Source: a virus. Taken from it: a stretch of DNA of 64,000 bases. The notes under the pieces were generated by a model. It did not search any database and was not told where the DNA came from. It saw only the letters and a list, made by a program, of their open reading frames with translations. The position numbers were made by a program, and so were the translations under genes. Shown one piece after another: positions 1-64,000 of the stretch; within the stretch, counting starts at the first letter, position 1; every line of letters starts with the position of its first letter. The DNA lies in IMG/VR virus record IMGVR_UViG_3300009104_001476, one strand, 5' to 3'.

Positions 1-33
1 AATAATGAGCTTGTTTGGGGATCAGACCAAGAA

Positions 34-225
34 ATGTTAGCCCTTTACAGAGAGAACAATATTGATGATAAAGATTTATATTATTGTGGTTACGATGATC
101 AAAAAAATTATATACCAAGAGATGATAAAGGTTTTTTCATAGGGGTACAGGTTGACGAGAACGATAAAATAACTAAAGAGAATTCAATATTAGCATTAGA
201 AATGTTAGAGGAGATGAACCTATGA
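34..225 (+). CDS. hypothetical protein (probably the C-terminal part of a gene starting upstream of the window)
   Basis: ORF track; overlaps next start (ATGA). Confidence 0.5.
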   Translation: MLALYRENNIDDKDLYYCGYDDQKNYIPRDDKGFFIGVQVDENDKITKENSILALEMLEEMNL

Positions 226-914
226 TTAAAAATTGGAAATACGGGCCATGCTATGGAGCAGGAAGGCCCTTTATAAAAGAATACATAAAAGAAAATAATT
301 TTAATACTATAGACGTTGGTGCGTCAGCACGTTATTGGTCTTACCCCGAGTGTAAAGTCGTTGTGGATAGTTATCACCCAAATTATTTTGCGCAAGCACT
401 CGGCCGCCCAAATCCTAATTATCAAGATGTTTTATTTTTCGATTTAAATATCGAAGATGTGGACAGTTGGAACGAGATATTAGAGTACGTAGACGATAAT
501 GATAAGTTCGATTTTTCGATTTGCTCACATACATTAGAGGATGTTTTCAATCCGATTGACCTCGCTCGGATGTTGGAAAAAGTATCACATCGAGGCTACA
601 TCGCAGTGCCTTCAAAATATGATGAACTTACAAACCTCTTTGGCCACCCTTACAGGGGTAACGCGCATCATAAGCAAATATTTGACGTTGTTGAGGATGA
701 ATTAGTTATATATCCTAAATTCTCTTGGATAGAAACGGATGGAAGAAGTGATAAAATTGTAGAAAATTCTTTGGGTCCTGAATTAGAATTGACATGGGAG
801 GGGGAAATTCCGATAAAGGTATTTCCCTCGCTGCCGCCCAATCTCGCCGGCCATGGAGGTGATGAAGGATTAATAAATAGATATTACCAAGAGCTAATGA
901 TGAAAAGAAAATAA
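222..914 (+). CDS. SAM-dependent methyltransferase-like protein
   Basis: IDVGAS motif-I-like segment and FDFSICSHTLED / RGYIAVP segments typical of class I MTase folds. Confidence 0.6.
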   Translation: MIKNWKYGPCYGAGRPFIKEYIKENNFNTIDVGASARYWSYPECKVVVDSYHPNYFAQALGRPNPNYQDVLFFDLNIEDVDSWNEILEYVDDNDKFDFSICSHTLEDVFNPIDLARMLEKVSHRGYIAVPSKYDELTNLFGHPYRGNAHHKQIFDVVEDELVIYPKFSWIETDGRSDKIVENSLGPELELTWEGEIPIKVFPSLPPNLAGHGGDEGLINRYYQELMMKRK

Positions 915-921
915 AAATATT

Positions 922-1974
922 ATGAAAACTATAAAAGTGTCTAGACAGGGGTTCGCTAACTTTGGGTGTCATAGTTGGCTTAGATATATTATGTTTGTTT
1001 TATCTAAAAAATACAACGTTATAATTGACGCCGTTAATCCAGATTTAATTTTGCAAACGAATTGGCAAGTTGATTATAACGAGGTAGATCCTCAAACCAA
1101 AGAGTTACCTACAGATTTTAAACCAGAAGAAAATAAAAACATAAAATTCTTACGTGTTACAGGGGAAGCGGGTGCGGATTCCTTCGCACTTAAAGATGAG
1201 AATGTTTGGATTATGGACTATCAAAATCTTGATCACCCTAGACATTTAAGGCAACCGTCAGGAGCTTTTGATGTATGGACTATGTTTGACGAGGCTAGAG
1301 TGGTGGATTCTCCTTTGTCTTGGTTGACAGAAAAAAGAGATTATGAAAAAATTAAAGATAGAAATACGGGCCTCTGTTGCGTAACTCAAAATAGTAATAG
1401 TGACCTTAGGGCAAAAATATTTGATAAACTTAGTGAATATAAACAGGTTGTATCTTCTGGTGCTTGGAGAGGTAATGCGGCAGTAGAAGACAAAGACCAG
1501 AATGGAAACATATCAGCACGGAAATGGGGTGACAATCCTATATATAGGGGTAGACATGACGGTTTAGTTTATAAGGAAAAAATAGAATTTTCTAATAACT
1601 ATAAGTTTTTCATGGCTATTCATTGGACAGATACAGACTATATTCTTCAAGAGAAAATTTATCATGGGTTTTTCTCAGGGTGCATACCCTTGTTTTATGG
1701 TAATAAATATATTTCTGAAGTGGATAAGTTTAATCCCGATTCTTTTATTAATCTTCATGATTATTGTTCTTCAGAACAAGGGAAAATACAAGATTGGAAA
1801 AATTATCAAGATATAGACCTTGATAAACTTTTAGAAGACGTGAAAGAGATTGATACTAATGAATCTTTACGTAAAAAATATATAGAGGCTCCTATATTCA
1901 TAGACAATAAACTTCCGGATTATTATAGCTTCGATTACGTTTTAGACTTCTTAGAGAGAATGATAGAGAGTTAG
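922..1974 (+). CDS. glycosyltransferase family 10 (alpha-1,3-fucosyltransferase-like)
   Basis: KEKIEFSNNYKFFMAI...DYILQEKIYHGFFSGCIPLFYG resembles the GT10 alpha-1,3-FucT motif. Confidence 0.8.
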   Translation: MKTIKVSRQGFANFGCHSWLRYIMFVLSKKYNVIIDAVNPDLILQTNWQVDYNEVDPQTKELPTDFKPEENKNIKFLRVTGEAGADSFALKDENVWIMDYQNLDHPRHLRQPSGAFDVWTMFDEARVVDSPLSWLTEKRDYEKIKDRNTGLCCVTQNSNSDLRAKIFDKLSEYKQVVSSGAWRGNAAVEDKDQNGNISARKWGDNPIYRGRHDGLVYKEKIEFSNNYKFFMAIHWTDTDYILQEKIYHGFFSGCIPLFYGNKYISEVDKFNPDSFINLHDYCSSEQGKIQDWKNYQDIDLDKLLEDVKEIDTNESLRKKYIEAPIFIDNKLPDYYSFDYVLDFLERMIES

Positions 1975-1982
1975 CTTGGAGA

Positions 1983-2978
1983 ATGAACATTTTAATAACA
2001 GGAGTGGCGGGTCTTTTAGGCTCTAGATTAGCGGATTGGATAATAGAAAATACCGATAATAAAGTTATTGGTATTGATGATTTAAGTGGTGGCTATATAG
2101 AAAACGTGAACCCAAAGGTCGAATTTCATGAATTTAATTTAATAGACTTAAATAAAGTCGATGAGATTTTTAAAAATAACCATATAGATATAGTCTATCA
2201 CTTTGCGGCTTACGCTGCGGAAGGATTAAGTCCCTTTATTAGAAAATTCAATTATGAAAATAATTTGATTTCGTCTGTGAACTTAATTACAAGCAGTATA
2301 AAATATAATATATCCAGATTTGTATTTGCTAGCTCTATGGCTGTGTACGGAGATGAACATAAGCCCCCATTTGACGAGGAGTTAACGTTAAGACCCATAG
2401 ACCCCTATGGAGTAGCAAAGTATTCCGTAGAACAAGATTTAAAAATAGCGCATGAGCAGCACGGTTTAAACTATACGATTGTTAGACCTCATAATTTTTA
2501 CGGCGTTAATCAAAACATTTGGGATAAGTATAGAAACGTATTAGGTATCTGGATGTATCAAATCATGAACGGGATGCGACCAACGATCTTTGGTGATGGC
2601 TCGCAGAAGAGAGCATTCAGCTACGTAGACGATTCAATTATCCCCCTTTGGAATGCCTCTCAGAAAGATGATTGCGTAGGCCATGTTATAAACCTAGGAG
2701 GAATAGAAGAGTGCTCTATACAGGAAGCCTGCAATACCGTGTTAAAAGTTACAGGGACCGAACTGAAGCCCTCTTACCATGAATACAGGCATGAAACTAA
2801 ATATGCTTGGTCTACTTGGCGCAAATCCGCAGAATTACTTGATTTTAAATACGAGACAAGCCTAGAAGAGGGTCTTACGAAGACATGGGTTTGGGCTCAG
2901 GCTCAGCCCAATAGAGAAAGGTTCATTTGGCCCAGCTATGAATTAGAGAAAGGCGTTTACTCTTACTGGAAAAGATAA
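1983..2978 (+). CDS. NAD-dependent nucleotide-sugar epimerase/dehydratase
   Basis: ITGVAGLLGS Rossmann motif, HFAA, YGVAK (YxxxK). Confidence 0.92.
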   Translation: MNILITGVAGLLGSRLADWIIENTDNKVIGIDDLSGGYIENVNPKVEFHEFNLIDLNKVDEIFKNNHIDIVYHFAAYAAEGLSPFIRKFNYENNLISSVNLITSSIKYNISRFVFASSMAVYGDEHKPPFDEELTLRPIDPYGVAKYSVEQDLKIAHEQHGLNYTIVRPHNFYGVNQNIWDKYRNVLGIWMYQIMNGMRPTIFGDGSQKRAFSYVDDSIIPLWNASQKDDCVGHVINLGGIEECSIQEACNTVLKVTGTELKPSYHEYRHETKYAWSTWRKSAELLDFKYETSLEEGLTKTWVWAQAQPNRERFIWPSYELEKGVYSYWKR

Positions 2979-2994
2979 CTCCATAATGGGGGGC

Positions 2995-3324
2995 TCAATT
3001 TACGTTTCGGATACTTTTAATCTGACCCAGTAAATTTGGAGTATTTTCGCATCTAATGTAAGGAACCTGTATTGTCATAGGGTAATTTAACTCAGTGTCT
3101 ATTCTAACTCCCTCTATCTTCCATTCTGGTTGGACAAAGTCATCCACAAAGTCAAACCAGCCCTTCTCTTTGAGGAAGTTATAGTAAAAATCTTCTGCCT
3201 TTTTTTCTGCCTCAATGACTACAGAATATCTCAGGGTCTGCTTAGCCTCCATAGTTACGTGGCGAAAGAATAACCCTTCTGACGGAGGGTCGGTGCTTAA
3301 TTTTGCGGAGATTATTAGATTCAT
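2995..3324 (-). CDS. hypothetical protein
   Basis: ORF coupled to 3321..3962. Confidence 0.7.
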   Translation of the reverse strand: MNLIISAKLSTDPPSEGLFFRHVTMEAKQTLRYSVVIEAEKKAEDFYYNFLKEKGWFDFVDDFVQPEWKIEGVRIDTELNYPMTIQVPYIRCENTPNLLGQIKSIRNVN

Positions 3325-3962
3325 TTATCTGAATTATAAAAATAATAAGGACTGTTGCCGTAAGTTCTATCTATATCTTCTGACGTCATTTGATCGCTGA
3401 AGATTTTGATTTTAGGTACATTATCTTTATCGTAAGGTACGATAAAGTCTGGGTTATGCCACCTTAATAGGTTGTTGGGTGGGATGCATAGGTTGCCATC
3501 GTCCAAAGCTATGAGGTGATAACATTTACTGTCTTGGTCATTAGAGTAACCCACGTTAAGTTCATTTAAATCTCCTTCGTAATCATCTATTGTAGTAATG
3601 TATTTCCCGCTTCTCCACACCTTATCTCTACAATGGACGTCTACTTTTTTATTTTGCAGGAAAGAGAAAGTTGTGACTGCTATATTGTTTGATTGGCAAT
3701 CCCAAGTTTGCAATAGGGAGAGCCTGCGCTCTTCGTCTTCTGATAATACATCAAAATCTTTTTTGTGACAAAACGCGGAGATTGGCATCATCCAAAAGTT
3801 CGCGCCAAAGTTCGATTGAAAATGAAAATGCATAGGTCTATTGATCATAGACTTGCAGCCGAATATATAACCTTCCGTTACTCCTCCATCGTCTTTAGGA
3901 AATATATATTTATTTCTTATAAAACATTGGACGTATGGTAAGTTAGCGTTTAGTTGACCCAT
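3321..3962 (-). CDS. hypothetical phage protein
   Basis: 213-aa ORF, divergent from 4015, GTGTAA motif 8 nt before ATG. Confidence 0.75.
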   Translation of the reverse strand: MGQLNANLPYVQCFIRNKYIFPKDDGGVTEGYIFGCKSMINRPMHFHFQSNFGANFWMMPISAFCHKKDFDVLSEDEERRLSLLQTWDCQSNNIAVTTFSFLQNKKVDVHCRDKVWRSGKYITTIDDYEGDLNELNVGYSNDQDSKCYHLIALDDGNLCIPPNNLLRWHNPDFIVPYDKDNVPKIKIFSDQMTSEDIDRTYGNSPYYFYNSDK

Positions 3963-3968
3963 GTTAGT

Positions 3969-3993
3969 AATTACACGGTTAAAAGGTGTAATT
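3969..3993. promoter_or_regulatory. divergent pair of GTGTAATT motifs between divergent genes
   Basis: AATTACAC 3969-3976 and GTGTAATT 3986-3993. Confidence 0.55.
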
Positions 3994-4014
3994 TATTTGA
4001 AGCTCCCCCACTAG

Positions 4015-4335
4015 ATGAAAGCAATACTGAAGAACCAGATAAAAAGAATAACGAAGAAGGCTCAAGAGGTAGGTCTTAGGGTAAAAATTCAAGAGTCTTT
4101 AGACAATCCTGAGATAATTATGATTGGTTGTCCCAAAAATAAGAAGGTCGTTATGCTCGTGGTGGATCAACTTTCTAGAGCGACAAAAAATACGTTGAGA
4201 GCTTTTACTATTAATTTAAAGAAATGGAACTGGGCAGAGGCTGAAGGGTTTACAGATAAAGACCTAATAGGAACGCTTTCTGATCAAGTGTTTAAAGAAA
4301 TTAAGCTCTCTGAAATAGTCCAAAAACTATCATAA
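4015..4335 (+). CDS. hypothetical protein
   Basis: ORF track. Confidence 0.65.
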   Translation: MKAILKNQIKRITKKAQEVGLRVKIQESLDNPEIIMIGCPKNKKVVMLVVDQLSRATKNTLRAFTINLKKWNWAEAEGFTDKDLIGTLSDQVFKEIKLSEIVQKLS

Positions 4336-4394
4336 GGCTAGTGTCTCCTTTTAAATAAAAATTTGTTTTTCATATCTCCATGTTTATAATAAAC

Positions 4395-4547
4395 ATGAGG
4401 GTCAAGAAGGATAAATACTATGTTATTGTAAATAATAAAAATTATGTGCAAGGAGCCTTCCCCTTTACTGAAGAAGGAAAGAAAGAGGCCCAGAAATACT
4501 TAAGAAAAATAAATAAAAATAAAGAATATCACATTGAAGAAAGATAA
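4395..4547 (+). CDS. small hypothetical protein (50 aa, MRVKKDKYY...)
   Basis: Read manually; TATAAT at 4385-4390 just upstream. Confidence 0.5.
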   Translation: MRVKKDKYYVIVNNKNYVQGAFPFTEEGKKEAQKYLRKINKNKEYHIEER

Positions 4548-4643
4548 GCCATTATTCGTCATAATGTCTGATTATGTGTGAGCCGCTCGCATTTATTTTC
4601 TGTACAGACAAGCGGCTTGCTGGTAGATTGGGGTTGAAGTCAG

Positions 4644-4931
4644 ATGACAAAAAAAGAAATAAAAAAACAAGAAGAGTACCTGAGTCGTCAGTCGGAAATT
4701 TTGAACGAGAGTTTAGATTTTTGGCAGATTAAGACTTTAGAACAAGTTAACTGGGTCGATCAGATGCAGAAAAAATCTCATCTTGAAGATGATGATTTCT
4801 TTGCTGACTCCCCTCAAGATGAGGCGACTAAAGAGTTAGATTATTGTATGATGAAACTTCAATGGGAGAATAGTCAAATGAATAATCTTGACAATAAGAT
4901 ACAATACTTTTTAAAAGAAAAAAATAAATGA
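4644..4931 (+). CDS. hypothetical protein
   Basis: ORF track. Confidence 0.65.
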   Translation: MTKKEIKKQEEYLSRQSEILNESLDFWQIKTLEQVNWVDQMQKKSHLEDDDFFADSPQDEATKELDYCMMKLQWENSQMNNLDNKIQYFLKEKNK

Positions 4932-5512
4932 CCTTTGATTACGTTACGTGTGAGTACCCTTTGCCCTTACCAGAAGAAGAGCGGGAGAATTTCGAAGAGA
5001 TCGATTGGTCACAGTTCGAATTTCAAACTAACGCTTTTCTTTTATCTAAAGAAGGAGAAGAATTTTTCGGTATAGATTCTTACGCTATTGATACCGAAGG
5101 CGAAATTTATAAGCAGGTGATGGACAGGCATTATGAAGAGGACGCTCATGGGCTTTTAGATGTTAAAGAGAGTTTTAGAGGTGTGGAAAGGGTAGATTAT
5201 ACGGGAGAATTAAGCTTTAATGGGCTTCACATACATGAGAAGTATGATTATTTTTTAGAGTTTAAAGCCCTTTTTTGGAAGGGGGATCTTAAAGAGCTAT
5301 CTTTAGCGGACTGGAAAAAGGAAGACAATTTTGATAGAGTGAAAGCTCAAAAAACTCTGGAGGAGAAATTCAAAAACGCTCAGAGGAAAGACGCTGGTTT
5401 ATTAAAAAAGTTTTGGAATAACTTAATAAAGTTCCCTCTAATGATTGTTAGATATATTTTAGCTGTCTTAATGAAGGTCTCTTATACCATAGAAAGGTGG
5501 TTTTCTCTTTAA
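4928..5512 (+). CDS. hypothetical phage protein
   Basis: ORF track; FDYVTCEYPLP...FQT start. Confidence 0.7.
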   Translation: MTFDYVTCEYPLPLPEEERENFEEIDWSQFEFQTNAFLLSKEGEEFFGIDSYAIDTEGEIYKQVMDRHYEEDAHGLLDVKESFRGVERVDYTGELSFNGLHIHEKYDYFLEFKALFWKGDLKELSLADWKKEDNFDRVKAQKTLEEKFKNAQRKDAGLLKKFWNNLIKFPLMIVRYILAVLMKVSYTIERWFSL

Positions 5513-5552
5513 AAAAACTTGCAAAATGATATTATAAATTTATAATATATAA

Positions 5553-6110
5553 ATGAGGTTAGATCATATAGCTTACAGATCTAAAGATCGTAATAAGACC
5601 GCAGAATTCTTCGCGGACACCCTTGGTTATACAATAGGCACAGAGTTTCAGGTAAAGTTTGATGACGGAGGGAAAGCCGACTGTTTAGCCTTAGTTCCGC
5701 CAGAGAATAGAACTGAAGAAACTAACCTCTGGAGACTCGAGACCTATCTCTCCATGAACGAAATTGAAACGGAAAGTCCCGTAGAATATCATGCTCCACC
5801 TGAAATTTTTGTTAGTGACGGCCCTGAAGGGAGTATTGTGGGTGATTGGGTTGCCGATCGCGGTGGCGTTGGCGGTATTCATCACATCGCTTATCAAGTG
5901 GAAGATGTGGAAAGAACAATGAAGGAGTGGAAGGGCAAGGGGTATGCTGAATTTTATTCAGAAGAACCTATGACTTGTCCCGGCCTTACTCAAGTTTTTA
6001 CAAAACCATCCGAATTAACAGGAGTTATTTATGAGCTTATATCTAGAGAAGGTAAAGGGTTTTGCGAGCTTAATGTTAAAGGACTTATGCAAAGCACTAA
6101 AGGAGAGTAA
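5553..6110 (+). CDS. VOC/glyoxalase-superfamily metalloenzyme
   Basis: LDHIAY, GGIHHIAYQVEDV, YELI metal-ligand pattern. Confidence 0.8.
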   Translation: MRLDHIAYRSKDRNKTAEFFADTLGYTIGTEFQVKFDDGGKADCLALVPPENRTEETNLWRLETYLSMNEIETESPVEYHAPPEIFVSDGPEGSIVGDWVADRGGVGGIHHIAYQVEDVERTMKEWKGKGYAEFYSEEPMTCPGLTQVFTKPSELTGVIYELISREGKGFCELNVKGLMQSTKGE

Positions 6111-6111
6111 C

Positions 6112-7641
6112 ATGAGAGATTTCGAAGGTAGAAATTACATAAACGGAGAGTGGCGAGCTACTTCCGAAATGTATACAAAAATTAATCCGTCAACGGGTAA
6201 AGCTCAAGGGGCGTTTCCGTCAAGCGGCCCAAGTGAAGTTTCTAAAGCTGTACTGTCTGCGAGAAAAGCTTTTAAAAAATGGAGAAAGGTTAGCAGGTTT
6301 GTTCGTTCTGATTATATGAACAAGGTCGCTCAAATTATTGAAAGAGATAAAGAAAAGTTGGCTAAAATCATATCTTTAGAAACGGGTAAAAATTATAATG
6401 AAAGCATCGCAGAGGTTAATGAGGCTTTGCATATGGCTCAATTTGCTTTCGGCTCTGGTCGTTATAGCCATGGAGAGGCAGTATCTTCAGAGATTGAAGA
6501 TAAAGATGCTTACATGCTTAGGAAGCCTAAAGGTGTAATAGCTATCGTAACTCCTTTCAACTTTCCTCTGGCAATAGGTATGTTTTGGAACGCTGCACCA
6601 GCATTGGTGGAAGGAAATACAATAGTAATTAAACCAAGTGAAGATGCTCCGATGTCAACTCAAGCGGCTGTTCAAATTTATGCGGAAGCTGGTATCCCAC
6701 GTGGAGTCATTAATTTGGTGCATGGTGACGGTACTACTGGCAACCTTTTGGTTCATGATGATGTTGATCATATTTGTTTTACTGGTAGTGCCGATGTCGG
6801 ACAGCATATTCGTAAAGTGGCTGCAGAGTCTTGGCATAAGACTACCTCTTGTGAACTAGGCAGCAAATCTGCTTGCATCATTTTTGATGACGTTGAATTT
6901 AAATTAAGCATGGAGGCTGCGATCGCAAGCGCTTTTAAATTATCAGGGCAACGGTGTGTCTCTTCTGGTAGAATGATAGTGCAAAGAACTATCTATAGCG
7001 AGTTCGCAAAAAGATTTGCGGAGGAGGCGGCAAAATTAAAGACAGGGAATCCATTCAAGTCCATGCTTGGCACCTCAGGCTGCCCAGATGGTATGGTTTG
7101 GGAAGAGCTTGTGGCTGACGAAGACGTTTATTATGGTCCGATTATAAATGAGCAAGGGTTTTCTAAAATTAGGAGCATGAATAAAATGGTTATAGATGAC
7201 CCAGAAGCCGAAGTCCTTTTAGCTCCAGCTTACACCGGAGACCATAAATCTTATTACTCTACCCCAATGGTATATAAAACCGAGTGGAGAGACGTAAAGT
7301 ATTTAAAAAATGAGGTGTTTGGTCCTCACGTGGCGATTATCCCTTTTGATACGATGGAAGATGCGATTCGTATTTATAACGATACAGATTACGGTCTTGC
7401 GGTTGGGATTTTAACTAACGATTTTAGAAAAGCGAGAGTTATGAGGGACGAATGTGACGCAGGTATGATCTATTGGAATGGCGGGTCAATCGCAGCGGAA
7501 TCTCACTTAGCTTTTGGAGGAGTTAAGAAGTCCGGAAACGGATTCCCAAGCGCGGCCAGAACTTTTAGAGCAGTTACTCATGAAATAAGCTGGACTGTGA
7601 ACCATGCAGATGCTCTAACTTTTCCTCAGGGGATGAAGTGA
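6112..7641 (+). CDS. aldehyde dehydrogenase (semialdehyde dehydrogenase-like)
   Basis: ITPFNFP, IKPSE, FTGS, CELGSK, SGQRC catalytic Cys, EVFGP, FGGVKKSG; start chosen after AAGGAG. Confidence 0.95.
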   Translation: MRDFEGRNYINGEWRATSEMYTKINPSTGKAQGAFPSSGPSEVSKAVLSARKAFKKWRKVSRFVRSDYMNKVAQIIERDKEKLAKIISLETGKNYNESIAEVNEALHMAQFAFGSGRYSHGEAVSSEIEDKDAYMLRKPKGVIAIVTPFNFPLAIGMFWNAAPALVEGNTIVIKPSEDAPMSTQAAVQIYAEAGIPRGVINLVHGDGTTGNLLVHDDVDHICFTGSADVGQHIRKVAAESWHKTTSCELGSKSACIIFDDVEFKLSMEAAIASAFKLSGQRCVSSGRMIVQRTIYSEFAKRFAEEAAKLKTGNPFKSMLGTSGCPDGMVWEELVADEDVYYGPIINEQGFSKIRSMNKMVIDDPEAEVLLAPAYTGDHKSYYSTPMVYKTEWRDVKYLKNEVFGPHVAIIPFDTMEDAIRIYNDTDYGLAVGILTNDFRKARVMRDECDAGMIYWNGGSIAAESHLAFGGVKKSGNGFPSAARTFRAVTHEISWTVNHADALTFPQGMK

Positions 7642-8087
7642 TGAATGGAAAGGGAGATAAACCAAGACCTATGAATTTCAAAAGGTATCATCAAAATTAT
7701 GATGCTATTTTTAGTAAAAAAAAAGGAAAGAAAATGGAATTCCATATAGCGACAAAAGGAACGAAAGAGGATCAAAAACCTGTCGTCCTCGTAGACATTG
7801 ACGAAACTATTTGTTTTTACTCTGGTAATCGTAGATACGACCTAGCTGAACCGAGTAAAGAAAACATCGGCAAAATAAACAAGATGTATGACGAAGGGTG
7901 GAAAGTTATATATTGGACAGCTAGAGGTTCCGTATCAAAAAAAGATTATTATCAATACACTTGGGATCAGTTGGAGTCTTGGGGCTGTAAGTTCCATGAC
8001 TTATCTACAGGTACAGGAGGAACACACCCAAAACCTAATTATGATTTAGTTATTGACGATAAAGCAAAAAGAATAGAGGAAATATAA
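7638..8087 (+). CDS. HAD-superfamily phosphatase (capsule-biosynthesis type); catalytic domain may start at 7734
   Basis: VDIDETIC, YWTARG, KPNYDLVIDDKA. Confidence 0.8.
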   Translation: MMNGKGDKPRPMNFKRYHQNYDAIFSKKKGKKMEFHIATKGTKEDQKPVVLVDIDETICFYSGNRRYDLAEPSKENIGKINKMYDEGWKVIYWTARGSVSKKDYYQYTWDQLESWGCKFHDLSTGTGGTHPKPNYDLVIDDKAKRIEEI

Positions 8088-8089
8088 TT

Positions 8090-8194
8090 ATGGCTAACAA
8101 AGAAAAGAGAAAAAAAGAAAAAAAGAAACCTGCTAAAAAGACACCAGCGGAAAAAAGAAAAGAGAAGAGAGAAAAGAAAAGAAGAGGCAAGTAA
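8090..8194 (+). CDS. 34-aa very basic peptide
   Basis: Manual translation MANKEKRKKEKKKPAKKTPAEKRKEKREKKRRGK; abuts next ATG. Confidence 0.5.
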   Translation: MANKEKRKKEKKKPAKKTPAEKRKEKREKKRRGK

Positions 8195-9289
8195 ATGAGA
8201 GCTTATGTTCTAGGAGTCGGCAGGATGGGAACAGCCATTGCTTGGGCGATGGATAAATTAGGTTTTGAAGTGACAGGTATGGACACTAACCCTGACGCCG
8301 CAAACAATATGACAGGCTCTTTTTTTGTTGTTGATGACGCGGATGATATTTGTAAAGGCATCGTAGCAAACGGTCCAAGGCCAGACATTGTTATTAGCAG
8401 CTTGCCTTACCACCAAACGGAAGTGGTAGGCAAGTGGTGCGTAGATAACGAAGTACGCTATTGCGACTTAGGCGGCAGAGTAGATGTCTCGAAAAATATT
8501 AATGATCACGCCGAGCAGTTTGCGACTCGACCAGTTTTCACAGATTTAGGCTTAGCTCCCGGCTGGGTAAATATATTAGCCGAAGAGGGATGCAGGAAAT
8601 TCCATGGCTCTGCTGAAGAAGTTAAAATGATGGTCGGGGGCTTACCCGACTATTTAGAGAGCTCGAATAATCCATTGCGTTACGCACTTACTTGGTCTGT
8701 TGATGGATTGATCAATGAATATAGAGACGATTGCCTTATCCTTGAAGACGGAGAAGTAAAAACTGTAAAAGGAATGTCTGGGGTAGAACAGATAGAGGGC
8801 GAAAAGTTTGGACCCATGGAGGCTTTTTATACAAGTGGTGGCGCGTCACATTCAATTCACGACATGCAACGAAGAGGAGTTAAGAATTGCTCCTATAAAA
8901 CCATAAGGTACAGGGGTCATGGAGATATGGTTAGATTTTTGATTAGAGATTGCGATCTAGACGATGGAGCGTTAACTAAAATTTTCCGAGAAGGTTGCGG
9001 TACGGTAGATAAAGACGAGGTGTTTATCGTAGCAGAAGTGAAGGGCGGGGATAAAACTTGGAGACAGGAGAAGGTGATCAAATCTGACGAACAATTTTCA
9101 GCCATGCAAAAAGCTACGGCGTTTTCCATTTCCTCTGTAGCAGCGATTATGGCTCAAGGAAAGCTAGAGGGGAACATGGAACAGCGTAGAGACTATTGGA
9201 CTCAGTACCCAGCGGCCTTATCTTATGATAATGTGCCTTTTAATGAATTTAATAATAACTTAGAAAGATTATTGACTAGTGCTTTATAA
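8195..9289 (+). CDS. saccharopine dehydrogenase / lysine 6-dehydrogenase family
   Basis: VLGVGRMG, YCDLGG, DLGLAPG, VGGLP, WSVDGLINEY, EAFYTSGG, YKTIRYRGH. Confidence 0.9.
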   Translation: MRAYVLGVGRMGTAIAWAMDKLGFEVTGMDTNPDAANNMTGSFFVVDDADDICKGIVANGPRPDIVISSLPYHQTEVVGKWCVDNEVRYCDLGGRVDVSKNINDHAEQFATRPVFTDLGLAPGWVNILAEEGCRKFHGSAEEVKMMVGGLPDYLESSNNPLRYALTWSVDGLINEYRDDCLILEDGEVKTVKGMSGVEQIEGEKFGPMEAFYTSGGASHSIHDMQRRGVKNCSYKTIRYRGHGDMVRFLIRDCDLDDGALTKIFREGCGTVDKDEVFIVAEVKGGDKTWRQEKVIKSDEQFSAMQKATAFSISSVAAIMAQGKLEGNMEQRRDYWTQYPAALSYDNVPFNEFNNNLERLLTSAL

Positions 9290-9306
9290 AAGTATATCTT
9301 TTCCAG

Positions 9307-9918
9307 ATGATTAATTATTGCGATTTCTCAGAAAAAGAACTAATAAGTAAATCTGTAGAAGGTGAGAAAAAAGCCTTTGAAGAACTCTTGTCTAGAAATA
9401 AAGGCAGGGTAGAGGGGTGGATTTTATCATTCACCAAGCAGTCTGAAATTGTTCAGGATATTTTTCAAATAACTTCTCTAAAAGCTTGGAGATTCTTAGA
9501 TAAATTTAGAGGTGATTGCAAATTCAGCACTTGGATGTGCAATATTGCTAGAAATAGTTATTATGATTTTTATAGGGCGAAGCAAAGACGTCCAGAGATT
9601 TCTTTAGATGCCCTATTAGAGGAACAGAAGAAGAATGGAGGAGCTTTTGAGTTTTATAATTGTGAGACAGAAGAGCATCCGAGAAATAAAGAACAAGATT
9701 CAAATTATTATTTAACTGAAATAAGTAAAAAATTGGAGTTTTTAGACCCAAGACATAGAGACCCATTGATAATGTTTGTTGGAGAAGGCTTAGAGTATTC
9801 TGAAATTGCGGAGAAGTTGAATTGTCCGGTGGGGACTGTAATGTCTAGAATTTTTTACGCTAGAAAAAAAGCCCAAAAGATTTTGAGTCCTTTGAGAAAT
9901 GAGCTTATCACAAAATAG
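9307..9918 (+). CDS. ECF-type sigma-70 factor
   Basis: FRGDCKFSTWMCNIARN region 2; YSEIAEKLNCPVGTVMSRIFYAR region 4. Confidence 0.92.
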   Translation: MINYCDFSEKELISKSVEGEKKAFEELLSRNKGRVEGWILSFTKQSEIVQDIFQITSLKAWRFLDKFRGDCKFSTWMCNIARNSYYDFYRAKQRRPEISLDALLEEQKKNGGAFEFYNCETEEHPRNKEQDSNYYLTEISKKLEFLDPRHRDPLIMFVGEGLEYSEIAEKLNCPVGTVMSRIFYARKKAQKILSPLRNELITK

Positions 9919-10375
9919 ACTAACTTGGTCAGAATACGCTTTAAACATAGCGGAAGCTGCTTCATTGAGGAGCGAAGACCCTTACGTGAAGGTTGGAGCT
10001 TGTGCTTTAGATCATGACTATAGAGTGTTAGGGGTTGGTTACAATGGGGTAGCCTCTGGTAAAGATACGGGCTATGATTTTTGGAGAGATAGAGATTCTC
10101 GTAGGCCTTTTATTATCCATGCGGAAGCTAATTGTTTGTCCCTCTTTAAAAGAGGTGAATGTCAAATTTTAGCTGTTACGCTCTTACCATGCTCTCATTG
10201 TGCTACAATGATCGCTGGTTATGGGATAGGTCAAGTGGTTTATAGAGATGAGTACGAAAAAGATGAAGGCGCTAAAAAAATTTTTGATTTCTATGGGATT
10301 CGGTATCGTAAAATAAAAAAAACTGAAAAATTTTCCGAAGACCAAAAAAATCCCAAAGTGGACGATATACTATAG
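9899..10375 (+). CDS. dCMP deaminase
   Basis: RSEDPYVKVGA, GYNG, HAEAN, PCSHC. Confidence 0.92.
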   Translation: MSLSQNRLTWSEYALNIAEAASLRSEDPYVKVGACALDHDYRVLGVGYNGVASGKDTGYDFWRDRDSRRPFIIHAEANCLSLFKRGECQILAVTLLPCSHCATMIAGYGIGQVVYRDEYEKDEGAKKIFDFYGIRYRKIKKTEKFSEDQKNPKVDDIL

Positions 10376-10387
10376 TGGACGATATAC
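10357..10387. repeat. tandem 14-bp direct repeat AGTGGACGATATAC x2 (period 17)
   Basis: 10357-10370 and 10374-10387. Confidence 0.9.
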
Positions 10388-10391
10388 AGAG

Positions 10392-10562
10392 ATGGCTAAA
10401 AAACACAGAAAATATTTTAGGACTAAAAAAGGCAAGAAAGCTTTAAGAAAAGCGCGTAAAGCTTATGACGAGAGAGACCCCGAAAGAAGAAGACGTCAGA
10501 AAAGAGAGTACATGAGGAGGAAAAGGCAAAAAGAAAGAGAGCAAAGAGAGGAAATAGAATGA
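10392..10562 (+). CDS. 56-aa Arg/Lys-rich protein
   Basis: Manual translation MAKKHRKYFRTKKGKKALRKARK...; ATGA overlap with next gene. Confidence 0.6.
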   Translation: MAKKHRKYFRTKKGKKALRKARKAYDERDPERRRRQKREYMRRKRQKEREQREEIE

Positions 10563-11473
10563 ATGTCCTTTTAACATCTGTGGGCTGTATGGGTTATGTG
10601 GGCTTAATAAAAGCTTTTCAAAAAGAGGAGTGTAAAGTTTTTGGCGTAGATTGCTCCAGTGATGCTGTCGGTTTTAGTTTTTGTGATGGCTCCGCAGTAG
10701 TCCCTCACGGAGATAACGAAGCTTACACCACTGAATTATTAAAAGTCTGTAAGGATTATAATATAGAATTAATTGTGCCTTCTTCTGATAACGAAATATT
10801 AAAAGTGGCAGAGGACAGGCCGATGTTTGAAGGCTTGGGCGTGTCGGTATTATTGCCTTCTGACAACTCTTTGAGGATTTGTAATGATAAGAGTCATTTT
10901 TATGAGCACTTATTTGGGTGGGGCATACTCCATCCGGAAGTTCGTAACCCTTTAGACGCAGAATTTCCAGCTATACTAAAACCGAAAGTGGGAAAAGGCT
11001 CCACGGGTGTTCGTGTTATCACGAAGATGGATCAGTTAAAACCGTGGAGGGAGTGGAATACAAATTGCATTCTTCAAGATTTTATAAAAGGGGATGAATA
11101 TACCGTAGATATTCTAGCGAATAAGAGTTCTACAATTTTGTCTATGGTTCAAAGAAAAAGAACTCGCGTAGAATCTGGAATTAGCGTGGCGGCGGAAGTG
11201 GTAGAGGATGAGCATGGTAGAGCCATTTGTAGCCAGCTAAACGATAGATTACAGATGCGCGGAATGTACTGTGTTCAATACATCAAGAACTCAAACGGCA
11301 TATATGTATTAGAGATTAACCCTAGATTTGGCGGGGGGAGCGTTTTATCTTTAAGAGCTGACCCTACAATTATTTTAAATTATTTAAACATTGCTCAAGA
11401 TAAGCCTATAGAGGTCTTATGCGATCCAGCGAAAATAAAAATGAGGCGTTATTATGCGGAAGTCTTCGAATAA
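10559..11473 (+). CDS. ATP-grasp domain protein (carbamoyl-phosphate-synthase-like)
   Basis: ILKPKVGKGSTGV, QDFIKGDEYTVD, LEINPRFGGG. Confidence 0.9.
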   Translation: MNVLLTSVGCMGYVGLIKAFQKEECKVFGVDCSSDAVGFSFCDGSAVVPHGDNEAYTTELLKVCKDYNIELIVPSSDNEILKVAEDRPMFEGLGVSVLLPSDNSLRICNDKSHFYEHLFGWGILHPEVRNPLDAEFPAILKPKVGKGSTGVRVITKMDQLKPWREWNTNCILQDFIKGDEYTVDILANKSSTILSMVQRKRTRVESGISVAAEVVEDEHGRAICSQLNDRLQMRGMYCVQYIKNSNGIYVLEINPRFGGGSVLSLRADPTIILNYLNIAQDKPIEVLCDPAKIKMRRYYAEVFE

Positions 11474-12164
11474 AGTACTAGTAATTAGCCCTCATTCTGA
11501 CGATAGTGAATATGGCTTAGGAGGTACTATTATTCGCCATTTGCAGGAAGGGGATTATGTCCATATAGGGTTAGTTGTCGCGGATTCTGTAGATTTCGTT
11601 CACGTGGACAGCGCTATTGTCCCTAGCGATGTCAGGGTTAGAGAATTTATGGAGGTTATACAAGCTTATTCCAAATATGGGAATATAAGGTCTAGCATAT
11701 GGATGACAGACGAGACGAATGATTATGGTTTTGGTTTGGAAAGCAGGCTCGACGCGATACCCATTCGAGACGTAGTGAATTATGTAGAGAAAGAGATGAA
11801 AAGCCTTAAACCTAACGTATTATATTATCCGAGTAAAAGTCACCATCAGGATCATCGCGTGGTTTACGAAGCTTGCTCGACTGCTTGTAGGCCGACCCAG
11901 CCGTTTTTACCAGACGAAATATATCTTTACGAGTTGCCCACCTCTTTTTGGAATAACAATAAAGAGAGATATTTCGTGCCAAATACTTATGTTTCAATAG
12001 ATATTGACAAGAAATCAGAAGTGGTGGGGCTTCATAAGTCCCAAATAAGACCTCAAGACAATAAGTTAAGTGCTGAGTCTATAATAGATCAAGCTAAAGT
12101 TAGAGGAGATGAGGTCGGGGAGAGGTATTGTGAGGCTTTTGAGTTAATAAGAAGTAAAAGATGA
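11454..12164 (+). CDS. PIG-L/LmbE family N-deacetylase
   Basis: ISPHSDDSEYGLGG, HHQDH, HKSQ, EAF. Confidence 0.9.
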   Translation: MRKSSNKVLVISPHSDDSEYGLGGTIIRHLQEGDYVHIGLVVADSVDFVHVDSAIVPSDVRVREFMEVIQAYSKYGNIRSSIWMTDETNDYGFGLESRLDAIPIRDVVNYVEKEMKSLKPNVLYYPSKSHHQDHRVVYEACSTACRPTQPFLPDEIYLYELPTSFWNNNKERYFVPNTYVSIDIDKKSEVVGLHKSQIRPQDNKLSAESIIDQAKVRGDEVGERYCEAFELIRSKR

Positions 12165-12877
12165 AAATAAATTACTTATTTGATATAGACGGAACCTTGA
12201 CTCCCCCTCGAAGTAAAATGACTAGTGAGTTTTCTTTCTTTTTTTTAAATTGGATGACAGGCAGAAACATTTACTTGGTGACGGGTAGCGATAGGGAAAA
12301 AATTATACAACAAGTTCCAAACAGTATATTAGTTAGGTGCAAGGGTGTTTTTTCATCTATGGCTAACGAATTCAGAAGTGAGGATCAGTTGATTTATAGT
12401 AATGATTGGAATCCTTCCCCTAAGTTAATTAAAGACTTAACAATGATTCGTGCAAGCTCAAACTATGATCTGAAAAAAGAGAATTACATAGAGTACAGGA
12501 AGGGCATGGTTAATTTTTCGGTAGCCGGTAGAGAATCTACCATAAAACAAAGGCGGAGATATTCGGCTTGGGATAAAGAGAATAATGAAAGAGAAGGTAT
12601 CGTAAAAACCTTAAGAGCTAAATATAAAAGGCTTGAATTTTGTCTAGGCGGAGAAATAAGCATAGATATACAGCCGAAAGGCAAGAATAAGTCTCAAGCG
12701 AGCAAATGGATTCGTAAATATGAAGGTGGAAAAATAGTATTTTTTGGAGATAAATGCATGGAAGGCGGGAATGATTATGATATTGTTGAAGATATCAAAA
12801 AAAACAAGAAGGACAAGTATTTTCAGGTTGACAATTTTTTAACTACCCGTAAACTATTAGAAGCGGATGAAGAATAA
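12161..12877 (+). CDS. phosphomannomutase, eukaryotic-type HAD-IIB
   Basis: FDIDGTLT, VTGSD, IEYRKGMVNFS, GGEISIDI, KNK, FFGDK..GGNDY. Confidence 0.9.
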   Translation: MKINYLFDIDGTLTPPRSKMTSEFSFFFLNWMTGRNIYLVTGSDREKIIQQVPNSILVRCKGVFSSMANEFRSEDQLIYSNDWNPSPKLIKDLTMIRASSNYDLKKENYIEYRKGMVNFSVAGRESTIKQRRRYSAWDKENNEREGIVKTLRAKYKRLEFCLGGEISIDIQPKGKNKSQASKWIRKYEGGKIVFFGDKCMEGGNDYDIVEDIKKNKKDKYFQVDNFLTTRKLLEADEE

Positions 12878-13073
12878 GCAACAAGCTTTAGCTCTGTTGG
12901 AAGATTTAATAGAGGCTTCTTCTAATATAGATGAATTACATAAGAAAAAATCTATACAGGAAGGCAAAGCGGTAAGAGCGGTGGGCGAGAGTTGGCTGTT
13001 GTTCCATTTAAGAGTGTTGCGCGACTTAATTAACGAGGAAGAAGCTCATGGACAAAAAGAAACTAAAAACTAA
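12867..13073 (+). CDS. hypothetical protein
   Basis: ORF track. Confidence 0.6.
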   Translation: MKNKQQALALLEDLIEASSNIDELHKKKSIQEGKAVRAVGESWLLFHLRVLRDLINEEEAHGQKETKN

Positions 13074-13590
13074 AGACGGTAGCGAATTCACTGTTTTTTA
13101 TTTAAAAACAGAGCCCAAATGGGGAAAAGATAAATTCGGACACAATGCCGATGAGAACAAATACTATTTAACGCCCGAAGAGGCGGAACCTATAGTGCAA
13201 GATAATTACGCTTCTTGGGAAATAAAAGAGGCAGGGCTGTGGGACATTTACGGTCACCTTTATAAAGACCAAGAAAAGTCTTTAGAGGGTGACTTTTTTG
13301 ACTTTCCTTTCCCCTCTTTTGGTTTACCTTTCTCCAAGAAAGAAGAAGTCGTGATAGACGATAGAATAGAGTCGGATGCAGTTTTAACCCCTTTAAAGGG
13401 CTGTGTATATAGATATTCACAAGATATGCGTCTTTATAGGTACGTCTCAGAAAAAATGGTAGATCAGGAGCCCCTTTGGGAGCTTGCAGATAACAAGAAG
13501 AATATTTACCTTGTGCCAGCGGAAGATTGCTATCTTTATGCCGTTAACCAAAACGAGCTAGATGAATTTTTGAGAAAGGAGACTGGCTGA
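13048..13590 (+). CDS. hypothetical protein
   Basis: ORF track. Confidence 0.65.
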   Translation: MDKKKLKTKDGSEFTVFYLKTEPKWGKDKFGHNADENKYYLTPEEAEPIVQDNYASWEIKEAGLWDIYGHLYKDQEKSLEGDFFDFPFPSFGLPFSKKEEVVIDDRIESDAVLTPLKGCVYRYSQDMRLYRYVSEKMVDQEPLWELADNKKNIYLVPAEDCYLYAVNQNELDEFLRKETG

Positions 13591-13591
13591 C

Positions 13592-14242
13592 ATGGCTTTT
13601 TTAGATGTTAATAACCTACTCTCTACGCCCAAGTGGCGACATATTAGCGGTCAAGGAATGTGTCACAGACCTCACAAAAGGCTTATTTTGCAAAGTTTAG
13701 TTTCCGTTTTAGAGTCTCATGTAGAAGGGGATATAGTCGAGTTAGGTTGTCACGAGGGCGGACTAAGCAAATATCTCAAACTCGTATTAGATTTATACGA
13801 CGTGTACCCGCATCGTAAGAAGCTTTATCTTTATGATAGCTTTGAAGGACTCCCAACCAGTCGCCGTGCTCACGAAGCGGGATGGGAGGGGATGGAGACA
13901 ACAGTAGAGGAAGTCCTCCTATCTTTTGAAATTAATAATATCTCCCCCCCATATAAAATACATAAAGGTTGGTTCAAAGAACTTAAACCGGAGGACTTGC
14001 CCGAAAAAATCGCTTTCGCTTTTTATGATGGTGATTTATATGAGAGTATTTACGATAGCTTTGAAAAGACTTACCACTTGGTTTCCGAAGGGGGTACGAT
14101 AGTAATTCACGATTACGGAGACCCTAGGTTTAAAGGGGTCGAAGAGGCTTGTCTCGATTTTTTAGGGGACAAAGCCCAAGATATTGTAATGTCCGATGAG
14201 TCAGCCGAATGCCGGTTCGTAGGAGTTTTACAAAAAAAATAA
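13592..14242 (+). CDS. TylF/MycF (macrocin O-methyltransferase) family
   Basis: VEGDIVELG, YDSFEGLP, KGWF, DGDLYES, VIHDY. Confidence 0.9.
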   Translation: MAFLDVNNLLSTPKWRHISGQGMCHRPHKRLILQSLVSVLESHVEGDIVELGCHEGGLSKYLKLVLDLYDVYPHRKKLYLYDSFEGLPTSRRAHEAGWEGMETTVEEVLLSFEINNISPPYKIHKGWFKELKPEDLPEKIAFAFYDGDLYESIYDSFEKTYHLVSEGGTIVIHDYGDPRFKGVEEACLDFLGDKAQDIVMSDESAECRFVGVLQKK

Positions 14243-14359
14243 TATAATGAAAAATAAAAAATACAACATTGATCATAAGAATAATAAATTCGATGATAAT
14301 CGCTTATCGAACCTTAAACTTATTAAGATTGAACCAAATAAACCAAAGAAGCCTTTAAA

Positions 14360-14590
14360 ATGAAAAAATCCTTATATAAAGCCTTAGAATCCAGATACAA
14401 AGCCGAACTGCATGAAGCAGAAGCCACCCTTGAGGTATATTTCAACAATGCCGTTGGAATTGGCGAACATCCTCAAATGGTAGAAGAAATGGCAAAACAG
14501 TTAGAGAAAATGTCCAACGCGGAAGACTGTTTACTGACCTTGGAAGAAAACTTCAAAGAGGAGGAAGAGTACAGGTGTAAGCCTTTATGA
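14360..14590 (+). CDS. conserved hypothetical phage protein
   Basis: VYFNNAVGIGEHP motif recalled from T4-like marine phages. Confidence 0.7.
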   Translation: MKKSLYKALESRYKAELHEAEATLEVYFNNAVGIGEHPQMVEEMAKQLEKMSNAEDCLLTLEENFKEEEEYRCKPL

Positions 14591-14591
14591 A

Positions 14592-14780
14592 ATGCCGTTG
14601 TCTCACAAGGAATTTATTGAAGCTTTAACAGAGATAGAACAGGAATACATAAAATTAAGAAGTAGTGACTCTTCACACGAAAGAAGAACAGCCCAATTAG
14701 CTTTGCTTGTTTTAAATAGACTGAAGAGAAGAATAACAAAGAAGATAATTGAGAAACATGGAAATCAAACTAAAACATAA
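14592..14780 (+). CDS. hypothetical protein
   Basis: ORF track. Confidence 0.55.
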
Positions 14781-14970
14781 AGACGGCAGATCAATGCCTC
14801 TCGAAAGAGCTTTGAGAATTCTTAAGAAGAAGCTTGATAAAGAGGGCACTATTAAAGAGGTTAGAAAACGTAGATTTTACGAGAAGAAAAGCGTTAAAAA
14901 ATACAGGAAAAAGAAAAACGCTAAATATGCCGCTAAGATGCAAGCTAAAGAAAACGAACTTTGGCGTTGA
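14758..14970 (+). CDS. rpsU: 30S ribosomal protein bS21
   Basis: [34 protein letters not shown] follows the bS21 pattern. Confidence 0.9.
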
Positions 14971-15001
14971 CTTTGTTTTAACCTTCATGTAATATAAATA
15001 C

Positions 15002-15547
15002 ATGGAGAACAAAAATGTTTTAGATAAGACTCGTACCTATTTAGTGGGACATATGCAATACTCCGATGGTAGAGATTGGAGAGAGCATGTCGAAAAAGAG
15101 TTAGAGTCTTTAAACATCACAGTCTTTAATCCTTATAAAAAACCTTTCGTAAAGGATGTCAATGAAGACGAAACTGCTCGAACAAGAATGTCGGAAGACA
15201 TGGTTAATGGTTACTACAGTGATGTAGCCGAAAGGATGAGCACGGTTCGTAGTTACGATCTTAACCTAGTAGATAGATCTGATTTTATTATAGCTCATTT
15301 ACTTCCAGATGTTGCAAGCTGGGGCAGCGCAGAAGAAATTGTTACCGCAGTAAGAATGAAGAAACCTATATTCATTTCAATGGAAGGCGGAAAATCCCAA
15401 ACACCTCTTTGGATTATGGGTATGCTTCCGCATCATTATATTTATGATAGTGTTGATGATGTTTTATCAATGATTCACCAAATAAACGACGGAAATAAAG
15501 CTATTGATAGCGATAGGTGGAGGCTTTTAAGAAAGGAGTTACGATAA
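15002..15547 (+). CDS. nucleoside 2-deoxyribosyltransferase-like protein
   Basis: TYLVGHM, VFNP, DLNLVDRSDFII, SWGSAEEI, KKP. Confidence 0.7.
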   Translation: MENKNVLDKTRTYLVGHMQYSDGRDWREHVEKELESLNITVFNPYKKPFVKDVNEDETARTRMSEDMVNGYYSDVAERMSTVRSYDLNLVDRSDFIIAHLLPDVASWGSAEEIVTAVRMKKPIFISMEGGKSQTPLWIMGMLPHHYIYDSVDDVLSMIHQINDGNKAIDSDRWRLLRKELR

Positions 15548-15687
15548 TCTATGTTACCCGATTGGCTATATAAAATAGAGAGGAAGTTAGATGATTGTAA
15601 TCATATCATGGAGCTAGGTAGAACCTGTTTAGCTCTTTGCACTTTAGTGCTTCAAGTTGTAATACTGTTAAAATTATTTAATGTGAT

Positions 15688-16098
15688 TTGATGAAAACGG
15701 GTTTCGTAGCTAGTTGTTTTGATATGCTTCATGCGGGACATTGTCTTATGTTAAAAGACGCGTCTTTTCAATGTGATCATTTAGTAGCAGCACTTCAGAC
15801 AGATCCGACAATAGATCGTCCGGAAAAAAATAGGCCAATACAGTCTTTCCCAGAAAGAATGCTTCAGCTTGAAGCCGTCCGTTATATTGATGAAATTGTT
15901 GTTTACAATACTGAAGAAGAATTAGTTGAGTGGCTAAAAGTGATTAAGCCAGATGTCCGTATTCTGGGTAGTGACTACAAAGATAAGTTTTATTATACGG
16001 GCAAAGATTTAGAAGAGCACTTAGGTATAGAGATATATTTTCATGATAGAAATTATCATTGGTCTACCAGCGAGTTAAGGGAAAGGGTATTAAAGTGA
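15688..16098 (+). CDS. cytidylyltransferase (TagD/glycerol-3-phosphate CTase-like)
   Basis: [28 protein letters not shown]. Confidence 0.9.
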
Positions 16099-17255
16099 GA
16101 ATTGAGCCTGAAATGAAGTTAGATTATAAGGACGTTCTTTTGCGTCCTAAGCGTTCAGAGTTAACGTCTCGTAAGGACGTTAATTTGATGCGTGAGTTTA
16201 CCTTTAAGAACGCTGGAGGGGAAGGGTCAGACCCTAAAGCGTATAGCTGGAAGGGCATCCCTATTGTGGCGGCAAATATGGATACCGTGGGGACTTTTGA
16301 AACGGCCAAGGCTCTTGCCCAACATCATATGTTGACTTGTATCAGTAAGCATAGTGATGTAGATAGGTGGATTCATAAGCTGTGTGGCTATGGGGTTTAC
16401 AAAACCAAAGAGCAAAAGAAAGCTAATGAAGGAAGCTGGAAATATGAACGAGGAGCAAAGGATTGGCAAAGCAGAATTTATGACCATATTTGTCCTTCTA
16501 TCGGTATTAAATATGATCCAAATAAAATGGATGATATAGATTATTTAAACAGTATTCAGTGGAACTTTTATCATAATAGGTTCGTATGTATTGATGCAGC
16601 GAATGGATATACATCAAGGTTTTGTGATTTTATTAAACGAGTCAGAGAAGAACACCCCGCTCTTATTATCATAGCGGGAAATGTTGTCACTGGCGAAATG
16701 ACAGAGGAGATATTATTAAGTGGAGCAGATATTGTTAAAGTGGGTATTGGCGGCGGGTCTGTTTGCACTACTCGTATACAAACTGGTGTGGGTTATCCTC
16801 AACTCAGCGCAGTCATTGAATGCGCGGATGCTGCTCATGGGATTGGTGGGCATATTATGGCTGACGGTGGGTGTGTATCTGCTGGCGACGTGGCCAAAGC
16901 CTTTTGTGCTGGTGCTGATTTTGTTATGCTGGGCGGGATGTTGGCGGGTCATACTGAATCAGAAGGGCAAGAGGAAGAAGTAGACGGAGAGAAATATAAA
17001 ACATTTTATGGAATGAGTTCCGACACGGCCATGAACAAATATCATGGCGGAGTTGCGAACTATCGCTCCTCAGAAGGAAAAACAATAAGGATAAAACATC
17101 GTGGACTTATTAAGCATACTGTGGAACATATTCTTGGTGGCTTGCGTAGTGCTTGTACTTATATTGGTGCTAAGGAGTTAAAAGATATGCCTAAGTGCGC
17201 TACCTTTATAAGAGTTAGTCAGCAATCAAACGAAGTGTTTGGAAAAAATATTTAA
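16095..17255 (+). CDS. guaC: GMP reductase
   Basis: [58 protein letters not shown]. Confidence 0.95.
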
Positions 17256-17873
17256 ATGGGCGGTTATACTAATCATAAATATTACAATAGCAATATAAGA
17301 GGTTCCGCTTGGAATAGGAGTATTTCTAAGGGTTCTAGATCTAACGGTTTTCTACCTAAAGATCAATACATTGCGAATTTAAAAGCGGGTAATAAATGGG
17401 ATAATTACGCTTCTTATTACAAGAGCCCAGAGTGGAAAAGTAAAAGACTCAAGATAATAGAAAAAAATAACAATACTTGCGAAAGATGCTATAGGGTTTT
17501 CCCTTCGGAAGAGTTAGACGTACACCATCAACGATATAGTGTGCGTGTTGGTGAAGATGATGAGGCGGATTTAGAATGTTTATGTAGTAATTGTCATATG
17601 CTACACAATGAAGTATGTGATATAGCAGGTGTCTATAAAGGAGGTGAAGCTCTTTTCATAAAACCTGATATGAAAGGGAGAATTGCGAGAGCTATGTATC
17701 AATATGCGCCTTGGATGTTTGAAGATGTTGATTTCGATCCCGATTGGGACTATTTAGATGATTTAGATTATGATATAGTACTTAAAAAAATGAAGACTTT
17801 CCTTGGGAAATGGATGATGAACGTACCACAAGAAGACAATGTTCCCGATAAGGATTATTTAGATGATTTCTAA
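17256..17873 (+). CDS. HNH endonuclease
   Basis: YYKSPEW, CERC, DVHH, LCSNCH. Confidence 0.85.
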   Translation: MGGYTNHKYYNSNIRGSAWNRSISKGSRSNGFLPKDQYIANLKAGNKWDNYASYYKSPEWKSKRLKIIEKNNNTCERCYRVFPSEELDVHHQRYSVRVGEDDEADLECLCSNCHMLHNEVCDIAGVYKGGEALFIKPDMKGRIARAMYQYAPWMFEDVDFDPDWDYLDDLDYDIVLKKMKTFLGKWMMNVPQEDNVPDKDYLDDF

Positions 17874-17918
17874 TAAAATAAATTATATTTAATTTTTAAT
17901 AAAACTATAATAAATAGT

Positions 17919-18410
17919 ATGAATACTTTCACTAAATGGTTCTTATTAAATGCTGTTATGTTGACAGCCATTTTTTTTGCACAGCAAAGAGACTTAATCT
18001 CAACAATGATAGAGGGGGATTTATCCCATATTTCAGTGCTTATAATGATTTTATACATACTGATGTCCGCTTTCGTGGGTAGGCTTTGCTATTTATCTGA
18101 TAAAATAAGTAAAGATAGTAAGATTAAAAGAGTTAAAGAGAAAGACTACTTAACTAAACGAGCAGATGTAGGTTGGTTTGCGGCAGAGCATTTCTTCTCT
18201 TTGGGCCTTTTGGGGACTATTATTGGGCTTATATTAGCTACACAGGGGAGTCTTGATAGCTCCACACCCACAAGTGAAATAGTGGCGGGGTTGAAGAAGG
18301 GTCTGAACACGGCGTTTTATACGACAGTGTGCGGTATAGTTTTCAGTTTACCTCTTCAGGTTCAGCTTATGATATTAAAGTTTAAGTTGGAGAAAAAAGA
18401 AGATGCGTAG
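17919..18410 (+). CDS. MotA/TolQ/ExbB proton-channel family protein
   Basis: LGLLGTIIGLI ... GLNTAFYTTVCG TM pair. Confidence 0.85.
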   Translation: MNTFTKWFLLNAVMLTAIFFAQQRDLISTMIEGDLSHISVLIMILYILMSAFVGRLCYLSDKISKDSKIKRVKEKDYLTKRADVGWFAAEHFFSLGLLGTIIGLILATQGSLDSSTPTSEIVAGLKKGLNTAFYTTVCGIVFSLPLQVQLMILKFKLEKKEDA

Positions 18411-18993
18411 ATTTTTTTCATTTCGGCCATTTATTGACGTTTTATTTTGCTGCTTACTCATGTTAGTAGCGATACTTTTCTTATTGAAAACCGAAGAGGA
18501 GAAAACTAAAATGCGCCCACCAAATGTCATCTATGAAGTTGTTTTAACTTGGGATGGTAAAAGCGGTGACGATTTAGACCTATACGTTCAGGCGGCTTCA
18601 GGACACGTCGTAAGCTTCAATAATAGAGAAGGGGGTAGCGGCAGTTTAATTAGCTTAGATCATGATGCTCTTGGCTTAAGGAACAATAGTCTCGGAGAAG
18701 GACAAGAGGGGCAGATTACGCCCTTTCATGAAGAAGTGGTATCTTTCAGGGGAGTTCTTGAGGGAGAGAACGTAGTGACTATTCATGTCTACGCAAAAAG
18801 GGACGACGAACCAATAAAAGCTACTATTAAATTAATTAGGGTTAAGCCTTTTAAAGAAGTCGTTACGAAAGAAATAGTATTTGAATCCGTAGGGCAAGAA
18901 AAAACCGCCTTTAGATTTAAGACAAGTAAGACCGCAGAGGTCATAGACATTAACGAGTTACCTGCTAAATTGGTTAGGTCTTTAGGACAATGA
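18403..18993 (+). CDS. ExbD/MotB-like single-TM protein with YfaP-like periplasmic domain
   Basis: N-terminal PFIDVLFCCLL (ExbD/TolR TM Asp motif); LTWD...DLDLYV. Confidence 0.65.
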   Translation: MRRFFSFRPFIDVLFCCLLMLVAILFLLKTEEEKTKMRPPNVIYEVVLTWDGKSGDDLDLYVQAASGHVVSFNNREGGSGSLISLDHDALGLRNNSLGEGQEGQITPFHEEVVSFRGVLEGENVVTIHVYAKRDDEPIKATIKLIRVKPFKEVVTKEIVFESVGQEKTAFRFKTSKTAEVIDINELPAKLVRSLGQ

Positions 18994-19108
18994 AAAAACT
19001 AGAAAAAACCAAGGATTTGTTTTTATTAGCTTTTTGGGGCACCGCTTATCTCTTAAAAGCTATAGTTGAGATTCCTTACTTGTGGATCAAATCGTTATTT
19101 GATAAAAA

Positions 19109-19645
19109 ATGATTTATTTATTATATGGTCAACCAGCGTCAGGCAAGACGACCCTAGGAGGTCTACTTGCTAAACAATTAGACACGCCATTCATCATAGA
19201 TGGAGATGAGTTTAGGGAAATGTTTACTAATAAAAATTATGGGCGTGAAGGGCGTGAGGAGAACATTAGAAACGCAAACGCCGTAGCAACCTATTTGAAC
19301 AAAAAGGGCAAAAATGGGAATTGGAAGGCTGTTTATACGAACAATGGAGAAAATAGCTGGGAAAGCCATCCTATCAATAAAGAAACTCACGTGGTTATGT
19401 CTTTAGTAAACCCCTACAAACACTTGAGAGATGAATTGACTCAAAATAATATGCGGGAGTTCCCCCCTCAAGAGGATGGTTGGGTTCGGAATGAGGTGGT
19501 GGAGATATTATTGCGGTCAGGCAGAGACTTAAGGAAAGAGTACCATGTAGAAGATTTTGAAGAGGGTAATCCAAATTATATTATAAACACAGATCAAGAA
19601 GTAGGAGAGAGTTGGGATTACTTGAAGACTTTATTAGATTTATGA
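19109..19645 (+). CDS. cysC: adenylylsulfate kinase-like P-loop kinase
   Basis: GQPASGKTT, IDGDEFR, YGREGREENI, VMSLVNPY. Confidence 0.75.
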   Translation: MIYLLYGQPASGKTTLGGLLAKQLDTPFIIDGDEFREMFTNKNYGREGREENIRNANAVATYLNKKGKNGNWKAVYTNNGENSWESHPINKETHVVMSLVNPYKHLRDELTQNNMREFPPQEDGWVRNEVVEILLRSGRDLRKEYHVEDFEEGNPNYIINTDQEVGESWDYLKTLLDL

Positions 19646-19890
19646 GATTACTATTATTACTATTATTAGTCTTGTCTATAGGCTGCAAGACCTATTACGC
19701 TCCGAGCGGTAAAGCTTTTCCTTGGGGTTGGGGTCAACCTCCACAAATACAGACAAAAGATTATGTTCCTCTTCCAGATGGGTACGGACACGGGAGCAGC
19801 ACGCTAAAAAGTTGGATAAAGCTAAATAAACAGAAAGTCCAAGTACAAAAGGCCCTTAATGAAATGAATGAACATGGGAGGAGTTATTGA
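19642..19890 (+). CDS. putative lipoprotein
   Basis: MRLLLLLLLVLSIGC lipobox. Confidence 0.6.
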   Translation: MRLLLLLLLVLSIGCKTYYAPSGKAFPWGWGQPPQIQTKDYVPLPDGYGHGSSTLKSWIKLNKQKVQVQKALNEMNEHGRSY

Positions 19891-19973
19891 ATGATACCAC
19901 TCATAGCAGTAGGAGTAGCGATAGGAATAACGATATTAATATGTATCTGGTTAACTAAGTTCATAGAGCTAAA

Positions 19974-20540
19974 ATGAAAATTAACACAATAAAAAATGAC
20001 GTTCTTGATAACAAGGACATGGCCTTTGTAGATAAGATCTTAAACGAAGAGTATAAGCAATATTATCTAGATTTATCAGGAAGGGAGCATTATAGATTGT
20101 TGTCATATTTATCCGAACAAATTTCAGACGCACAAATATTGGACATAGGTACGCTCAAAGGATGCAGCGCGCTGGCATTTGCTAGCAATTCCACAAATAA
20201 AGTATTTTCATTTAATATAGCTCACCAATTACAACTAAAAGACCCTCCATCGAATATAAAATTTATTATTGATGATGTCACACATCCACAATATGTGCCT
20301 TTAATACAAGAATCCAAAATAATAATGCTAGATACAATGCATGACGGTTCATTTGAAGTTCAATTTTTACAGCATTTACTAGATATCGGTTTTAGAGGCG
20401 AACTAATACTTGATGATATATATCTCAATCCTGCTATGGAAAATTTTTGGGCTGGTATTCAATTACCCAAAATAGATATTACACATATTGGCCATTCTAC
20501 AGGCACAGGAGTAGTATTTTTTAATAATAATGAAGAATAA
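19974..20540 (+). CDS. class I SAM-dependent methyltransferase
   Basis: LDIGTLKGCSAL, LDTMHDG, ILDDI. Confidence 0.8.
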   Translation: MKINTIKNDVLDNKDMAFVDKILNEEYKQYYLDLSGREHYRLLSYLSEQISDAQILDIGTLKGCSALAFASNSTNKVFSFNIAHQLQLKDPPSNIKFIIDDVTHPQYVPLIQESKIIMLDTMHDGSFEVQFLQHLLDIGFRGELILDDIYLNPAMENFWAGIQLPKIDITHIGHSTGTGVVFFNNNEE

Positions 20541-20721
20541 AAAATGATTAATGAAAGTGACATTTTTGGCGGTAAGACATGGACGAAGGAGCAGCAGTTT
20601 GAGCATGAGATGGAAAGCATGAAGTACCAAATGAAATATACGATACAAAGCTACAGGAGGCTAAAGAAGGGTGAATGGAGGAAGATACAAGAGTTTATTG
20701 ATGGAATAGAAAGATGATAAA

Positions 20722-21006
20722 ATGCCAGACCAAGAAAAATTCATAAAATGCAGTTGTCACGGCGAGGGTATGCTACTTACCAAGTTTGACGACGAAGAAG
20801 AAATCTACGTTAGTTTTTGGCGAGAGGGCATAAATCCTGTTAAGCTAAGTTGGTGGATGAGGTTAAAGTTATGTTGGATGGCACTAACAAAAGGCAGCTA
20901 TTACGATGATCAGGTTATTCTAAATAGACAAAAATCTGTGGAACTTGCGTGTTGGTTAATTTTAGAATCTGGAGTATTAGACAAAAAAGATGAGAATAAC
21001 AATTGA
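20722..21006 (+). CDS. hypothetical protein
   Basis: ORF track. Confidence 0.6.
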   Translation: MPDQEKFIKCSCHGEGMLLTKFDDEEEIYVSFWREGINPVKLSWWMRLKLCWMALTKGSYYDDQVILNRQKSVELACWLILESGVLDKKDENNN

Positions 21007-21211
21007 ACCATCAAAAGACCAAAGAGGTGAAACGTATCCGTACTCTAAAGTTTCAGTAGAGTACCCACACGATGATGTTGATATTAAAACCATGATGGGC
21101 GAAGTAGTTAAGGCTGTCCAAGCGTGGGGTTTTGATAATACAAATATTGCAGAATACTTAGACGAAGAATTTGCCAAACAAAGGGGATTAATTAGAAATG
21201 AAAAACTTTGA
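20990..21211 (+). CDS. hypothetical protein
   Basis: ORF track. Confidence 0.6.
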   Translation: MRITIEPSKDQRGETYPYSKVSVEYPHDDVDIKTMMGEVVKAVQAWGFDNTNIAEYLDEEFAKQRGLIRNEKL

Positions 21212-21357
21212 AAAATGGTGGGAAGAAAGCGATGGTCGCCAGTGTGCAGCAGATTTTTCGTTAAAGACTTTAGCGGTATTAGATTTAACAAAAAAACTCT
21301 GTCAACGAGCCTTTGAAGCGGGGCAAAAGTACGAAGCGCAAAGAGTGACGAGAGAAA

Positions 21358-21909
21358 ATGAAGACTGAAAGAAAAATAGTATCAAAAAAAGTCGTACCTA
21401 GAATGCTTGGCGACATTACGGGTAAGATACCATTTTTCAAGAAATGGTTTTACTATAAGCCGAGTTGGTGGTGGATGGATTTTTCCTATTGGGTTAGGCG
21501 TAAATGGCAAAGGTTGACTACGGGATTCGAGCATCGTGAATCTTATGACTATTTTCACTGGAATGCAAAAATGGCTGTTCCGAGGCTAAAAATGTTGAGA
21601 GATAACTTAAATGGCTGTCCATCAGAATTTGCGCCAGAAGGTAAGGATGTAGAAGAGGGTGCCAAAGAGTGGAAAAAAATATTAAATAAAATAATTTGGT
21701 CTTTTGAAAATTTAGATAACGAGCCATCCCCCAAGAAGCCAGACGATTATGACCCTCGACACACTAGAATTGAGTATGATGATGGCTCTGTAGCCTATGA
21801 ACCTTTCGATGGCAGAAAATGGGATTGGTCAGAAGCGGAAGAACACGCTAAAAAAGTACAAGAGGGATTAGATTTGTACGGTAAGTATTATTTGAATTTG
21901 TGGGATTGA
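21358..21909 (+). CDS. hypothetical phage protein
   Basis: ORF track; W..IL.KIIWSF...GL.LYGKYY..LWD pattern. Confidence 0.7.
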   Translation: MKTERKIVSKKVVPRMLGDITGKIPFFKKWFYYKPSWWWMDFSYWVRRKWQRLTTGFEHRESYDYFHWNAKMAVPRLKMLRDNLNGCPSEFAPEGKDVEEGAKEWKKILNKIIWSFENLDNEPSPKKPDDYDPRHTRIEYDDGSVAYEPFDGRKWDWSEAEEHAKKVQEGLDLYGKYYLNLWD

Positions 21910-21912
21910 TTT

Positions 21913-22206
21913 ATGAAAACAGATAAAAAATACAAAGGAATACCCCTTAACGACGACACCCTTGAAGAAGTCATGACTAGTGATTTTCCGAGAGTTTATA
22001 TACATGACGTGAAAGATAACCCAGACGACACCTGCTCTATGGAAATTTCTACCAATAAAGCTTTTGACGAACTCTTTAAGAAAGAAAAAAATCGTAAGCG
22101 AGTTAGCAATAAAGGAATACGGGAGTTTTTTATAGAGCTACTCGAAAAGGGCATAGCTAAAGAAGATGGGTACGATTTAAAAAAGGCAAGTGAACTTTAC
22201 AAATAG
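21913..22206 (+). CDS. hypothetical protein
   Basis: ORF track. Confidence 0.6.
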   Translation: MKTDKKYKGIPLNDDTLEEVMTSDFPRVYIHDVKDNPDDTCSMEISTNKAFDELFKKEKNRKRVSNKGIREFFIELLEKGIAKEDGYDLKKASELYK

Positions 22207-22221
22207 ACGGATAAATATAAA

Positions 22222-22809
22222 ATGAATATAGCATTACCAGTTTTATTATTAGTATTTGGTGGATTAAGCTTTTGGGTACTGAATGAGTCGAAGCTCAAGT
22301 GGTATTTTAAAACTATTTGCATAAGTACTTTCTGCGTTTTTACCATCGTGTTTTGGTCTTCTATTCACACTTTCTTAGGTTGGCCAGCTTTAGAGAAAGA
22401 CGTTCCCGATAAGGTTCTTCTGCATTGGGTGATAATCAAAGAGCCGAATAAAATTACAGAGTTTAAAGGCAGGATTTATTTTCTAGTAGAGTCTGGTAAA
22501 TATTCTGCGCCAGACCCGCTTGCTAAATTTTTTGGCTACAAGAAAGAGGATGTAGAGCCTCGTTTATACGGGGTGAAATATAACAGACAACTGCATGAAC
22601 GTTTAGAGAAAGGCATAATACCTAAATTAAAAAAAGGTCAGCCTGTTTTAGGAAGATTGTCTAAAGCTGAGCGAAAAGAAGGAGGGGTGGGAAAAAACGG
22701 AGAAAATAAACAAGAAAATGAAGAAGGAGATGGAAGTGAGTCTCAGGAGCAAGATTGGCAATTTCACGAGTTGAGACCTTCCGATATACAGGGAAAACCA
22801 ACAGACTAA
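22222..22809 (+). CDS. membrane protein (two N-terminal TMs)
   Basis: Hydrophobic N-terminus; FLGWP, EPRLYGVKY. Confidence 0.7.
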   Translation: MNIALPVLLLVFGGLSFWVLNESKLKWYFKTICISTFCVFTIVFWSSIHTFLGWPALEKDVPDKVLLHWVIIKEPNKITEFKGRIYFLVESGKYSAPDPLAKFFGYKKEDVEPRLYGVKYNRQLHERLEKGIIPKLKKGQPVLGRLSKAERKEGGVGKNGENKQENEEGDGSESQEQDWQFHELRPSDIQGKPTD

Positions 22810-22827
22810 GGAGTGTAAATATTAAAA

Positions 22828-23379
22828 ATGAATAGGAGAGATTTCATAAAAAAGGCGTCCGTTATGGGTGCGCTAACTACTTGGACAGTGACTTGTAAAT
22901 ACGAGGAAGAAGAGCACCACCCAAAGGGGGAAGAGGGCGAAGTTGGAGAGACTGGTTATAACTGGGATTATAGAGTTTATTGTTATGAGCGTCAGCAGGG
23001 TGAATGGATATTCAGTCAAAACACCAGAGGTAGTTTTTCTTATCAGAGAGAATATATGCTTGAGGAAGATAACCCTAGTCCTTACGCTGGTTGGATGGAC
23101 GGAGGTAAGTTACATTTTGTGACACTCGAAGAAGCTCAAGACTTTGTTGATTGTCATGTTAGAGCTAAAGATGATACCAATCTTATAGATTCTATTTATG
23201 ATATTTATTATATCAAGAGGAATCTAGATGTCGTTGATGGGGCAGATACAATCGAAGAGGTTTGGAGGGAAACAGAAATAAAAGTAGCTCATTATTGGTT
23301 TAACGGAGAGACGGGTAGACAAATACACTGGGTCGCAGAGAAGCCTTATACAGATTGGAGTAAAGTAGAAAGCTCTTAA
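22828..23379 (+). CDS. putative Tat-exported (lipo)protein
   Basis: MNRRDFIKK twin-arginine motif, Cys at position 23. Confidence 0.6.
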   Translation: MNRRDFIKKASVMGALTTWTVTCKYEEEEHHPKGEEGEVGETGYNWDYRVYCYERQQGEWIFSQNTRGSFSYQREYMLEEDNPSPYAGWMDGGKLHFVTLEEAQDFVDCHVRAKDDTNLIDSIYDIYYIKRNLDVVDGADTIEEVWRETEIKVAHYWFNGETGRQIHWVAEKPYTDWSKVESS

Positions 23380-23385
23380 TTAAAA

Positions 23386-24105
23386 ATGACTAAAGGTATT
23401 TTATATATTTGTTATGATGGAGGAGTTGAGGTAAAAGTACCTTATTTTAAAGAGGTCAAAAGAAGTATCTCTAGCTTGAGGAAGTATTGTAAATTGCCTA
23501 TTACTATTTATACAAACGGTAACGTAAAAAACGAGGATTTTAACCAAGGGCTTGAGGATGTTAACGTCTTGATAAGGAACGAAATCAAATCTAGTCTTCC
23601 TTCTGAGCCCAGATTAGACCCACAACGAAGGGGGTGGACTTTTCCTAAATTACATTGTTTTAAAAATCTACCTTACGACATGACTATCTTTGTTGATACA
23701 GATACGGTATTTTTTGATGATCCGTCTGGATTAATTTCCGAAGATTATGATTTAGCTATATGCCGAGATGTGTATTACAAGAAGCGAAGGAAGGCCGGTC
23801 AATTAACCAAACACTTTAATACCGGATTTTTTATAGCTCGAAGAGGAGAGCCTTTTAAGAAGCTCATAGACATGGCCTTAGACCTAGTTGGGAAAGAAGA
23901 GTTTTCTAAAGAAAGTAGGTATACGAGTGAAAACCATGATAATCGTGATCAGCCTCTTTTCAATTTAGCTCTAGACTTTATTCACGATATTAATATTAGA
24001 ATTTTACCTCAAAAATGGAACGTTAGAGGTCATATTTCAAGTTTTATAGACGAGCCTAAGATGATTCATGATAGGAGGCTTATCAGTTTTGGAGGGCTGT
24101 CATGA
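23386..24105 (+). CDS. glycosyltransferase (GT8/nucleotide-diphospho-sugar transferase-like)
   Basis: FVDTDT, FNTGFF, RDQPLFN, LPQKWN. Confidence 0.8.
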   Translation: MTKGILYICYDGGVEVKVPYFKEVKRSISSLRKYCKLPITIYTNGNVKNEDFNQGLEDVNVLIRNEIKSSLPSEPRLDPQRRGWTFPKLHCFKNLPYDMTIFVDTDTVFFDDPSGLISEDYDLAICRDVYYKKRRKAGQLTKHFNTGFFIARRGEPFKKLIDMALDLVGKEEFSKESRYTSENHDNRDQPLFNLALDFIHDINIRILPQKWNVRGHISSFIDEPKMIHDRRLISFGGLS

Positions 24106-24283
24106 TAAAAGGGTGGAAAGAGGTGAGCGTGGATTGGAAAAAAAATATGCTTATCTTTATGAAAGTGATTGGTGAGGAGACGGGAGATTGGTGTCCTGAA
24201 CATTGGGAAGAATACGGTATAAGTAGGGAAGACGCCCAGATAATTTTAGACGAATATGAAAAGACGTTTCCAGAGGATTAAAA

Positions 24284-26122
24284 ATGTGTGGAATAATTGG
24301 ATACATTGGAGAGGAGAAAGCCTCAGATAAGATATATTCGGGATTAGAAAAATTAGAATATAGAGGTTACGATTCTTGCGGCGTTGCGGTATTTAATAAA
24401 AATACTAATGAATTAGCTTGTTCCTACCACCTCTCTGCGCCTAGTGAAATCGAATCTTATAACGCTTTACCTGAATCTTTTTGCGGCATAGGTCATACAA
24501 GATGGGCGACACACGGCGCGGTCACCTTAACTAATACTCATCCTCATAAAAGCTGTGACGACACCGTATACCTTGTCCATAATGGGGTTATAGAAAATGC
24601 TGATCAAATAAAGAAGGGGCTAGAAAACGAGGAGTGTGAATTTTATAGCGAGACAGACACAGAAGCTCTCGTTAATTTAATTGCATTTTGTTATAACGAC
24701 TCTAGCGATAAAGAGCCCGTTTTAGCAATTAACCAAGCTTTGAAAGAGGTCGAAGGGACTTACGGTCTTGCTATTATGTTTAAAGATCACCCTAGCGTCA
24801 TCTTTGCGGTTAGAAGAAGCTCTCCTTTAGTGTTGGGACTCAAAGAGGAAGAAACTTATATCTCTAGCGATACGAACGCTTTGCCTTCTGATACGGAGAA
24901 GGTTGTATATTTGGAAGATGGAGACGTAGCGGAGGTTAAAAAAGACAGCTTTAAGATTTATGATAGAAATAGCAAACAATACGATAGTAGGCGCACCGCT
25001 ATAAAAATAAAAATACCAAAAAGACACCATCAGCTTGGGAGTTACGAAACATTTTTAGAAAAAGAGATTTATGAGCAACCAGACTCGATAAGGGAGACAA
25101 CGAGAGGTCGGTTCAATAAGGATTTTGATTCTGTGATTTTAGGGGGCATAGATACCGAAAGGGACATTAAGAGGGTTCTGTTTATAGGTTGCGGCACCGC
25201 TTACCACGCTGGCCTTTTGGGTAAATACTTTATAGAAAACATAGCTAAGGTTCCCGCTAGTGTAGAGATCGCTTCAGAGTATAAATATAAGAATAACCCC
25301 ACGGAAGACGGGACTCTTGTGGTTGTGATAAGCCAGTCTGGTGAAACCATAGATACTCTAGCGGCACTGAAGGAGGCTCAAGATAGGGGGCTTGATACAA
25401 TAGCTATAACAAATACCGTCATGAGCAGTATAGCTCGTCAGGTTGAGGAGGGAATCTACCAACGTGTCGGCCCTGAGGTTTCAGTGGCTTCAACTAAGGC
25501 TTTTACGTCTCAAATAACTCTAGCTTTGATGCTGGCTATTTTAATTGGGCGTAAGAATGGGATGAGTTTATTGGAGTCAAAAAGGATGATTGGGTATTTA
25601 AGGAGGTTACCGAGCTTGATAGATCAAACTTTAAGTATGACCAAAGAAAAGGCGCGTAAGCTTGCGGTTGGACATTCTTTATTAAAAGAGATGACCTTTT
25701 TGGGTAGGCAGTATATGTACCCAATAGCTTTAGAAGCGGCGTTAAAAACGAGAGAGCTTGCCTATGTAAATACTATCGGTTATACGTCTGGAGAAATGAA
25801 ACACGGGCCGTTAGCCTCTATAAGTAGCCATTCTTTTGTTTGGGTTTTAGCTCCCCAAGAAGGATTGAAAGAAAAAAATATAACGACGATTAAAGAACTT
25901 AGCTCTAGAGGGGTAAACCATATAACCGTGGTAAAGCAGGAGGGGCAAGATTTCCCAAAAGATTGTCATGATAATTTTATAAATATACCTAAAGCTCCAG
26001 AGTTTCTTTTACCCGTGTTGGCGACTATCCCCATCCAGTTGTTTGCTTTAGAGATGGCCAAAGTCAGAAATTTAAATGTAGACAAGCCGAGGCATTTAGC
26101 GAAATCTGTTACAGTAGAATGA
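24284..26122 (+). CDS. glmS: glutamine--fructose-6-phosphate aminotransferase
   Basis: MCGIIG, LEYRGYDS, GHTRWATHG, HNGVIEN, SQSGET, EMKHGP, PRHLAKSVTVE. Confidence 0.97.
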   Translation: MCGIIGYIGEEKASDKIYSGLEKLEYRGYDSCGVAVFNKNTNELACSYHLSAPSEIESYNALPESFCGIGHTRWATHGAVTLTNTHPHKSCDDTVYLVHNGVIENADQIKKGLENEECEFYSETDTEALVNLIAFCYNDSSDKEPVLAINQALKEVEGTYGLAIMFKDHPSVIFAVRRSSPLVLGLKEEETYISSDTNALPSDTEKVVYLEDGDVAEVKKDSFKIYDRNSKQYDSRRTAIKIKIPKRHHQLGSYETFLEKEIYEQPDSIRETTRGRFNKDFDSVILGGIDTERDIKRVLFIGCGTAYHAGLLGKYFIENIAKVPASVEIASEYKYKNNPTEDGTLVVVISQSGETIDTLAALKEAQDRGLDTIAITNTVMSSIARQVEEGIYQRVGPEVSVASTKAFTSQITLALMLAILIGRKNGMSLLESKRMIGYLRRLPSLIDQTLSMTKEKARKLAVGHSLLKEMTFLGRQYMYPIALEAALKTRELAYVNTIGYTSGEMKHGPLASISSHSFVWVLAPQEGLKEKNITTIKELSSRGVNHITVVKQEGQDFPKDCHDNFINIPKAPEFLLPVLATIPIQLFALEMAKVRNLNVDKPRHLAKSVTVE

Positions 26123-26703
26123 GCACTCCTAGACAATACATAGAAGAAGTTGAGCGACTTATAAATGAGTGGCACGTTCCCTTACATGAAAATAAAACAA
26201 CTTTGACGGAAGCTCTGAAATCTATGGAGGGTTTTAAATTAGAGGCGGAAGATGTCCCTTTGATTATCAAATTGGTAGAAAACCCCAAGTACGACATCGG
26301 TTTATTCGCAGGTAATGTTTCTCTTCATAATCATGACTGTATTCATTTACTTCTTGGTAGAGGTCTTAGAGTGAAAGATGAGGCTTTCGTAATAGGTTAT
26401 ACGATGGGAAGCACAAAGAAGATGTGGAGATGGAGAAGAAATTTATATATGTTCTGTGCCAAATACTTATTTCCGAAAGGTTATAGATTCGGAGAGGAAG
26501 AAAGGTTTGTATTTAACGTAGGAGTGATGTTAGGGGAGAGTTGTGACACGGATCTTTCCGAAGTCGATTTTAAGGCTTTAGGAAAATATAGAATAGAGAA
26601 AGTTAGGAGATTACTCGGTATAGATAAAGAATTATTAAAAAGTTATTATGAAATTGAAAAAAAATGTTTCTTAAATAGCGAGGAGAGTCAAAGACTAACA
26701 TAA
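26119..26703 (+). CDS. hypothetical protein (HDxxH motif, Coq4-like?)
   Basis: HNHDCIHLLLG...DEAFVIG. Confidence 0.5.
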   Translation: MSTPRQYIEEVERLINEWHVPLHENKTTLTEALKSMEGFKLEAEDVPLIIKLVENPKYDIGLFAGNVSLHNHDCIHLLLGRGLRVKDEAFVIGYTMGSTKKMWRWRRNLYMFCAKYLFPKGYRFGEEERFVFNVGVMLGESCDTDLSEVDFKALGKYRIEKVRRLLGIDKELLKSYYEIEKKCFLNSEESQRLT

Positions 26704-26963
26704 TGGAAGATTACAAAGAAATTTGGGAAAAGTATCATGAAAAGATTATCGAAAGGCTTGGATGGGTTGGGGCGTTTCTTGTGGTATTGGGCTATTACCT
26801 TAATGCTCAACATTATCTATGTTGTTGGCTTGTATGGACGGTGGGTAATGCGTTTATTGCGGGGTATTCGATCCACAAAAAAGCATACCCAACGGCGTTA
26901 ATGTCTTTAATTATCGCTATAATGAATATATATGGATACATAGAATGGAAGGAGGCTTTATGA
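26703..26963 (+). CDS. small membrane protein (PnuC-like?)
   Basis: Three hydrophobic segments ending NIYGYIEW. Confidence 0.5.
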   Translation: MEDYKEIWEKYHEKIIERLGWVGAFLVVLGYYLNAQHYLCCWLVWTVGNAFIAGYSIHKKAYPTALMSLIIAIMNIYGYIEWKEAL

Positions 26964-27153
26964 AAAACACAAAAAAGAGAATGCACCGAACGTCAGACCC
27001 GACTTGGCATACCTACACATATAGTGGAGAGACAAAAAGCCCATTTGACATAGAAATGATTAAATATTATAATGAATCCGAAGGCAGGGATCAAATATTG
27101 TTCCTTTATAAAGATAAAACCGATGGGAAAATTTTTAAATATAGAATATTACA

Positions 27154-28257
27154 GTGATCGATGAAGATAAAAAAATACTTAATGACTTTTTTGAGTCCTT
27201 GGTAGTAGGAAAGGAGACTTTTATAGGTTATCCCGTTAATACCCTTTTCGATTATTCTGAATTATTTAAATTTTTATCTATACCCCTGAACAACGTAGGC
27301 GACCCCTTTTGTTCTAGTTATTATGGCCTCGATTCAAGACTGATGGAAAGAGAGGTGTTGGATTGGTTTGCCAAACTCCACAACGCTCCATTAGATAATT
27401 ATTGGGGTTACGTTACAAATGGAGGTACGGAAGGTAATATGTATGGTCTTTATCTCGCTAGGGAACTGTATCCCAAAGGGGTTGTTTATTATTCGCAAGA
27501 CACGCATTATAGCGTGAGTAAAAATATTCGTATGTTAAACATGGAACACGTTATGATAAAGTCTCGTCGTAGCGGAGAAATGGATTACCAAGATTTACAT
27601 GAAATGATTTCAACTTGGCGTTCGGCTCCTCCTGTTATTTTCGCTAACGTGGGGACAACAATGAGAGAGGGTTTCGATGATATAAATGAAATAAAAAAAG
27701 TTTTAAGAGCTTTAGCCATCCCAGAGTATTATATTCATGCGGATGCGGCATTAGGAGGAATGACATTACCATTTATAGAAAATTCCCCTGCTTTTGATTT
27801 TACGACAGGCGTACAAAGTATGTCTATTAGTGGTCATAAATTTATAGGCTCTCCTTTGCCGTGCGGAGTTGTTTTAGCTTTAAAAAGTAATGTAGGTAGA
27901 GTAGCGAGGGCGGTAGAGTATGTAGGGTCTTTGGATAGCACGGTTAGTGGCTCTAGAAATGGCTTTACTCCCATACTTTTATGGTACGCGATAAAGAAAT
28001 TTGGATTTAATGGCTTCAAGAAAATGGTTAGAGGTTGCGTCAGAACAGCAGAATTAGCCGTTAGAAAGATGAACGACAGCAATATAAAGGCTTGGAAAAA
28101 CGACTATGCTATAACGGTAGTTTTCCCTAGACCCGCTGAAAATGTGGTAAAAAAGTGGAAATTAGCGGTACAAGACGATATTGCTCATATTATTTGTATG
28201 CCTCAAGTTAATGGGGATGTAATTAATAATGTAATAAAAGACATAAGAGAAAGGTGA
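27154..28257 (+). CDS. hdcA: PLP-dependent histidine decarboxylase
   Basis: GYP, NNVGDPF, YWGYVTNGGTEGN, HADAALGG, SGHKFIGSP, GSRNG. Confidence 0.88.
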   Translation: MIDEDKKILNDFFESLVVGKETFIGYPVNTLFDYSELFKFLSIPLNNVGDPFCSSYYGLDSRLMEREVLDWFAKLHNAPLDNYWGYVTNGGTEGNMYGLYLARELYPKGVVYYSQDTHYSVSKNIRMLNMEHVMIKSRRSGEMDYQDLHEMISTWRSAPPVIFANVGTTMREGFDDINEIKKVLRALAIPEYYIHADAALGGMTLPFIENSPAFDFTTGVQSMSISGHKFIGSPLPCGVVLALKSNVGRVARAVEYVGSLDSTVSGSRNGFTPILLWYAIKKFGFNGFKKMVRGCVRTAELAVRKMNDSNIKAWKNDYAITVVFPRPAENVVKKWKLAVQDDIAHIICMPQVNGDVINNVIKDIRER

Positions 28258-28442
28258 TGTTTTATGGAAGAAAAATGGGTGGCAATTGTTTATAATGGAG
28301 GAGACAAAGTAGGTTCTCGAATCTTTGAGGGCGAGGAGTCACAAACCCGACCAGAAGCGAGGCGTTGGGTCATCTCCCAATTTGGTGAGGGTACGGACTG
28401 GTCTTTTCATCATGTAATAGAGCGTTAATTGGAATATGAAGA

Positions 28443-29285
28443 ATGAATTTTTTATATCCATTAGCGAAAAGGTTTATTGCTGGCTATGATTTGGAATCTG
28501 CCAGAGATAATATTCAACGCCTAATGGATGAAGGCTACGAGGTTTCAATAGATTACGTCGGTGAGAATAGTAAAAGTCAGGAGGACTGTTTGAAAGCTTT
28601 TAAGCAGTATGTCAAAATTATAAAATTTTATAAAAATAAAAAAATAAACATCTCCATTAAGCCTTCTCAATTAGGAATAAACATCCACCCAATACTTTCT
28701 TATTCTCACATTTCCAAATTAGCTGAACTAGCTAAAAAACATAACCATACAATCCGTTTAGATATGGAAGATTCAAAAGTTACAGAGCTTACGAGGAATC
28801 TTGCTGTTTGTTTAAATAGGAGGTTTGGAAATGTGGGAGTAGCGATACAAGCTAATTTACATAGAAGTAATAAAGACATTGATAATCTAATAAAGGAAGG
28901 GGTTTCTGTTCGTTTAGTTAAGGGGGCATATAAAGAAAATGAGAAAGTAGCTTATCAAAATTATTTTGATATAACTGGCTCTTTTTTTGATTATGCTGCT
29001 AGGTTGTATTCAAGAAAGGCAAATAAACCAGCACTCGCCACCCATGATGAAGAGTTGTTAGGGGATGTAGAGGAACTTATACCCCATCCTGATTATTTTG
29101 AATATGAGTTTCTTTATGGAGTTCGTAGAGATTTACAAAAAAGCTTGAAAGATAAAGGGTATACGGTTAGAGTATATATACCATTTGGAAAGAATTGGCT
29201 ACCTTATACGTTGAGGAGACTTAAAGAGTGGAAGAACTTAAAGTTTGTAATAAAAAATATACTGTATGAGATATTTAAGCGATGA
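28443..29285 (+). CDS. proline dehydrogenase (monofunctional)
   Basis: AKRFIAG, SIKPSQLG, RLDME, VRLVKGAY, ATHD, FLYGVR, VYIPFG. Confidence 0.93.
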   Translation: MNFLYPLAKRFIAGYDLESARDNIQRLMDEGYEVSIDYVGENSKSQEDCLKAFKQYVKIIKFYKNKKINISIKPSQLGINIHPILSYSHISKLAELAKKHNHTIRLDMEDSKVTELTRNLAVCLNRRFGNVGVAIQANLHRSNKDIDNLIKEGVSVRLVKGAYKENEKVAYQNYFDITGSFFDYAARLYSRKANKPALATHDEELLGDVEELIPHPDYFEYEFLYGVRRDLQKSLKDKGYTVRVYIPFGKNWLPYTLRRLKEWKNLKFVIKNILYEIFKR

Positions 29286-30180
29286 AGAAGTTTCCGGCTT
29301 ATTGGAAAATAAATGGAGTCAAATAATAAACTCTATCGAATCTGCTTTTCTTGACCCATCTGTAGACATGGTTCCTAAAATTTACCTTAAGGGTGAAGGT
29401 GGAGATTTTAGAGCTATGCCAGCGGCACTTGGCAAATATGCGGCTATCAAGTGGATTGGAGTGTTCCCAGACAACTATCAGATTCCAATACCCACAACGA
29501 ATGGTTCGCTTATTTTGAGTGACAGGGAAACAGGAGTGCCTCTAATGGGTATGGACTGTACCACTCTTACAGCATATAGAACTGCGGCTACTTCAGCGAT
29601 AGCCGCCAAGTATTGCTCTCCTGAAGCTGAGAACTTTGCGATCATAGGTTGTGGGTTACAAGCCAAATATCATATTGAGGCTTATGAAACTATCTTTAGT
29701 CACATGAAGATGGATGTTGAGCTTTACGATAAAAATGAAAAAATACAAAAGGATGTATTTAATTGGTTAGGTAGCGAAAATCTTTGTAGGGCTTGGGGCA
29801 GAAATAAATCAGTAAAGGAAGCGGTTAAATATGCAGACGTTATTACTACTCTTACACCATCTACATCACCTTATTTGGACATCCATGATGTTAAAAGTGA
29901 TTGTCATATCAACGCTGTCGGTGCGGATGCAGTCGGGAAAAGAGAATTGATGACTAACATCATTGATGGGTCATCGTTTATTGTCTGTGACGATGAAGAA
30001 CAAGCTTTGCATTCTGGAGAGCTACAATATAACACATGGCCGAACTTACAACCGCAGTCTATTAATTCTCTAATTAAGAACAAAAAAATCCCAAATAAAG
30101 GAGTATCAGTGTTTGATTCCACGGGAGTAGCTATTGAAGATGTAGCTATCGCAGCATTAATCTACAAATTATCGGAGTAA
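29266..30180 (+). CDS. ornithine cyclodeaminase / mu-crystallin family
   Basis: FRAMPA, LTAYRTAA, IIGCGLQA, HINAVGAD, FDSTGVAIEDVA. Confidence 0.92.
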   Translation: MRYLSDEEVSGLLENKWSQIINSIESAFLDPSVDMVPKIYLKGEGGDFRAMPAALGKYAAIKWIGVFPDNYQIPIPTTNGSLILSDRETGVPLMGMDCTTLTAYRTAATSAIAAKYCSPEAENFAIIGCGLQAKYHIEAYETIFSHMKMDVELYDKNEKIQKDVFNWLGSENLCRAWGRNKSVKEAVKYADVITTLTPSTSPYLDIHDVKSDCHINAVGADAVGKRELMTNIIDGSSFIVCDDEEQALHSGELQYNTWPNLQPQSINSLIKNKKIPNKGVSVFDSTGVAIEDVAIAALIYKLSE

Positions 30181-30288
30181 TATGAACGAGGCAGATAGAT
30201 TAAAATGGAAAATTACCAGACTCAATTCTATAATAAGAGATTTAGAATCAGAGAATAAAAAATTAAAAAAAGGGTTTGGGGTGAGAAG

Positions 30289-30699
30289 GTGTTGCAAACG
30301 TACATATTCGATACGCAAGCTGGACAAGACTTTTACAAAAGACTAGATGATCTACATGATGAATATGTATACCATTTATTATTAAGCGGTCTAGCAGAAA
30401 AAGGATTAGATTTAGAGTCTATAAAAATGACAAAGAATCCTGACGTAAGCGAAAAGTATTGCAAAAGAGTAGTAGGTGGGCTGGTAAACGTAAAACCCCA
30501 AATAATAGTAAAGCTAACCGAAGACAAGAAACCTAGACTGGAGTGTATATTTACAGTCCTTAATGATAACGAGTACGTCAGGAATGAGTTGTTTATGATA
30601 CAGAACGTGATGGATTGGCCGCAATTAGGAAAATATAGTTGCCAAATATGGTATTTAGGCGAGACTGCCCTAGAAGAAGTGAGGAAGAAGTGGGAATGA
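30289..30699 (+). CDS. hypothetical protein
   Basis: ORF track. Confidence 0.6.
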   Translation: MLQTYIFDTQAGQDFYKRLDDLHDEYVYHLLLSGLAEKGLDLESIKMTKNPDVSEKYCKRVVGGLVNVKPQIIVKLTEDKKPRLECIFTVLNDNEYVRNELFMIQNVMDWPQLGKYSCQIWYLGETALEEVRKKWE

Positions 30700-30885
30700 A
30701 AGCATCGAGAAACGGACAAAGACCTTGTTATACTCCTCCTTTTTCAAGACGTAAAGATTTTTGTAGGAAAGTCAGAGAGACAGAGAAGCAAATACAGCGA
30801 TGTAAAGATGAAGGGGCTTGGAAGAAGGCGAGTCACCTTCAATGGGTTCTAAGAAATGTTTGGTGGGGCTATAAAAGATACCAGT

Positions 30886-31155
30886 ATGAAAATTGAAGAA
30901 GACTTAAACGATTACGGTAAATATTTAGAATATGATTTTGATAACAGAATCAGTTATGATGAAGACTCAGACTCTATGTATATCTATGTAGCTCCACCTC
31001 AAGGTCAGGTTGGCGCGGTGATGGTTTACGCAGACAAGCAGCATAATATGGTGTCAATAGATACCGATGAAGTAAATACCCAAGTAGGGATAGAGATAGT
31101 CGGAGTATCGAGGTTAATGAAAAAATTTAATTTAAATAAAATAAAAAATAATTAA
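30886..31155 (+). CDS. DUF2283-like protein
   Basis: ISYDEDSDSMYIY...GIEI. Confidence 0.65.
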   Translation: MKIEEDLNDYGKYLEYDFDNRISYDEDSDSMYIYVAPPQGQVGAVMVYADKQHNMVSIDTDEVNTQVGIEIVGVSRLMKKFNLNKIKNN

Positions 31156-31159
31156 CATC

Positions 31160-31684
31160 ATGGAAGACCAACCTTATTTGTTCCCAGAGTTTGCTCGTAG
31201 GGCAAAGATGCTTCAAACGATCCTGAAAGAACAGGCTATGGACATTTCTAAAATTAATATTCATTTTGATGGAGAATCAGAAATGCACATCAAATCTAAT
31301 AGAAAAGTGAAACAGCTTCAATCATTGGAGGAAAAAAGGTTTTATGCTTTTAAAGGAGATGAAGAAAATCCAATGCCGTATATTAAAAATATCAAAACGG
31401 GGAAAGTTCTAAAGATTGCTTATACTAGGGATAAATACCCCTGTATTACTTTAGGGCATCGTGACACTCTGACGACAACCCCAGTTCATAGATTACTTGC
31501 TATGTGTTTTATAGAGAACCCTGACCCTAGTAAACTTATGGAGGTTGACCATTTAAATGGAAATAAGAGAGATTGGAGGTTAGAGAATTTAGAGTGGGTT
31601 AGCTCTAGTGAAAATAACAAAAGGAGGAAGATTCTTAAAAAGCAGCAAGAGGACTCCCAAACTCCACCAAATTATCATATATGA
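31160..31684 (+). CDS. HNH homing endonuclease
   Basis: VHRLLAMCFI, VDHLNGNKRDWRLENLEWV..SEN. Confidence 0.88.
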   Translation: MEDQPYLFPEFARRAKMLQTILKEQAMDISKINIHFDGESEMHIKSNRKVKQLQSLEEKRFYAFKGDEENPMPYIKNIKTGKVLKIAYTRDKYPCITLGHRDTLTTTPVHRLLAMCFIENPDPSKLMEVDHLNGNKRDWRLENLEWVSSSENNKRRKILKKQQEDSQTPPNYHI

Positions 31685-31932
31685 AAAAGTATTGGGATCA
31701 TAGCACTAAACCCTCTACTTATGTAATTGTGATTGACGGGGAGGAGGCGTTTCGTGGTAATTATGCTGACGGTATGATGTATGTTAAATCTTTAGAAAAT
31801 GACGGTATGATAAGTTTCAAAGATGATTATCTTCCCGAAATGAATCGTATATCAAAGATAACTTACCGTGCGCTCCATGTCGAAAAAGAATTGAGACGAG
31901 AAATAATTAAATTAAAAAAAGAGCTTAAATAA
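31681..31932 (+). CDS. hypothetical protein
   Basis: ORF track. Confidence 0.55.
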   Translation: MKKYWDHSTKPSTYVIVIDGEEAFRGNYADGMMYVKSLENDGMISFKDDYLPEMNRISKITYRALHVEKELRREIIKLKKELK

Positions 31933-31951
31933 CGGGAGTGTAAAAGGGCTT

Positions 31952-32185
31952 ATGGAAGACAAAATAAAAAAAATTTTAGAAAAGTATGCAGACCTTCAAA
32001 TGAATATGGGTTCTGAAGCGGCTAGGGAAATTTTAGCTATTGATTTGGCTAGATTTTTTAAGCATGAGGTTGCAGAGCTTAAATCCGAAGTGGAATTAAA
32101 TAAGAGAATAATGAATAATTTCCACATGGTCGCAAATAAATACCCAGAAATAAAACAAATAATTAGTGGCGAGCTAGTTAAATGA
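31952..32185 (+). CDS. hypothetical protein
   Basis: ORF track; GTGTAA 8 nt upstream. Confidence 0.6.
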   Translation: MEDKIKKILEKYADLQMNMGSEAAREILAIDLARFFKHEVAELKSEVELNKRIMNNFHMVANKYPEIKQIISGELVK

Positions 32186-33048
32186 AAGTGACAATCTTCA
32201 GTCTTTGGAGGGACTCTCAACCCTATATTGATAGAGCTTTATCACAGCTTGAAGCTCTTGAAATAAATAATAAAGACGTTAAGTTCGAGTATTATTTTTA
32301 TGAAAATGACTCACAAGATGATACCAAATGTATTTTAGAAAACTTTCTTGAGAATAGAGAGGGCAAGCTCGTCTCTGAAAATTTAAACGCCACCAAATTC
32401 GGCTCTACAATCGAAGGAGAAAGAATGAGAGCTATGGCGAAATATAGAAATAACATTCTTTATGCTGCGAAGCCTATGGATTCTGATTATTGTCTACTCT
32501 GGGACAGTGATGTAGAATTTGAGTCAGATATTTTAAATAAATTTTTAAAATATAAAGATGAAGGGGGGATGTTGTGTCCCAACATAAGACAAAACGTGCC
32601 TTGCGTTATGGGTAGTGGCGACGATACTACTTATTATGATAGTTTGTCTTTGATTGACAAGTGGGGCGTTGGTTGTATGACTTGGGCAAGTAACCCCTTC
32701 TATGATGAGGAAGATAGAGCCAAATATGAACAGGGATTACCTATCGAGGTAACGGCGGCTTTTGGGGGTTGCGTTCTTATTAAGACTGATTTATTAAATA
32801 ATAAAAAAGTTGAATGGCATTCCGATGGAAAGTTAGAGCATTGGGGTTTATGTGCTAGAATTTTAAAATACACTAAAGAAAAAATTATTTTTTTACCTAA
32901 TGTTGAAGTAAGGGTTCAAATATCCGAAAAAACTATAAATGAAATAAAGCATCATCGCCCTCTATACGCAGCGCATCAACAAGAAAGTATGGAAATGACC
33001 TCTTGGGAAAGACAATTAAAACAAAACGTGCCTAGAGAAGATGTGTAA
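32182..33048 (+). CDS. GT-A fold glycosyltransferase (GT2/Anp1-like)
   Basis: FYENDSQD, LLWDSDV, AAFGG, EH. Confidence 0.8.
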   Translation: MKVTIFSLWRDSQPYIDRALSQLEALEINNKDVKFEYYFYENDSQDDTKCILENFLENREGKLVSENLNATKFGSTIEGERMRAMAKYRNNILYAAKPMDSDYCLLWDSDVEFESDILNKFLKYKDEGGMLCPNIRQNVPCVMGSGDDTTYYDSLSLIDKWGVGCMTWASNPFYDEEDRAKYEQGLPIEVTAAFGGCVLIKTDLLNNKKVEWHSDGKLEHWGLCARILKYTKEKIIFLPNVEVRVQISEKTINEIKHHRPLYAAHQQESMEMTSWERQLKQNVPREDV

Positions 33049-33056
33049 ATAAATGT

Positions 33057-33416
33057 GTGTTTGTAGTAGAAGTCATCATGCCCCAAAGCCTTTCTTCTTG
33101 GCAAGAAAGAGGCTATATTGCTTCAGCAGATGAGATAGCTTGTGATAAGTGCAAATTAGGATACTCTAAAGACCACTATCAAATTCTTTTTAAAAGTAAG
33201 AAACTTGGATACTTCCTTTACCCTCACCCAGAAGATGCCCCCGCGATAGATTTACTTTGTCACGATTGTCTTTTTAAAAATTTAAAAAAATATGCAGCGG
33301 GAGAAGTCGTAGACTTACTCATACTAGACGAAGAAAGAGAGTATAATTGTAAGTTTTATCCAGAAGATGTAGACCCCGAATGGGATGACGATAGTGACGA
33401 TTTTCCATTTAAGTAA
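33057..33416 (+). CDS. hypothetical protein with CxxC pairs
   Basis: CDKC, CHDC. Confidence 0.6.
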   Translation: MFVVEVIMPQSLSSWQERGYIASADEIACDKCKLGYSKDHYQILFKSKKLGYFLYPHPEDAPAIDLLCHDCLFKNLKKYAAGEVVDLLILDEEREYNCKFYPEDVDPEWDDDSDDFPFK

Positions 33417-33425
33417 AAAAAAGTC

Positions 33426-33453
33426 TTGACTGCATCCTAACCGTCTCTATAAT
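33426..33453 (+). promoter_or_regulatory. representative TTGNNN-N6-YAACY-N5-TATAAT promoter (16-nt spacer class)
   Basis: Same layout at 37164, 40032, 43013, 45646, 46022, 46403, 48065, 48408, 50373, 50591, 50867, 51460, 52813, 54172. Confidence 0.85.
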
Positions 33454-33461
33454 GAGACTCC

Positions 33462-34211
33462 ATGCAGATCAAACAGTTAGATTTCATCGGTTCTCCAAAG
33501 ATTGAAAGACAGGAGGAGCAATTCAACTTATGGGACGAAAAAGGAAAGCCCAACAAAATCCGTAATGACGTTGACTTTGCGAAGATTGACAAATTATTCA
33601 ACTCTTTCGACAGAGAAGAAGTAGAACGGTATAAATCTTACTGGGAAAGTATCAAGCCCCAAAATGATACAGAACTTTTTCAGCGTTGGCTTTTCGCCTT
33701 CATGTCCGTACATACCAGTTGGGAATCTAACGTGCGTGGATATGAAGCGGTGAAAGATTGGATTTCTTGGGTAAATCGTGATGATGAACTTGAACGTAGA
33801 CTTGTCGAAAGCCGAGTCGGTCTGCATAAAAATCGTACAAGATTTATCTCGCAATTTGCCCAAAATTTTTGGAGTGATCCAGAATGGTACAAGCACCAAG
33901 AAGGAAACTGGCAGACGTTTCGTGATAGACTTGTCAAAAAGATTCTTGGATTGGGCATCGCAAAAGTGTCGTTTGCTTTGGAAATGGTTTACCCTAACGA
34001 AGCTGAAGTGACCTGTATGGATACTCACTTATTCCAAGCGTATGGCCTTGACCAAACAAAGGACGCTAGACGATATACCGAAATTGAGAATTATTGGCTA
34101 GATATGTGTCGTATGTGGAATGTACCCTCGACTATCGCAAGAGCAATCTTGTGGGACAGAAAGCAAAACCAAACTGATAGCCGTTACTGGAGTTATGTAT
34201 TGGAGGATTAA
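33462..34211 (+). CDS. HhH DNA glycosylase/AP lyase (Ogg2-like)
   Basis: RVGLHKNR, ILGLGIAKVSF, CMDTH. Confidence 0.7.
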   Translation: MQIKQLDFIGSPKIERQEEQFNLWDEKGKPNKIRNDVDFAKIDKLFNSFDREEVERYKSYWESIKPQNDTELFQRWLFAFMSVHTSWESNVRGYEAVKDWISWVNRDDELERRLVESRVGLHKNRTRFISQFAQNFWSDPEWYKHQEGNWQTFRDRLVKKILGLGIAKVSFALEMVYPNEAEVTCMDTHLFQAYGLDQTKDARRYTEIENYWLDMCRMWNVPSTIARAILWDRKQNQTDSRYWSYVLED

Positions 34212-34709
34212 AATGAGAAACTACGAACTAATTAAAGCAATCTACGATAGATGTCCCGATGCAACCGACCATCCTTATACCATAGACCAATACTTTGACC
34301 GTTGCCAAGACATTATAGACATGATTGAGAGAGAAAGACCAGAGCTTAAAAGTAAGAATCATTACCCACAACAAGAAGCAGGAATTGATTATTAAAATGA
34401 GATTAACAGAGAAAAATCAAAGAGTATTTTATTGGACAGTCATAGGTATTGTGCTTGCAATGTTTGGAATGTTATACACCCAATATGTAGATTTAGAGGA
34501 GACGCTTCATCGAACGCATAGGGTTAGCAGTAGACAGGCTCAATTAACCACAAAAAGTTGGTACGATAAAGTATTGATTAAAGACAGAAAAATTGAACTG
34601 CTTGAACAGCATATTCTTTTTGCAGAGGAACATCACATAAAAGAAATTGGCGCGTGTGTAGCGTATTACACCAGCGTATTAGAAGAAGTAAAAAACAAGA
34701 GATAAAAAA

Positions 34710-35954
34710 ATGAAATTTAAGACTTTATACAAACGAACTACCGTTGGGAAAATCCAAGAGTGGACTATTGAAGTGGTCGGTGATAAGTACCGTACCATTT
34801 CGGGACAGCAAGACGGTAAGAAGATTACAAACAACTGGACTACTTGTTACCCAAAGAACGTAGGTAAGGCTAACGCTACTACTGGTGAATTACAGGCACA
34901 AAATGAAGCCTCTGCGAAGCACCAGAAAAAGGTTGAGTCAGGTTATCGCCACTCCATAAGCAACATCGACAAGAAGAAATTTTATGTGCCTATGTTGGCG
35001 AAAGATTTTAAAGACAAGAACCGACAGAAAGAAGTGATGGGTGAGATTGATGAATCGGGAGTGGGTGCGCCCGTATTCTCCCAACCCAAGCTGGATGGCA
35101 TACGTTGTATTGCTATGCGTGAGGGATTGTTCACTAGGAGTGGCAAGAAGATTACTGCTTGTCCTCACATTAGCGTTGCACTGGAAGATTTCTTTGAGAA
35201 GTATCCTAATGCTGTTCTTGATGGCGAGTTGTATAATCATAAGTATAAAGATGATTTCAACAAAATCATTCATCTTGTGCGTAAGCAGAATCTTACTGAA
35301 GAACATTTGGCAGAGAGCAAGAGGATGATTCAATATCATATTTATGATGCTCCAGTAATAGGTAAGGACAACCCATTCCGTAAAGGTGGAGCCTACACAG
35401 AGAAGGATTCGTTTTCGGACAGAACTTCCGTACTAGACGCACAGTTCGCTAATCTAGGACTTGATAAGTCTTGTCGTATTTTTCGTAGGAAGTTCAAAAA
35501 TGGAAGGAGTCATCAAGGTTTGACGCTTGAAGATAACCCTCTTGTTATAGTAGAGACTACCGAAATCCACGGCAGAGAGCAACTAGACCGTTGCTATGAA
35601 GATTATGTAGAAGCGGGGTACGAAGGACAGATGATTAGGCTTGACGGGCCTTACGAAAACAAGCGTTCATCAAAACTGCTGAAACGTAAAGAGTTTATTG
35701 ATGAAGAATATACTATTCTTGGGTACGAAGAAGGCGAGGGTAATCGTGAGGGAACGATTAAGCATTTTAAATTTAAGAATAAGGACGGTAGAGATTTTAA
35801 CTCAAACGTCAAAGGTACATTTGAATACCTAACAGGGCTGCTAGAAAAAGCAGACAGTTTAATAGGTAAAGAAGCAACAATCAAATACTTCAACCTTACT
35901 CCCGATGGAGTGCCAAGGTTTCCGTATGTGATTGCAATTAGAGACTACGAATAA
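34710..35954 (+). CDS. ATP-dependent DNA ligase
   Basis: QPKLDGIRC (KxDG), LDGELY, YDAP, GYEGQMIR, LLKRK, PRFP. Confidence 0.95.
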   Translation: MKFKTLYKRTTVGKIQEWTIEVVGDKYRTISGQQDGKKITNNWTTCYPKNVGKANATTGELQAQNEASAKHQKKVESGYRHSISNIDKKKFYVPMLAKDFKDKNRQKEVMGEIDESGVGAPVFSQPKLDGIRCIAMREGLFTRSGKKITACPHISVALEDFFEKYPNAVLDGELYNHKYKDDFNKIIHLVRKQNLTEEHLAESKRMIQYHIYDAPVIGKDNPFRKGGAYTEKDSFSDRTSVLDAQFANLGLDKSCRIFRRKFKNGRSHQGLTLEDNPLVIVETTEIHGREQLDRCYEDYVEAGYEGQMIRLDGPYENKRSSKLLKRKEFIDEEYTILGYEEGEGNREGTIKHFKFKNKDGRDFNSNVKGTFEYLTGLLEKADSLIGKEATIKYFNLTPDGVPRFPYVIAIRDYE

Positions 35955-36123
35955 AATTATGGGATACAAAATACTAGACGTTAAAGCAGACATCCACGAA
36001 GATATTGAAAAATACTTTGAGGAAAAATGGCCCCAACTGCGAGAGTTCGGTTGGAAGAATCAACTAGAAGGAGATGTTCTTGACATTGTAGACGAACATT
36101 TTAAAAAGATAGAAAGATAAATT

Positions 36124-36309
36124 ATGCCAATATCAAAACATAGAAAAAAAGGACTAACGCCTCGACAATGGAGAAAGAGGCGTAACAAGAGGAAGTCTCA
36201 AGAAATGTTGGACAGGAAATCTGAAATGCGTCGAGCCATGATGAAGATGATGCAACAGCAAATGCTTGACGAGGCAGAAAAGGAGGGGGAAAAAGAAAAT
36301 GAGAATTAA
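36124..36309 (+). CDS. small basic protein
   Basis: MPISKHRKKG...RKRRNKRK. Confidence 0.6.
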   Translation: MPISKHRKKGLTPRQWRKRRNKRKSQEMLDRKSEMRRAMMKMMQQQMLDEAEKEGEKENEN

Positions 36310-36486
36310 ACCAGTAGAAGAATGTCATAATATCATTAAATATGAACAGGAACGTAGGCAAATTGGAGAACAGTCTATTGAAGCGATTAAGGATAGTATG
36401 CCTTCAGAGATTCAGACTAAATACAATCAACGAGACATAGAGAAACGTAGGTTAAACACTCAATGGGATAGAGGAGGAATAAACGA

Positions 36487-36819
36487 ATGAAGGTAACAAT
36501 TAAAGAAGGAATACAAAATTACCTAGAGGATAATTATCCAGATTTCGTTGATGATATTCTTTTAGCTGATGGTTTTGAAAAAGCGTTTATGGGAGTATCT
36601 GAAGTCTATGGGCAAAAACCAGTAGCTTGTTACGATAGTTCAAAATGTATTGACATACTAATGGAAAGAGACGAAATGGATTGTGACGAGGCCATTGAGT
36701 ATTTTCATTTCAATGTGACGGGAGCATACGCTGGAGAATTTACTCCCGCTTTTATATTTCCATTTGACGAGAAGTACGATTGTATAAGCATACTAGAACA
36801 CGAATTAGAAAATGAATAA
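36487..36819 (+). CDS. conserved hypothetical phage protein
   Basis: LADGFEKAFMG...EAIEYFHFNV.GAY.GE.TP.F. Confidence 0.75.
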   Translation: MKVTIKEGIQNYLEDNYPDFVDDILLADGFEKAFMGVSEVYGQKPVACYDSSKCIDILMERDEMDCDEAIEYFHFNVTGAYAGEFTPAFIFPFDEKYDCISILEHELENE

Positions 36820-37203
36820 ATTAGCATATTATAGAGAAGCCATAGACTGTCCCGAATGTGGACTACCTACGAATTACCTACAAGAAGTAGAAGAAGATGA
36901 GCAAAGAGTATTAAAGTGTGAGGACTGCTTCAAAGAAGAAGAATAAATTATTTAAAATTTTAAATTATTATGAAGTTTGAAGTAAACAGAAATAGCGCAA
37001 GGCCATCAGATATTCAACTTATCGCCCAAGCACTTGAGAAGGCGAAGCCTTGGGGGTTAGAAGCGGAGTTTATGTGGAGTTTGGCGACCCATTTTAAAAC
37101 TTACCCTTCAGACCCTATGGATATGGCAGTTCAAGTTGCACTGGACGATTGGGATTTAGATGATTGACCTTAACCTAACTATTTGTATAATATAGAGACG
37201 GAC

Positions 37204-37398
37204 ATGAAAACAATTAAAAAAGGAAAGATCATTAAACGTGCGTCAGACGAGGACGCAGAACAACAGGTGAAATCGGGCTGGAAATACTGTCCCAAGTCTG
37301 AATGGCGTGAGAAAGTTCGTGACGCTAAACCAGTAGAGGAGAAGAAAGTAGAGGAGAAGAAGAAAGTAACAAAGAAGAAAGCTGTGAAAAAGAAATGA
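37204..37398 (+). CDS. Lys-rich small protein
   Basis: GWKYCPKSEW; KKVTKKKAVKKK tail. Confidence 0.65.
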   Translation: MKTIKKGKIIKRASDEDAEQQVKSGWKYCPKSEWREKVRDAKPVEEKKVEEKKKVTKKKAVKKK

Positions 37399-37838
37399 GC
37401 GGAAAAGAAAAGCAAGAGCAAAAGCAACGCCTAGATAGGATGTTGAGTAACAGTCTCCAAGAGACTCTTGAGCGTAAAGCCCAATACTATAAGAAGTATG
37501 GGATGGAGGTTCAAGCCAAGAAGGTTCGTGCCTTCAAAAAACAAGTACGAGAAATGGTAGGAAGTCTTTAAATATGACTGATAAACAAATACTAGATGAA
37601 GCGTACCGTACCCTTCAAGTAGCAAAAAATTGTGGTGAAGGAAAGATGCAAAACGAATTAGTCACGGAGCTTGTGTCTGTAATCGAACAAGAATGGCAGA
37701 AGCGAGACGAAGAAGAAATGGTTAGCCAATACAATAGAAACAGAAGTCCAAAAGATTGGATCGTTGACGTTCGTGAAATGGAGCGGCATCGTGGATTAGA
37801 AATTGGAGAAGATGGAACAGTTACAGATTTAAAATAAC

Positions 37839-38192
37839 ATGAAAATAAAATGGGAAAAAAATAGCAGGGTGCTGGGTTTAGCATCTCAAGGCAAGATTAA
37901 CCAAGAAGATATTGTACCTCGTTCAAGGACGGATGAATTTCTTGATGAAGTTGCTACCGTGAGGATGAGCAGCGTAAGAGAGAAAGACCCTTTCTTGACA
38001 ATCCATATTAGAGGCCCGTTAAGGCATCAGAAAAAACCTTGGGGTACATATAAATATGCGAGCGTGTGTCGTATTAACCTTGGAGGCCCGTACACAAAGA
38101 GTATGTGTTCAAACGGCGACCTTTCAGAAGCATATAGCTGGCAAGACGTTCACAACGTAGTAGAAGAAGTGAAGGAGGTGATGAGTCTATGA
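37839..38192 (+). CDS. hypothetical protein
   Basis: ORF track. Confidence 0.6.
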   Translation: MKIKWEKNSRVLGLASQGKINQEDIVPRSRTDEFLDEVATVRMSSVREKDPFLTIHIRGPLRHQKKPWGTYKYASVCRINLGGPYTKSMCSNGDLSEAYSWQDVHNVVEEVKEVMSL

Positions 38193-38393
38193 AGAACTTA
38201 ATCCTTATTCTAGTGCTTCCACTTATCGGGTGTAGCTCGACGAGACAGGAGCCAAATATAGAGTTGCCAGAAGGTATCCATGACCTTCTTCATATAGGGG
38301 ATACTTACGCCTATAAGAGCATTACAATCAAAGATTATTTCCCGCCAGCAGAAGTAAATTAAATAACCTCAATCAAGAAAGGGTCAGAGTCTA

Positions 38394-39236
38394 ATGGTTA
38401 TGTCAAAGAATCACCAAGCGTTAAACCCCCACTATGCAAGTTACAATTTTCTTCCTGTTATGAGTCGAGAGGAGGAGCTTGAGGTGGGTGCAAAACTATC
38501 TAGTAAAAACGAAAGAGAGAGGAGAAAAGCTCAAGAAGAATTTGTTAACAGAAATTTAAGGCTGGTAATAAAAATTGCTTCTGGATACTCAAGGTGTGGT
38601 CTTGAGTTAGACGACATGGTTTGCGAGGGAAATATGGGATTAATGGAAGCGGCTAAAAGGTATGACCCATTAGTAGGGACGAAGTTCAGCACTTATGCCG
38701 CTTATTGGATTCGTCAAAAAATAACCAGAGCATTATGTAATCATGGACGTTTAATTAGATTGCCTGTCCAGTTGGTTCAGTTACAACTAAAGGTTATCAA
38801 GTATGTAGACTCTTATTCTCAAGAGAACAATAACGAGGCTACCCCCAAACAAATTGCTGAAGCGTTGGAGGAGCCTGTCCATTTAGTTGAGAAAGTATTA
38901 AATTCAAAATACACTTTTACAAGCGTCGATTCTTTAATGTGCGCTGACGATGCTGCCTCAAGTTTTGGTAGCGTATTTGCTGATGAGAAAACTGATTCTC
39001 CATTAGACTCTCTTGTTAAGAATAATGACAAAGAAGTAATAAATAAATTCTTGAATAAACTTAAAGACAGAGAAAAGTATATCATTGAGCATAGGTTCGG
39101 TCTTAATAATAAAGATATAAAAACTTTAGAAAAAATAGGTGAAGAATTTAATGTCACTAGGGAGAGGATCAGACAGGTTGAGTTTGAGGCCATGAAGAAG
39201 TTACGTTTTGCAATACAGAAAGCGTATAAGGACTAA
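38394..39236 (+). CDS. RpoD/RpoS-like (group 2) sigma-70 factor lacking region 1.1
   Basis: NLRLVIKIA, EGNMGLMEAAKRYDP, KFSTYAAYWIRQ, IRLPV, TLEKIGEEFNVTRERIRQVE. Confidence 0.95.
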   Translation: MVMSKNHQALNPHYASYNFLPVMSREEELEVGAKLSSKNERERRKAQEEFVNRNLRLVIKIASGYSRCGLELDDMVCEGNMGLMEAAKRYDPLVGTKFSTYAAYWIRQKITRALCNHGRLIRLPVQLVQLQLKVIKYVDSYSQENNNEATPKQIAEALEEPVHLVEKVLNSKYTFTSVDSLMCADDAASSFGSVFADEKTDSPLDSLVKNNDKEVINKFLNKLKDREKYIIEHRFGLNNKDIKTLEKIGEEFNVTRERIRQVEFEAMKKLRFAIQKAYKD

Positions 39237-39245
39237 TTCCTTCTT

Positions 39246-39333
39246 GGGGAAGTGGTGGAATTGGCAGACACAACAGACTTAAAATCTGTCGAACATTGAG
39301 TTCGTGCGGGTTCAAGTCCCGCCTTCCCTACCA
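39246..39333 (+). tRNA. tRNA-Leu(UAA), class II, encoded CCA
   Basis: GGGGAAG/CTTCCCT acceptor, TGGCAGAC D-arm, ACAGA-CTTAAAA-TCTGT anticodon arm, GGTTCAAGTCC T-arm, ACCA. Confidence 0.95.
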
Positions 39334-39352
39334 ATCTTTTTTTAATATAAAA

Positions 39353-39967
39353 ATGTTTGATGAATTTAAAACAATTTTTTCCAAACTCAAAGGTAGAGTT
39401 AATGAAAAGAGAAAGAAACTTGATAAGATTAAATTTAATAAGGTCGGAACTGGTGGAGCTAAAGAATATGGGATAAATGATGAAGAAGTTCAGAACTTAA
39501 AAGAGGTACGAAAGTTAAGACGTAAACCGCGACTGTACGGTAGACGTAAAAATTTCCGTCAGATTGCTGACGAGATGAACAAACAAGGACGTAAGAATCG
39601 TCAGGGTAATCCTTGGACAGAGCAAGCTATTAGAGTTATGTTTATTGATCGAACCGATAGAACTAAAGCTAATAAAAGACGTAAAAATCAGATTAAAAGT
39701 CTTGAAGCGGAGGTGGAATTTGATTTAACCCTTGAATACCTAGCTGAACTTTGGGAACAACAAAAGGGTTTGTGTGCTATCACTGGATTAAAAATGATTA
39801 AACCGGATCAGCCTAGATCACCTTTAAATGGTTCACCAGATAGAGTAGATTCCAGTAAAGGCTACGTTAAAGGTAACGTCCAGTGGTTATGCACGTTTGT
39901 TAATTATGCTAAAAATGATTTCAATAATAGGGAAATTAAGGAGATATTTCAAGCTATTAAGATTTGA
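39353..39967 (+). CDS. putative homing endonuclease with recombinase-type HTH
   Basis: RQIADEMNKQG...GNPWT HTH; QKGLCAITG...SPDRVDSSKGYVKGNVQWLC..VNYAK nuclease. Confidence 0.7.
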   Translation: MFDEFKTIFSKLKGRVNEKRKKLDKIKFNKVGTGGAKEYGINDEEVQNLKEVRKLRRKPRLYGRRKNFRQIADEMNKQGRKNRQGNPWTEQAIRVMFIDRTDRTKANKRRKNQIKSLEAEVEFDLTLEYLAELWEQQKGLCAITGLKMIKPDQPRSPLNGSPDRVDSSKGYVKGNVQWLCTFVNYAKNDFNNREIKEIFQAIKI

Positions 39968-40067
39968 ATTATTTTAAAATTTTAAAAAAAGTACCGAAAC
40001 GGTAGCTTGATTTATTTTTTTCAAAAAAGATTTGACTCAACTCTAACCATCGCTATAATTAGCATCA

Positions 40068-42305
40068 ATGAAACCATTAGAGAAAAGACAAACCCTTAAA
40101 ACCAGCGGCATCCAAAAGTCTGTTAGCTTTGGAATCAAGCAGTCTGGCATCCACCACGTTCTAGGCATCTTGCGTGACCAACTTTATTCAGACAAGGTTC
40201 TTGCAATTATTCGTGAGTATTCTACCAATGCGGTTGACGCTCATATTGAAGCGGGAAATGCGGATCGTCCTATCGAAGTAACTTTCCCAACTAAATTAAA
40301 GCCAGTATTCAAGGTTCGTGACTTTGGTGATGGTCTTACAGAGCAAGAGATTCAAGACGTTTACGCTTTTTACGGTGAATCCACCAAACGTAATAGTAAC
40401 GACTGTACGGGTATGCTAGGTATCGGCTCAAAGTCTGCTTTCTCATACGGAGACAATTTCGTTATTAATTCTTTCGTAAAAGGTAAGAAGATTACTTACA
40501 ACGCCTTTATTGATCCGTCTCAAGTCGGCCAGATTTCCAAGCTGTCTGAAGAAGATACTGATGAAGAAGATGGTATTGAAATTTCTGTACCTGTTCGTGA
40601 GGATGATTGTCAGGAGTTCCTAGACAAAGGCAAGACTCTGTTTGAGTGGTTCTCCGTCCGTCCTAATGTGAAAGGTTGTAATCCTTTCGAGTATAAGGAC
40701 TCAAAAGTTTTATTTTCTGGTGATAATTGGGAGTGGAGAGATGTAGTGAGTGACAGGTATCACAGTTATCGTAGTCGTCATGGCGAGTTGACTGTTGTTA
40801 TGGGCAACATTGGATACCCTGTTGATTCCTCCGACTTGAATTTATCTTATGATGATAAAATTTCTCATCTTGTGTCGGAGAATTTGGTTTTGCGTGTGCC
40901 TATTGGAGATGTAGAGATTTCTGCTTCACGGGAAAAGTTACAGTTTACTGATTATACTCGTAAAAAGTTGAAGATGCACCTTCAAACGGTTCGTGAAGAA
41001 CTTTCTAGTACGATTAGCAAGCAGTTCAAAGTGTGTAACACCTTGTTTGAAGCGAAATGTTTATATGGCAGTACGTTCCGTACAGATTCGCCTTTGTATG
41101 CTTTAAGGGATGTTATTAAAGATCATCTTGTATGGAATGGTAAAACGGTAGATGGAGACTCCTACAACACTTACGGTACAGGTGGAGCAACTACGGTAAG
41201 GTTTAAGAAAAGTTATCGTGGTGAGCGTTACAAAAGTGACGAATGTGGCTCGTTCTCTTGCGATAAGAATTTGGTTCTTATCGAAAATGATATAGGGCAT
41301 CGTCGTGGAATGATGGGTAGGATTTTACCTATCATCCACAATCAGAAGAAAACTCCTGTCATGCTTGAGTTCCAATCTTTTTCTGACGGTGATAAAATCA
41401 TCAAAGCTGATAAGGTTCGTGCTAATTGGATTAAAAAGGAAAAATTCGATGGCACTCTTGTGAAGTTGTCGGAGTTGCCAAAGCATAAGATGAGTGAGTT
41501 CGTTGGTTATCAACGGAGTGCTTCCACTACCTCTGGAGGGGTTAAGAATGGTAAACATTCTGCAAAGTTATTTGAGCTTGATATAGTTACCGAAAGAAGG
41601 GGTTGGCATAGTCCAAAATCTGACTTTTGGAACATTGCGGAAGTAGACATGGATAACGGTGGAGTATTTGTAATTATTGACAAATTCAATGCTTTGAGAG
41701 GGTTGTCCGATGAGTGTGCTAGTCAACTTATCAATAAAGTTAAAGACTTAAAAGCTATTGGAGTTAAGGTTCCTAAAGTCTACGCAGTTAAGATTAAACA
41801 ACGTAGTCAGTTAGAGGGTAAAAAAGGTTGGCAGAATTTTTATGATTTTGCCAAGGAAAAAACCCTAGAGAAGTTAAACGAAGGTTCTTTAACTCAATCT
41901 TACGTCGATTACAAGTCTGCTACGGACTTTACTGGAAATCGTGAAGATGCTTGGGGTTCATATAAATCTGAAGCGTTGGAAATGTTACTGAAAGGATTGC
42001 CTCAACTAGCAGACAAAGAAGGAACGATAGCCACTTTCTTAACTAATTACCAGTTGATGAAATCGGCCAATGGTAAAGCCAAACAGTTGCAGAAATTGGT
42101 GGAGGTAGCGAACGAATATACTGACATTAAAAAGTTAAAGATTAAACCTACTTACGATCTAAAACAAGAGTTTAAGACCGTGATTGAAAAGTATTCGATG
42201 CTGAAGCACCTTGATTCTCATGGTTGGAGATGGAATAATACCAAGGAAATTCAAAGCGATGTCATTAATTACATTAACGTCATTGACCTTTGCAACAAGA
42301 GTTAG
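40068..42305 (+). CDS. rIIA: rIIA-like protein (N-terminal GHKL ATPase)
   Basis: LYSDKVLAIIREYSTNAVDAH, VRDFGDG, STKRNSN, GMLGIGSKS. Confidence 0.85.
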   Translation: MKPLEKRQTLKTSGIQKSVSFGIKQSGIHHVLGILRDQLYSDKVLAIIREYSTNAVDAHIEAGNADRPIEVTFPTKLKPVFKVRDFGDGLTEQEIQDVYAFYGESTKRNSNDCTGMLGIGSKSAFSYGDNFVINSFVKGKKITYNAFIDPSQVGQISKLSEEDTDEEDGIEISVPVREDDCQEFLDKGKTLFEWFSVRPNVKGCNPFEYKDSKVLFSGDNWEWRDVVSDRYHSYRSRHGELTVVMGNIGYPVDSSDLNLSYDDKISHLVSENLVLRVPIGDVEISASREKLQFTDYTRKKLKMHLQTVREELSSTISKQFKVCNTLFEAKCLYGSTFRTDSPLYALRDVIKDHLVWNGKTVDGDSYNTYGTGGATTVRFKKSYRGERYKSDECGSFSCDKNLVLIENDIGHRRGMMGRILPIIHNQKKTPVMLEFQSFSDGDKIIKADKVRANWIKKEKFDGTLVKLSELPKHKMSEFVGYQRSASTTSGGVKNGKHSAKLFELDIVTERRGWHSPKSDFWNIAEVDMDNGGVFVIIDKFNALRGLSDECASQLINKVKDLKAIGVKVPKVYAVKIKQRSQLEGKKGWQNFYDFAKEKTLEKLNEGSLTQSYVDYKSATDFTGNREDAWGSYKSEALEMLLKGLPQLADKEGTIATFLTNYQLMKSANGKAKQLQKLVEVANEYTDIKKLKIKPTYDLKQEFKTVIEKYSMLKHLDSHGWRWNNTKEIQSDVINYINVIDLCNKS

Positions 42306-42380
42306 ATTCGGTAGGTATTTGAGTGGTTTCGACTACTGAATCATTTAGAGGCGGCTTTTCTTTCGGGAGGAGTCGCCTCT
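42305..42380 (+). other. two consecutive hairpins after rIIA
   Basis: GATTCGGTAG/CTACTGAATC and AGAGGCGGCT/AGTCGCCTCT stems; no U-tract. Confidence 0.6.
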
Positions 42381-42665
42381 CTACTGTAAATTAATTTAAA
42401 ATTTTTTAAAAATTAGAGAAGATTATTATGAGTAAACAAGAAAACATAGACGGGGTACAGCTTGAGAAACTTCTTGCAAAGTACGAAAAAGAGTACGAGA
42501 GTATTATAGTGATGGATGATTATGATGGAGGCCGAAAAGAAGCCTTGAGAGTAGTCATAGAAGATTTGCATAAAAAAATGTGGTGGACAATTTAGAAAAT
42601 TTATTATTCCTTCTCTTGCGAGAAGAAAACTATTAAATTAATAATTATTAGGATTTGAAAAAATT

Positions 42666-43016
42666 ATGGAAAAACCAAAATTATCTTACTCAAGGCTGGA
42701 AGAAAAGCCATTACTATTTAATCAAGCAGCAATCGAAGCGGCAGTAGAGCATCTGAATAAACATGATGCTTATTACTATCAAGGTCTGCCAGAATTTGAA
42801 GCTGATGATAAATTTAAAGATTATTATATTCAAGAACACAATAGAGAACCAGAACAAGAAGATATTCAAAAGTATGTGGTAGATTTAATTATGGAGTGCG
42901 TAGAAGAAAACAAGAAAGAGCAGGAGAGAGTAGAGAAAAGTAAAGAGTCTTGTTCAAGGGTTAATATCTCACAAGGCCAAGAATATAATTCTAAAAAAAG
43001 AAAGAAAAAGGGTTGA
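42666..43016 (+). CDS. hypothetical protein
   Basis: ORF track. Confidence 0.6.
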   Translation: MEKPKLSYSRLEEKPLLFNQAAIEAAVEHLNKHDAYYYQGLPEFEADDKFKDYYIQEHNREPEQEDIQKYVVDLIMECVEENKKEQERVEKSKESCSRVNISQGQEYNSKKRKKKG

Positions 43017-43075
43017 CCCCGCTTTAACCATCTGTATAATAGAGAGAGTAAGCAGTTAAAGAAGGAAAAAATTAT

Positions 43076-43897
43076 ATGATACCATATATCTTAACCGAAA
43101 AGAGTCTAACGGTTGTAATCGAAGGCAAGGCTCATACTATGAACAACGATCACCCATCGTTTGAACGTGCTAAAGAAGCGTTAAAGGACGAGGAGTGGGA
43201 GCGTTTAGAAAACCTATTTGATGTATCGAAGGCAGTCGAAGACTATCTTGATTCAGATGCAGAAATCGAGGTAAAGGATGGAGCAGTATTCTACCAAGGT
43301 GAATCAGTTCACAACTTGGTCGTGGATAAGATTTTGAACTTCATGCGTAACAATGAGCCATATCAACCCTTGATTAAATTCCTTGGGAATATGATGGATA
43401 ACCCATCTCATCGTGCTATTGATGAGCTATACTCTTTCTTGGAGCATAAGGCGATGCCTATTACTCCTGACGGCAATTTCCTTGCCTACAAGGGTGTAAC
43501 CGATGATTTCAAGGACTTCCATACTCGTACCTTCTCCAATAAGGTTGGAGATGTGCTTGAAATGCGTAGGAATGGTGTGTGTGACGATGCTAACCTTGGT
43601 TGTTCGTCAGGATTCCATGCTGGTAGCTATGACTACGCTAAAGGGTATGCGAGTAACGGAGGCAATCTTATGATTGTTGAAATTAATCCAGCAGACGTTG
43701 TAAGCGTCCCTTATGATTGCAGTTGTCAGAAGTTGCGTACATCCAAGTATAAGGTTGTGGGTCATTACGAAACAGTTGATGCCCCGCCCTTAAATGAAGG
43801 TCTGAATACCGATTTTGGTGATTGGGATGAAGATTATAGTAGTGATTGGAATGAGGGTTACGAACAGGCCAAGAAGGACTTTGGGCTTGACGATTAG
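43076..43897 (+). CDS. rIIB: rIIB-like protein
   Basis: ITPDGNFLAYKGV, EMRRNGVCDD....CSSGFHAG, INPADVVSVP, KLRTSKY. Confidence 0.88.
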   Translation: MIPYILTEKSLTVVIEGKAHTMNNDHPSFERAKEALKDEEWERLENLFDVSKAVEDYLDSDAEIEVKDGAVFYQGESVHNLVVDKILNFMRNNEPYQPLIKFLGNMMDNPSHRAIDELYSFLEHKAMPITPDGNFLAYKGVTDDFKDFHTRTFSNKVGDVLEMRRNGVCDDANLGCSSGFHAGSYDYAKGYASNGGNLMIVEINPADVVSVPYDCSCQKLRTSKYKVVGHYETVDAPPLNEGLNTDFGDWDEDYSSDWNEGYEQAKKDFGLDD

Positions 43898-43936
43898 GAG
43901 AAAGTAATCTGCGTGTTGCTATACACGGGGGGAACA

Positions 43937-43986
43937 AAAACGAGGTCGTTGAGCTTGCCTTCAGCTTGATGGCCTCGTTTTATTTT
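43937..43986 (+). terminator. long-stem rho-independent terminator
   Basis: AAAACGAGGTCGTTGAGCT/AGCTTGATGGCCTCGTTTT plus T-run. Confidence 0.8.
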
Positions 43987-44020
43987 AAAATTATTTTAAA
44001 TTTAATATAATTCGAGAAAG

Positions 44021-44317
44021 ATGTTTAAAGCAAAACCATACGTTAAAGTAGGAACAGGGGAGTGGATTGCAATTATCCCCCGTCCTCCAAAATATGCCAC
44101 ACACGCCGTTCTAACGATGCACAACGATTTGAAGGAGAATGGTAAGCCCAAGACGGCAACTCTCCCCATACAGGATTTTGGGTGCTTTAAAGGGGTATCT
44201 GGGAGCTTTCACTATATCCGTATGGACAACAGGCGTAAGGTGCATGAGGAGTATAAAGAAAGTTGGAAATGGAACGGTAGAGAGGTCGAAGGCATAGAGC
44301 AACTATTAGAACAATAG
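44021..44317 (+). CDS. hypothetical protein
   Basis: ORF track, followed by terminator. Confidence 0.65.
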   Translation: MFKAKPYVKVGTGEWIAIIPRPPKYATHAVLTMHNDLKENGKPKTATLPIQDFGCFKGVSGSFHYIRMDNRRKVHEEYKESWKWNGREVEGIEQLLEQ

Positions 44318-44343
44318 AATTATTTAAAATTTTAATTAATTTG

Positions 44344-44371
44344 AACGGGGCATTTGCTCCGTTATTTTTTT
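44344..44371 (+). terminator. rho-independent terminator
   Basis: AACGGGGC/GCTCCGTT + T-run. Confidence 0.8.
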
Positions 44372-44622
44372 CATTTATTCCTTGCTTATACCCATGCTTA
44401 AACTATGTTGAAAGGTAGTTTGAGTGTCTTATTACATATACAAGAGACTCTTTTTAATATATGAATTAATAGGTATAAAAAATGGATGTAATTATTGTTA
44501 TTGGGGGAGCGTTACTGTTAATGTATATGTCTACCCCAAAGAGAGAAAGCGGAGAGGGAGGGACTAATGTGTCCATAAACGACTCAAAAGGTGATGATAA
44601 TAGCCTATTTAGTTGGTTCTTC

Positions 44623-45540
44623 TAGGTTGTCTGATATAGGAGGAAATATAGAGTAGAATAATAGGAGTAATCACTTATTATTATTATTGTGTGTATAAAC
44701 ATGGGTATGTGTAAAATTTATATTTAATTTAATATAATTATTTAAAACTTATTTATTTATTTTTAATTATGAAGATAGAAGCTAACAAGAAAAAAGATTT
44801 ATTTAAAATTTATGTCAATGCTGCTTTAAGCAATGTACGGGCATGGAATAAGAAAGTAAAGGGAACAAAATATGCTATCAATAAAAAAGATAGTTATTCA
44901 GATAAATTATTAAAAATTTATAGATATGCTAATGAGCATGAAGAATCTGACTATAACAGCGGCCCCCAATTATAAATAATATATTATAATTTAATTTAAT
45001 TATATTTAATTTTTGTAGGTTGTCTGATTTTCTCGAAATAAAGCACTTGACCCTCCTATAACTATATGTTATAATATATATGTTGATGGGGTAGGTCTCA
45101 TAGCATAGTGTGTGTTGTTCATAAGCGAAGTCCTCTGTCCTGCGAGTGTAGGATGGAGGATTTTCGTGTAAATATAGGTGATGAAACAACACTATGTATT
45201 TCTACGCTTGTCCATACTGCGCTCCGTGCGCCCAAGCTCATCTCTTTCTGTCGAAAGAGAAAGCGGTACAGTGTGGTTGTAAGCAGGGGTTCTTCAACAA
45301 AGATAAAGAATGTAAGAAACAAAAATATAAATGTAAAGAGGTTTGGAAATGCAGAAAATGTAAAGAGGTTTGGGTTGAGTCAGAAGAATTTTTAAAAGAG
45401 CAAAAAAGAAAAATAAAAGATGGATAATATAATAATAATTATTACATTGATAGTAGCTCCTTATTTATTTTGGAAAATATGGAATCGCTCCAAATGGTAG
45501 GTTGTAGGATTCGCTCGAAATAACCGTAGGTTGTAGGATT
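44623..45540. repeat. dispersed TAGGTTGT(C/A)(T/G)GAT repeats (4 copies) in AT-rich low-coding DNA
   Basis: 44623, 45015, 45497, 45526; the 45015 and 45497 copies extend to a 27-bp match ending CTCGAAATAA. Confidence 0.7.
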
Positions 45541-45684
45541 TTTGACTAAATAAATACAGGGGGTAGATTCTAGGTGATTTTAGGTGATTATTTACAATTA
45601 GATTGTTATAGGCAAAATTTTAAATAATTTTAAATAATTTTAGGCTTGTTTCAAATCTAACTATATATACTATAAAAGGACAAT

Positions 45685-45969
45685 ATGACTACTTCAAAAT
45701 CTCAAAGATCAAAAAAGAAAATAAATAAACGACCTAATGACAATAATCTTGTATTAAGATATGAAGATGCTTGGAATTATATCGTTAGCCATATGCCTTT
45801 ATGGAAGCAGGACATTGTAATAAACATGACTCCAGAAGAAGCTAAAGAAAAAGAAGTGCATGAACGTGCGAGTCAGATATTTGATGAGATGGCTAAAGAA
45901 GTGAGGAAGTTAGCTGAGTCAAATAGGAAGATTCCACCGCCTAAAGAGAACTGGTCAAAGCCCGAATGA
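45685..45969 (+). CDS. hypothetical protein
   Basis: ORF with upstream promoter and AAGGA. Confidence 0.65.
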   Translation: MTTSKSQRSKKKINKRPNDNNLVLRYEDAWNYIVSHMPLWKQDIVINMTPEEAKEKEVHERASQIFDEMAKEVRKLAESNRKIPPPKENWSKPE

Positions 45970-45982
45970 TTGTTACAATTAA

Positions 45983-46010
45983 ACCCGCCGCTCTGGCGGG
46001 TATTTTTTTT
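45983..46010 (+). terminator. rho-independent terminator
   Basis: ACCCGCC/GGCGGGT + T-run. Confidence 0.85.
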
Positions 46011-46055
46011 AAAAAATTATCTTGTTTTATTTTTAACTTTAATTAAAATGGATGT

Positions 46056-46385
46056 ATGCCAGTTAAGAAGAAAACGAAAAACAAAGACGGCTCCATACGA
46101 AAGAAAGGTTCGGGTCGTACAAAAGGTTCGGTTAGTTTTGTAGAGGTTAGTCTAGGAGACTTAAAACAATCTCTTGAGCCTTTGGGAGACAACGCCACTA
46201 TCCTTGTAGGACGTAAGTGGGTGGAAGGTCTTGAAATGGTGGGCATACGTTTATCTGCAAAGAAGTTAGACTCTTGCCAAGCTACCAGTAAAGGCAACAT
46301 CGAAGCAGCAACTACTTCAGTAGACATGAAGGTAGAGGACTTTGATAGTGATGATGAAGTAGGGATAGATGAAGTAGAATTTTAA
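46056..46385 (+). CDS. hypothetical protein (RKKGSGRTKGS basic motif)
   Basis: ORF with leaderless promoter. Confidence 0.7.
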   Translation: MPVKKKTKNKDGSIRKKGSGRTKGSVSFVEVSLGDLKQSLEPLGDNATILVGRKWVEGLEMVGIRLSAKKLDSCQATSKGNIEAATTSVDMKVEDFDSDDEVGIDEVEF

Positions 46386-46438
46386 ATAATTTTATTTTAT
46401 TCTTGTGTCTGTTTTAACTATGTGCATAATTGATAAAG

Positions 46439-47386
46439 ATGAGCGACAAAACCACTAAACTATTTCCTGACATTGTTGGTCAGGACAAAGCAAAGAAGAA
46501 ACTTATGTTCTTCCATCGAGGCTATAAAGCCTCTGGGATCATTCCACACCTTATGTTTATCGCACCCAAGGGATGCGGTAAGACCACTCTTGCCAAAGCT
46601 ATTGGTAAGAACCTTGAGGGTGAGAAGGGCAAGCCAAAGCGTTTCCTTGAGATCAACTGTTCTACTATCAAGAACGTGAAGCAGTTCTTCAATCAAGTAA
46701 TCGTACCTCACGTTGCGAATAAAGAATGTACCGTTCTTTTTGACGAAGCCAGCGAGCTTCCCAAGGATGTGACAATGATGTTACTGACCTGTCTGAACCC
46801 GAACGAGAACAATCGTAACGAGTTTGCGTATGAAGATTATGTTGTTGATTTCGATTTTCGTATCCACTCGTTTCTGTTCGCCACTACCGAAGCTCATAAG
46901 ATTTTCCATGCGTTGATGGATCGTTGCGAGCGTATTGATCTGGAGGAATACTCCTATAATCAGTTAGGCACGATCATCTCTCGTCAGATGAAAGGTATTA
47001 AGTTTGAGAAGGGCGTTCTTGAGGATGTCGCCACTATCCTGCGAGGCAACGCCCGTGCTGCTCAAAAGATGGCAAACAACATGAAATCCTACTTAAAGGT
47101 TAAGGGTTCTGATAAGTTTATGAACAAAGATTGGGAGATCATGCGTGACGAATTGGGCATCCTACCTTTAGGCGTGAATCGTATTGAGCTTATCGTGTTG
47201 AAGGCACTGAAGGAGAAAAAAGAATGTTCACTGACTCACCTTGCTGCCAAGACGGGGTTGACTCCTCAATGTCTGCGTCAAGATTTTGAGATGTACCTTC
47301 AGAAGATGAATCTGATGGAGATTACAACCAGTGGTCGTGCGCTTACCAAAACAGGGCATGAATACTTGGAGCGGGAGGATGTTTAA
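46439..47386 (+). CDS. ruvB: RuvB-like Holliday junction branch-migration AAA+ ATPase
   Basis: DIVGQ, APKGCGKTTLA, LFDEA, ATTE, LMDRC, RGNAR, C-terminal winged helix ending GRALT. Confidence 0.85.
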   Translation: MSDKTTKLFPDIVGQDKAKKKLMFFHRGYKASGIIPHLMFIAPKGCGKTTLAKAIGKNLEGEKGKPKRFLEINCSTIKNVKQFFNQVIVPHVANKECTVLFDEASELPKDVTMMLLTCLNPNENNRNEFAYEDYVVDFDFRIHSFLFATTEAHKIFHALMDRCERIDLEEYSYNQLGTIISRQMKGIKFEKGVLEDVATILRGNARAAQKMANNMKSYLKVKGSDKFMNKDWEIMRDELGILPLGVNRIELIVLKALKEKKECSLTHLAAKTGLTPQCLRQDFEMYLQKMNLMEITTSGRALTKTGHEYLEREDV

Positions 47387-47699
47387 AGTGATAGATCAAA
47401 CCTCATATAGTATTTATAAAGATATGGAGTTAGATACTGTAACCCGTTGGAGTGAAAATAATTGGAAATGTATAACTACAAATGGATTCTATTTAAATAT
47501 AAAAATTAAAGGCGGCACACTATATGCTGATTTAGCTGAAACAGAAAATGAGTTAGGATATAATGCAATGCCATTAATTAAATATGATAATAAAACTTTA
47601 AAGGAATGGGTTCTAAATAATAAAAAGGAAACATCATTTGAACAAATAAAAGAATTTATGAATTGGACTTGCGCTTCTGACAAAATATGGGATATTTAA
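47379..47699 (+). CDS. hypothetical protein
   Basis: ORF track. Confidence 0.55.
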   Translation: MFKVIDQTSYSIYKDMELDTVTRWSENNWKCITTNGFYLNIKIKGGTLYADLAETENELGYNAMPLIKYDNKTLKEWVLNNKKETSFEQIKEFMNWTCASDKIWDI

Positions 47700-47884
47700 C
47701 ACGATGAAAAATAAGAATAAAACATACTTGATTCAAGTAACTACCAAAGGAAATAAAGCTGAAGTCACTCAAGCAATGGAGGTGACAAGTAACGGATACG
47801 TTCCGACTGACAAACGTCAGGTTACTCGACAAGTGCTAAATAAGGCTTCTACATTCGTTACCAAGTAGCGAAATAAAGTAGAAC

Positions 47885-47931
47885 AGGCCGCCTACCCTTT
47901 CTGTCGTTCATCTGGGGGTGGGCGGTTTTTT
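47885..47931 (+). terminator. rho-independent terminator
   Basis: GCCGCCTACCC/GGGTGGGCGGT + T-run. Confidence 0.75.
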
Positions 47932-48102
47932 GTTAAATAGTCAAATAAAGGAGTGTAAATAAAGACAGTAAGATAATTTGCGGCAAGGCTAGGACGCTTG
48001 TTCCGAAATTATATTTTAGGCTGGATAAAGAATCTTATTATTATTAATTAGGTCATATTATAGCTTGCTTTCCATTCAACTATCTCTATAATAGGAGGAC
48101 AT

Positions 48103-48402
48103 ATGAAACAATTCAACACACCAACTATATTATTTATTATTGTATTTAGTATTTATTTTTTATGTGGATGTTCTTCTCCTAATACAGTGGAGTATCTTTC
48201 TCCGTCTATGAGAGGAGCTTTCGGCCCACCAGCTAAAAAGGTTGAAGATAAGTCGCCTTGGGGTGACTTGAATAAACAGTATATCAGACAGATGTGGGGT
48301 AGATTCCCGAACGGAAGGCCTTGGAAGGGATCTTATGCTAGGCCAAATCCGTGGAAACACTCATACAGAGACGATGTTTATTGGAGTTGGAATTTCAAAT
48401 AA
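48103..48402 (+). CDS. putative lipoprotein
   Basis: Hydrophobic signal ending LCGC; AGGAGG SD. Confidence 0.65.
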   Translation: MKQFNTPTILFIIVFSIYFLCGCSSPNTVEYLSPSMRGAFGPPAKKVEDKSPWGDLNKQYIRQMWGRFPNGRPWKGSYARPNPWKHSYRDDVYWSWNFK

Positions 48403-48441
48403 AAAACTTGCGTTTAGATTAACTACCCGTATAATGGGTAT

Positions 48442-48920
48442 AGTTCTTTGAGAGATTGACAATTTAAGTTGCGGAAACGCGACAACAATTTAAGCTGACG
48501 ACGGTTGGCTTAAGGGAATGGCTGAACAACCCTCCATCATAAGGGGTAAGGCATAGGGATACGTGTTAGAGTATAATCGTATGAGACACGTGTTTCTAGT
48601 AGACTGGTAAACTTGAACTGTATTGTGCACTGGTCTTGATGGTAATGCAGCAATCCATCTTCCCATTAATTTTGTGCGTGGTGCTGGGTTACAGGCCACG
48701 TAACAGGAAGAAACACAGGTTACCTCAACCGGAAGCGCGTAAGTATTCCTCGCGTCTGCAAAGGGAGAAGCAGCGGGTAACCAACGTGAGATCCCAAAAT
48801 TTCCGTAGTCCAAAATCAAAGGGCTACGGTTTCAACAAGGTCGGGAAAAACAAACGCAGTTGATGCGCCCGTTAAAGATGAGTTCACACCGAACGTGACC
48901 ATCGCCTTGTTATTTTTTTT
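48442..48920 (+). ncRNA. candidate large structured ncRNA (~480 nt), family unassigned
   Basis: Own promoter (TTGCGT 48408, TATAAT 48430), about 10 hand-found helices, ends in T8; no credible ORF. Confidence 0.7.
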
Positions 48921-48929
48921 GCCCTAATA

Positions 48930-48970
48930 GCACTTGGCACGAATCGTGCTGCCCGATTTCAACCAAGTGT
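48930..48970. repeat. 41-bp palindromic element, copy 1
   Basis: GCACTTGGCACGAATCGTGC-T-GCCCGATTTCAACCAAGTGT. Confidence 0.95.
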
Positions 48971-48981
48971 CAAGCGTAAAG

Positions 48982-48990
48982 TTATTCACA
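48982..48990 (+). promoter_or_regulatory. DnaA-box match TTATTCACA
   Basis: Matches TTWTNCACA. Confidence 0.55.
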
Positions 48991-49279
48991 CCTCAAAAAA
49001 TTTCTTAAAATCAACGAATTTCACACCGGAGAAAGTGGGGGTAAACAAGAAATTTTCAGGCATGATACCTCACAAAAGCAGGGCTTTCTTTCAAAACAAT
49101 TACCCCCTTTGTCGCTCATTAATTGCCATAATTGATTGACAAACTATTTTGCCGCTCATTTGTGATCGACAAAAAAATGCATCTAATGTGCATTTAATGC
49201 TTGTCACAGGCTTAACTATGCTTATAATGGTTATAACAGTTTGAGACATTAACACTAGAAAAAAGGAACTATATATATT

Positions 49280-50182
49280 ATGCCTATAGAAGCAAAACAA
49301 CAGATTGATGAGGGCTACGACTTCACCGCCAAACAGGTTGAAGTACCCCATCCAATCACCGGAAAAAAATCCGGTTATTACATGAACATCCGTGAAGACA
49401 CGGGCGACATCATGGGGTGGACTACTGACCGTTACGGTCTGGTTAATCACCGTGACATAGTAGGGTTTGCAGACAATGCGTTTGCTGACCGTGGTATCGA
49501 GGTTAATCGTAAAGTTTACGTGACCGAAAACGGTGCGAAGTGCCGTGCGGTTTATGACCTTATCGGTTCGGAATATCAAGCGGAAGTTCCCCAAGTCGGT
49601 GACATTATGGGCTATCGTTTGACTGCTCAAAACTCGCTTGACCGTAGTCTTCGGATGGCTTATTCGTTAGGCTTAAAGCGTCTGGCTTGTTTGAATGGCA
49701 TGACCACAACCGAGTCGGAAGTGGAAATGACAAAGAAACATTCTTTGAATGTTAACTTGAACGAGGTGCTTTCTCCAAAAGCCTTGGATACTGCTCTTGC
49801 CAAGATGAAGCAGAGCCTGACTGTTTACGGTCGGTTGTCGCAGTCGGAAGTTTCTCAAGAGCAAGGAATCATTATCCTTCAGAACCTAGCAAATGCCAAG
49901 GTGTTTTCTGAAAAGGTGCGTGAGTCTATCGCTCAAGTTTGGAACGGCCAACCAGAGGGACTTGGCAGAGGTGGAGATGCCGATAAGAGTCGGAACCTTT
50001 ACAACCTTAACAATGCCGTCACGGAGCATTTGACCTATGAGGTTGCGGATACTCGTTTCGAGTATGCAAATCGTGTGACCTCTCAAGTCTTAAAGAGGTT
50101 CGACAAGGCGACTCGGAACCAAAAAGTTTTGGAGAAACTTTGGACTCCCGCCAAAAATGATCAAATAGTGATTACTGAGTAG
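49280..50182 (+). CDS. DUF932 family protein
   Basis: DRYGLVNH, NSLDRS, RLACLNGM, NLYNLNNAVTE. Confidence 0.75.
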   Translation: MPIEAKQQIDEGYDFTAKQVEVPHPITGKKSGYYMNIREDTGDIMGWTTDRYGLVNHRDIVGFADNAFADRGIEVNRKVYVTENGAKCRAVYDLIGSEYQAEVPQVGDIMGYRLTAQNSLDRSLRMAYSLGLKRLACLNGMTTTESEVEMTKKHSLNVNLNEVLSPKALDTALAKMKQSLTVYGRLSQSEVSQEQGIIILQNLANAKVFSEKVRESIAQVWNGQPEGLGRGGDADKSRNLYNLNNAVTEHLTYEVADTRFEYANRVTSQVLKRFDKATRNQKVLEKLWTPAKNDQIVITE

Positions 50183-50194
50183 GCTACCCAACCG

Positions 50195-50234
50195 ATCCCC
50201 TCGCTGCGTTAATCGTGGCGGGGGGATTTTTTTT
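50195..50234 (+). terminator. rho-independent terminator
   Basis: ATCCCCTCGCTGCG/CGTGGCGGGGGGAT + T-run. Confidence 0.85.
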
Positions 50235-50303
50235 GCCCGTTTAAATAATAACTATTAAATAACGATTATTAAATAGACCCGAAAAAATAATAACACCAAA
50301 TAA

Positions 50304-50344
50304 GCACTTGGCACGGATCTTGCAGCCTGATTTTTAACTAGTGG
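50304..50344. repeat. 41-bp palindromic element, copy 2 (left half is a consensus sigma54 site TGGCACGGATCTTGCA)
   Basis: GCACTTGGCACGGATCTTGC-A-GCCTGATTTTTAACTAGTGG. Confidence 0.9.
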
Positions 50345-50407
50345 TCAAGCGAAAAAAAAAGAAAAAAAATGCTTGCATGAGTCTTAACCATCCCTATAAT
50401 TAAGAAC

Positions 50408-50587
50408 ATGAGCAAAACATACGGAACCTATCAAGCAAGAAACGCTGTCAAAGCAGCACAAGTCACCAACCATATCAAAGCACAGAAAAAGATTGGCGTA
50501 ACTCACGAGGAAGCTAAGGCTGAAGCCTATCGGATCTTCAACATCAAGGCAGCATTACCAATCTTAACCCGTCACTTCTTACTTTAG
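50408..50587 (+). CDS. small hypothetical protein (59 aa), leaderless
   Basis: Manual translation MSKTYGTYQARN...; promoter 50373-50400. Confidence 0.65.
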   Translation: MSKTYGTYQARNAVKAAQVTNHIKAQKKIGVTHEEAKAEAYRIFNIKAALPILTRHFLL

Positions 50588-50626
50588 GGGTTGACACGAG
50601 GCTAACTTTCGCTATAATTAAGGAAG

Positions 50627-50818
50627 ATGAAAATTAAAGGAATCAGAAACGGTTCGTTATATTATAACGAAGGAACCCAACGAGTAGAACGTGTTCGTAG
50701 TAAAGCGAATAGTCAATCAGTTTTCACCACTGTCCATAACAAAGCGTTGGCTGTGGTTCCGGCTAAATCTTTGAATTTGGCTAGTGGAGAACAGATTGCA
50801 AGCTACTTGCAATCATAA
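50627..50818 (+). CDS. hypothetical protein, leaderless
   Basis: Promoter TTGACA 50591/TATAAT 50613. Confidence 0.7.
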   Translation: MKIKGIRNGSLYYNEGTQRVERVRSKANSQSVFTTVHNKALAVVPAKSLNLASGEQIASYLQS

Positions 50819-50901
50819 ACATAACCCTCTCGCCCTTTCTTTACTTTTGGGTGAGAGGGTTTTTACTTGTTAAGAATATAACTATCATTATAATTGGAAC
50901 T

Positions 50902-51474
50902 ATGAAAGAAACACTTAAAGATTTAGGGAATACCGCTTTGGATATTCTGTTAACCCTTATTTTAACTTTGCTTGCCTTGCATATGCTTTTGTTTGCTGCT
51001 GTGTCAGTAGCATCAGCGCAAGAGCTAACGCCCGACCAAACAGTTGTCGCAAAGACTATTCTTGGCGAAGCGCGTGGAGAAGGTAAGGCGGGTATGTATG
51101 CCGTTGCTTGTGTCATAGCGCAACGAGCAATTCTGCGGAACAAAACTCCAAAAGAAGTTTGCAAACAGCCTTCGCAATTTTCTTTTTGGGTTAAAGATAA
51201 AAAAACTACCCTTGACGACAGGAATAGAGCAACGGTTGAGCGGCTTATGAAGCACGATATCGAATCAGTGCGTTACGCTAAAGCTTTGGCTATTCATGTA
51301 ATGAAAGTAGATCGTTCTTATACTGACCACGCAGACCACTATTGCGCGACAAGAGTTAGTCCTTACTGGGTAAGAGGGAGGACACCTGTAAGAATCATAG
51401 GCAATCATAAATTCTTTAGAATTAACTCCAGAGTTTTTGGAATAACAAAATCTTCTGTCTTGACTCAACCTTAA
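50902..51474 (+). CDS. SleB/Hydrolase_2 cell-wall hydrolase
   Basis: TILGEARGEG..GMYAVACVI, QPSQFSFW, IGNHKF; N-terminal signal/TM. Confidence 0.88.
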   Translation: MKETLKDLGNTALDILLTLILTLLALHMLLFAAVSVASAQELTPDQTVVAKTILGEARGEGKAGMYAVACVIAQRAILRNKTPKEVCKQPSQFSFWVKDKKTTLDDRNRATVERLMKHDIESVRYAKALAIHVMKVDRSYTDHADHYCATRVSPYWVRGRTPVRIIGNHKFFRINSRVFGITKSSVLTQP

Positions 51475-51496
51475 CCATCATTATAATTAAGAAACA

Positions 51497-51826
51497 ATGA
51501 AGGCAATCATAGAAATCGAATTAGGCAACTCATCATTTGGCAACAACGATGCTGAAAGACTATTTGAGATGCGAAACGTCATTGAAAGACTAATGGACAA
51601 CGCTGACCGTATTATGGCAGCAGACGTTGGAGACTTCACAACCGCGCAAGACGCTAACGGTAACACGGTCGCTAGAATGGACATCGTAGAAGGTGGCAGG
51701 ACACCAAAGATGTACGGTCTGGAAAATCAAGCACCTGATCAGCAACTGAACGTAGACCCCGCAGACAAGTATCAAGAGATGCGGAATGAAAACTGGGCAG
51801 ACTCAAACGTCAGCGACCCATACTAA
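51497..51826 (+). CDS. hypothetical protein, leaderless
   Basis: Promoter 51460-51487. Confidence 0.7.
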   Translation: MKAIIEIELGNSSFGNNDAERLFEMRNVIERLMDNADRIMAADVGDFTTAQDANGNTVARMDIVEGGRTPKMYGLENQAPDQQLNVDPADKYQEMRNENWADSNVSDPY

Positions 51827-52061
51827 AATTATGAGCGACTATTGGACCGGACTTGTTAACTATAAACCAAAAAAGAAAATGACTGATAAAGAATCAAAGC
51901 AATTAGATATCTGTCTTGCGTTGTTGGCAATGGCATCCGCAAAGGGAGCGCACCCCACGGATATGCTTAACGCATTCACCTTTGATATGAATCTAATAAG
52001 GAACGGGGAAGATCCTACTGAAACTCAAAAACTAATTGAGTAATTTCTGATATAAAAACTT

Positions 52062-52102
52062 GCACTTTATGTAAATCGGGCCGCACGATTCGTGCCAAGT
52101 GC
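52062..52102. repeat. 41-bp palindromic element, copy 3
   Basis: GCACTTTATGTAAATCGGGC-C-GCACGATTCGTGCCAAGTGC. Confidence 0.95.
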
Positions 52103-52123
52103 AAGTAAAGTTTTCGAAAAAAG

Positions 52124-52132
52124 TTATTCACA
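52124..52132 (+). promoter_or_regulatory. DnaA-box match TTATTCACA
   Basis: Between element 3 and TTGACA promoter at 52138. Confidence 0.55.
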
Positions 52133-52173
52133 ATGCCTTGACAGGAGGGCGTTTCTGTGTTATATTTATTTCA

Positions 52174-52320
52174 ATGAAAGTGAGAAGGAAAAGAAAACGC
52201 AGAGCAAGAGCGAGAGTGAACCGCGAAGGCTTTATGAATAGCGCAACCCGTGAACATCGCGTGAAGAAGGGTAAAGGCTCTTTTAGGCGTAGAAAAAAAC
52301 ATCAAAAAAAATTCGATTAG
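52174..52320 (+). CDS. arfA: ArfA-like alternative ribosome-rescue factor
   Basis: REHRVKKGKGSFRRRKKH vs ArfA KKGKGSYxRKGKH; 48 aa, leaderless. Confidence 0.65.
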   Translation: MKVRRKRKRRARARVNREGFMNSATREHRVKKGKGSFRRRKKHQKKFD

Positions 52321-52375
52321 GGCTTGCATTGTCCTGCTCGACCTGTCATAATCCTATCCAGAAAGTAAATCAATT

Positions 52376-52816
52376 ATGTATAACAACCACACAAACACAA
52401 AACTAGAGTATCAAGACTTCAGCACTAAAATCATCGTTGCCATCACTGGCGCACCTGAAGATGTGGAAGCTGATTTCTGGGGATTCTTCAACACCAACGC
52501 CACCGATGCGGGATTGCATCATTTTGGCGAGGCGCGTATTCATTGGCTAACACCTACCACCGCGCAATTTTACACAACCCGTGAGCGTTTGCTTGCTGGT
52601 ATGGAATTGCGAGCTTTGAACAAACTTCTAAACGAGTCTGCCGATGGTTACAAAGGCACAAAAGGCGGTGCGTTGGCAGATGCTAAACAAATGGCGCAAG
52701 AGTGGTTTGACTCGATGGAACGTGTCACGGACATCATCAAAAAGAATGTGCGAGAGACTACTTACGGCATGGGAACCATCTCGGCCGAAAAGCCTGACAG
52801 CGATTATAGTGCTTGA
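52376..52816 (+). CDS. hypothetical protein
   Basis: ORF track; promoter TTGCAT..CATAAT upstream. Confidence 0.7.
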   Translation: MYNNHTNTKLEYQDFSTKIIVAITGAPEDVEADFWGFFNTNATDAGLHHFGEARIHWLTPTTAQFYTTRERLLAGMELRALNKLLNESADGYKGTKGGALADAKQMAQEWFDSMERVTDIIKKNVRETTYGMGTISAEKPDSDYSA

Positions 52817-52848
52817 ATCAATCTTAACTATCTGTATAATTAACAAAG

Positions 52849-53592
52849 ATGAACGACCTATTAAAATTTGGAGATCCGAACTCCAAGCTAAAGAAAATGA
52901 TTCGGAAGCTTGGGCTTAAACTAAAAACCTTCACGCTTCCCGCTGGACACACTTGCCCCGGAGCAAAAGACTGTTTATCAAAAGCAGATCCTGAAACCGG
53001 AAAGATTCAAGACGGGCCAGATACGGAGTGGCGATGCTTTGCCGCTAGTGCAGAGGCAACGTATCCGTCATTGCGTAAAATGGTTTGGCATAACTTCGAC
53101 TTGCTAAAGCAAGCTTTGAAATTAGACCAAGAGGCAGGATTTGAGAACTGCCCACACACTACCGATTTAATCAATCGGAGCTTGCCCAAAAAGTTTGACA
53201 TCATGCGTGTCCACGTTGGCGGGGATTTCTTTTCAAAGCGTTACTTGCAAGCGTGGGTTGACGTTGCAAGGCAAAACCCTGACAAGGTTTTTTATGCCTA
53301 CTCGAAAAGTCTTAATTTCTTTTTGGAATGGGCGTTGCCTTCTAACCTTGTCTTGACTGCCTCGCGTGGTGGCAAGCATGATGAATTGATTGACGTTGCC
53401 GGTTGGAAAGAAGCTGTTGTTGTTTACAGTGAGCAAGAAGCAATCGACAAAGGTTTAGAAATCGACCACGACGACACACACGCAGCGTTTGGAAAAGAAA
53501 ACTTTGCGTTGTTAATTCACGGGACACAGCCAGCAGGGAGTATGGCAAGTAAGGCGTTGCAACTTCTTAAACGGGGAAAGGTTGCCGCGTGA
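52849..53592 (+). CDS. GP88-like phage protein
   Basis: FTLPAGHTCPGAKDC, CFAA, RVHVGGDF, FYAYSKS, DHDD. Confidence 0.8.
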   Translation: MNDLLKFGDPNSKLKKMIRKLGLKLKTFTLPAGHTCPGAKDCLSKADPETGKIQDGPDTEWRCFAASAEATYPSLRKMVWHNFDLLKQALKLDQEAGFENCPHTTDLINRSLPKKFDIMRVHVGGDFFSKRYLQAWVDVARQNPDKVFYAYSKSLNFFLEWALPSNLVLTASRGGKHDELIDVAGWKEAVVVYSEQEAIDKGLEIDHDDTHAAFGKENFALLIHGTQPAGSMASKALQLLKRGKVAA

Positions 53593-53706
53593 GCTTAGAA
53601 GTAATATTTATAATTGCCTTTTTAATATTTCTTTTCCAGCTACAAAAATGAAAATCCGAATAACAAACAAAGGCCCGCCCTAAAATTTTTCTTAAAAAAA
53701 GCTTGA

Positions 53707-53747
53707 CCACTCGCCAAAAATCGGGCAGCACGATTCGTGCCAAGTGC
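53707..53747. repeat. 41-bp palindromic element, copy 4
   Basis: CCACTCGCCAAAAATCGGGC-A-GCACGATTCGTGCCAAGTGC. Confidence 0.95.
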
Positions 53748-53890
53748 TCAAAGCTAGGTGGGACATTGGCTGTCCACCCACTTAAATTATTTTTCAGACC
53801 GCTATTTGAGCCCACAAAAACAGGGTTATTCTGCACCATTTTTTTTTGCGTATCACTTGCATTATTCGTAAAAGTGGAGTATATTAAGGT

Positions 53891-54169
53891 ATGTTAAACA
53901 AAGAACTAACAGTAGAACAAGAAGCTCAACTCCTACTCAACCAAGAGATTGAGGTAACAAGCTCACGCATCATGCAGCTTTGGGGTAAGCGTGGAATCGT
54001 TGAGGCTGTCATGGCAGATGGTCGTACGTTAGACATTAAGCTAGCTGATGGCAAGAGCGTTTTCCTAGATGTCACCTTTGTGGGTGAAGTGCGGGAAGGC
54101 ATAGCGTTTGCCAAGCAAGAACAGTCTCTTGGCCCAATCGCTAACAGCGTAGTGAAAAGCACTCTTTAG
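53891..54169 (+). CDS. hypothetical protein, leaderless
   Basis: TTGCAT-N17-TATATT upstream. Confidence 0.65.
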   Translation: MLNKELTVEQEAQLLLNQEIEVTSSRIMQLWGKRGIVEAVMADGRTLDIKLADGKSVFLDVTFVGEVREGIAFAKQEQSLGPIANSVVKSTL

Positions 54170-54206
54170 GCTTTACAGGCATTTAACTATCCCTATAATT
54201 ATAACA

Positions 54207-54467
54207 ATGATGAACGAACTAGACCAATTCAAAGAAGATACCGCGATGCGCCTGTTTGGGCGTAGTCGTCGCCTTGCCATCGCTGGCAACCAATGCGTTA
54301 AGTGTGGCGCACACGATCTTGAGTTCCGTGACGAACTCAGCAGCAAGGAGCATGGCATCTCCGGTTTCTGCCAGTCCTGTCAGGACGACATCTTTGGCCC
54401 CAGCGATGAGGAGAAAGAGGAGGTTCTTGGAATCACTCACCAAATGTTTGGAGGTGAAGAATGTTAG
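54207..54467 (+). CDS. small zinc-finger-like protein
   Basis: CVKC...FRDELS..E..ISGFCQSCQD. Confidence 0.7.
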   Translation: MMNELDQFKEDTAMRLFGRSRRLAIAGNQCVKCGAHDLEFRDELSSKEHGISGFCQSCQDDIFGPSDEEKEEVLGITHQMFGGEEC

Positions 54468-55018
54468 ACATCACTGACAAAAAAGCTGTAAGAAAAACTT
54501 TCCGCCGTGATGTTTACCGCAATCTTCATTTCAGAGATGAGGTTGTCTATTCTGTGCGTAAAGATGGTCTGGTTGAGGGTCACGCCCTTTGTTATGTAAT
54601 GGATGGCGTTACCTTTCACGTTGGGCCTAAAGGCAACCAGCGTGTGCGTGATGAGGAGCGTAAAAACGTTCACGCTGTTATTCGCGGGCACGTTATCAAT
54701 GCCGTTTGGTATGATGAGGATGAGATGGAATGGGCCAAGAGTGCTGCCCAACAATTGGCTGAGATAGAAATGTGTGGTGTGCCTGTGAGTCGTAACACGA
54801 ATGTAAGTGACTTGGATGATCCGCGCGCGTGGGAGCCTATGTATAAATGGGTAGAGGTTAAGTATAACCCTTATAAGTTCAAGAGCTTTGTCAGCCCTGT
54901 TTATTTGCCATTTGGTTCCGAGGAGCCAGAATTCAGACCCATCTTTGAGGCTCGTAAGGTTGTTATTTACAGCGAGGACAACAAGAGCAAAGTCATGGCA
55001 ATGGTTCCAATTATTTAA
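54461..55018 (+). CDS. conserved hypothetical phage protein
   Basis: VYRNLH...RKNVHAVIRG...YNPYK. Confidence 0.75.
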   Translation: MLDITDKKAVRKTFRRDVYRNLHFRDEVVYSVRKDGLVEGHALCYVMDGVTFHVGPKGNQRVRDEERKNVHAVIRGHVINAVWYDEDEMEWAKSAAQQLAEIEMCGVPVSRNTNVSDLDDPRAWEPMYKWVEVKYNPYKFKSFVSPVYLPFGSEEPEFRPIFEARKVVIYSEDNKSKVMAMVPII

Positions 55019-55059
55019 CTTGCCCTTCTTAACTAATTCAACGAAACCTTATTCTGTAT

Positions 55060-55308
55060 ATGAAAAATTCAAAGAAAACTGATAAAATCCTGAACGAACT
55101 CCGTCGTCAGGGATGCACGATTAAAGAGAAGAAAAACAATGTGATGATTATTCCTCCTGATTCGAATGTGGAAGCTTACACTGTCCATAGAAGTGACAGA
55201 CACGTTGGAGCATTGATTGACCATTGCTTGAAAAGATATAGCCACCTTTTGAATTTCAAGAAGCTGGCAAAGTATCACAAGAGATTTCAAAACGGAGCGA
55301 AGGACTAA
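55060..55308 (+). CDS. HicA-like dsRBD-fold protein
   Basis: LNELRRQGCTIKEKKNNVMIIPP...YTVH. Confidence 0.45.
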   Translation: MKNSKKTDKILNELRRQGCTIKEKKNNVMIIPPDSNVEAYTVHRSDRHVGALIDHCLKRYSHLLNFKKLAKYHKRFQNGAKD

Positions 55309-55312
55309 ACAC

Positions 55313-55340
55313 GAGCGGCGCGAGCCGCTTTTTATTTTTT
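55313..55340 (+). terminator. rho-independent terminator
   Basis: AGCGGC-GCGA-GCCGCT + T-run. Confidence 0.85.
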
Positions 55341-55344
55341 ACTT

Positions 55345-55385
55345 GCACTTGGCACGAATCCGGCAGCACGATTCATGCCAAGTGC
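55345..55385. repeat. 41-bp palindromic element, copy 5
   Basis: GCACTTGGCACGAATCCGGC-A-GCACGATTCATGCCAAGTGC. Confidence 0.95.
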
Positions 55386-55388
55386 TAT

Positions 55389-55397
55389 TGTGAATAA
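55389..55397 (-). promoter_or_regulatory. DnaA-box match TTATTCACA
   Basis: TGTGAATAA on + strand, 3 bp after element 5. Confidence 0.55.
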
Positions 55398-55424
55398 CTT
55401 TCTGAAAAAAATGCCTTCCAGCCC

Positions 55425-55453
55425 TTGACAAACGGTCGTTTGTGTGTTATATT
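55425..55453 (+). promoter_or_regulatory. representative TTGACA-N17-TATATT/TATACT promoter with GTGT extended -10
   Basis: Same layout at 52138, 56947, 57302, 58547 (weaker 53857). Confidence 0.8.
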
Positions 55454-55461
55454 TATACAAG

Positions 55462-55902
55462 ATGAACGAAGAAAGACTAAAACCACTTTTTGATTTAGAC
55501 GGAACCCTAATCCGTGAGGATCGTGACAGCGATCGCCTTTTTGATTTCTTTCGCCCTCACGCTATCCTCGCACTAACAGAAGATGATTTAACTCCTCTCG
55601 GCGTACTCGTTAGAGACTCTGGAAAAGAATTTGATATCCTTACAGCGAGAGGCCATAAAAACGCAGAATTTGTTCGCATCGCTCTTACTGCTCTCGGATT
55701 CAATGTAAACAAGATCGTCACCGTTGGAGTAGACATTAACTCTCCAGAAGACATGGATAACGTCAGCAGCAAAAGAGTAGCGGAAAGGAAAATCAGAATC
55801 GCCAAATTTGTTCAAAGAAAATTAGTTGACAATGACGAACGGAATCTGGTAGGATTGGGCGAGTTAGGAGAATTAGTAAGCCAAGATCAAAAGGAATTTT
55901 AA
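55462..55902 (+). CDS. HAD-superfamily hydrolase
   Basis: LFDLDGTL, LTARG, VDND. Confidence 0.7.
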   Translation: MNEERLKPLFDLDGTLIREDRDSDRLFDFFRPHAILALTEDDLTPLGVLVRDSGKEFDILTARGHKNAEFVRIALTALGFNVNKIVTVGVDINSPEDMDNVSSKRVAERKIRIAKFVQRKLVDNDERNLVGLGELGELVSQDQKEF

Positions 55903-55904
55903 TT

Positions 55905-56138
55905 ATGATAAAGAACGGAAAAGAACAAAACGTAGTACCCACCACACGCAAACAAAACCTTGCTGCTGCCAAGGCTTGTGACGACCACTATGAGGCTTGC
56001 AGCTTGTTTCGGGCGTTGCAGTACGCCAACAACATGGGAACAGGTGAGGATGACTTTGACGAATTGGCAGAGCATTTCATCAACAAGCAAGGGCTTACGG
56101 ACTACTGCGAAAACGGATTTAAGAAAGTTAATCGGTAG
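55905..56138 (+). CDS. hypothetical protein
   Basis: ORF track. Confidence 0.6.
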   Translation: MIKNGKEQNVVPTTRKQNLAAAKACDDHYEACSLFRALQYANNMGTGEDDFDELAEHFINKQGLTDYCENGFKKVNR

Positions 56139-56179
56139 GACTACGGATGTCCTACCCCCTGTGGTATACTATACGTATG
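56134..56179 (+). promoter_or_regulatory. inverted-repeat promoter, copy A
   Basis: GGTAGGAC-TACGGAT-GTCCTACC-N8-TATACT-N6-ATG. Confidence 0.8.
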
Positions 56180-56347
56180 AAAATGATTATGAAAGACATA
56201 GAACTAAACGAAAACGGAAACGCCGTGGTAGACGGCACAGAGTATGAAGTGCGTGGATTTGACCACGAAGGACAAGAGGCGATCGTGATTCACGAATTGG
56301 ATTTGATTTCTTACGACGAAGGCGATAACTGGGAGGAAATGGAATAG
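56177..56347 (+). CDS. small acidic protein, leaderless
   Basis: MKMIMKDIELNENG... Confidence 0.65.
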   Translation: MKMIMKDIELNENGNAVVDGTEYEVRGFDHEGQEAIVIHELDLISYDEGDNWEEME

Positions 56348-56350
56348 ATT

Positions 56351-56614
56351 ATGACATTTAACGATTTGAAATTTAGCGACATATCTGAAACGCATGGAGA
56401 AGATGCAATTCAGGCGTATGTGGAATTGCCGAATGGTTATGATGTTTCCGTGGTGAAGCATCGGTTTTCATACGGTGGCGAAAAAGGTATGTATGAGATT
56501 GGTTGCTTCTTTAACAATCACATGGTTGATCCTGCTGACTGGGGTGATACCGTCAAGGGTTGGTTGAATGAAAGTGATGTAGAAGATTGGATAAATGTGA
56601 TTAAAAAATTATGA
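56351..56614 (+). CDS. conserved hypothetical phage protein
   Basis: PNGYDVSVV...SYGGEKGMYEI. Confidence 0.75.
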   Translation: MTFNDLKFSDISETHGEDAIQAYVELPNGYDVSVVKHRFSYGGEKGMYEIGCFFNNHMVDPADWGDTVKGWLNESDVEDWINVIKKL

Positions 56615-56858
56615 GAGAATTAGATTCCATTATGTTTATTGTTTTCTTTTTAATGCTTTGCGCTATTGGCGTTTTTGTTATAGGCGTAGCGCATGACGCT
56701 TACATTGTTTGGTATATAAACAATTAAAATGAATATTTCAACAAACAAAAAAACAGGCACGACTACAATCGTAATTTCTTCTAAATTAAAAGAGAAATTT
56801 TATAGTATTCTTATAGCTTTTGCTTTGGGGTTAATTATCGGTTGGATATTTTAGGCTT

Positions 56859-56899
56859 GCACTTGGCACGAATCCGGCTGCCCGATTTATGCCAAGTGG
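56859..56899. repeat. 41-bp palindromic element, copy 6
   Basis: GCACTTGGCACGAATCCGGC-T-GCCCGATTTATGCCAAGTGG. Confidence 0.95.
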
Positions 56900-56981
56900 T
56901 CAAGAACTTCTTAACAGGGAGAGAATAACTTTCTTTATTTAAAGGGTTGACAAATGGGCGTTTGCGTGTTATATTTATACC

Positions 56982-57293
56982 ATGAAGATGATACTGAAAG
57001 CTGCCCGCAACGCAAGCCGCCGCACTCGTAACCGTGTCCGTGAGCACGGGCCCGTGTTCGAGGACGTTACCCGTCAACATACTGGGCGTAACTTGGGCAG
57101 GGGAGTGGTGGATGGTATGGACTGTGTATTGGTGCGTGCTGGTAGCTGGTTTGGCTGGCTACCCATAGATGAGATTGAGCGCACCACTGAGGGTGGGGTT
57201 AAGTTCTGCTGGCCATTAGATGAGGATGGTGACTTAGGTAGCGCAGGGTGGCTATGCTTAAACCATCAGGCATGGCTTAAAGAGCGTGAATAA
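56982..57293 (+). CDS. hypothetical protein, leaderless
   Basis: TTGACA 56947-N17-TATATT-N6-ATG. Confidence 0.7.
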   Translation: MKMILKAARNASRRTRNRVREHGPVFEDVTRQHTGRNLGRGVVDGMDCVLVRAGSWFGWLPIDEIERTTEGGVKFCWPLDEDGDLGSAGWLCLNHQAWLKERE

Positions 57294-57336
57294 CTTACCC
57301 CTTGACAAGCACCCCTATGTGTGTTATATTCTTACC

Positions 57337-57579
57337 ATGATGAATGACATGAGCAACACCACCAACCACGACGCGCGTATCTCCTGCGAGGAGGCCTTCA
57401 CTGAGGACATGGGCCCTGCCCATTGGGCTAATGAACCTGAGCAGCCCACCCACAAGGAGGTAGCTGGTGTGTGTGAGGATGCCCCTTGCTGTGGGTGCTG
57501 TGGTGACAGCATGGACGATGGCTATGGCACGTATGCTGATGATGCGTGGCATGATGCCAACGAGTACCCTGACTGGTAG
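57337..57579 (+). CDS. small acidic protein with CEDAPCCGCCG motif
   Basis: Leaderless promoter at 57302; Cys cluster. Confidence 0.7.
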   Translation: MMNDMSNTTNHDARISCEEAFTEDMGPAHWANEPEQPTHKEVAGVCEDAPCCGCCGDSMDDGYGTYADDAWHDANEYPDW

Positions 57580-57583
57580 GGTA

Positions 57584-57624
57584 GCACTTGGCACGAATCG
57601 TGCAGCCAGATCGGGGCCAAGTGG
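57584..57624. repeat. 41-bp palindromic element, copy 7
   Basis: GCACTTGGCACGAATCGTGC-A-GCCAGATCGGGGCCAAGTGG. Confidence 0.95.
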
Positions 57625-57638
57625 TCAAGAACTTTCTT

Positions 57639-57914
57639 TTATTCTTTCTCGTCTTCCCAGTAGTAGCCTTCCGGTGGCATGATCTCGTTAAGGGTTGTAC
57701 CTGTTGCCTTGCTCACTATGTATGGCTTAAGCTCTGCCATGTCTACCATACCCCATTCTTTAGCGAAGCCCATTACATAGCCGAAGCTCAAGCCGTAGCT
57801 GTCTTCTTCTTCTAGGTAATACTCCCAACCATTACGCAGGATGATGTGTTGAGCCACAGCGAAAGGCTCTTTCGTGTCTTCATTGTTCGAGTTGATGATA
57901 TTTCTTGTTTTCAT
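57639..57914 (-). CDS. hypothetical protein (DUF2958-like?)
   Basis: GWEYY...FGYVMGFAKEWGMVDMAEL. Confidence 0.65.
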   Translation of the reverse strand: MKTRNIINSNNEDTKEPFAVAQHIILRNGWEYYLEEEDSYGLSFGYVMGFAKEWGMVDMAELKPYIVSKATGTTLNEIMPPEGYYWEDEKE

Positions 57915-57921
57915 AATTCAA

Positions 57922-58164
57922 TTACCTTTCAACACCAAGCTCTTTGTGGAGCTTGTTAATCTTATTAGTAGTGTGATTCCAAATCACTTTCATATCATTG
58001 GTGCGGTAAATCGCAGCACTACCAACACCGCCAAAGTGTTTACCATGAATTCTGACTTCAACGTCATTAACTTCAATTTGTGTCACAACGTCAAAGCGCG
58101 TGATGTTCTCAGCAATAAATTCTTGCTCTTCTTTATTTAGTTCTATGTTTTTCATATTCTTCAT
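57922..58164 (-). CDS. hypothetical protein, leaderless
   Basis: MKNMKNIELNKEE..., driven by IR-promoter copy B. Confidence 0.7.
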   Translation of the reverse strand: MKNMKNIELNKEEQEFIAENITRFDVVTQIEVNDVEVRIHGKHFGGVGSAAIYRTNDMKVIWNHTTNKINKLHKELGVER

Positions 58165-58207
58165 GCGTCTAGTATACCATACAGGGTGGGACATCCGTAG
58201 TCCTACC
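58162..58207 (-). promoter_or_regulatory. inverted-repeat promoter, copy B
   Basis: GGTAGGAC-TACGGAT-GTCCCACC-N8-TATACT-N6-ATG on - strand. Confidence 0.8.
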
Positions 58208-58403
58208 AGTTAATTTCTTTCACTCGAATGCTGCCGAGTCGGGCAACATCAGGAAACATCTTTGCGGCTACTCTGTGAGCGTGTGCCATATCAAATGCTT
58301 GAATAGTTTCTGTTTGCTCGCAAGCGGGACGGCTAGGGTCAACTTGCGTTACTAGGGTTAGTTGGAATAGTTTGTCTTTTATCATGTCTGTTTCAATCAT
58401 CAT
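58203..58403 (-). CDS. hypothetical protein, leaderless
   Basis: MMIETDMIKDK..., driven by IR-promoter copy C. Confidence 0.65.
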   Translation of the reverse strand: MMIETDMIKDKLFQLTLVTQVDPSRPACEQTETIQAFDMAHAHRVAAKMFPDVARLGSIRVKEINW

Positions 58404-58446
58404 GCGTATAGTATAGCACATGAGGTGGGACATCCGTAGTCCTACC
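58401..58446 (-). promoter_or_regulatory. inverted-repeat promoter, copy C
   Basis: Same layout as copy B. Confidence 0.8.
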
Positions 58447-58475
58447 AAAAAGAAAGTTAGATTTTTTTTACTTGA

Positions 58476-58516
58476 GCACTTGGCACGAATCGTGCCGCAC
58501 GATCTATGCCAAGTGC
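58476..58516. repeat. 41-bp palindromic element, copy 8
   Basis: GCACTTGGCACGAATCGTGC-C-GCACGATCTATGCCAAGTGC. Confidence 0.95.
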
Positions 58517-58519
58517 AAT

Positions 58520-58528
58520 TGTGAATAA
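58520..58528 (-). promoter_or_regulatory. DnaA-box match TTATTCACA
   Basis: TGTGAATAA on + strand, 3 bp after element 8. Confidence 0.55.
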
Positions 58529-58605
58529 CTTTATGCAGAAACACCCTTGACAAAGGGCGATTTATGTGGTATACTATATGTATTGAGAGTGAGAGATTAA
58601 AGATT

Positions 58606-58776
58606 ATGAAAACAGAAAGTATATTCACAGTAACCTTCACCGATGGTGGAGAGGTATTCATTAAAGCAATGGACGAGGCTCACGCCCGCCGTATCATAGC
58701 GAACAACGGCCTTTGGCGTAGGAATACAGAGGATGAGCCATTCGAGCGTACCATAAAAAAAGTTGAGAAAAATTAA
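58606..58776 (+). CDS. small hypothetical protein
   Basis: Promoter TTGACA 58547/TATACT 58570. Confidence 0.6.
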   Translation: MKTESIFTVTFTDGGEVFIKAMDEAHARRIIANNGLWRRNTEDEPFERTIKKVEKN

Positions 58777-58777
58777 T

Positions 58778-58823
58778 GGTGGGACAGCGGATGTCTCACC
58801 CCCTGTGCTATACTATACGTATG
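58778..58823 (+). promoter_or_regulatory. inverted-repeat promoter, copy D
   Basis: GGTGGGAC-AGCGGAT-GTCTCACC-N8-TATACT-N6-ATG. Confidence 0.8.
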
Positions 58824-59165
58824 AAAATGATTATGAAAGAACAAACAAACAAAGCAAACAACCTCATCCTCGGTGCGGTTTACATCAACGCAAACACGGG
58901 CGCACCTTGCCGCCTCGTTAACATCGTATCCTGCCAAGGTGTTTGGCTAGAGACTTATGATGGTCAAGGCTATGGTGATCTAGTTAAGTTTAAGGATTGC
59001 CATTATGCTGACATCGATGAGGTGAATGATTATCTTGAAGATCACCGTGTTTACAACGCGAGCAAGAAAGCTCCTACTCATAAGCCTGTTAACTATGACA
59101 CGTATTGGAACGTGCAAGGTTATTACGAAGATAGCTATGGCAACGACATTCGTTGCAGAGACTAA
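58821..59165 (+). CDS. hypothetical protein, leaderless
   Basis: MKMIMKEQ..., same first codons as 56177 gene. Confidence 0.7.
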   Translation: MKMIMKEQTNKANNLILGAVYINANTGAPCRLVNIVSCQGVWLETYDGQGYGDLVKFKDCHYADIDEVNDYLEDHRVYNASKKAPTHKPVNYDTYWNVQGYYEDSYGNDIRCRD

Positions 59166-59386
59166 CCTTATTACATTAACTAAACCTTTTTATATTATGA
59201 AGAAAAACAAACTACCCTACATCGGAAAAATCCAAGACCTCAACGATGAATTCAACAACGCATTCCGTGATGAAGTGTTTATGCCTATGGTCACATTCGC
59301 GGGAACGCTTATCCTGTTTACCATACTACTTGACTATTCGTTCCAACTCGTGGAAGCACTCGACATCATCCTAGCCAATTAAGATT

Positions 59387-59698
59387 ATGAGAATTATAGA
59401 ATTAGAAGAAGCAAGAGAGATTGCAAAGAGTAGTGAAGCAACTCATGTTCGGTTCACTTACGCGAACCATTCTTATCACGAGTACCCCATCGAAAAGCTA
59501 GGGGAAGCAATCGAGTCACACAAGTGGAGTCGTTTGGGTTTGCATTACGGAGTGAAGTTAAACGACGAGTGCGAGATTAAAAACGAGGGTATGGCTACTG
59601 GTTGGCGTATCGATGACTTCATTCAAATTGGTGAGGTTGACTATTCTTGGAACAACGAGCAAACGGGTTCACCCGCGTGGGAATACCACAGACGTTAA
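59387..59698 (+). CDS. hypothetical protein
   Basis: ORF track. Confidence 0.65.
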   Translation: MRIIELEEAREIAKSSEATHVRFTYANHSYHEYPIEKLGEAIESHKWSRLGLHYGVKLNDECEIKNEGMATGWRIDDFIQIGEVDYSWNNEQTGSPAWEYHRR

Positions 59699-59871
59699 AG
59701 TTGTTATTGAATTAATGAAAAATTATAGCACTCGCGGCCTGAGATATGGTCGGCGGGGGGTAATTTCAATCTTTCCGGCCGTTTCAAATCTTTGCATATA
59801 TAGGAAGGTCAAAAAATCCCGAACAGCTATATTAATTTAGGTCTTTCTCTATATAGAAACTATAATTATCG

Positions 59872-60594
59872 ATGCTTGTGCGAGAAAAAGATATAGATAA
59901 GGTTTTATTAGTTAATTTAGATAGCTCTACAAAAAGATATGCAGAATTTTCAGGTATAGAAGGCATAGAAAGGTTTCCCGCTATAGACTCTAGGGAAAAT
60001 TGGTTTGTATATAAGGACTACGATTTAAAACTAAAGCCTTTTTGGAATTGGGAAACATATTTCGCCCAAGGCAAGGGCGCGGTTGGTTGTTATTTGAGTC
60101 ATTATTTAATTTGGCAAAAAATAATAAAAGAAGACATAGATTTATGCTTGGTGCTTGAAGACGATGCTAATGCTGAAGATGTAAAAAACTTTTTAACTAC
60201 AACTCAAAAAAAATACTACGCCCACTCTAATAGCATAATCAATTTAAATAAGCGTAAACAGTTCAGAAATTACATGGTGGGGACAGAGTCATACCTTCTT
60301 GATAAAAAAGGCGCACAGAGCCTTGTGGAGGCAGTAAACGGTATAATTGAAGAACCTGTAGATAGATTTATGGGAAGGGCACATTATAGAAAAAGAATAA
60401 TAAAATTAATTTATGATCCATGTATAAATTTAAATTATGAAGTAGGAGGGTCTTGGGAGAGTAGTGAGGTCATGACAGACTACGCACCTTGGTCATTAAA
60501 AGACGAACAAGGGTGGACGCTGTCTTTAAAAGAGCAACATAAAATAATTAAAACCGAACATGGAGAAAAATGGTGGTGGGAAAAAGATGATTGA
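59872..60594 (+). CDS. glycosyltransferase family 25
   Basis: VNLD...R, RFPAID, GAVGCYLSH...W, VLEDDA, PVD. Confidence 0.88.
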   Translation: MLVREKDIDKVLLVNLDSSTKRYAEFSGIEGIERFPAIDSRENWFVYKDYDLKLKPFWNWETYFAQGKGAVGCYLSHYLIWQKIIKEDIDLCLVLEDDANAEDVKNFLTTTQKKYYAHSNSIINLNKRKQFRNYMVGTESYLLDKKGAQSLVEAVNGIIEEPVDRFMGRAHYRKRIIKLIYDPCINLNYEVGGSWESSEVMTDYAPWSLKDEQGWTLSLKEQHKIIKTEHGEKWWWEKDD

Positions 60595-61228
60595 TCATAA
60601 AAACAGATATATATACGTAAGGACACCGAAAGCTGCCTCTACAAGCATTCTCGGAGCGTTATTCCAACAACAAACGACCCATTTCTTCACTAACGTCAAT
60701 AAAGAGTTCCGAAGAAGGCTAATAAATGTCGAAACCTATTGGGAGGGTGATCGAAACCATTATCCTTTAAGCGTCATGAAGAAAATAGTCCATCCTCAAA
60801 TTATAAAAAATTATTTTAAATTTTCATTCGTTCGTAACCCGTGGGCTAGAGTTTTTTCTGCTTATAATTATGAAAAAGCGTGGCATGATGCGAATGGTCA
60901 CGAATTAGTTCATCACATAAAGGGTGATTTCAATGAATATGTTGAAAATTACGATAATTGGTACAAAACACATAAAACTACCTATTTTGAGTACACTGAA
61001 GGTTGTGACTTCATTGGCAAAATGGAAAATTTACAAAATGATTTTGATGAAATGTGCTCTTTAGGTAATTTGAAGACAAAAACGCTGAAACATCTTAATG
61101 TCACAGATAAAAAGATAGAAGCTAAAGGTAATTTTTTTAAATATAGAGATCACTATACCTCTAAGACTAAAGATATAATTTATAAAAAATTTAAAAAAGA
61201 TATAGAATTCTTCGAATATGAATATTAG
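60587..61228 (+). CDS. sulfotransferase family 2
   Basis: VRTPKAASTSI, FSFVRNPWARVFSAY, DFIGKMENL..DF. Confidence 0.88.
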   Translation: MIDHKNRYIYVRTPKAASTSILGALFQQQTTHFFTNVNKEFRRRLINVETYWEGDRNHYPLSVMKKIVHPQIIKNYFKFSFVRNPWARVFSAYNYEKAWHDANGHELVHHIKGDFNEYVENYDNWYKTHKTTYFEYTEGCDFIGKMENLQNDFDEMCSLGNLKTKTLKHLNVTDKKIEAKGNFFKYRDHYTSKTKDIIYKKFKKDIEFFEYEY

Positions 61229-61796
61229 TAAGATCTTTGAGATTGGCGTGATGAAAACGGGCACGACAAGCCTTGGGGCAGCTTTTAGACAGTTAGGCTA
61301 CAAGGACATGAAGTGGCATCCTGTAGCTTATAATAAATTTATTGAATCGCGGCATACTGATTATAAATCTCTATTTGATATTATTGATCAATACGAAGCA
61401 TTTCAAGATGGGCCGTGGCATGATTGTGATTTTAGAAAACTAGATGAGCATTACCCTAATAGTAAGTTCATTATATTAGAAAGAGATGATGAAAGTTGGA
61501 TTCGCAGTATGGAGTTACATAACTCACCAATCTATAATATAAATAAAATTCCTGATGAATATCTTCATGATGAATGGGTGCATGACAGATCTAATACTAT
61601 TGATAGAAAATTGAAATGGAAAAAAGAAAAATACAATAGAATAAAAAACTATTTTAAAGATAGGCCTAATGATCTATTAATTATGAATATTTGTGGCGGC
61701 GAAGGTTGGGAAAAGATTTGTCCCTTTTTGAATAAAGAAAAGCCTTCGTGGCCTTTCCCGATAAGGAACGTTTCTCCTACTCAAGAAAAAAATTAG
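61218..61796 (+). CDS. sulfotransferase-like P-loop protein
   Basis: IGVMKTGTTSL, FQDGPW, YPNSKFIILER, GWEKICPFL. Confidence 0.85.
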   Translation: MNISKIFEIGVMKTGTTSLGAAFRQLGYKDMKWHPVAYNKFIESRHTDYKSLFDIIDQYEAFQDGPWHDCDFRKLDEHYPNSKFIILERDDESWIRSMELHNSPIYNINKIPDEYLHDEWVHDRSNTIDRKLKWKKEKYNRIKNYFKDRPNDLLIMNICGGEGWEKICPFLNKEKPSWPFPIRNVSPTQEKN

Positions 61797-61859
61797 ATAT
61801 TCTATTTCAATATGAATGGGGCTTTCTGATAGATTGTCAAAAATAGTGTAACTATTATT

Positions 61860-62651
61860 ATGCCAGAAAAGAAAACTTCTTCTTCAGGGCCGAACAAACT
61901 TAAAATTCGTGGAGCAACGGAACTTGCAGAACAACTTACTGAAACAAATGAAAATCATGTGAAACAACATCAAGCAGCGAACCCGATAAAAACAAACATC
62001 AAGTTAAGACAATTCCCTTGGACAGAAAAACAAAAAGAATTTTTTAAAATTGCCCTGCACCCTTCTACTAATATAATCATCGTTAAAGGACCGGCAGGTA
62101 CTTCTAAAACATTATTAGCTACTTATTGTGCTCTTCAGTTATTAAACATGAAGGTAATAGATAATATCATGTACCTAAGGTCTGCTGTCGAGTCGTCTGA
62201 CAAAAGTTTAGGTTTTCTGCCGGGTACGGCTGAAGAAAAATTAAGATTTTTTAATTTACCTTTTTTAGATAAATTAGATGAACTTTTAGCTTCTATTAAA
62301 GCGGAAAAATTGGAAACCGAGAATCGCGTTTCCATGTTTCCTGTTGCATTTGCTAGAGGAATGAATTGGACAGACAAATGCGTTATCCTAGATGAAGCAC
62401 AGAATTCGACAATAAAAGAAATAACTACGGTTTTGACCCGATTAGGGAAAAACAGTAGATGCTTCATTTTAGCAGATCCAGCCCAAACGGACCTTCATGA
62501 GAATAAACAAGGAGGGATAGAGAAAATTAACGAAAAATTTTCTGACGAAGAAAGCCTACAAATGGGAATTTATACGTTTGAATTTACCGAAGAAGATATA
62601 ATGAGGTCAGAATTAGTAAAATTTATTGTGTCAAAACTTAATCAACTGTAA
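61860..62651 (+). CDS. phoH: PhoH family ATPase/helicase
   Basis: GPAGTSKT, LGFLPG, RGMNW, ILDEAQN, TRLG, DPAQTD, DIMRS. Confidence 0.93.
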   Translation: MPEKKTSSSGPNKLKIRGATELAEQLTETNENHVKQHQAANPIKTNIKLRQFPWTEKQKEFFKIALHPSTNIIIVKGPAGTSKTLLATYCALQLLNMKVIDNIMYLRSAVESSDKSLGFLPGTAEEKLRFFNLPFLDKLDELLASIKAEKLETENRVSMFPVAFARGMNWTDKCVILDEAQNSTIKEITTVLTRLGKNSRCFILADPAQTDLHENKQGGIEKINEKFSDEESLQMGIYTFEFTEEDIMRSELVKFIVSKLNQL

Positions 62652-62672
62652 TATAATATAGGAGTAAATCAT

Positions 62673-63494
62673 ATGCCTAAGAAAAAAACAAAAAACGATG
62701 CCGAAGAAGTATCTAACAAAGAAGAACCAATCCCTGTCGAGCTCGTAGAAGAGAGCGAAACAGACAAGCAAGTAAAACTTCAAAGCATCATCCAGTCTCA
62801 AGCGGAAGTTAAAAAAGTTGAAGCAGAGACGAGAAGGTCAGAAGCTGAAGCCTTAAAGGCTGAGGTGGAAGCTAAAAAAGTTTTTTACGCTTACGAAAAA
62901 GAACTACAGTCTGACGAAGAAAACTGCCTTTATCGCTTTTCGAGAGATGTCAACGAAAGCTCTGTATCTGGGTGTATGAAGAAGCTTACACAGTGGCACC
63001 GTAAAGCCCCAGAATGCCCCATAGAGGTCGTTTTCTCTTCTCCGGGGGGTAGTATCATAGATGGATTCGAATTATTCGATTTCCTGCAAGATTTGAGGAA
63101 TAAGGGGCACCACATTACGACAGGCTCATTAGGGATGGCTGCTTCGATGGCTGGCATTCTTTTACAAGCTGGAGACAAGAGGTGGATTGGTCACCAATCA
63201 TGGATGATGATTCATAGGGCCGCTTTTGGAGCGATTGGCAAAACTTACGAAATCGAAGACGAAGTTATGCTTGTAAAAAGGATAGAAGACAGAATCCTAG
63301 ACATATTTACTTCTAGGTCTAAATTATCTCAAGCTCAATTGAGAAAAAATTGGGATAGAAAAGACTGGTGGATTGACGCAGACGAATGTAAGAAATTAGG
63401 GCTAGTTGATGAAATTAGAGCAATGATGCCTGAGCACCTTAATGCTCCTAAAAGGAAGAGGAAGCCTAGGAAAAAGAGCATTAGAAAGAAATAA
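62673..63494 (+). CDS. clpP: ClpP-family serine protease with N-terminal coiled coil
   Basis: SSPGGS, GMAASMA (Ser), MIH (His), DWWIDADEC..LGLVD. Confidence 0.9.
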   Translation: MPKKKTKNDAEEVSNKEEPIPVELVEESETDKQVKLQSIIQSQAEVKKVEAETRRSEAEALKAEVEAKKVFYAYEKELQSDEENCLYRFSRDVNESSVSGCMKKLTQWHRKAPECPIEVVFSSPGGSIIDGFELFDFLQDLRNKGHHITTGSLGMAASMAGILLQAGDKRWIGHQSWMMIHRAAFGAIGKTYEIEDEVMLVKRIEDRILDIFTSRSKLSQAQLRKNWDRKDWWIDADECKKLGLVDEIRAMMPEHLNAPKRKRKPRKKSIRKK

Positions 63495-63526
63495 GGGTCT
63501 TAATAGAGTGTAAAGAGAAAATAGCT

Positions 63527-63679
63527 ATGAAAAAATTAATTGTATTTTGTGCGGCACTTTTTGTAATCGGCTGCAACTGGGGAAATTCCGGATGTCCGGA
63601 CTGTTCCTGCGAAGCGGGCTGTTGTTCATCCGACAGTTGCTCAGTTGCCGATTGCAATTGTGCGTGCGAGAAAGAGTAA
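63527..63679 (+). CDS. Cys-rich lipoprotein, metallothionein-like (50 aa, 11 Cys)
   Basis: Manual translation MKKLIVFCAALFVIGCNWGNSGCPDCSCEAGCCSSDSCSVADCNCACEKE; not in ORF track. Confidence 0.7.
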   Translation: MKKLIVFCAALFVIGCNWGNSGCPDCSCEAGCCSSDSCSVADCNCACEKE

Positions 63680-63685
63680 AAGTTT

Positions 63686-63901
63686 ATGGGAACTTGGAGT
63701 TCACGCATAGGCAAATTCAAAAAGAAAGACCCTAACCACGGATGGCTTTGGAAAAAAATTCAAGGTCAATTCCGTAAGGTTCGACACTGGTGCTGTAAGG
63801 CCGCTTTATGTAACTTCGACACATGTAAATGTGACTGCCACGAAAGAGATATACCTAACGACTGTAAGAATCCAAAATGCGGTTGTAAGAAAAAGCGATA
63901 A
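63686..63901 (+). CDS. basic Cys-rich small protein (9 Cys)
   Basis: WCCKAALCNFDTCKCDCH...DCKNPKCGC. Confidence 0.65.
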   Translation: MGTWSSRIGKFKKKDPNHGWLWKKIQGQFRKVRHWCCKAALCNFDTCKCDCHERDIPNDCKNPKCGCKKKR

Positions 63902-63912
63902 AAAAGCGTTGG

Positions 63913-64000
63913 TTAAAGCTTAGGTAGGTGGGCTAAATCTTTGTGTATTTCTTGACCTAGCTTGTTAATGGCTACTGCTCTTTCCCAGAGATCATCCTTC
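63913..64000 (-). CDS. 3' end of a gene truncated by the window edge
   Basis: Open frame KDDLWERAVAINKLGQEIHKDLAHLPKL-stop. Confidence 0.45.
   Translation of the reverse strand, partial: KDDLWERAVAINKLGQEIHKDLAHLPKL

Follow-up and report, generated by a model that had tools for sequence, protein, structure and literature searches.

The tRNA region of phage T4, with its species 1 and species 2 RNAs, is a phage stable-RNA cluster. A wcaG-manA-abiF cluster is known from cyanophage S-CREM1, in which matches to wcaG and abiF are found no more than 800 nt away from manA (PMC9964418). The manA RNA itself (RF01745) has been an orphan since 2010, being filed by Rfam and by Weinberg et al. (2010) as a probable cis-regulatory riboswitch candidate (PMC2864571). 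In a preprint of July 2026, Ren et al. used cryo-EM to describe manA RNAs of two structural sets that assemble in vitro, via kissing loops, into octamers, decamers, and a 60-mer cage (bioRxiv 10.64898/2026.07.01.735769); the variants that they studied are other than the one described here. ROOL and GOLLD, two phage-borne, ornate, noncoding RNAs, are likewise reported to multimerize. In rRNA operons, boxA and the Nus factors shield the untranslated transcripts from Rho. According to the crystal structure of the NusB-NusE-BoxA complex, 8 nt are recognized; the Aquifex BoxA is GGCUCCUUGGCA, the Escherichia coli BoxA differs from it at positions 1, 6, and 9, and the critical positions are G2, C5, and U6 (PMC3177189).

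Our analysis concerns a stretch of 64,000 nt (here, the window) corresponding to bases 32028 to 96027 of a 117.5-kb IMG/VR virus record that is rated 69% complete. We conclude that approximately positions 48442 to 48920 of the window probably constitute one free-standing noncoding RNA gene of a large (about 170- to 180-kb) uncultured marine phage. Rather than a single giant RNA, the 480-base stretch is a series of modules that fold separately, preceded by an antitermination leader of the rRNA type. Its largest module, manA, is already known; of the others, at least one is uncatalogued. An earlier sequence-only reading had proposed a noncoding, structured, and independently transcribed stretch, and this proposal is borne out by fold z-scores, covariation, nonconserved open reading frames (ORFs), and a promoter-like start; the positions that it gave for the promoter, the boxA-like leader, a GNRA hairpin, and a T8 run are all correct against the sequence. 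When the whole unit was folded as the plus strand and compared with shuffled sequences, its z-score was -3.0 and none of 100 shuffles equaled it. For the 3' 256 nt, the z-score was -1.9 on the plus strand and -0.1 on the minus strand, a pattern that fits an RNA transcribed from the plus strand, on which nearly every gene in the window lies.

The RNA stretch is flanked upstream by a 99-amino-acid (aa) lipoprotein-like ORF (48103 to 48402) and downstream by a DUF932 gene (49280 to 50182). The 99-aa ORF has a signal peptide, a lipobox-like FLCGC motif, and a Shine-Dalgarno sequence (AGGAGG) 5 nt upstream, and no Pfam match was found for it. Pfam matches in the wider neighborhood include a GlmS-like amidotransferase with SIS domains (24284 to 26122), an ATP-dependent DNA ligase (34710 to 35954), a RuvB-like AAA+ ATPase (46430 to 47386), and a cell wall hydrolase (Hydrolase_2; 50851 to 51474). 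The sole tRNA in the window is a tRNA-Leu(UAA) with a long variable arm (39246 to 39333), located upstream of the RNA gene at a distance of 9 kb; thus, manA is not located within a tRNA cluster here. BLAST searches with the RNA region, its 10-kb neighborhood, and the DUF932 protein gave no match among 50,697 cultured-phage records. A marine habitat is indicated by the record names of the metagenome contigs. The sigma-70 promoters suggest that the host is probably a proteobacterium and not a cyanobacterium. DnaA boxes and an ArfA-like gene, both taken from the sequence-only reading, presumably point in the same proteobacterial direction.

Relatives of the unit were collected by means of the DUF932 neighbor and conserved RNA words. 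At least 14 distinct related viral contigs, as well as marine metagenome contigs, carry the same cassette of promoter, boxA, shuffled modules, and T run, and ACAATTT(A)AG-type linkers connect the modules at many of the junctions. We named the modules T (tRNA-like), manA, H, W, Z, K, X1, and Y. Arrays that contain manA have the orders T-K-manA-Z (L008), K-manA-Z (L010), T-manA-K (L003 and L014), X1-K-Y-manA-Z (L013), T-X1-manA (L019), H-X-manA-X-H (L150), and T-K-manA-H-W-Z (L026), and manA stands alone in L012. Arrays without manA have the order H-T-W or T-W (L153, L163, L165, L169, L173, and L174), and in L016 a single T occupies the site that is syntenic with the window. In records that were searched whole, including a 178-kb record rated 100% complete, manA occurs once per record. 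A pattern scan of genome contigs for the manA subfamily gave three matches, all of them false positives in coding sequence. Like the T4 tRNA region and the S-CREM1 cluster, the unit places several structured RNAs head to tail on one strand of a phage genome, and its relatives carry tRNA-like modules. Unlike in those clusters, the modules share a promoter, a boxA, a terminator, and a repeated linker, they are shuffled between relatives, and modules W, H, K, T, and Z are without an Rfam family.

The unit is preceded by a sigma-70-type promoter at 48408 to 48435 on the plus strand, consisting of TTGCGT (48408 to 48413), a 16-nt spacer, and TATAAT (48430 to 48435), just as the sequence-only reading had it. 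Because its -35 box matches the consensus at only three of six positions, this promoter was not listed by a consensus scan. The -10 box lies within a hairpin, TACCCGTATAATGGGTA, at 48424 to 48440. TATAAT forms loop and stem of this perfect hairpin (TACCC-GTATAAT-GGGTA), which the scan lists as a terminator-like site belonging to the lipoprotein gene upstream; the terminator of that gene and the promoter of the RNA gene may overlap at 48424 to 48440. In the relatives, the promoter is close to the consensus, with TTGACA-N17-TATATT or TATACT, at the same distance from boxA as in the window.

The promoter is followed by a boxA-like leader, AGUUCUUUGAGAG, and a linker, GACAAUUUAAG, which together span 48442 to 48467 on the plus strand. 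The leader sequence AGTTCTTTGAGAG occupies 48442 to 48454, GTTCTTTGA starts at 48443, and the exact sequence GTTCTTTGAGA occurs a single time in the whole window, at the leader. The boxA of the window reads A-G-U-U-C-U-U-U-G (48442 to 48450) and keeps G2, C5, and U6. A boxA-like motif is present 5 to 45 nt past the -10 box in all arrays inspected (for example, GAUCUUUG and GUUCUUUG, with the canonical GGCUCUUUG in L026), so that the leader recognized earlier in the window is confirmed in place and is positionally conserved in related arrays. Since loose versions of this short, A/U-rich motif turn up by chance all over the genome, the evidence for boxA consists of its exact positional conservation in each array and of the single exact match in the window. 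Judged by its sequence and position, it is a candidate rrn-type antitermination signal. Like the boxA of rRNA operon leaders (PMC3177189, PMC4807359), the window motif AGUUCUUUG keeps G2, C5, U6 to U8, and a purine at position 9, and it heads a long, untranslated, and highly structured transcript; it differs in that position 3 holds U or A where those leaders have C, and in that the unit includes no rRNA. No boxB or boxC was identified.

Downstream of the leader, two linker-type repeats of ACAATTTAAG (at 48459 and 48485) flank the hairpin GUUGCG-GAAA-CGCGAC (48468 to 48483, plus strand), and both the GNRA hairpin and its flanking direct repeat had already been recognized from the sequence. A comparison with L026 indicates what this hairpin is. 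Its first 10 nt (GTTGCGGAAA) and last 6 nt (CGCGAC) are those of the 140-nt T module of L026 (7333 to 7472), and both elements sit between the same ACAATTT linkers. By this sequence comparison, the GNRA hairpin is the collapsed stem of a tRNA-like T module, a remnant left by an internal deletion. Complete T modules are 140 to 170 nt long. They combine an acceptor-like stem of 7 bp and a GGTTCGA T-arm with a D-loop-like AAUUGG, and an insert of about 100 nt takes the place of the anticodon arm; the conserved blocks of the module are GAAAGCCCCUAGUGGA and GGUGAUACGAUA. Copies are found in L016 (3238 to 3402), L026 (7333 to 7472), L019 (6514 to 6680), and L169 (4179 to 4330, minus strand). The T module of L016 stands alone, has its own promoter, and ends in an encoded ACCA followed by T7. 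None of the T modules was called by ARAGORN or Rfam. The record of the window encodes no TROVE/Ro protein, the presence of which would have hinted that the tRNA-like modules act in the manner of Y RNAs.

Three other conserved array modules, X1, K, and Y, were noted in the relatives, in the regions L013 (2310 to 2610, minus strand), L002 (5880 to 6020), and L019 (6690 to 6770). X1 has the form GCUGGGAGACGAAACACAG...GGAAGCACCAGC, K is about 40 nt long and has the form GGUGAnGnAACAAACGnCCG..AGAGGnAnCGGCC, and Y has the form UCCUGUUCAGCC...AAAGCUGGGUGCAGUCAUGUGGCAC...GCAGGA. No Rfam match was obtained for X1, K, or Y. The manA-less array L173 likewise gave no Rfam match at an E value of 1 or lower, and thus other modules are also uncatalogued.

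A reduced variant of manA (RF01745) occupies 48491 to 48669 on the plus strand. In a cmscan search against Rfam 15, which the sequence-only reading had proposed as a check, this segment aligned with the full model (positions 1 to 192) at 71.9 bits, compared with a gathering score of 55.2 (E = 2.5e-16). The reading had held that a match to a known family would remove novelty only, and this applies to the 5' half of the unit. Eleven manA copies from related phage contigs were combined in an alignment (A8), for which RNAalifold gave a structure of 50 pairs. In A8, 98.2% of the cells are paired (at most 50.5% in slid controls) and 22 of the 50 pairs show compensatory changes, a result that none of 500 shuffles matches. 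Compensatory changes occur in five of the eight pairs of P1, and the closing helix GGGAA/UUCCC is 100% paired, with two covarying pairs. The variant is reduced in that a single long hairpin stands where the Rfam consensus has an inner three-hairpin junction (model positions approximately 75 to 115), a region in which the cmscan alignment has deletions and noncanonical pairs. This long hairpin (helices 5 to 7 in A8) covaries in 9 of its 16 pairs and has a conserved 17-nt loop, AGAGUGCAAUCGUAUGA. The absence of the three-hairpin subjunction is a variant architecture and not grounds for exclusion from manA; membership was kept despite the variant junction because the model score is far above the cutoff.

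Two helices that had been found by hand in this segment coincide with manA helices: ATACGTGTT/GACACGTGT (48559/48585) corresponds to helices 5 and 6, which covary in the relatives, and GATGG/CCATC is helix 9, the final manA hairpin. A third, GGTTG/CAACC, has to be replaced, as GGTTGG is the 3' strand of manA P1 and the proposed pairing is not kept in the relatives. The window copy resembles the manA family (RF01745; PMC2864571) in its full-length match, in the P1 hairpin with its GACG loop, in the CUGAAYAA strand, in the multihelix domain closed by GGGAA/UUCCC, in the last two hairpins with the loops ACUGUA and GCAG, and in its marine phage source. It differs from the family in its location outside a 5' untranslated region (UTR), as one module of a boxA-led RNA gene, and in the exchange of the inner junction (about 75 to 115) for one long hairpin. 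The terminal loops ACUGUA and UGCAG are invariant and are complementary to each other, as they are in the Rfam consensus. This complementarity is compatible with manA assembly, as far as can be judged from loops that, being invariant, offer no covariation to use.

Hairpin H (48677 to 48700, plus strand) has the stem CGUGG/CCACG and an invariant 14-nt loop, UGCUGGGUUACAGG. Its 18-nt core, GGTGCTGGnTTACAGGCC, recurs exactly, except for one R position, in L026/L154, in L150/L157 (two copies each), in L152/L158, and in L153/L163/L165/L172, and the closing pair varies among arrays (G-C, G-U, or A-U). The contexts of H also vary, as it is found before manA, after manA, twice per array, or in manA-less arrays. 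For this region, the sequence-only reading had suggested a GTTAC/GTAAC helix with a CCAC/GTGG pseudoknot; the conserved pairing is instead CGTGG/CCACG, and the alternative is not kept in the relatives. Going by complementarity, the UUACAG of the H loop could pair with the manA loop ACUGUA.

Module W (48718 to 48782, plus strand) is a three-way junction composed of P1 (GGUUACC/GGUAACC), P2 (GCGCG/CGCGU), and P3 (CUGC/GCAG), with the conserved joints and loops UCAACCGGAAG, AAGUAUUCC, and GGGAGAA. The same nested helices had been proposed from the sequence and now find support in covariation. A covariance model (R1) that was built from the W of the window alone recovers W in L026/L154 and L153 and in all 14 marine metagenome contigs obtained by a W-specific pattern scan. 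The 16 other loci recovered by R1 represent seven distinct sequences of three lineages, among which all three stems are rewritten and the joints and loops are fixed. In these sequences, 94.6% of the cells are paired (at most 60.7% in slid controls), both partners have changed in 9 of 16 pairs, and none of 500 shuffles matches. We regard W as well supported but not proven, given that the comparison comprises three independent lineages only and that the loops were fixed by the search pattern. No Rfam match to W was found at an E value of 10 or lower in positions 48300 to 49300. A further W pattern, CGGAAN{5,7}AAGTATTCC, was too loose and was rejected; it returned 118 random loci, none with a true W. 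As MAFFT misaligned the stems of W and Z, W was aligned via the covariance model and Z was read by eye. W is followed by a hairpin, CCGUAGUCC-N9-GGGCUACGG (48803 to 48829, plus strand), with 9 bp including one G-U pair. It had been noted as CCGTAGTCC/GGGCTACGG (48803/48821) and is a good hairpin that appears in both the minimum free energy and the centroid folds; it is specific to the window, and no homolog was found among the relatives.

Module Z (48834 to 48911, plus strand) consists of the closing stem AACAAGG/CCUUGUU, an inner CGGG/CCCG helix, and a conserved UUAAAGA, so that two further helices of the sequence-only reading belong to one module by comparison with relatives by eye. The hairpin CGCA-GUUGA-UGCG within Z is specific to the window; in L008, L010, L013, and L026, Z contains a small hairpin, then TTAAAGAG, then CGCC, and then the closing stem. 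The closing stem covaries, as judged by eye, with GAGG/CCTC, GCGG/CCGC, and GTGG/CCAC in relatives and AAGG/CCTT, extended to 7 bp, in the window. The 5' part of the window Z, GGUCGGGAAAAACAAACG, looks K-like. We also considered a pairing of the conserved UUAAAGAG of Z with the boxA segment UCUUUGA, resembling an rrn leader-trailer helix. Up to seven pairs are possible, but this candidate was rejected as unsupported: both strands are almost invariant, and the lone change (TTAAAGTG in L013) is uncompensated.

The T8 run at 48913 to 48920 (plus strand), present as first described, is the presumed transcript end. In most related arrays, too, the final stem is succeeded by a T run, and the window and L008 have TTTTTTTTGCCCTAAT in common. 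The T8 run adjoins the 7-bp stem AACAAGG/CCUUGUU, which encloses a 64-nt structured insert; this is not a textbook terminator, and it was not called by the terminator scan because the enclosed loop exceeds 8 nt. GC-rich palindromes lie right after the T run in the window (48921 to 48990), in L008 (1568 to 1625), and in L010 (5245 to 5290). An example is CTTGACAC-GCCGGGACCGGTCCCGGC-GCCTGTCAAG in L008. These palindromes belong to the 41-bp palindrome family described in the sequence-only reading. In several phages, the RNA gene borders the early region that they partition.

Taken as one gene, the unit would work as follows. Transcription from the sigma-70 promoter would start straight at the rRNA-type boxA, which may recruit the NusB/NusE antitermination complex of the host. 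This recruitment would let the long untranslated transcript escape Rho and fold cotranscriptionally. ACAAUUU-type linkers would join the collapsed T, the reduced manA, H, W, the further hairpin, and Z, and the closing stem of Z together with U8 would end the transcript. The product would act in trans as a stable RNA, whole or cut at the linkers, and would exert no riboswitch control over the next gene. By analogy with the assemblies of other manA RNAs, the manA core may multimerize through loop-loop contacts, and the appended modules may add surfaces for binding of RNA or protein.

Cutting at the linkers could also be the main event. It is possible, but somewhat unlikely, that RNase E acting at the ACAAUUU linkers, or RNase P acting at tRNA-like modules, processes the unit into separate small RNAs of unrelated function, the 480-nt species being no more than a short-lived precursor. 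The repeated A/U-rich linkers that bound modules (ACAATTTAAG at 48459 and 48485) fit such processing, as do the acceptor-like stem of 7 bp, the GGTTCGA T-arm, and, in L016, the encoded ACCA of the tRNA-like module in relatives; moreover, modules recombine freely, as independent genes would. However, in the window the tRNA-like module is reduced to a 16-nt hairpin, and there is no linker between manA and H or between H and W. This explanation is compatible with the main one, of which it is a subvariant more than a contradiction.

A cis-acting riboswitch or attenuator, in which manA senses a ligand and thereby sets read-through at the Z stem and T8 into the early genes that follow (DUF932 and onward), is unlikely. 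It agrees with the classification of manA as a candidate in Rfam and by Weinberg et al. (2010), with a U-run, terminator-like end upstream of plus-strand genes, and with L002, where a classic terminator hairpin comes no more than about 85 nt after manA and precedes a gene. In the window, however, manA lies outside a 5' UTR: 250 nt of other modules, T8, a palindrome, and a separate promoter come between it and the next gene, and the relatives show a like layout. The modules H, W, and the hairpin, independently conserved, take up the 165 nt from manA to Z. From T8 to the next start codon there are 360 nt, with the 41-bp palindrome and a near-consensus promoter (TTGTCA-N16-TATAAT, 49201 to 49228, 11 of 12 positions), and in all arrays read through to the gene that follows, this gene has a near-consensus promoter to itself. 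There is no overlapping terminator/antiterminator and no sequestered ribosome-binding site adjoining manA. The module after manA differs among arrays, arrays of the same design without manA exist, and untranslated stable-RNA operons typically have a boxA in their leader. Because the neighbors of manA vary, manA-less arrays exist, the gap of 360 nt includes a promoter, and a boxA leads the unit, we infer that the unit is produced as an independent stable RNA and not as a 5'-UTR riboswitch.

The sequence-only reading had taken the stretch for a divergent member of the GOLLD/ROOL class or for a new class. Its 3' part of about 250 nt does lie outside Rfam, but the 5' part is manA, and the relatives show independent modules. 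That the unit is a member of the GOLLD/ROOL class or a single new large RNA folding as one unit is therefore highly improbable, and this interpretation is largely refuted. Size, phage origin, and the many helices fit it, and manA is reported to multimerize, as are ROOL and GOLLD, from which the same could be supposed here by analogy only. However, neither GOLLD nor ROOL gave a match, whether in positions 48300 to 49300 at an E value of 10 or lower or across the whole window at the gathering threshold, and manA is the only Rfam family at an E value of 10 or lower that bears on the unit, with nothing else in 48300 to 49300 better than an E value of 1.9. The parts of the unit occur apart and in other orders in relatives, and no long-range helix links the modules in consensus or centroid folds. 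The unit is also shorter than ROOL and GOLLD, is modular, and matches them in neither sequence nor structure. The reading had further stated that hallmarks of tmRNA and RNase P are lacking, in line with the cmscan of 48300 to 49300, which gave no match to either. Finally, a role in encoding small proteins is next to impossible and is refuted at the level of conservation: a 109-aa ORF (48490 to 48819, minus strand) and a 75-aa ORF (48636 to 48863, plus strand) exist in the window, but neither has a start signal, as was already observed for these overlapping frames, every frame over manA has stops in most of the 11 homologs, in which the frames are not conserved, and variation is concentrated in compensatory stem changes.

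We thus return to the boxA-led chain of modules as the preferred explanation. Among its possible functions, one is rather improbable but worth stating: the boxA-driven "RNA operon" could mass-produce a self-assembling manA scaffold that displays H, W, and T plug-ins on a pentamer-based cage or ring, forming an RNA-only organelle or decoy that would sequester a host factor or an antiphage nuclease during infection, and the CUGUA loop that serves manA for kissing contacts could also receive the H loop (UUACAG).

New here are module W, hairpin H, the remnant of a deleted T, and a reduced manA inside a modular boxA-led gene. In this phage and in at least 14 related contigs, manA, an orphan "riboswitch candidate" until now, belongs as one module to a self-contained stable-RNA gene led by boxA. 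The cassette setting argues against a leader-switch role for manA and fits the 2026 report of RNA-only assemblies. Furthermore, the cassette defines uncatalogued motifs (W, H, the tRNA-like module, and others) that are shuffled like domains, and it gives concrete test constructs.

Follow-up and report, generated by a model that had tools for sequence, protein, structure and literature searches.

Among bacterial sigma factors, only sigma-54 remains locked until it is released by an ATPase. The stoperators of cluster A mycobacteriophages are asymmetric sites of 13–14 bp, which are oriented with transcription, distributed genome-wide and bound by a known phage repressor. The promoter-early stem-loops (PeSLs) of T4-type phages form cassettes (Arbiol et al. 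2010, PMC2839356; Comeau et al. 2014, PMC4122927), and their stem-loops act as terminators (PMC2839356). We found no description in the literature of paired sigma-54-like palindromes in phages.

We analysed a stretch of 64,000 nucleotides (the window) from a 117.5-kb virus record, IMGVR_UViG_3300009104_001476, of an uncultured marine phage. Eight 41-bp elements form an array of 9.6 kb. Each element is oriented: its strong half reads CACTTGGCACGAATC-NN-GC, and of the other half, which has decayed, just the symmetric frame is left; elements 5 and 8 carry two strong halves.

48930–48970, plus strand: element 1; strong plus-strand half, reading GTGC-T at -12; T-run before the element; 14 of 20 pairs
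50304–50344, plus strand: element 2; plus-strand half is a perfect TGGCAC-N5-TTGCA, other half without GG; no hairpin potential
52062–52102, minus strand: element 3; strong half on the minus strand, antisense to the genes
53707–53747, minus strand: element 4; strong half on the minus strand, antisense
55345–55385, no strand assigned: element 5; two strong halves; 17 of 20 pairs
56859–56899, plus strand: element 6; strong half on the plus strand; starts 4 nt past the upstream ORF
57584–57624, plus strand: element 7; strong half on the plus strand; left border of the sole minus-strand gene block; 4 nt past an ORF
58476–58516, no strand assigned: element 8; two strong halves; 17 of 20 pairs; right border of the minus-strand block

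All eight elements lie between ORFs, keep one register without indels and are spaced by 1374, 1758, 1645, 1638, 1514, 725 and 892 bp, as the first-pass annotation had reported. A motif scan of the whole 117,535-base record gave no further copy. The motif was matched 0 times in 100 shuffles, and a reversed control pattern also gave 0 matches.

The first-pass annotation described the elements as exact palindromes, which was not borne out: just 11–17 of the 20 positions are complementary, and its 41-bp consensus is approached to within three mismatches by only two copies. The half-site motifs that it named were recovered as claimed, with CACT-N8-ATC-N2-GC kept in all 16 half-sites and TGG-N10-GC in 13 of them. 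The symmetric invariants CACT, ATC and GC are mirrored by GC, GAT and AGTG at a distance of about one helical turn. In this clade, the decayed half is invariant at GC, GAT and AGTG while GG is lost, and it has a recurrent form of its own (GCCCGATTT ... AGTGG, then TCAAG). The strong half contains a perfect 13-bp dyad and retains CACT and AATC, letters that are not needed by sigma-54. Because these frame letters are invariant in the clade and sigma-54 does not need them, some symmetric reader or constraint exists.

At least one half of each element lies at 0–2 mismatches from the sigma-54 -24/-12 consensus TGGCAC-N5-TTGC and has the GG-N10-GC core. With one mismatch or fewer, six of the eight elements were detected and no other site in the 117 kb; the left half of element 2 is the full consensus, as previously noted. 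With approximately 250,000 windows scanned, one repeat family could have come to resemble a 10-letter consensus by chance.

The elements of this window do not behave as ordinary promoters, in agreement with the earlier view: the sites face each other, they point in either direction with respect to the genes, and the downstream DNA is G+C-rich and so resists melting. The strong halves of elements 3 and 4 were correctly called antisense and have no sense counterpart, and element 7 faces convergent genes. The strong halves of this clade show no sense bias (8 sense vs 14 antisense), and positions -15/-14 are mostly GG, GT or CG, not TT. As had been stated for the window, sigma-54 and bEBP genes are absent, and this extends to the whole record and to a 96%-complete relative: neither a sigma-54 DNA-binding domain nor a true bEBP was found in them, and a repeated upstream (enhancer) site was not seen. 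PF00158 gave a signal at one place only, the Walker A motif in a homologue of RuvB that is encoded beside the array. This protein was rejected as a hidden activator; it has no GAFTGA-type loop, RuvB structures are closest to it, and it is equally conserved in lineages with other palindromes. A sigma-70 reading of the flanking TTGA(C), judged from the sequence, was also rejected because a -10 partner is missing at any sensible spacing. The sole hint that the phage host has rpoN comes from a Pseudomonadales MAG with this gene, into which a related viral contig was binned.

A megablast search of the region against GenBank phages gave no near relatives, and scanning viral contigs with the motif of this clade yielded nothing but three single promoters of sigma-54 type, all unrelated. 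A wider family, TTGGCACG-N6-GC-W-GC-N6-CGTGCCAA, is present in approximately 64 distinct copies on 20 related viral contigs. It shares the 15+1+15 layout with the window elements and differs in the inner sequence, and the phages that bear it have just 30–80% protein identity to the window phage. The palindrome pattern gave 2 matches in 596 Gb of prokaryote genomes, one of which is a viral contig; the paired head-to-head form is essentially absent from bacterial genomes. The centre base of the wider family is A or T in 110 of 112 half-sites, and GC-W-GC is also present in copies chosen without that criterion. The gene-sense half is nearer the consensus: 36/66 of these halves have T at -14, against 10/66 of the others, and for A at -11 the counts are 41 and 24. 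In 15 decayed arms, no change was seen at -25, -23 or -22; the positions that vary are -27, -21 (C to T) and -20, which are also the loosest ones in sigma-54 promoter logos. One relative (L018) has two solitary non-palindromic TTGGCACG-N4-YTGCT sites. The suggestion that the array traps sigma-54 stands in sharper form: the likeness extends to the wider family together with a sigma-54-like tolerance of substitutions. In the clade of this window, however, the symmetric frame is conserved as well, without a sigma-54 rationale.

The following features were located next to the elements.

50194–50234, plus strand: canonical intrinsic terminator of the upstream unit, distinct from element 2
55313–55336: second canonical intrinsic terminator, before element 5
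55389–55398, minus strand: DnaA-box-like decamer GTTATTCACA, 4 nt from element 5; repeated at 48981–48990, 52123–52132 and 58520–58529
55425–55453, plus strand: strong sigma-70-type promoter downstream of element 5; counterparts at 52138–52166, 56947–56975 and 58547–58575
57639–58403, minus strand: three small ORFs exactly between elements 7 and 8; homologues elsewhere and on the opposite strand in relatives

The -35 sequences of the sigma-70-type promoters lie 51–68 nt from the element centres, and the DnaA-box-like decamer is conserved in relatives whose palindromes differ. Each module has the order upstream unit end or terminator, quasi-palindrome, decamer and strong sigma-70 promoter. The phage has a DnaE-type polymerase and DnaB, and the best isolates are just 25–31% identical. 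Neither tblastn with rIIA, polymerase and terminase, nor a protein-atlas look-up, nor a weak ArfA match pointed clearly to a host.

We consider it quite unlikely that the elements are PeSL-like hairpins, that is, RNA attenuators, terminators, processing sites or 3' stabilisers, or DNA cruciforms that start recombination. As single strands, six or seven of the eight elements are clearly more stable when folded than their shuffles (-8.5 to -16.5 kcal/mol; z of -2 to -5.7), but element 2 cannot fold (-1.3 kcal/mol; z of +1.6). The elements lie right behind upstream genes, 4 nt away for elements 6 and 7 and directly after stop codons or tRNA 3' ends in relatives; PeSL stem-loops, which are terminators (PMC2839356), poly-G/poly-C stems at the same boundaries in relatives, and the adjoining RuvB homologue also fit a hairpin. 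However, no U-tract follows the elements, within the elements a terminator scan responded only to a minus-strand portion of element 4, and elements 2 and 5 already have canonical terminators upstream. Rfam gave no known RNA family at the elements. Pairing covariation is absent in the window set and in the wider family: pairing in the window clade is 76.9% vs 76.8% in shuffles, and the inner segments of the wider family are complementary at 2.59/6 positions within an element vs 2.85/6 between shuffled partners. What is conserved is the sequence and not the pairing. Given that covariation is absent in both sets, the elements resemble sites where a protein binds double-stranded DNA.

Between relatives, cassettes have been deleted, relocated and inverted, and the break points fall at the elements. 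L030, L039 and L051 have a single element whose left side is flanked as in element 5 and whose right side as in element 6, and relocated and inverted genes were observed in L028, L029, L031, L034, L039 and L043. In regards to L034, junctions also occur at promoters, as is expected for general homologous recombination. These end points, together with imperfect palindromes at cassette boundaries whose outer arms are conserved and inner parts variable, would suit target sites of a site-specific recombinase or transposase that moves cassettes in the manner of integron attC or REP/BIME. This explanation is very improbable, given the promoter junctions and the single-base centre of the element, which does not fit known crossover spacers. 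Moreover, no tyrosine recombinase, serine recombinase or Y1 transposase was found in the record or in a 96%-complete relative (the search covered G000, the 96%-complete G001, G002 and G003), which also agrees with the first-pass annotation. Its proposal of PeSL-like cassette shuffling holds for the break points; a cruciform or site-specific mechanism is not supported, since pairing covariation and a recombinase are both missing.

The elements may alternatively be operators of a dimeric or tetrameric DNA-binding protein, of phage or host origin, that regulates or insulates the early cassettes through a strong and a weak half-site per element, an explanation that comes close behind the one favoured below but is on balance doubtful. 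The likeness to sigma-54 sites would then be coincidental, or a by-product of the inner GCACG-N3-CGTGC dyad after TTG. The palindromic layout is natural for a dimer, and the invariant letters are symmetric in both halves, about one helical turn apart. The perfect dyad of the strong half, the presence of GCACG-N3-CGTGC in about a third of the wider-family half-sites, the lack of pairing covariation and the shorter TTGGCACG-N6/7-CGTGCCAA palindromes without a GC centre are also consistent with an operator. Related lineages carry quite different palindromes at the corresponding boundaries, including the poly-G/poly-C stems, as expected for co-evolving regulator/operator pairs; the shared boundary role thus need not involve sigma-54. 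On the other hand, no DNA-binding domain was found in any cassette ORF, and clustering of 3303 ORFs from loci with and without TTGGCACG elements gave no gene family that tracks the element type. The RuvB-like protein keeps the same winged helix where the palindromes differ. An invariant 8-mer at fixed spacing in phages only 30–40% identical in protein is unusual for a phage regulator, and an operator predicts neither the sense bias (T at -14, A at -11) nor a pattern of tolerated substitutions like that of sigma-54 sites. The idea of a dimeric-protein operator, raised in the earlier annotation, also stands in sharper form, with elements that behave like double-stranded recognition sites and conserve a symmetric frame.

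We tentatively favour the explanation, to which we give somewhat less than an even chance, that the elements mark the boundaries of PeSL-like early-gene cassettes, where host sigma-54 polymerase is bound, in most cases without productive outcome, and where crossovers take place. They would act as double-stranded DNA sites rather than hairpins, and their most likely ligand would be the host sigma-54 RNA polymerase, reading TTGGCACG at -24 and GC followed by A/T at -12. From the facing sites, their occurrence in either direction, the G+C-rich stretch and the lack of an activator gene or enhancer, we infer that at most copies the polymerase is retained in a closed complex that stays silent and could work as an insulator or roadblock between units. 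Copies that match the consensus and point in the sense direction, such as element 2, might fire given a host activator. The repeated identity of the elements supplies homology for general recombination. The copies may also form a sink for sigma-54. It is unlikely, though conceivable, that the head-to-head arrays as a whole capture host sigma-54 polymerase in silent closed complexes, their sites outnumbering the few sigma-54 molecules as phage DNA replicates, and so shut down sigma-54 stress and defence programmes while insulating the early cassettes.

If sigma-54 polymerase binds, the elements would represent a widespread, undescribed route by which lytic marine phages use or disarm sigma-54, and would offer approximately 100 natural, non-productive sites at which the trapping of closed complexes can be studied. 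With another protein as the ligand, the family would still be a well-defined and deeply conserved boundary operator of shufflable gene cassettes, and the PeSL principle of regulatory repeats that double as recombination points is extended to an unrelated phage group.

Compared with bacterial sigma-54 (RpoN) promoters, the elements share TTGGCACG, the 10-bp spacing from GG to GC, A/T after GC and the positions that tolerate change. They differ in their head-to-head pairing, in which a single base separates the two GC, and in that they are often antisense, mostly lack TT at -15/-14, have a G+C-rich stretch where melting is needed, and come with neither an activator gene nor an enhancer site. Systems of the attC and REP-RAYT type have a cognate recombinase (tyrosine or serine) or Y1 transposase, of which no counterpart was found here. 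Like stoperators, the elements are many copies of one putative protein-binding site scattered between phage transcription units, and they may act on elongating polymerase and not at a promoter; unlike stoperators, they are quasi-palindromic and confined to one region. In regards to PeSLs, the window phage falls outside the T4 type (its polymerase is DnaE-type, and it lacks a close isolate), and its palindrome stands apart from the promoter as a 41-bp unit upstream, is conserved in sequence without pairing covariation, lacks a terminator tail and carries a sigma-54-type core, which has not been described for PeSLs. In both systems, a hyperplastic region of small orphan genes contains repeated modules between its genes that combine a palindromic part with a strong sigma-70-type promoter and, upstream of the latter, a tract rich in A/T; indels, replacements and relocations between relatives end at the modules, with no dedicated recombinase.

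The first-pass annotation had placed eight intergenic elements in the early-gene region, and all eight (starting at 48930, 50304, 52062, 53707, 55345, 56859, 57584 and 58476) were confirmed between ORFs as in-register units of 41 bp that contain no indels. The motif occurred nowhere else in the 117,535-base virus record; neither shuffled sequences nor the reversed pattern used as a control gave any match. The frame was kept in 16 of 16 halves and TGG-N10-GC in 13 of 16. The description of the palindromes as exact did not hold: only 11–17 of 20 positions pair, and copy 2 is unable to fold. Copies 1, 2, 6 and 7 carry the strong half, the arm resembling a sigma-54 core, on the + strand and copies 3 and 4 carry it on the - strand, and copies 5 and 8 have one on each strand; the opposite, decayed half retains only GC, GAT and AGTG. 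The G+C content of the element region was 0.41–0.45, compared with about 0.37.

The elements belong to boundary modules. In the typical order, the upstream unit ends, sometimes with a canonical terminator, and the element follows; next come a DnaA-box-like decamer and an A-rich tract, then a near-consensus sigma-70 promoter (-35 at 51–68 nt from the element centre) and finally the next small genes. Both strands also carry members of a second repeat family, in which an 8-7-8 inverted repeat precedes a TATACT -10 and a start codon. The features are as follows.

50194-50234, canonical terminator closing the upstream unit
55313-55336, canonical terminator closing the upstream unit
48981-48990, DnaA-box-like decamer GTTATTCACA, adjoining an element (decamers in either orientation)
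52123-52132, the same decamer, adjoining an element
55389-55398, the same decamer, adjoining an element
58520-58529, the same decamer, adjoining an element
56134-56181, 8-7-8 inverted repeat GGTAGGAC ... GTCCTACC (family on both strands)
58160-58225, the same inverted repeat
58400-58447, the same inverted repeat
58777-58824, the same inverted repeat

The cassette genes are mainly orphans, the recognisable products being DUF932, cell-wall hydrolase, GP88-like and L5 gp82-like proteins. The genes bearing the inverted repeat are those that shift place and strand among relatives. An Rfam manA RNA (RF01745; 48491-48669, +; 71.9 bits against a gathering score of 55.2) lies just upstream of element 1.

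The 318-aa protein encoded just upstream of the region (46430-47386, +) is labelled "clamp loader" in PHROGs. On the basis of its AAA domain and RuvB_C winged helix, and of a profile search with RuvB structures as top matches (E 5.6e-17), it is assigned as a RuvB homologue. All relatives retain it, at 54–69% identity, bordering the cassette region on its 5' side, and no RuvA was seen. Used as a marker, this gene gave 14 related viral loci, all of which share the region type, the strong promoters and the decamer; the boundary palindromes among them are lineage-specific, with poly-G/poly-C stems in some and unrelated dyads in others. The decamer is also kept in relatives with differing palindromes, and one relative carries a perfect TTATCCACA. 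In related phages (L063, L073 and other loci), palindromes often begin 0–5 nt from a stop codon or abut a tRNA gene at its 3' end, and a few short ones have just 6–7 nt separating the arms.

A metagenome scan detected the window's own motif on 22 marine contigs in 35 distinct copies; these contigs are hereafter called this clade. A more distant relative (marker protein 58% identity; record 96% complete) has seven elements that share the 15+1+15 layout of those in the window but carry a different inner sequence, absent from the remainder of its 162 kb. Scanning viral contigs for this wide family with the pattern TTGGCACG-N6-GC-N-GC-N6-CGTGCCAA gave 34 loci on 20 contigs with 64 distinct copies, and these contigs share marker genes with the phage at 30–80% identity. 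Prokaryote genomes (596 Gb) gave only two matches to this pattern, one of them a MAG-binned viral contig.

The suggestion that gene content changes at element boundaries was borne out, as the contigs of this clade are collinear with the window yet differ cassette by cassette. In three related loci (L030, L039 and L051), a single element joins the left flank of element 5 to the right flank of element 6, and the intervening 1.5-kb cassette is missing. L028 and L039 carry the 152-aa gene (55444-55902) on the opposite strand, within the block bounded by elements 7 and 8; in L031 and L043 it directly follows element 4. In L034 the plus strand carries the 90-aa gene (57922-58194), a minus-strand gene in the window, and L029 has the 92-aa gene (53891-54169) close to element 7. 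L028 also contains an inverted block, corresponding to 54620-55373, that ends at an element on one side; some junctions, as in L034, coincide with promoters, not palindromes. General homologous recombination at short repeats has been demonstrated for PeSLs, the promoter-early stem-loop cassettes of T4-type phages (PMC2839356, PMC4122927). The same process would be the economical mechanism for the cassette shuffling here, because no integrase, resolvase or Y1 transposase was found in the virus record or in three relatives.

Quasi-palindromes could act as hairpins, and we consider this role improbable. Inner complementarity within wide-family elements was 2.59 of six bases, compared with 2.85 of six for shuffled partners; in this clade, pairing cells made up 76.9%, against 76.8% after shuffling, and covariation scored the same as in the control. 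What is conserved is sequence: the arms and the central GC-W-GC, joined in this clade by CACT, ATC and their mirror images, are invariant, while positions between these blocks drift. We conclude that the elements are probably read as double-stranded DNA, because they show neither excess inner pairing nor covariation, their sequence is conserved, and separate canonical terminators already sit before some copies, at the end of the upstream unit in some boundaries only.

As to the ligand, we tentatively favour host sigma-54 polymerase, which would mostly be held non-productive. A wide-family half consists of TTGGCACG, six mainly G/C bases, GC and then A or T (A/T in 110 of 112 halves), and GC-W-GC was retained in 19 copies for which the scan pattern had made no such selection. 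Six sites in the virus genome lie within one mismatch of TGGCAC-N5-TTGC, all inside elements. Across 15 decayed arms, -25, -23 and -22 stayed unchanged, and changes occurred at -27, -20 and -21, the last always from C to T; sigma-54 promoter logos are loosest at the same three varying positions. T at -14 was present in 36 of 66 gene-sense halves versus 10 of 66 opposite halves, and A at -11 in 41 versus 24 of 66, counts that are not independent since the copies are related. In the relative L018, two sites of the form TTGGCACG-N4-YTGCT on the minus strand (L018:18600-18620 and 20826-20846) stand alone, are not palindromic and match the consensus closely; they point away from the next promoter and adjoin other lineage-specific dyads. 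Against sigma-54, TT is rare at -15/-14, the stretch needing melting is G+C-rich, half of the strong halves in this clade are antisense, and the phage encodes no sigma-54 gene or true activator. Moreover, the two halves in this clade hold invariant positions that have no sigma-54 rationale, and other palindromes serve the same boundaries in sister lineages. A putative dimeric protein as the ligand is a possibility to which we give only slightly less credence.

The phage is uncultured and its record about 69% complete, the window corresponding to record bases 32028-96027; the phage encodes a DnaE-type polymerase, DnaB, rIIA, DNA ligase, terminase and portal, with nearly all genes on one strand, and no cultured relative exceeded about 30% protein identity. 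A host with rpoN is only hinted at by an rpoN-bearing MAG into which a related viral contig was binned. A basic 48-aa ORF (52174-52320, +) matches Pfam ArfA weakly (E 0.0011; 18.8 bits, cut-off 25.5); if genuine, the match would be a hint of a host among the beta- or gammaproteobacteria. Elsewhere, genes for a saccharopine-dehydrogenase-like protein and a PLP-dependent, histidine-decarboxylase-like decarboxylase (8195-9289 and 27154-28257), possibly serving amine or polyamine metabolism, occur alongside several glycosyltransferase and sulfotransferase genes. For a 2584-aa ORF in the full virus record (G000 bases 2124-9878; locus L052), PHROGs, Pfam and PDB sequences gave no match.

Taken together, the sequence comparisons robustly support reading the elements as conserved, oriented quasi-palindromic protein-binding marks that bound shufflable early cassettes. 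They represent a novel form of the PeSL principle, carried by a marine phage group unrelated to the T4-type phages.
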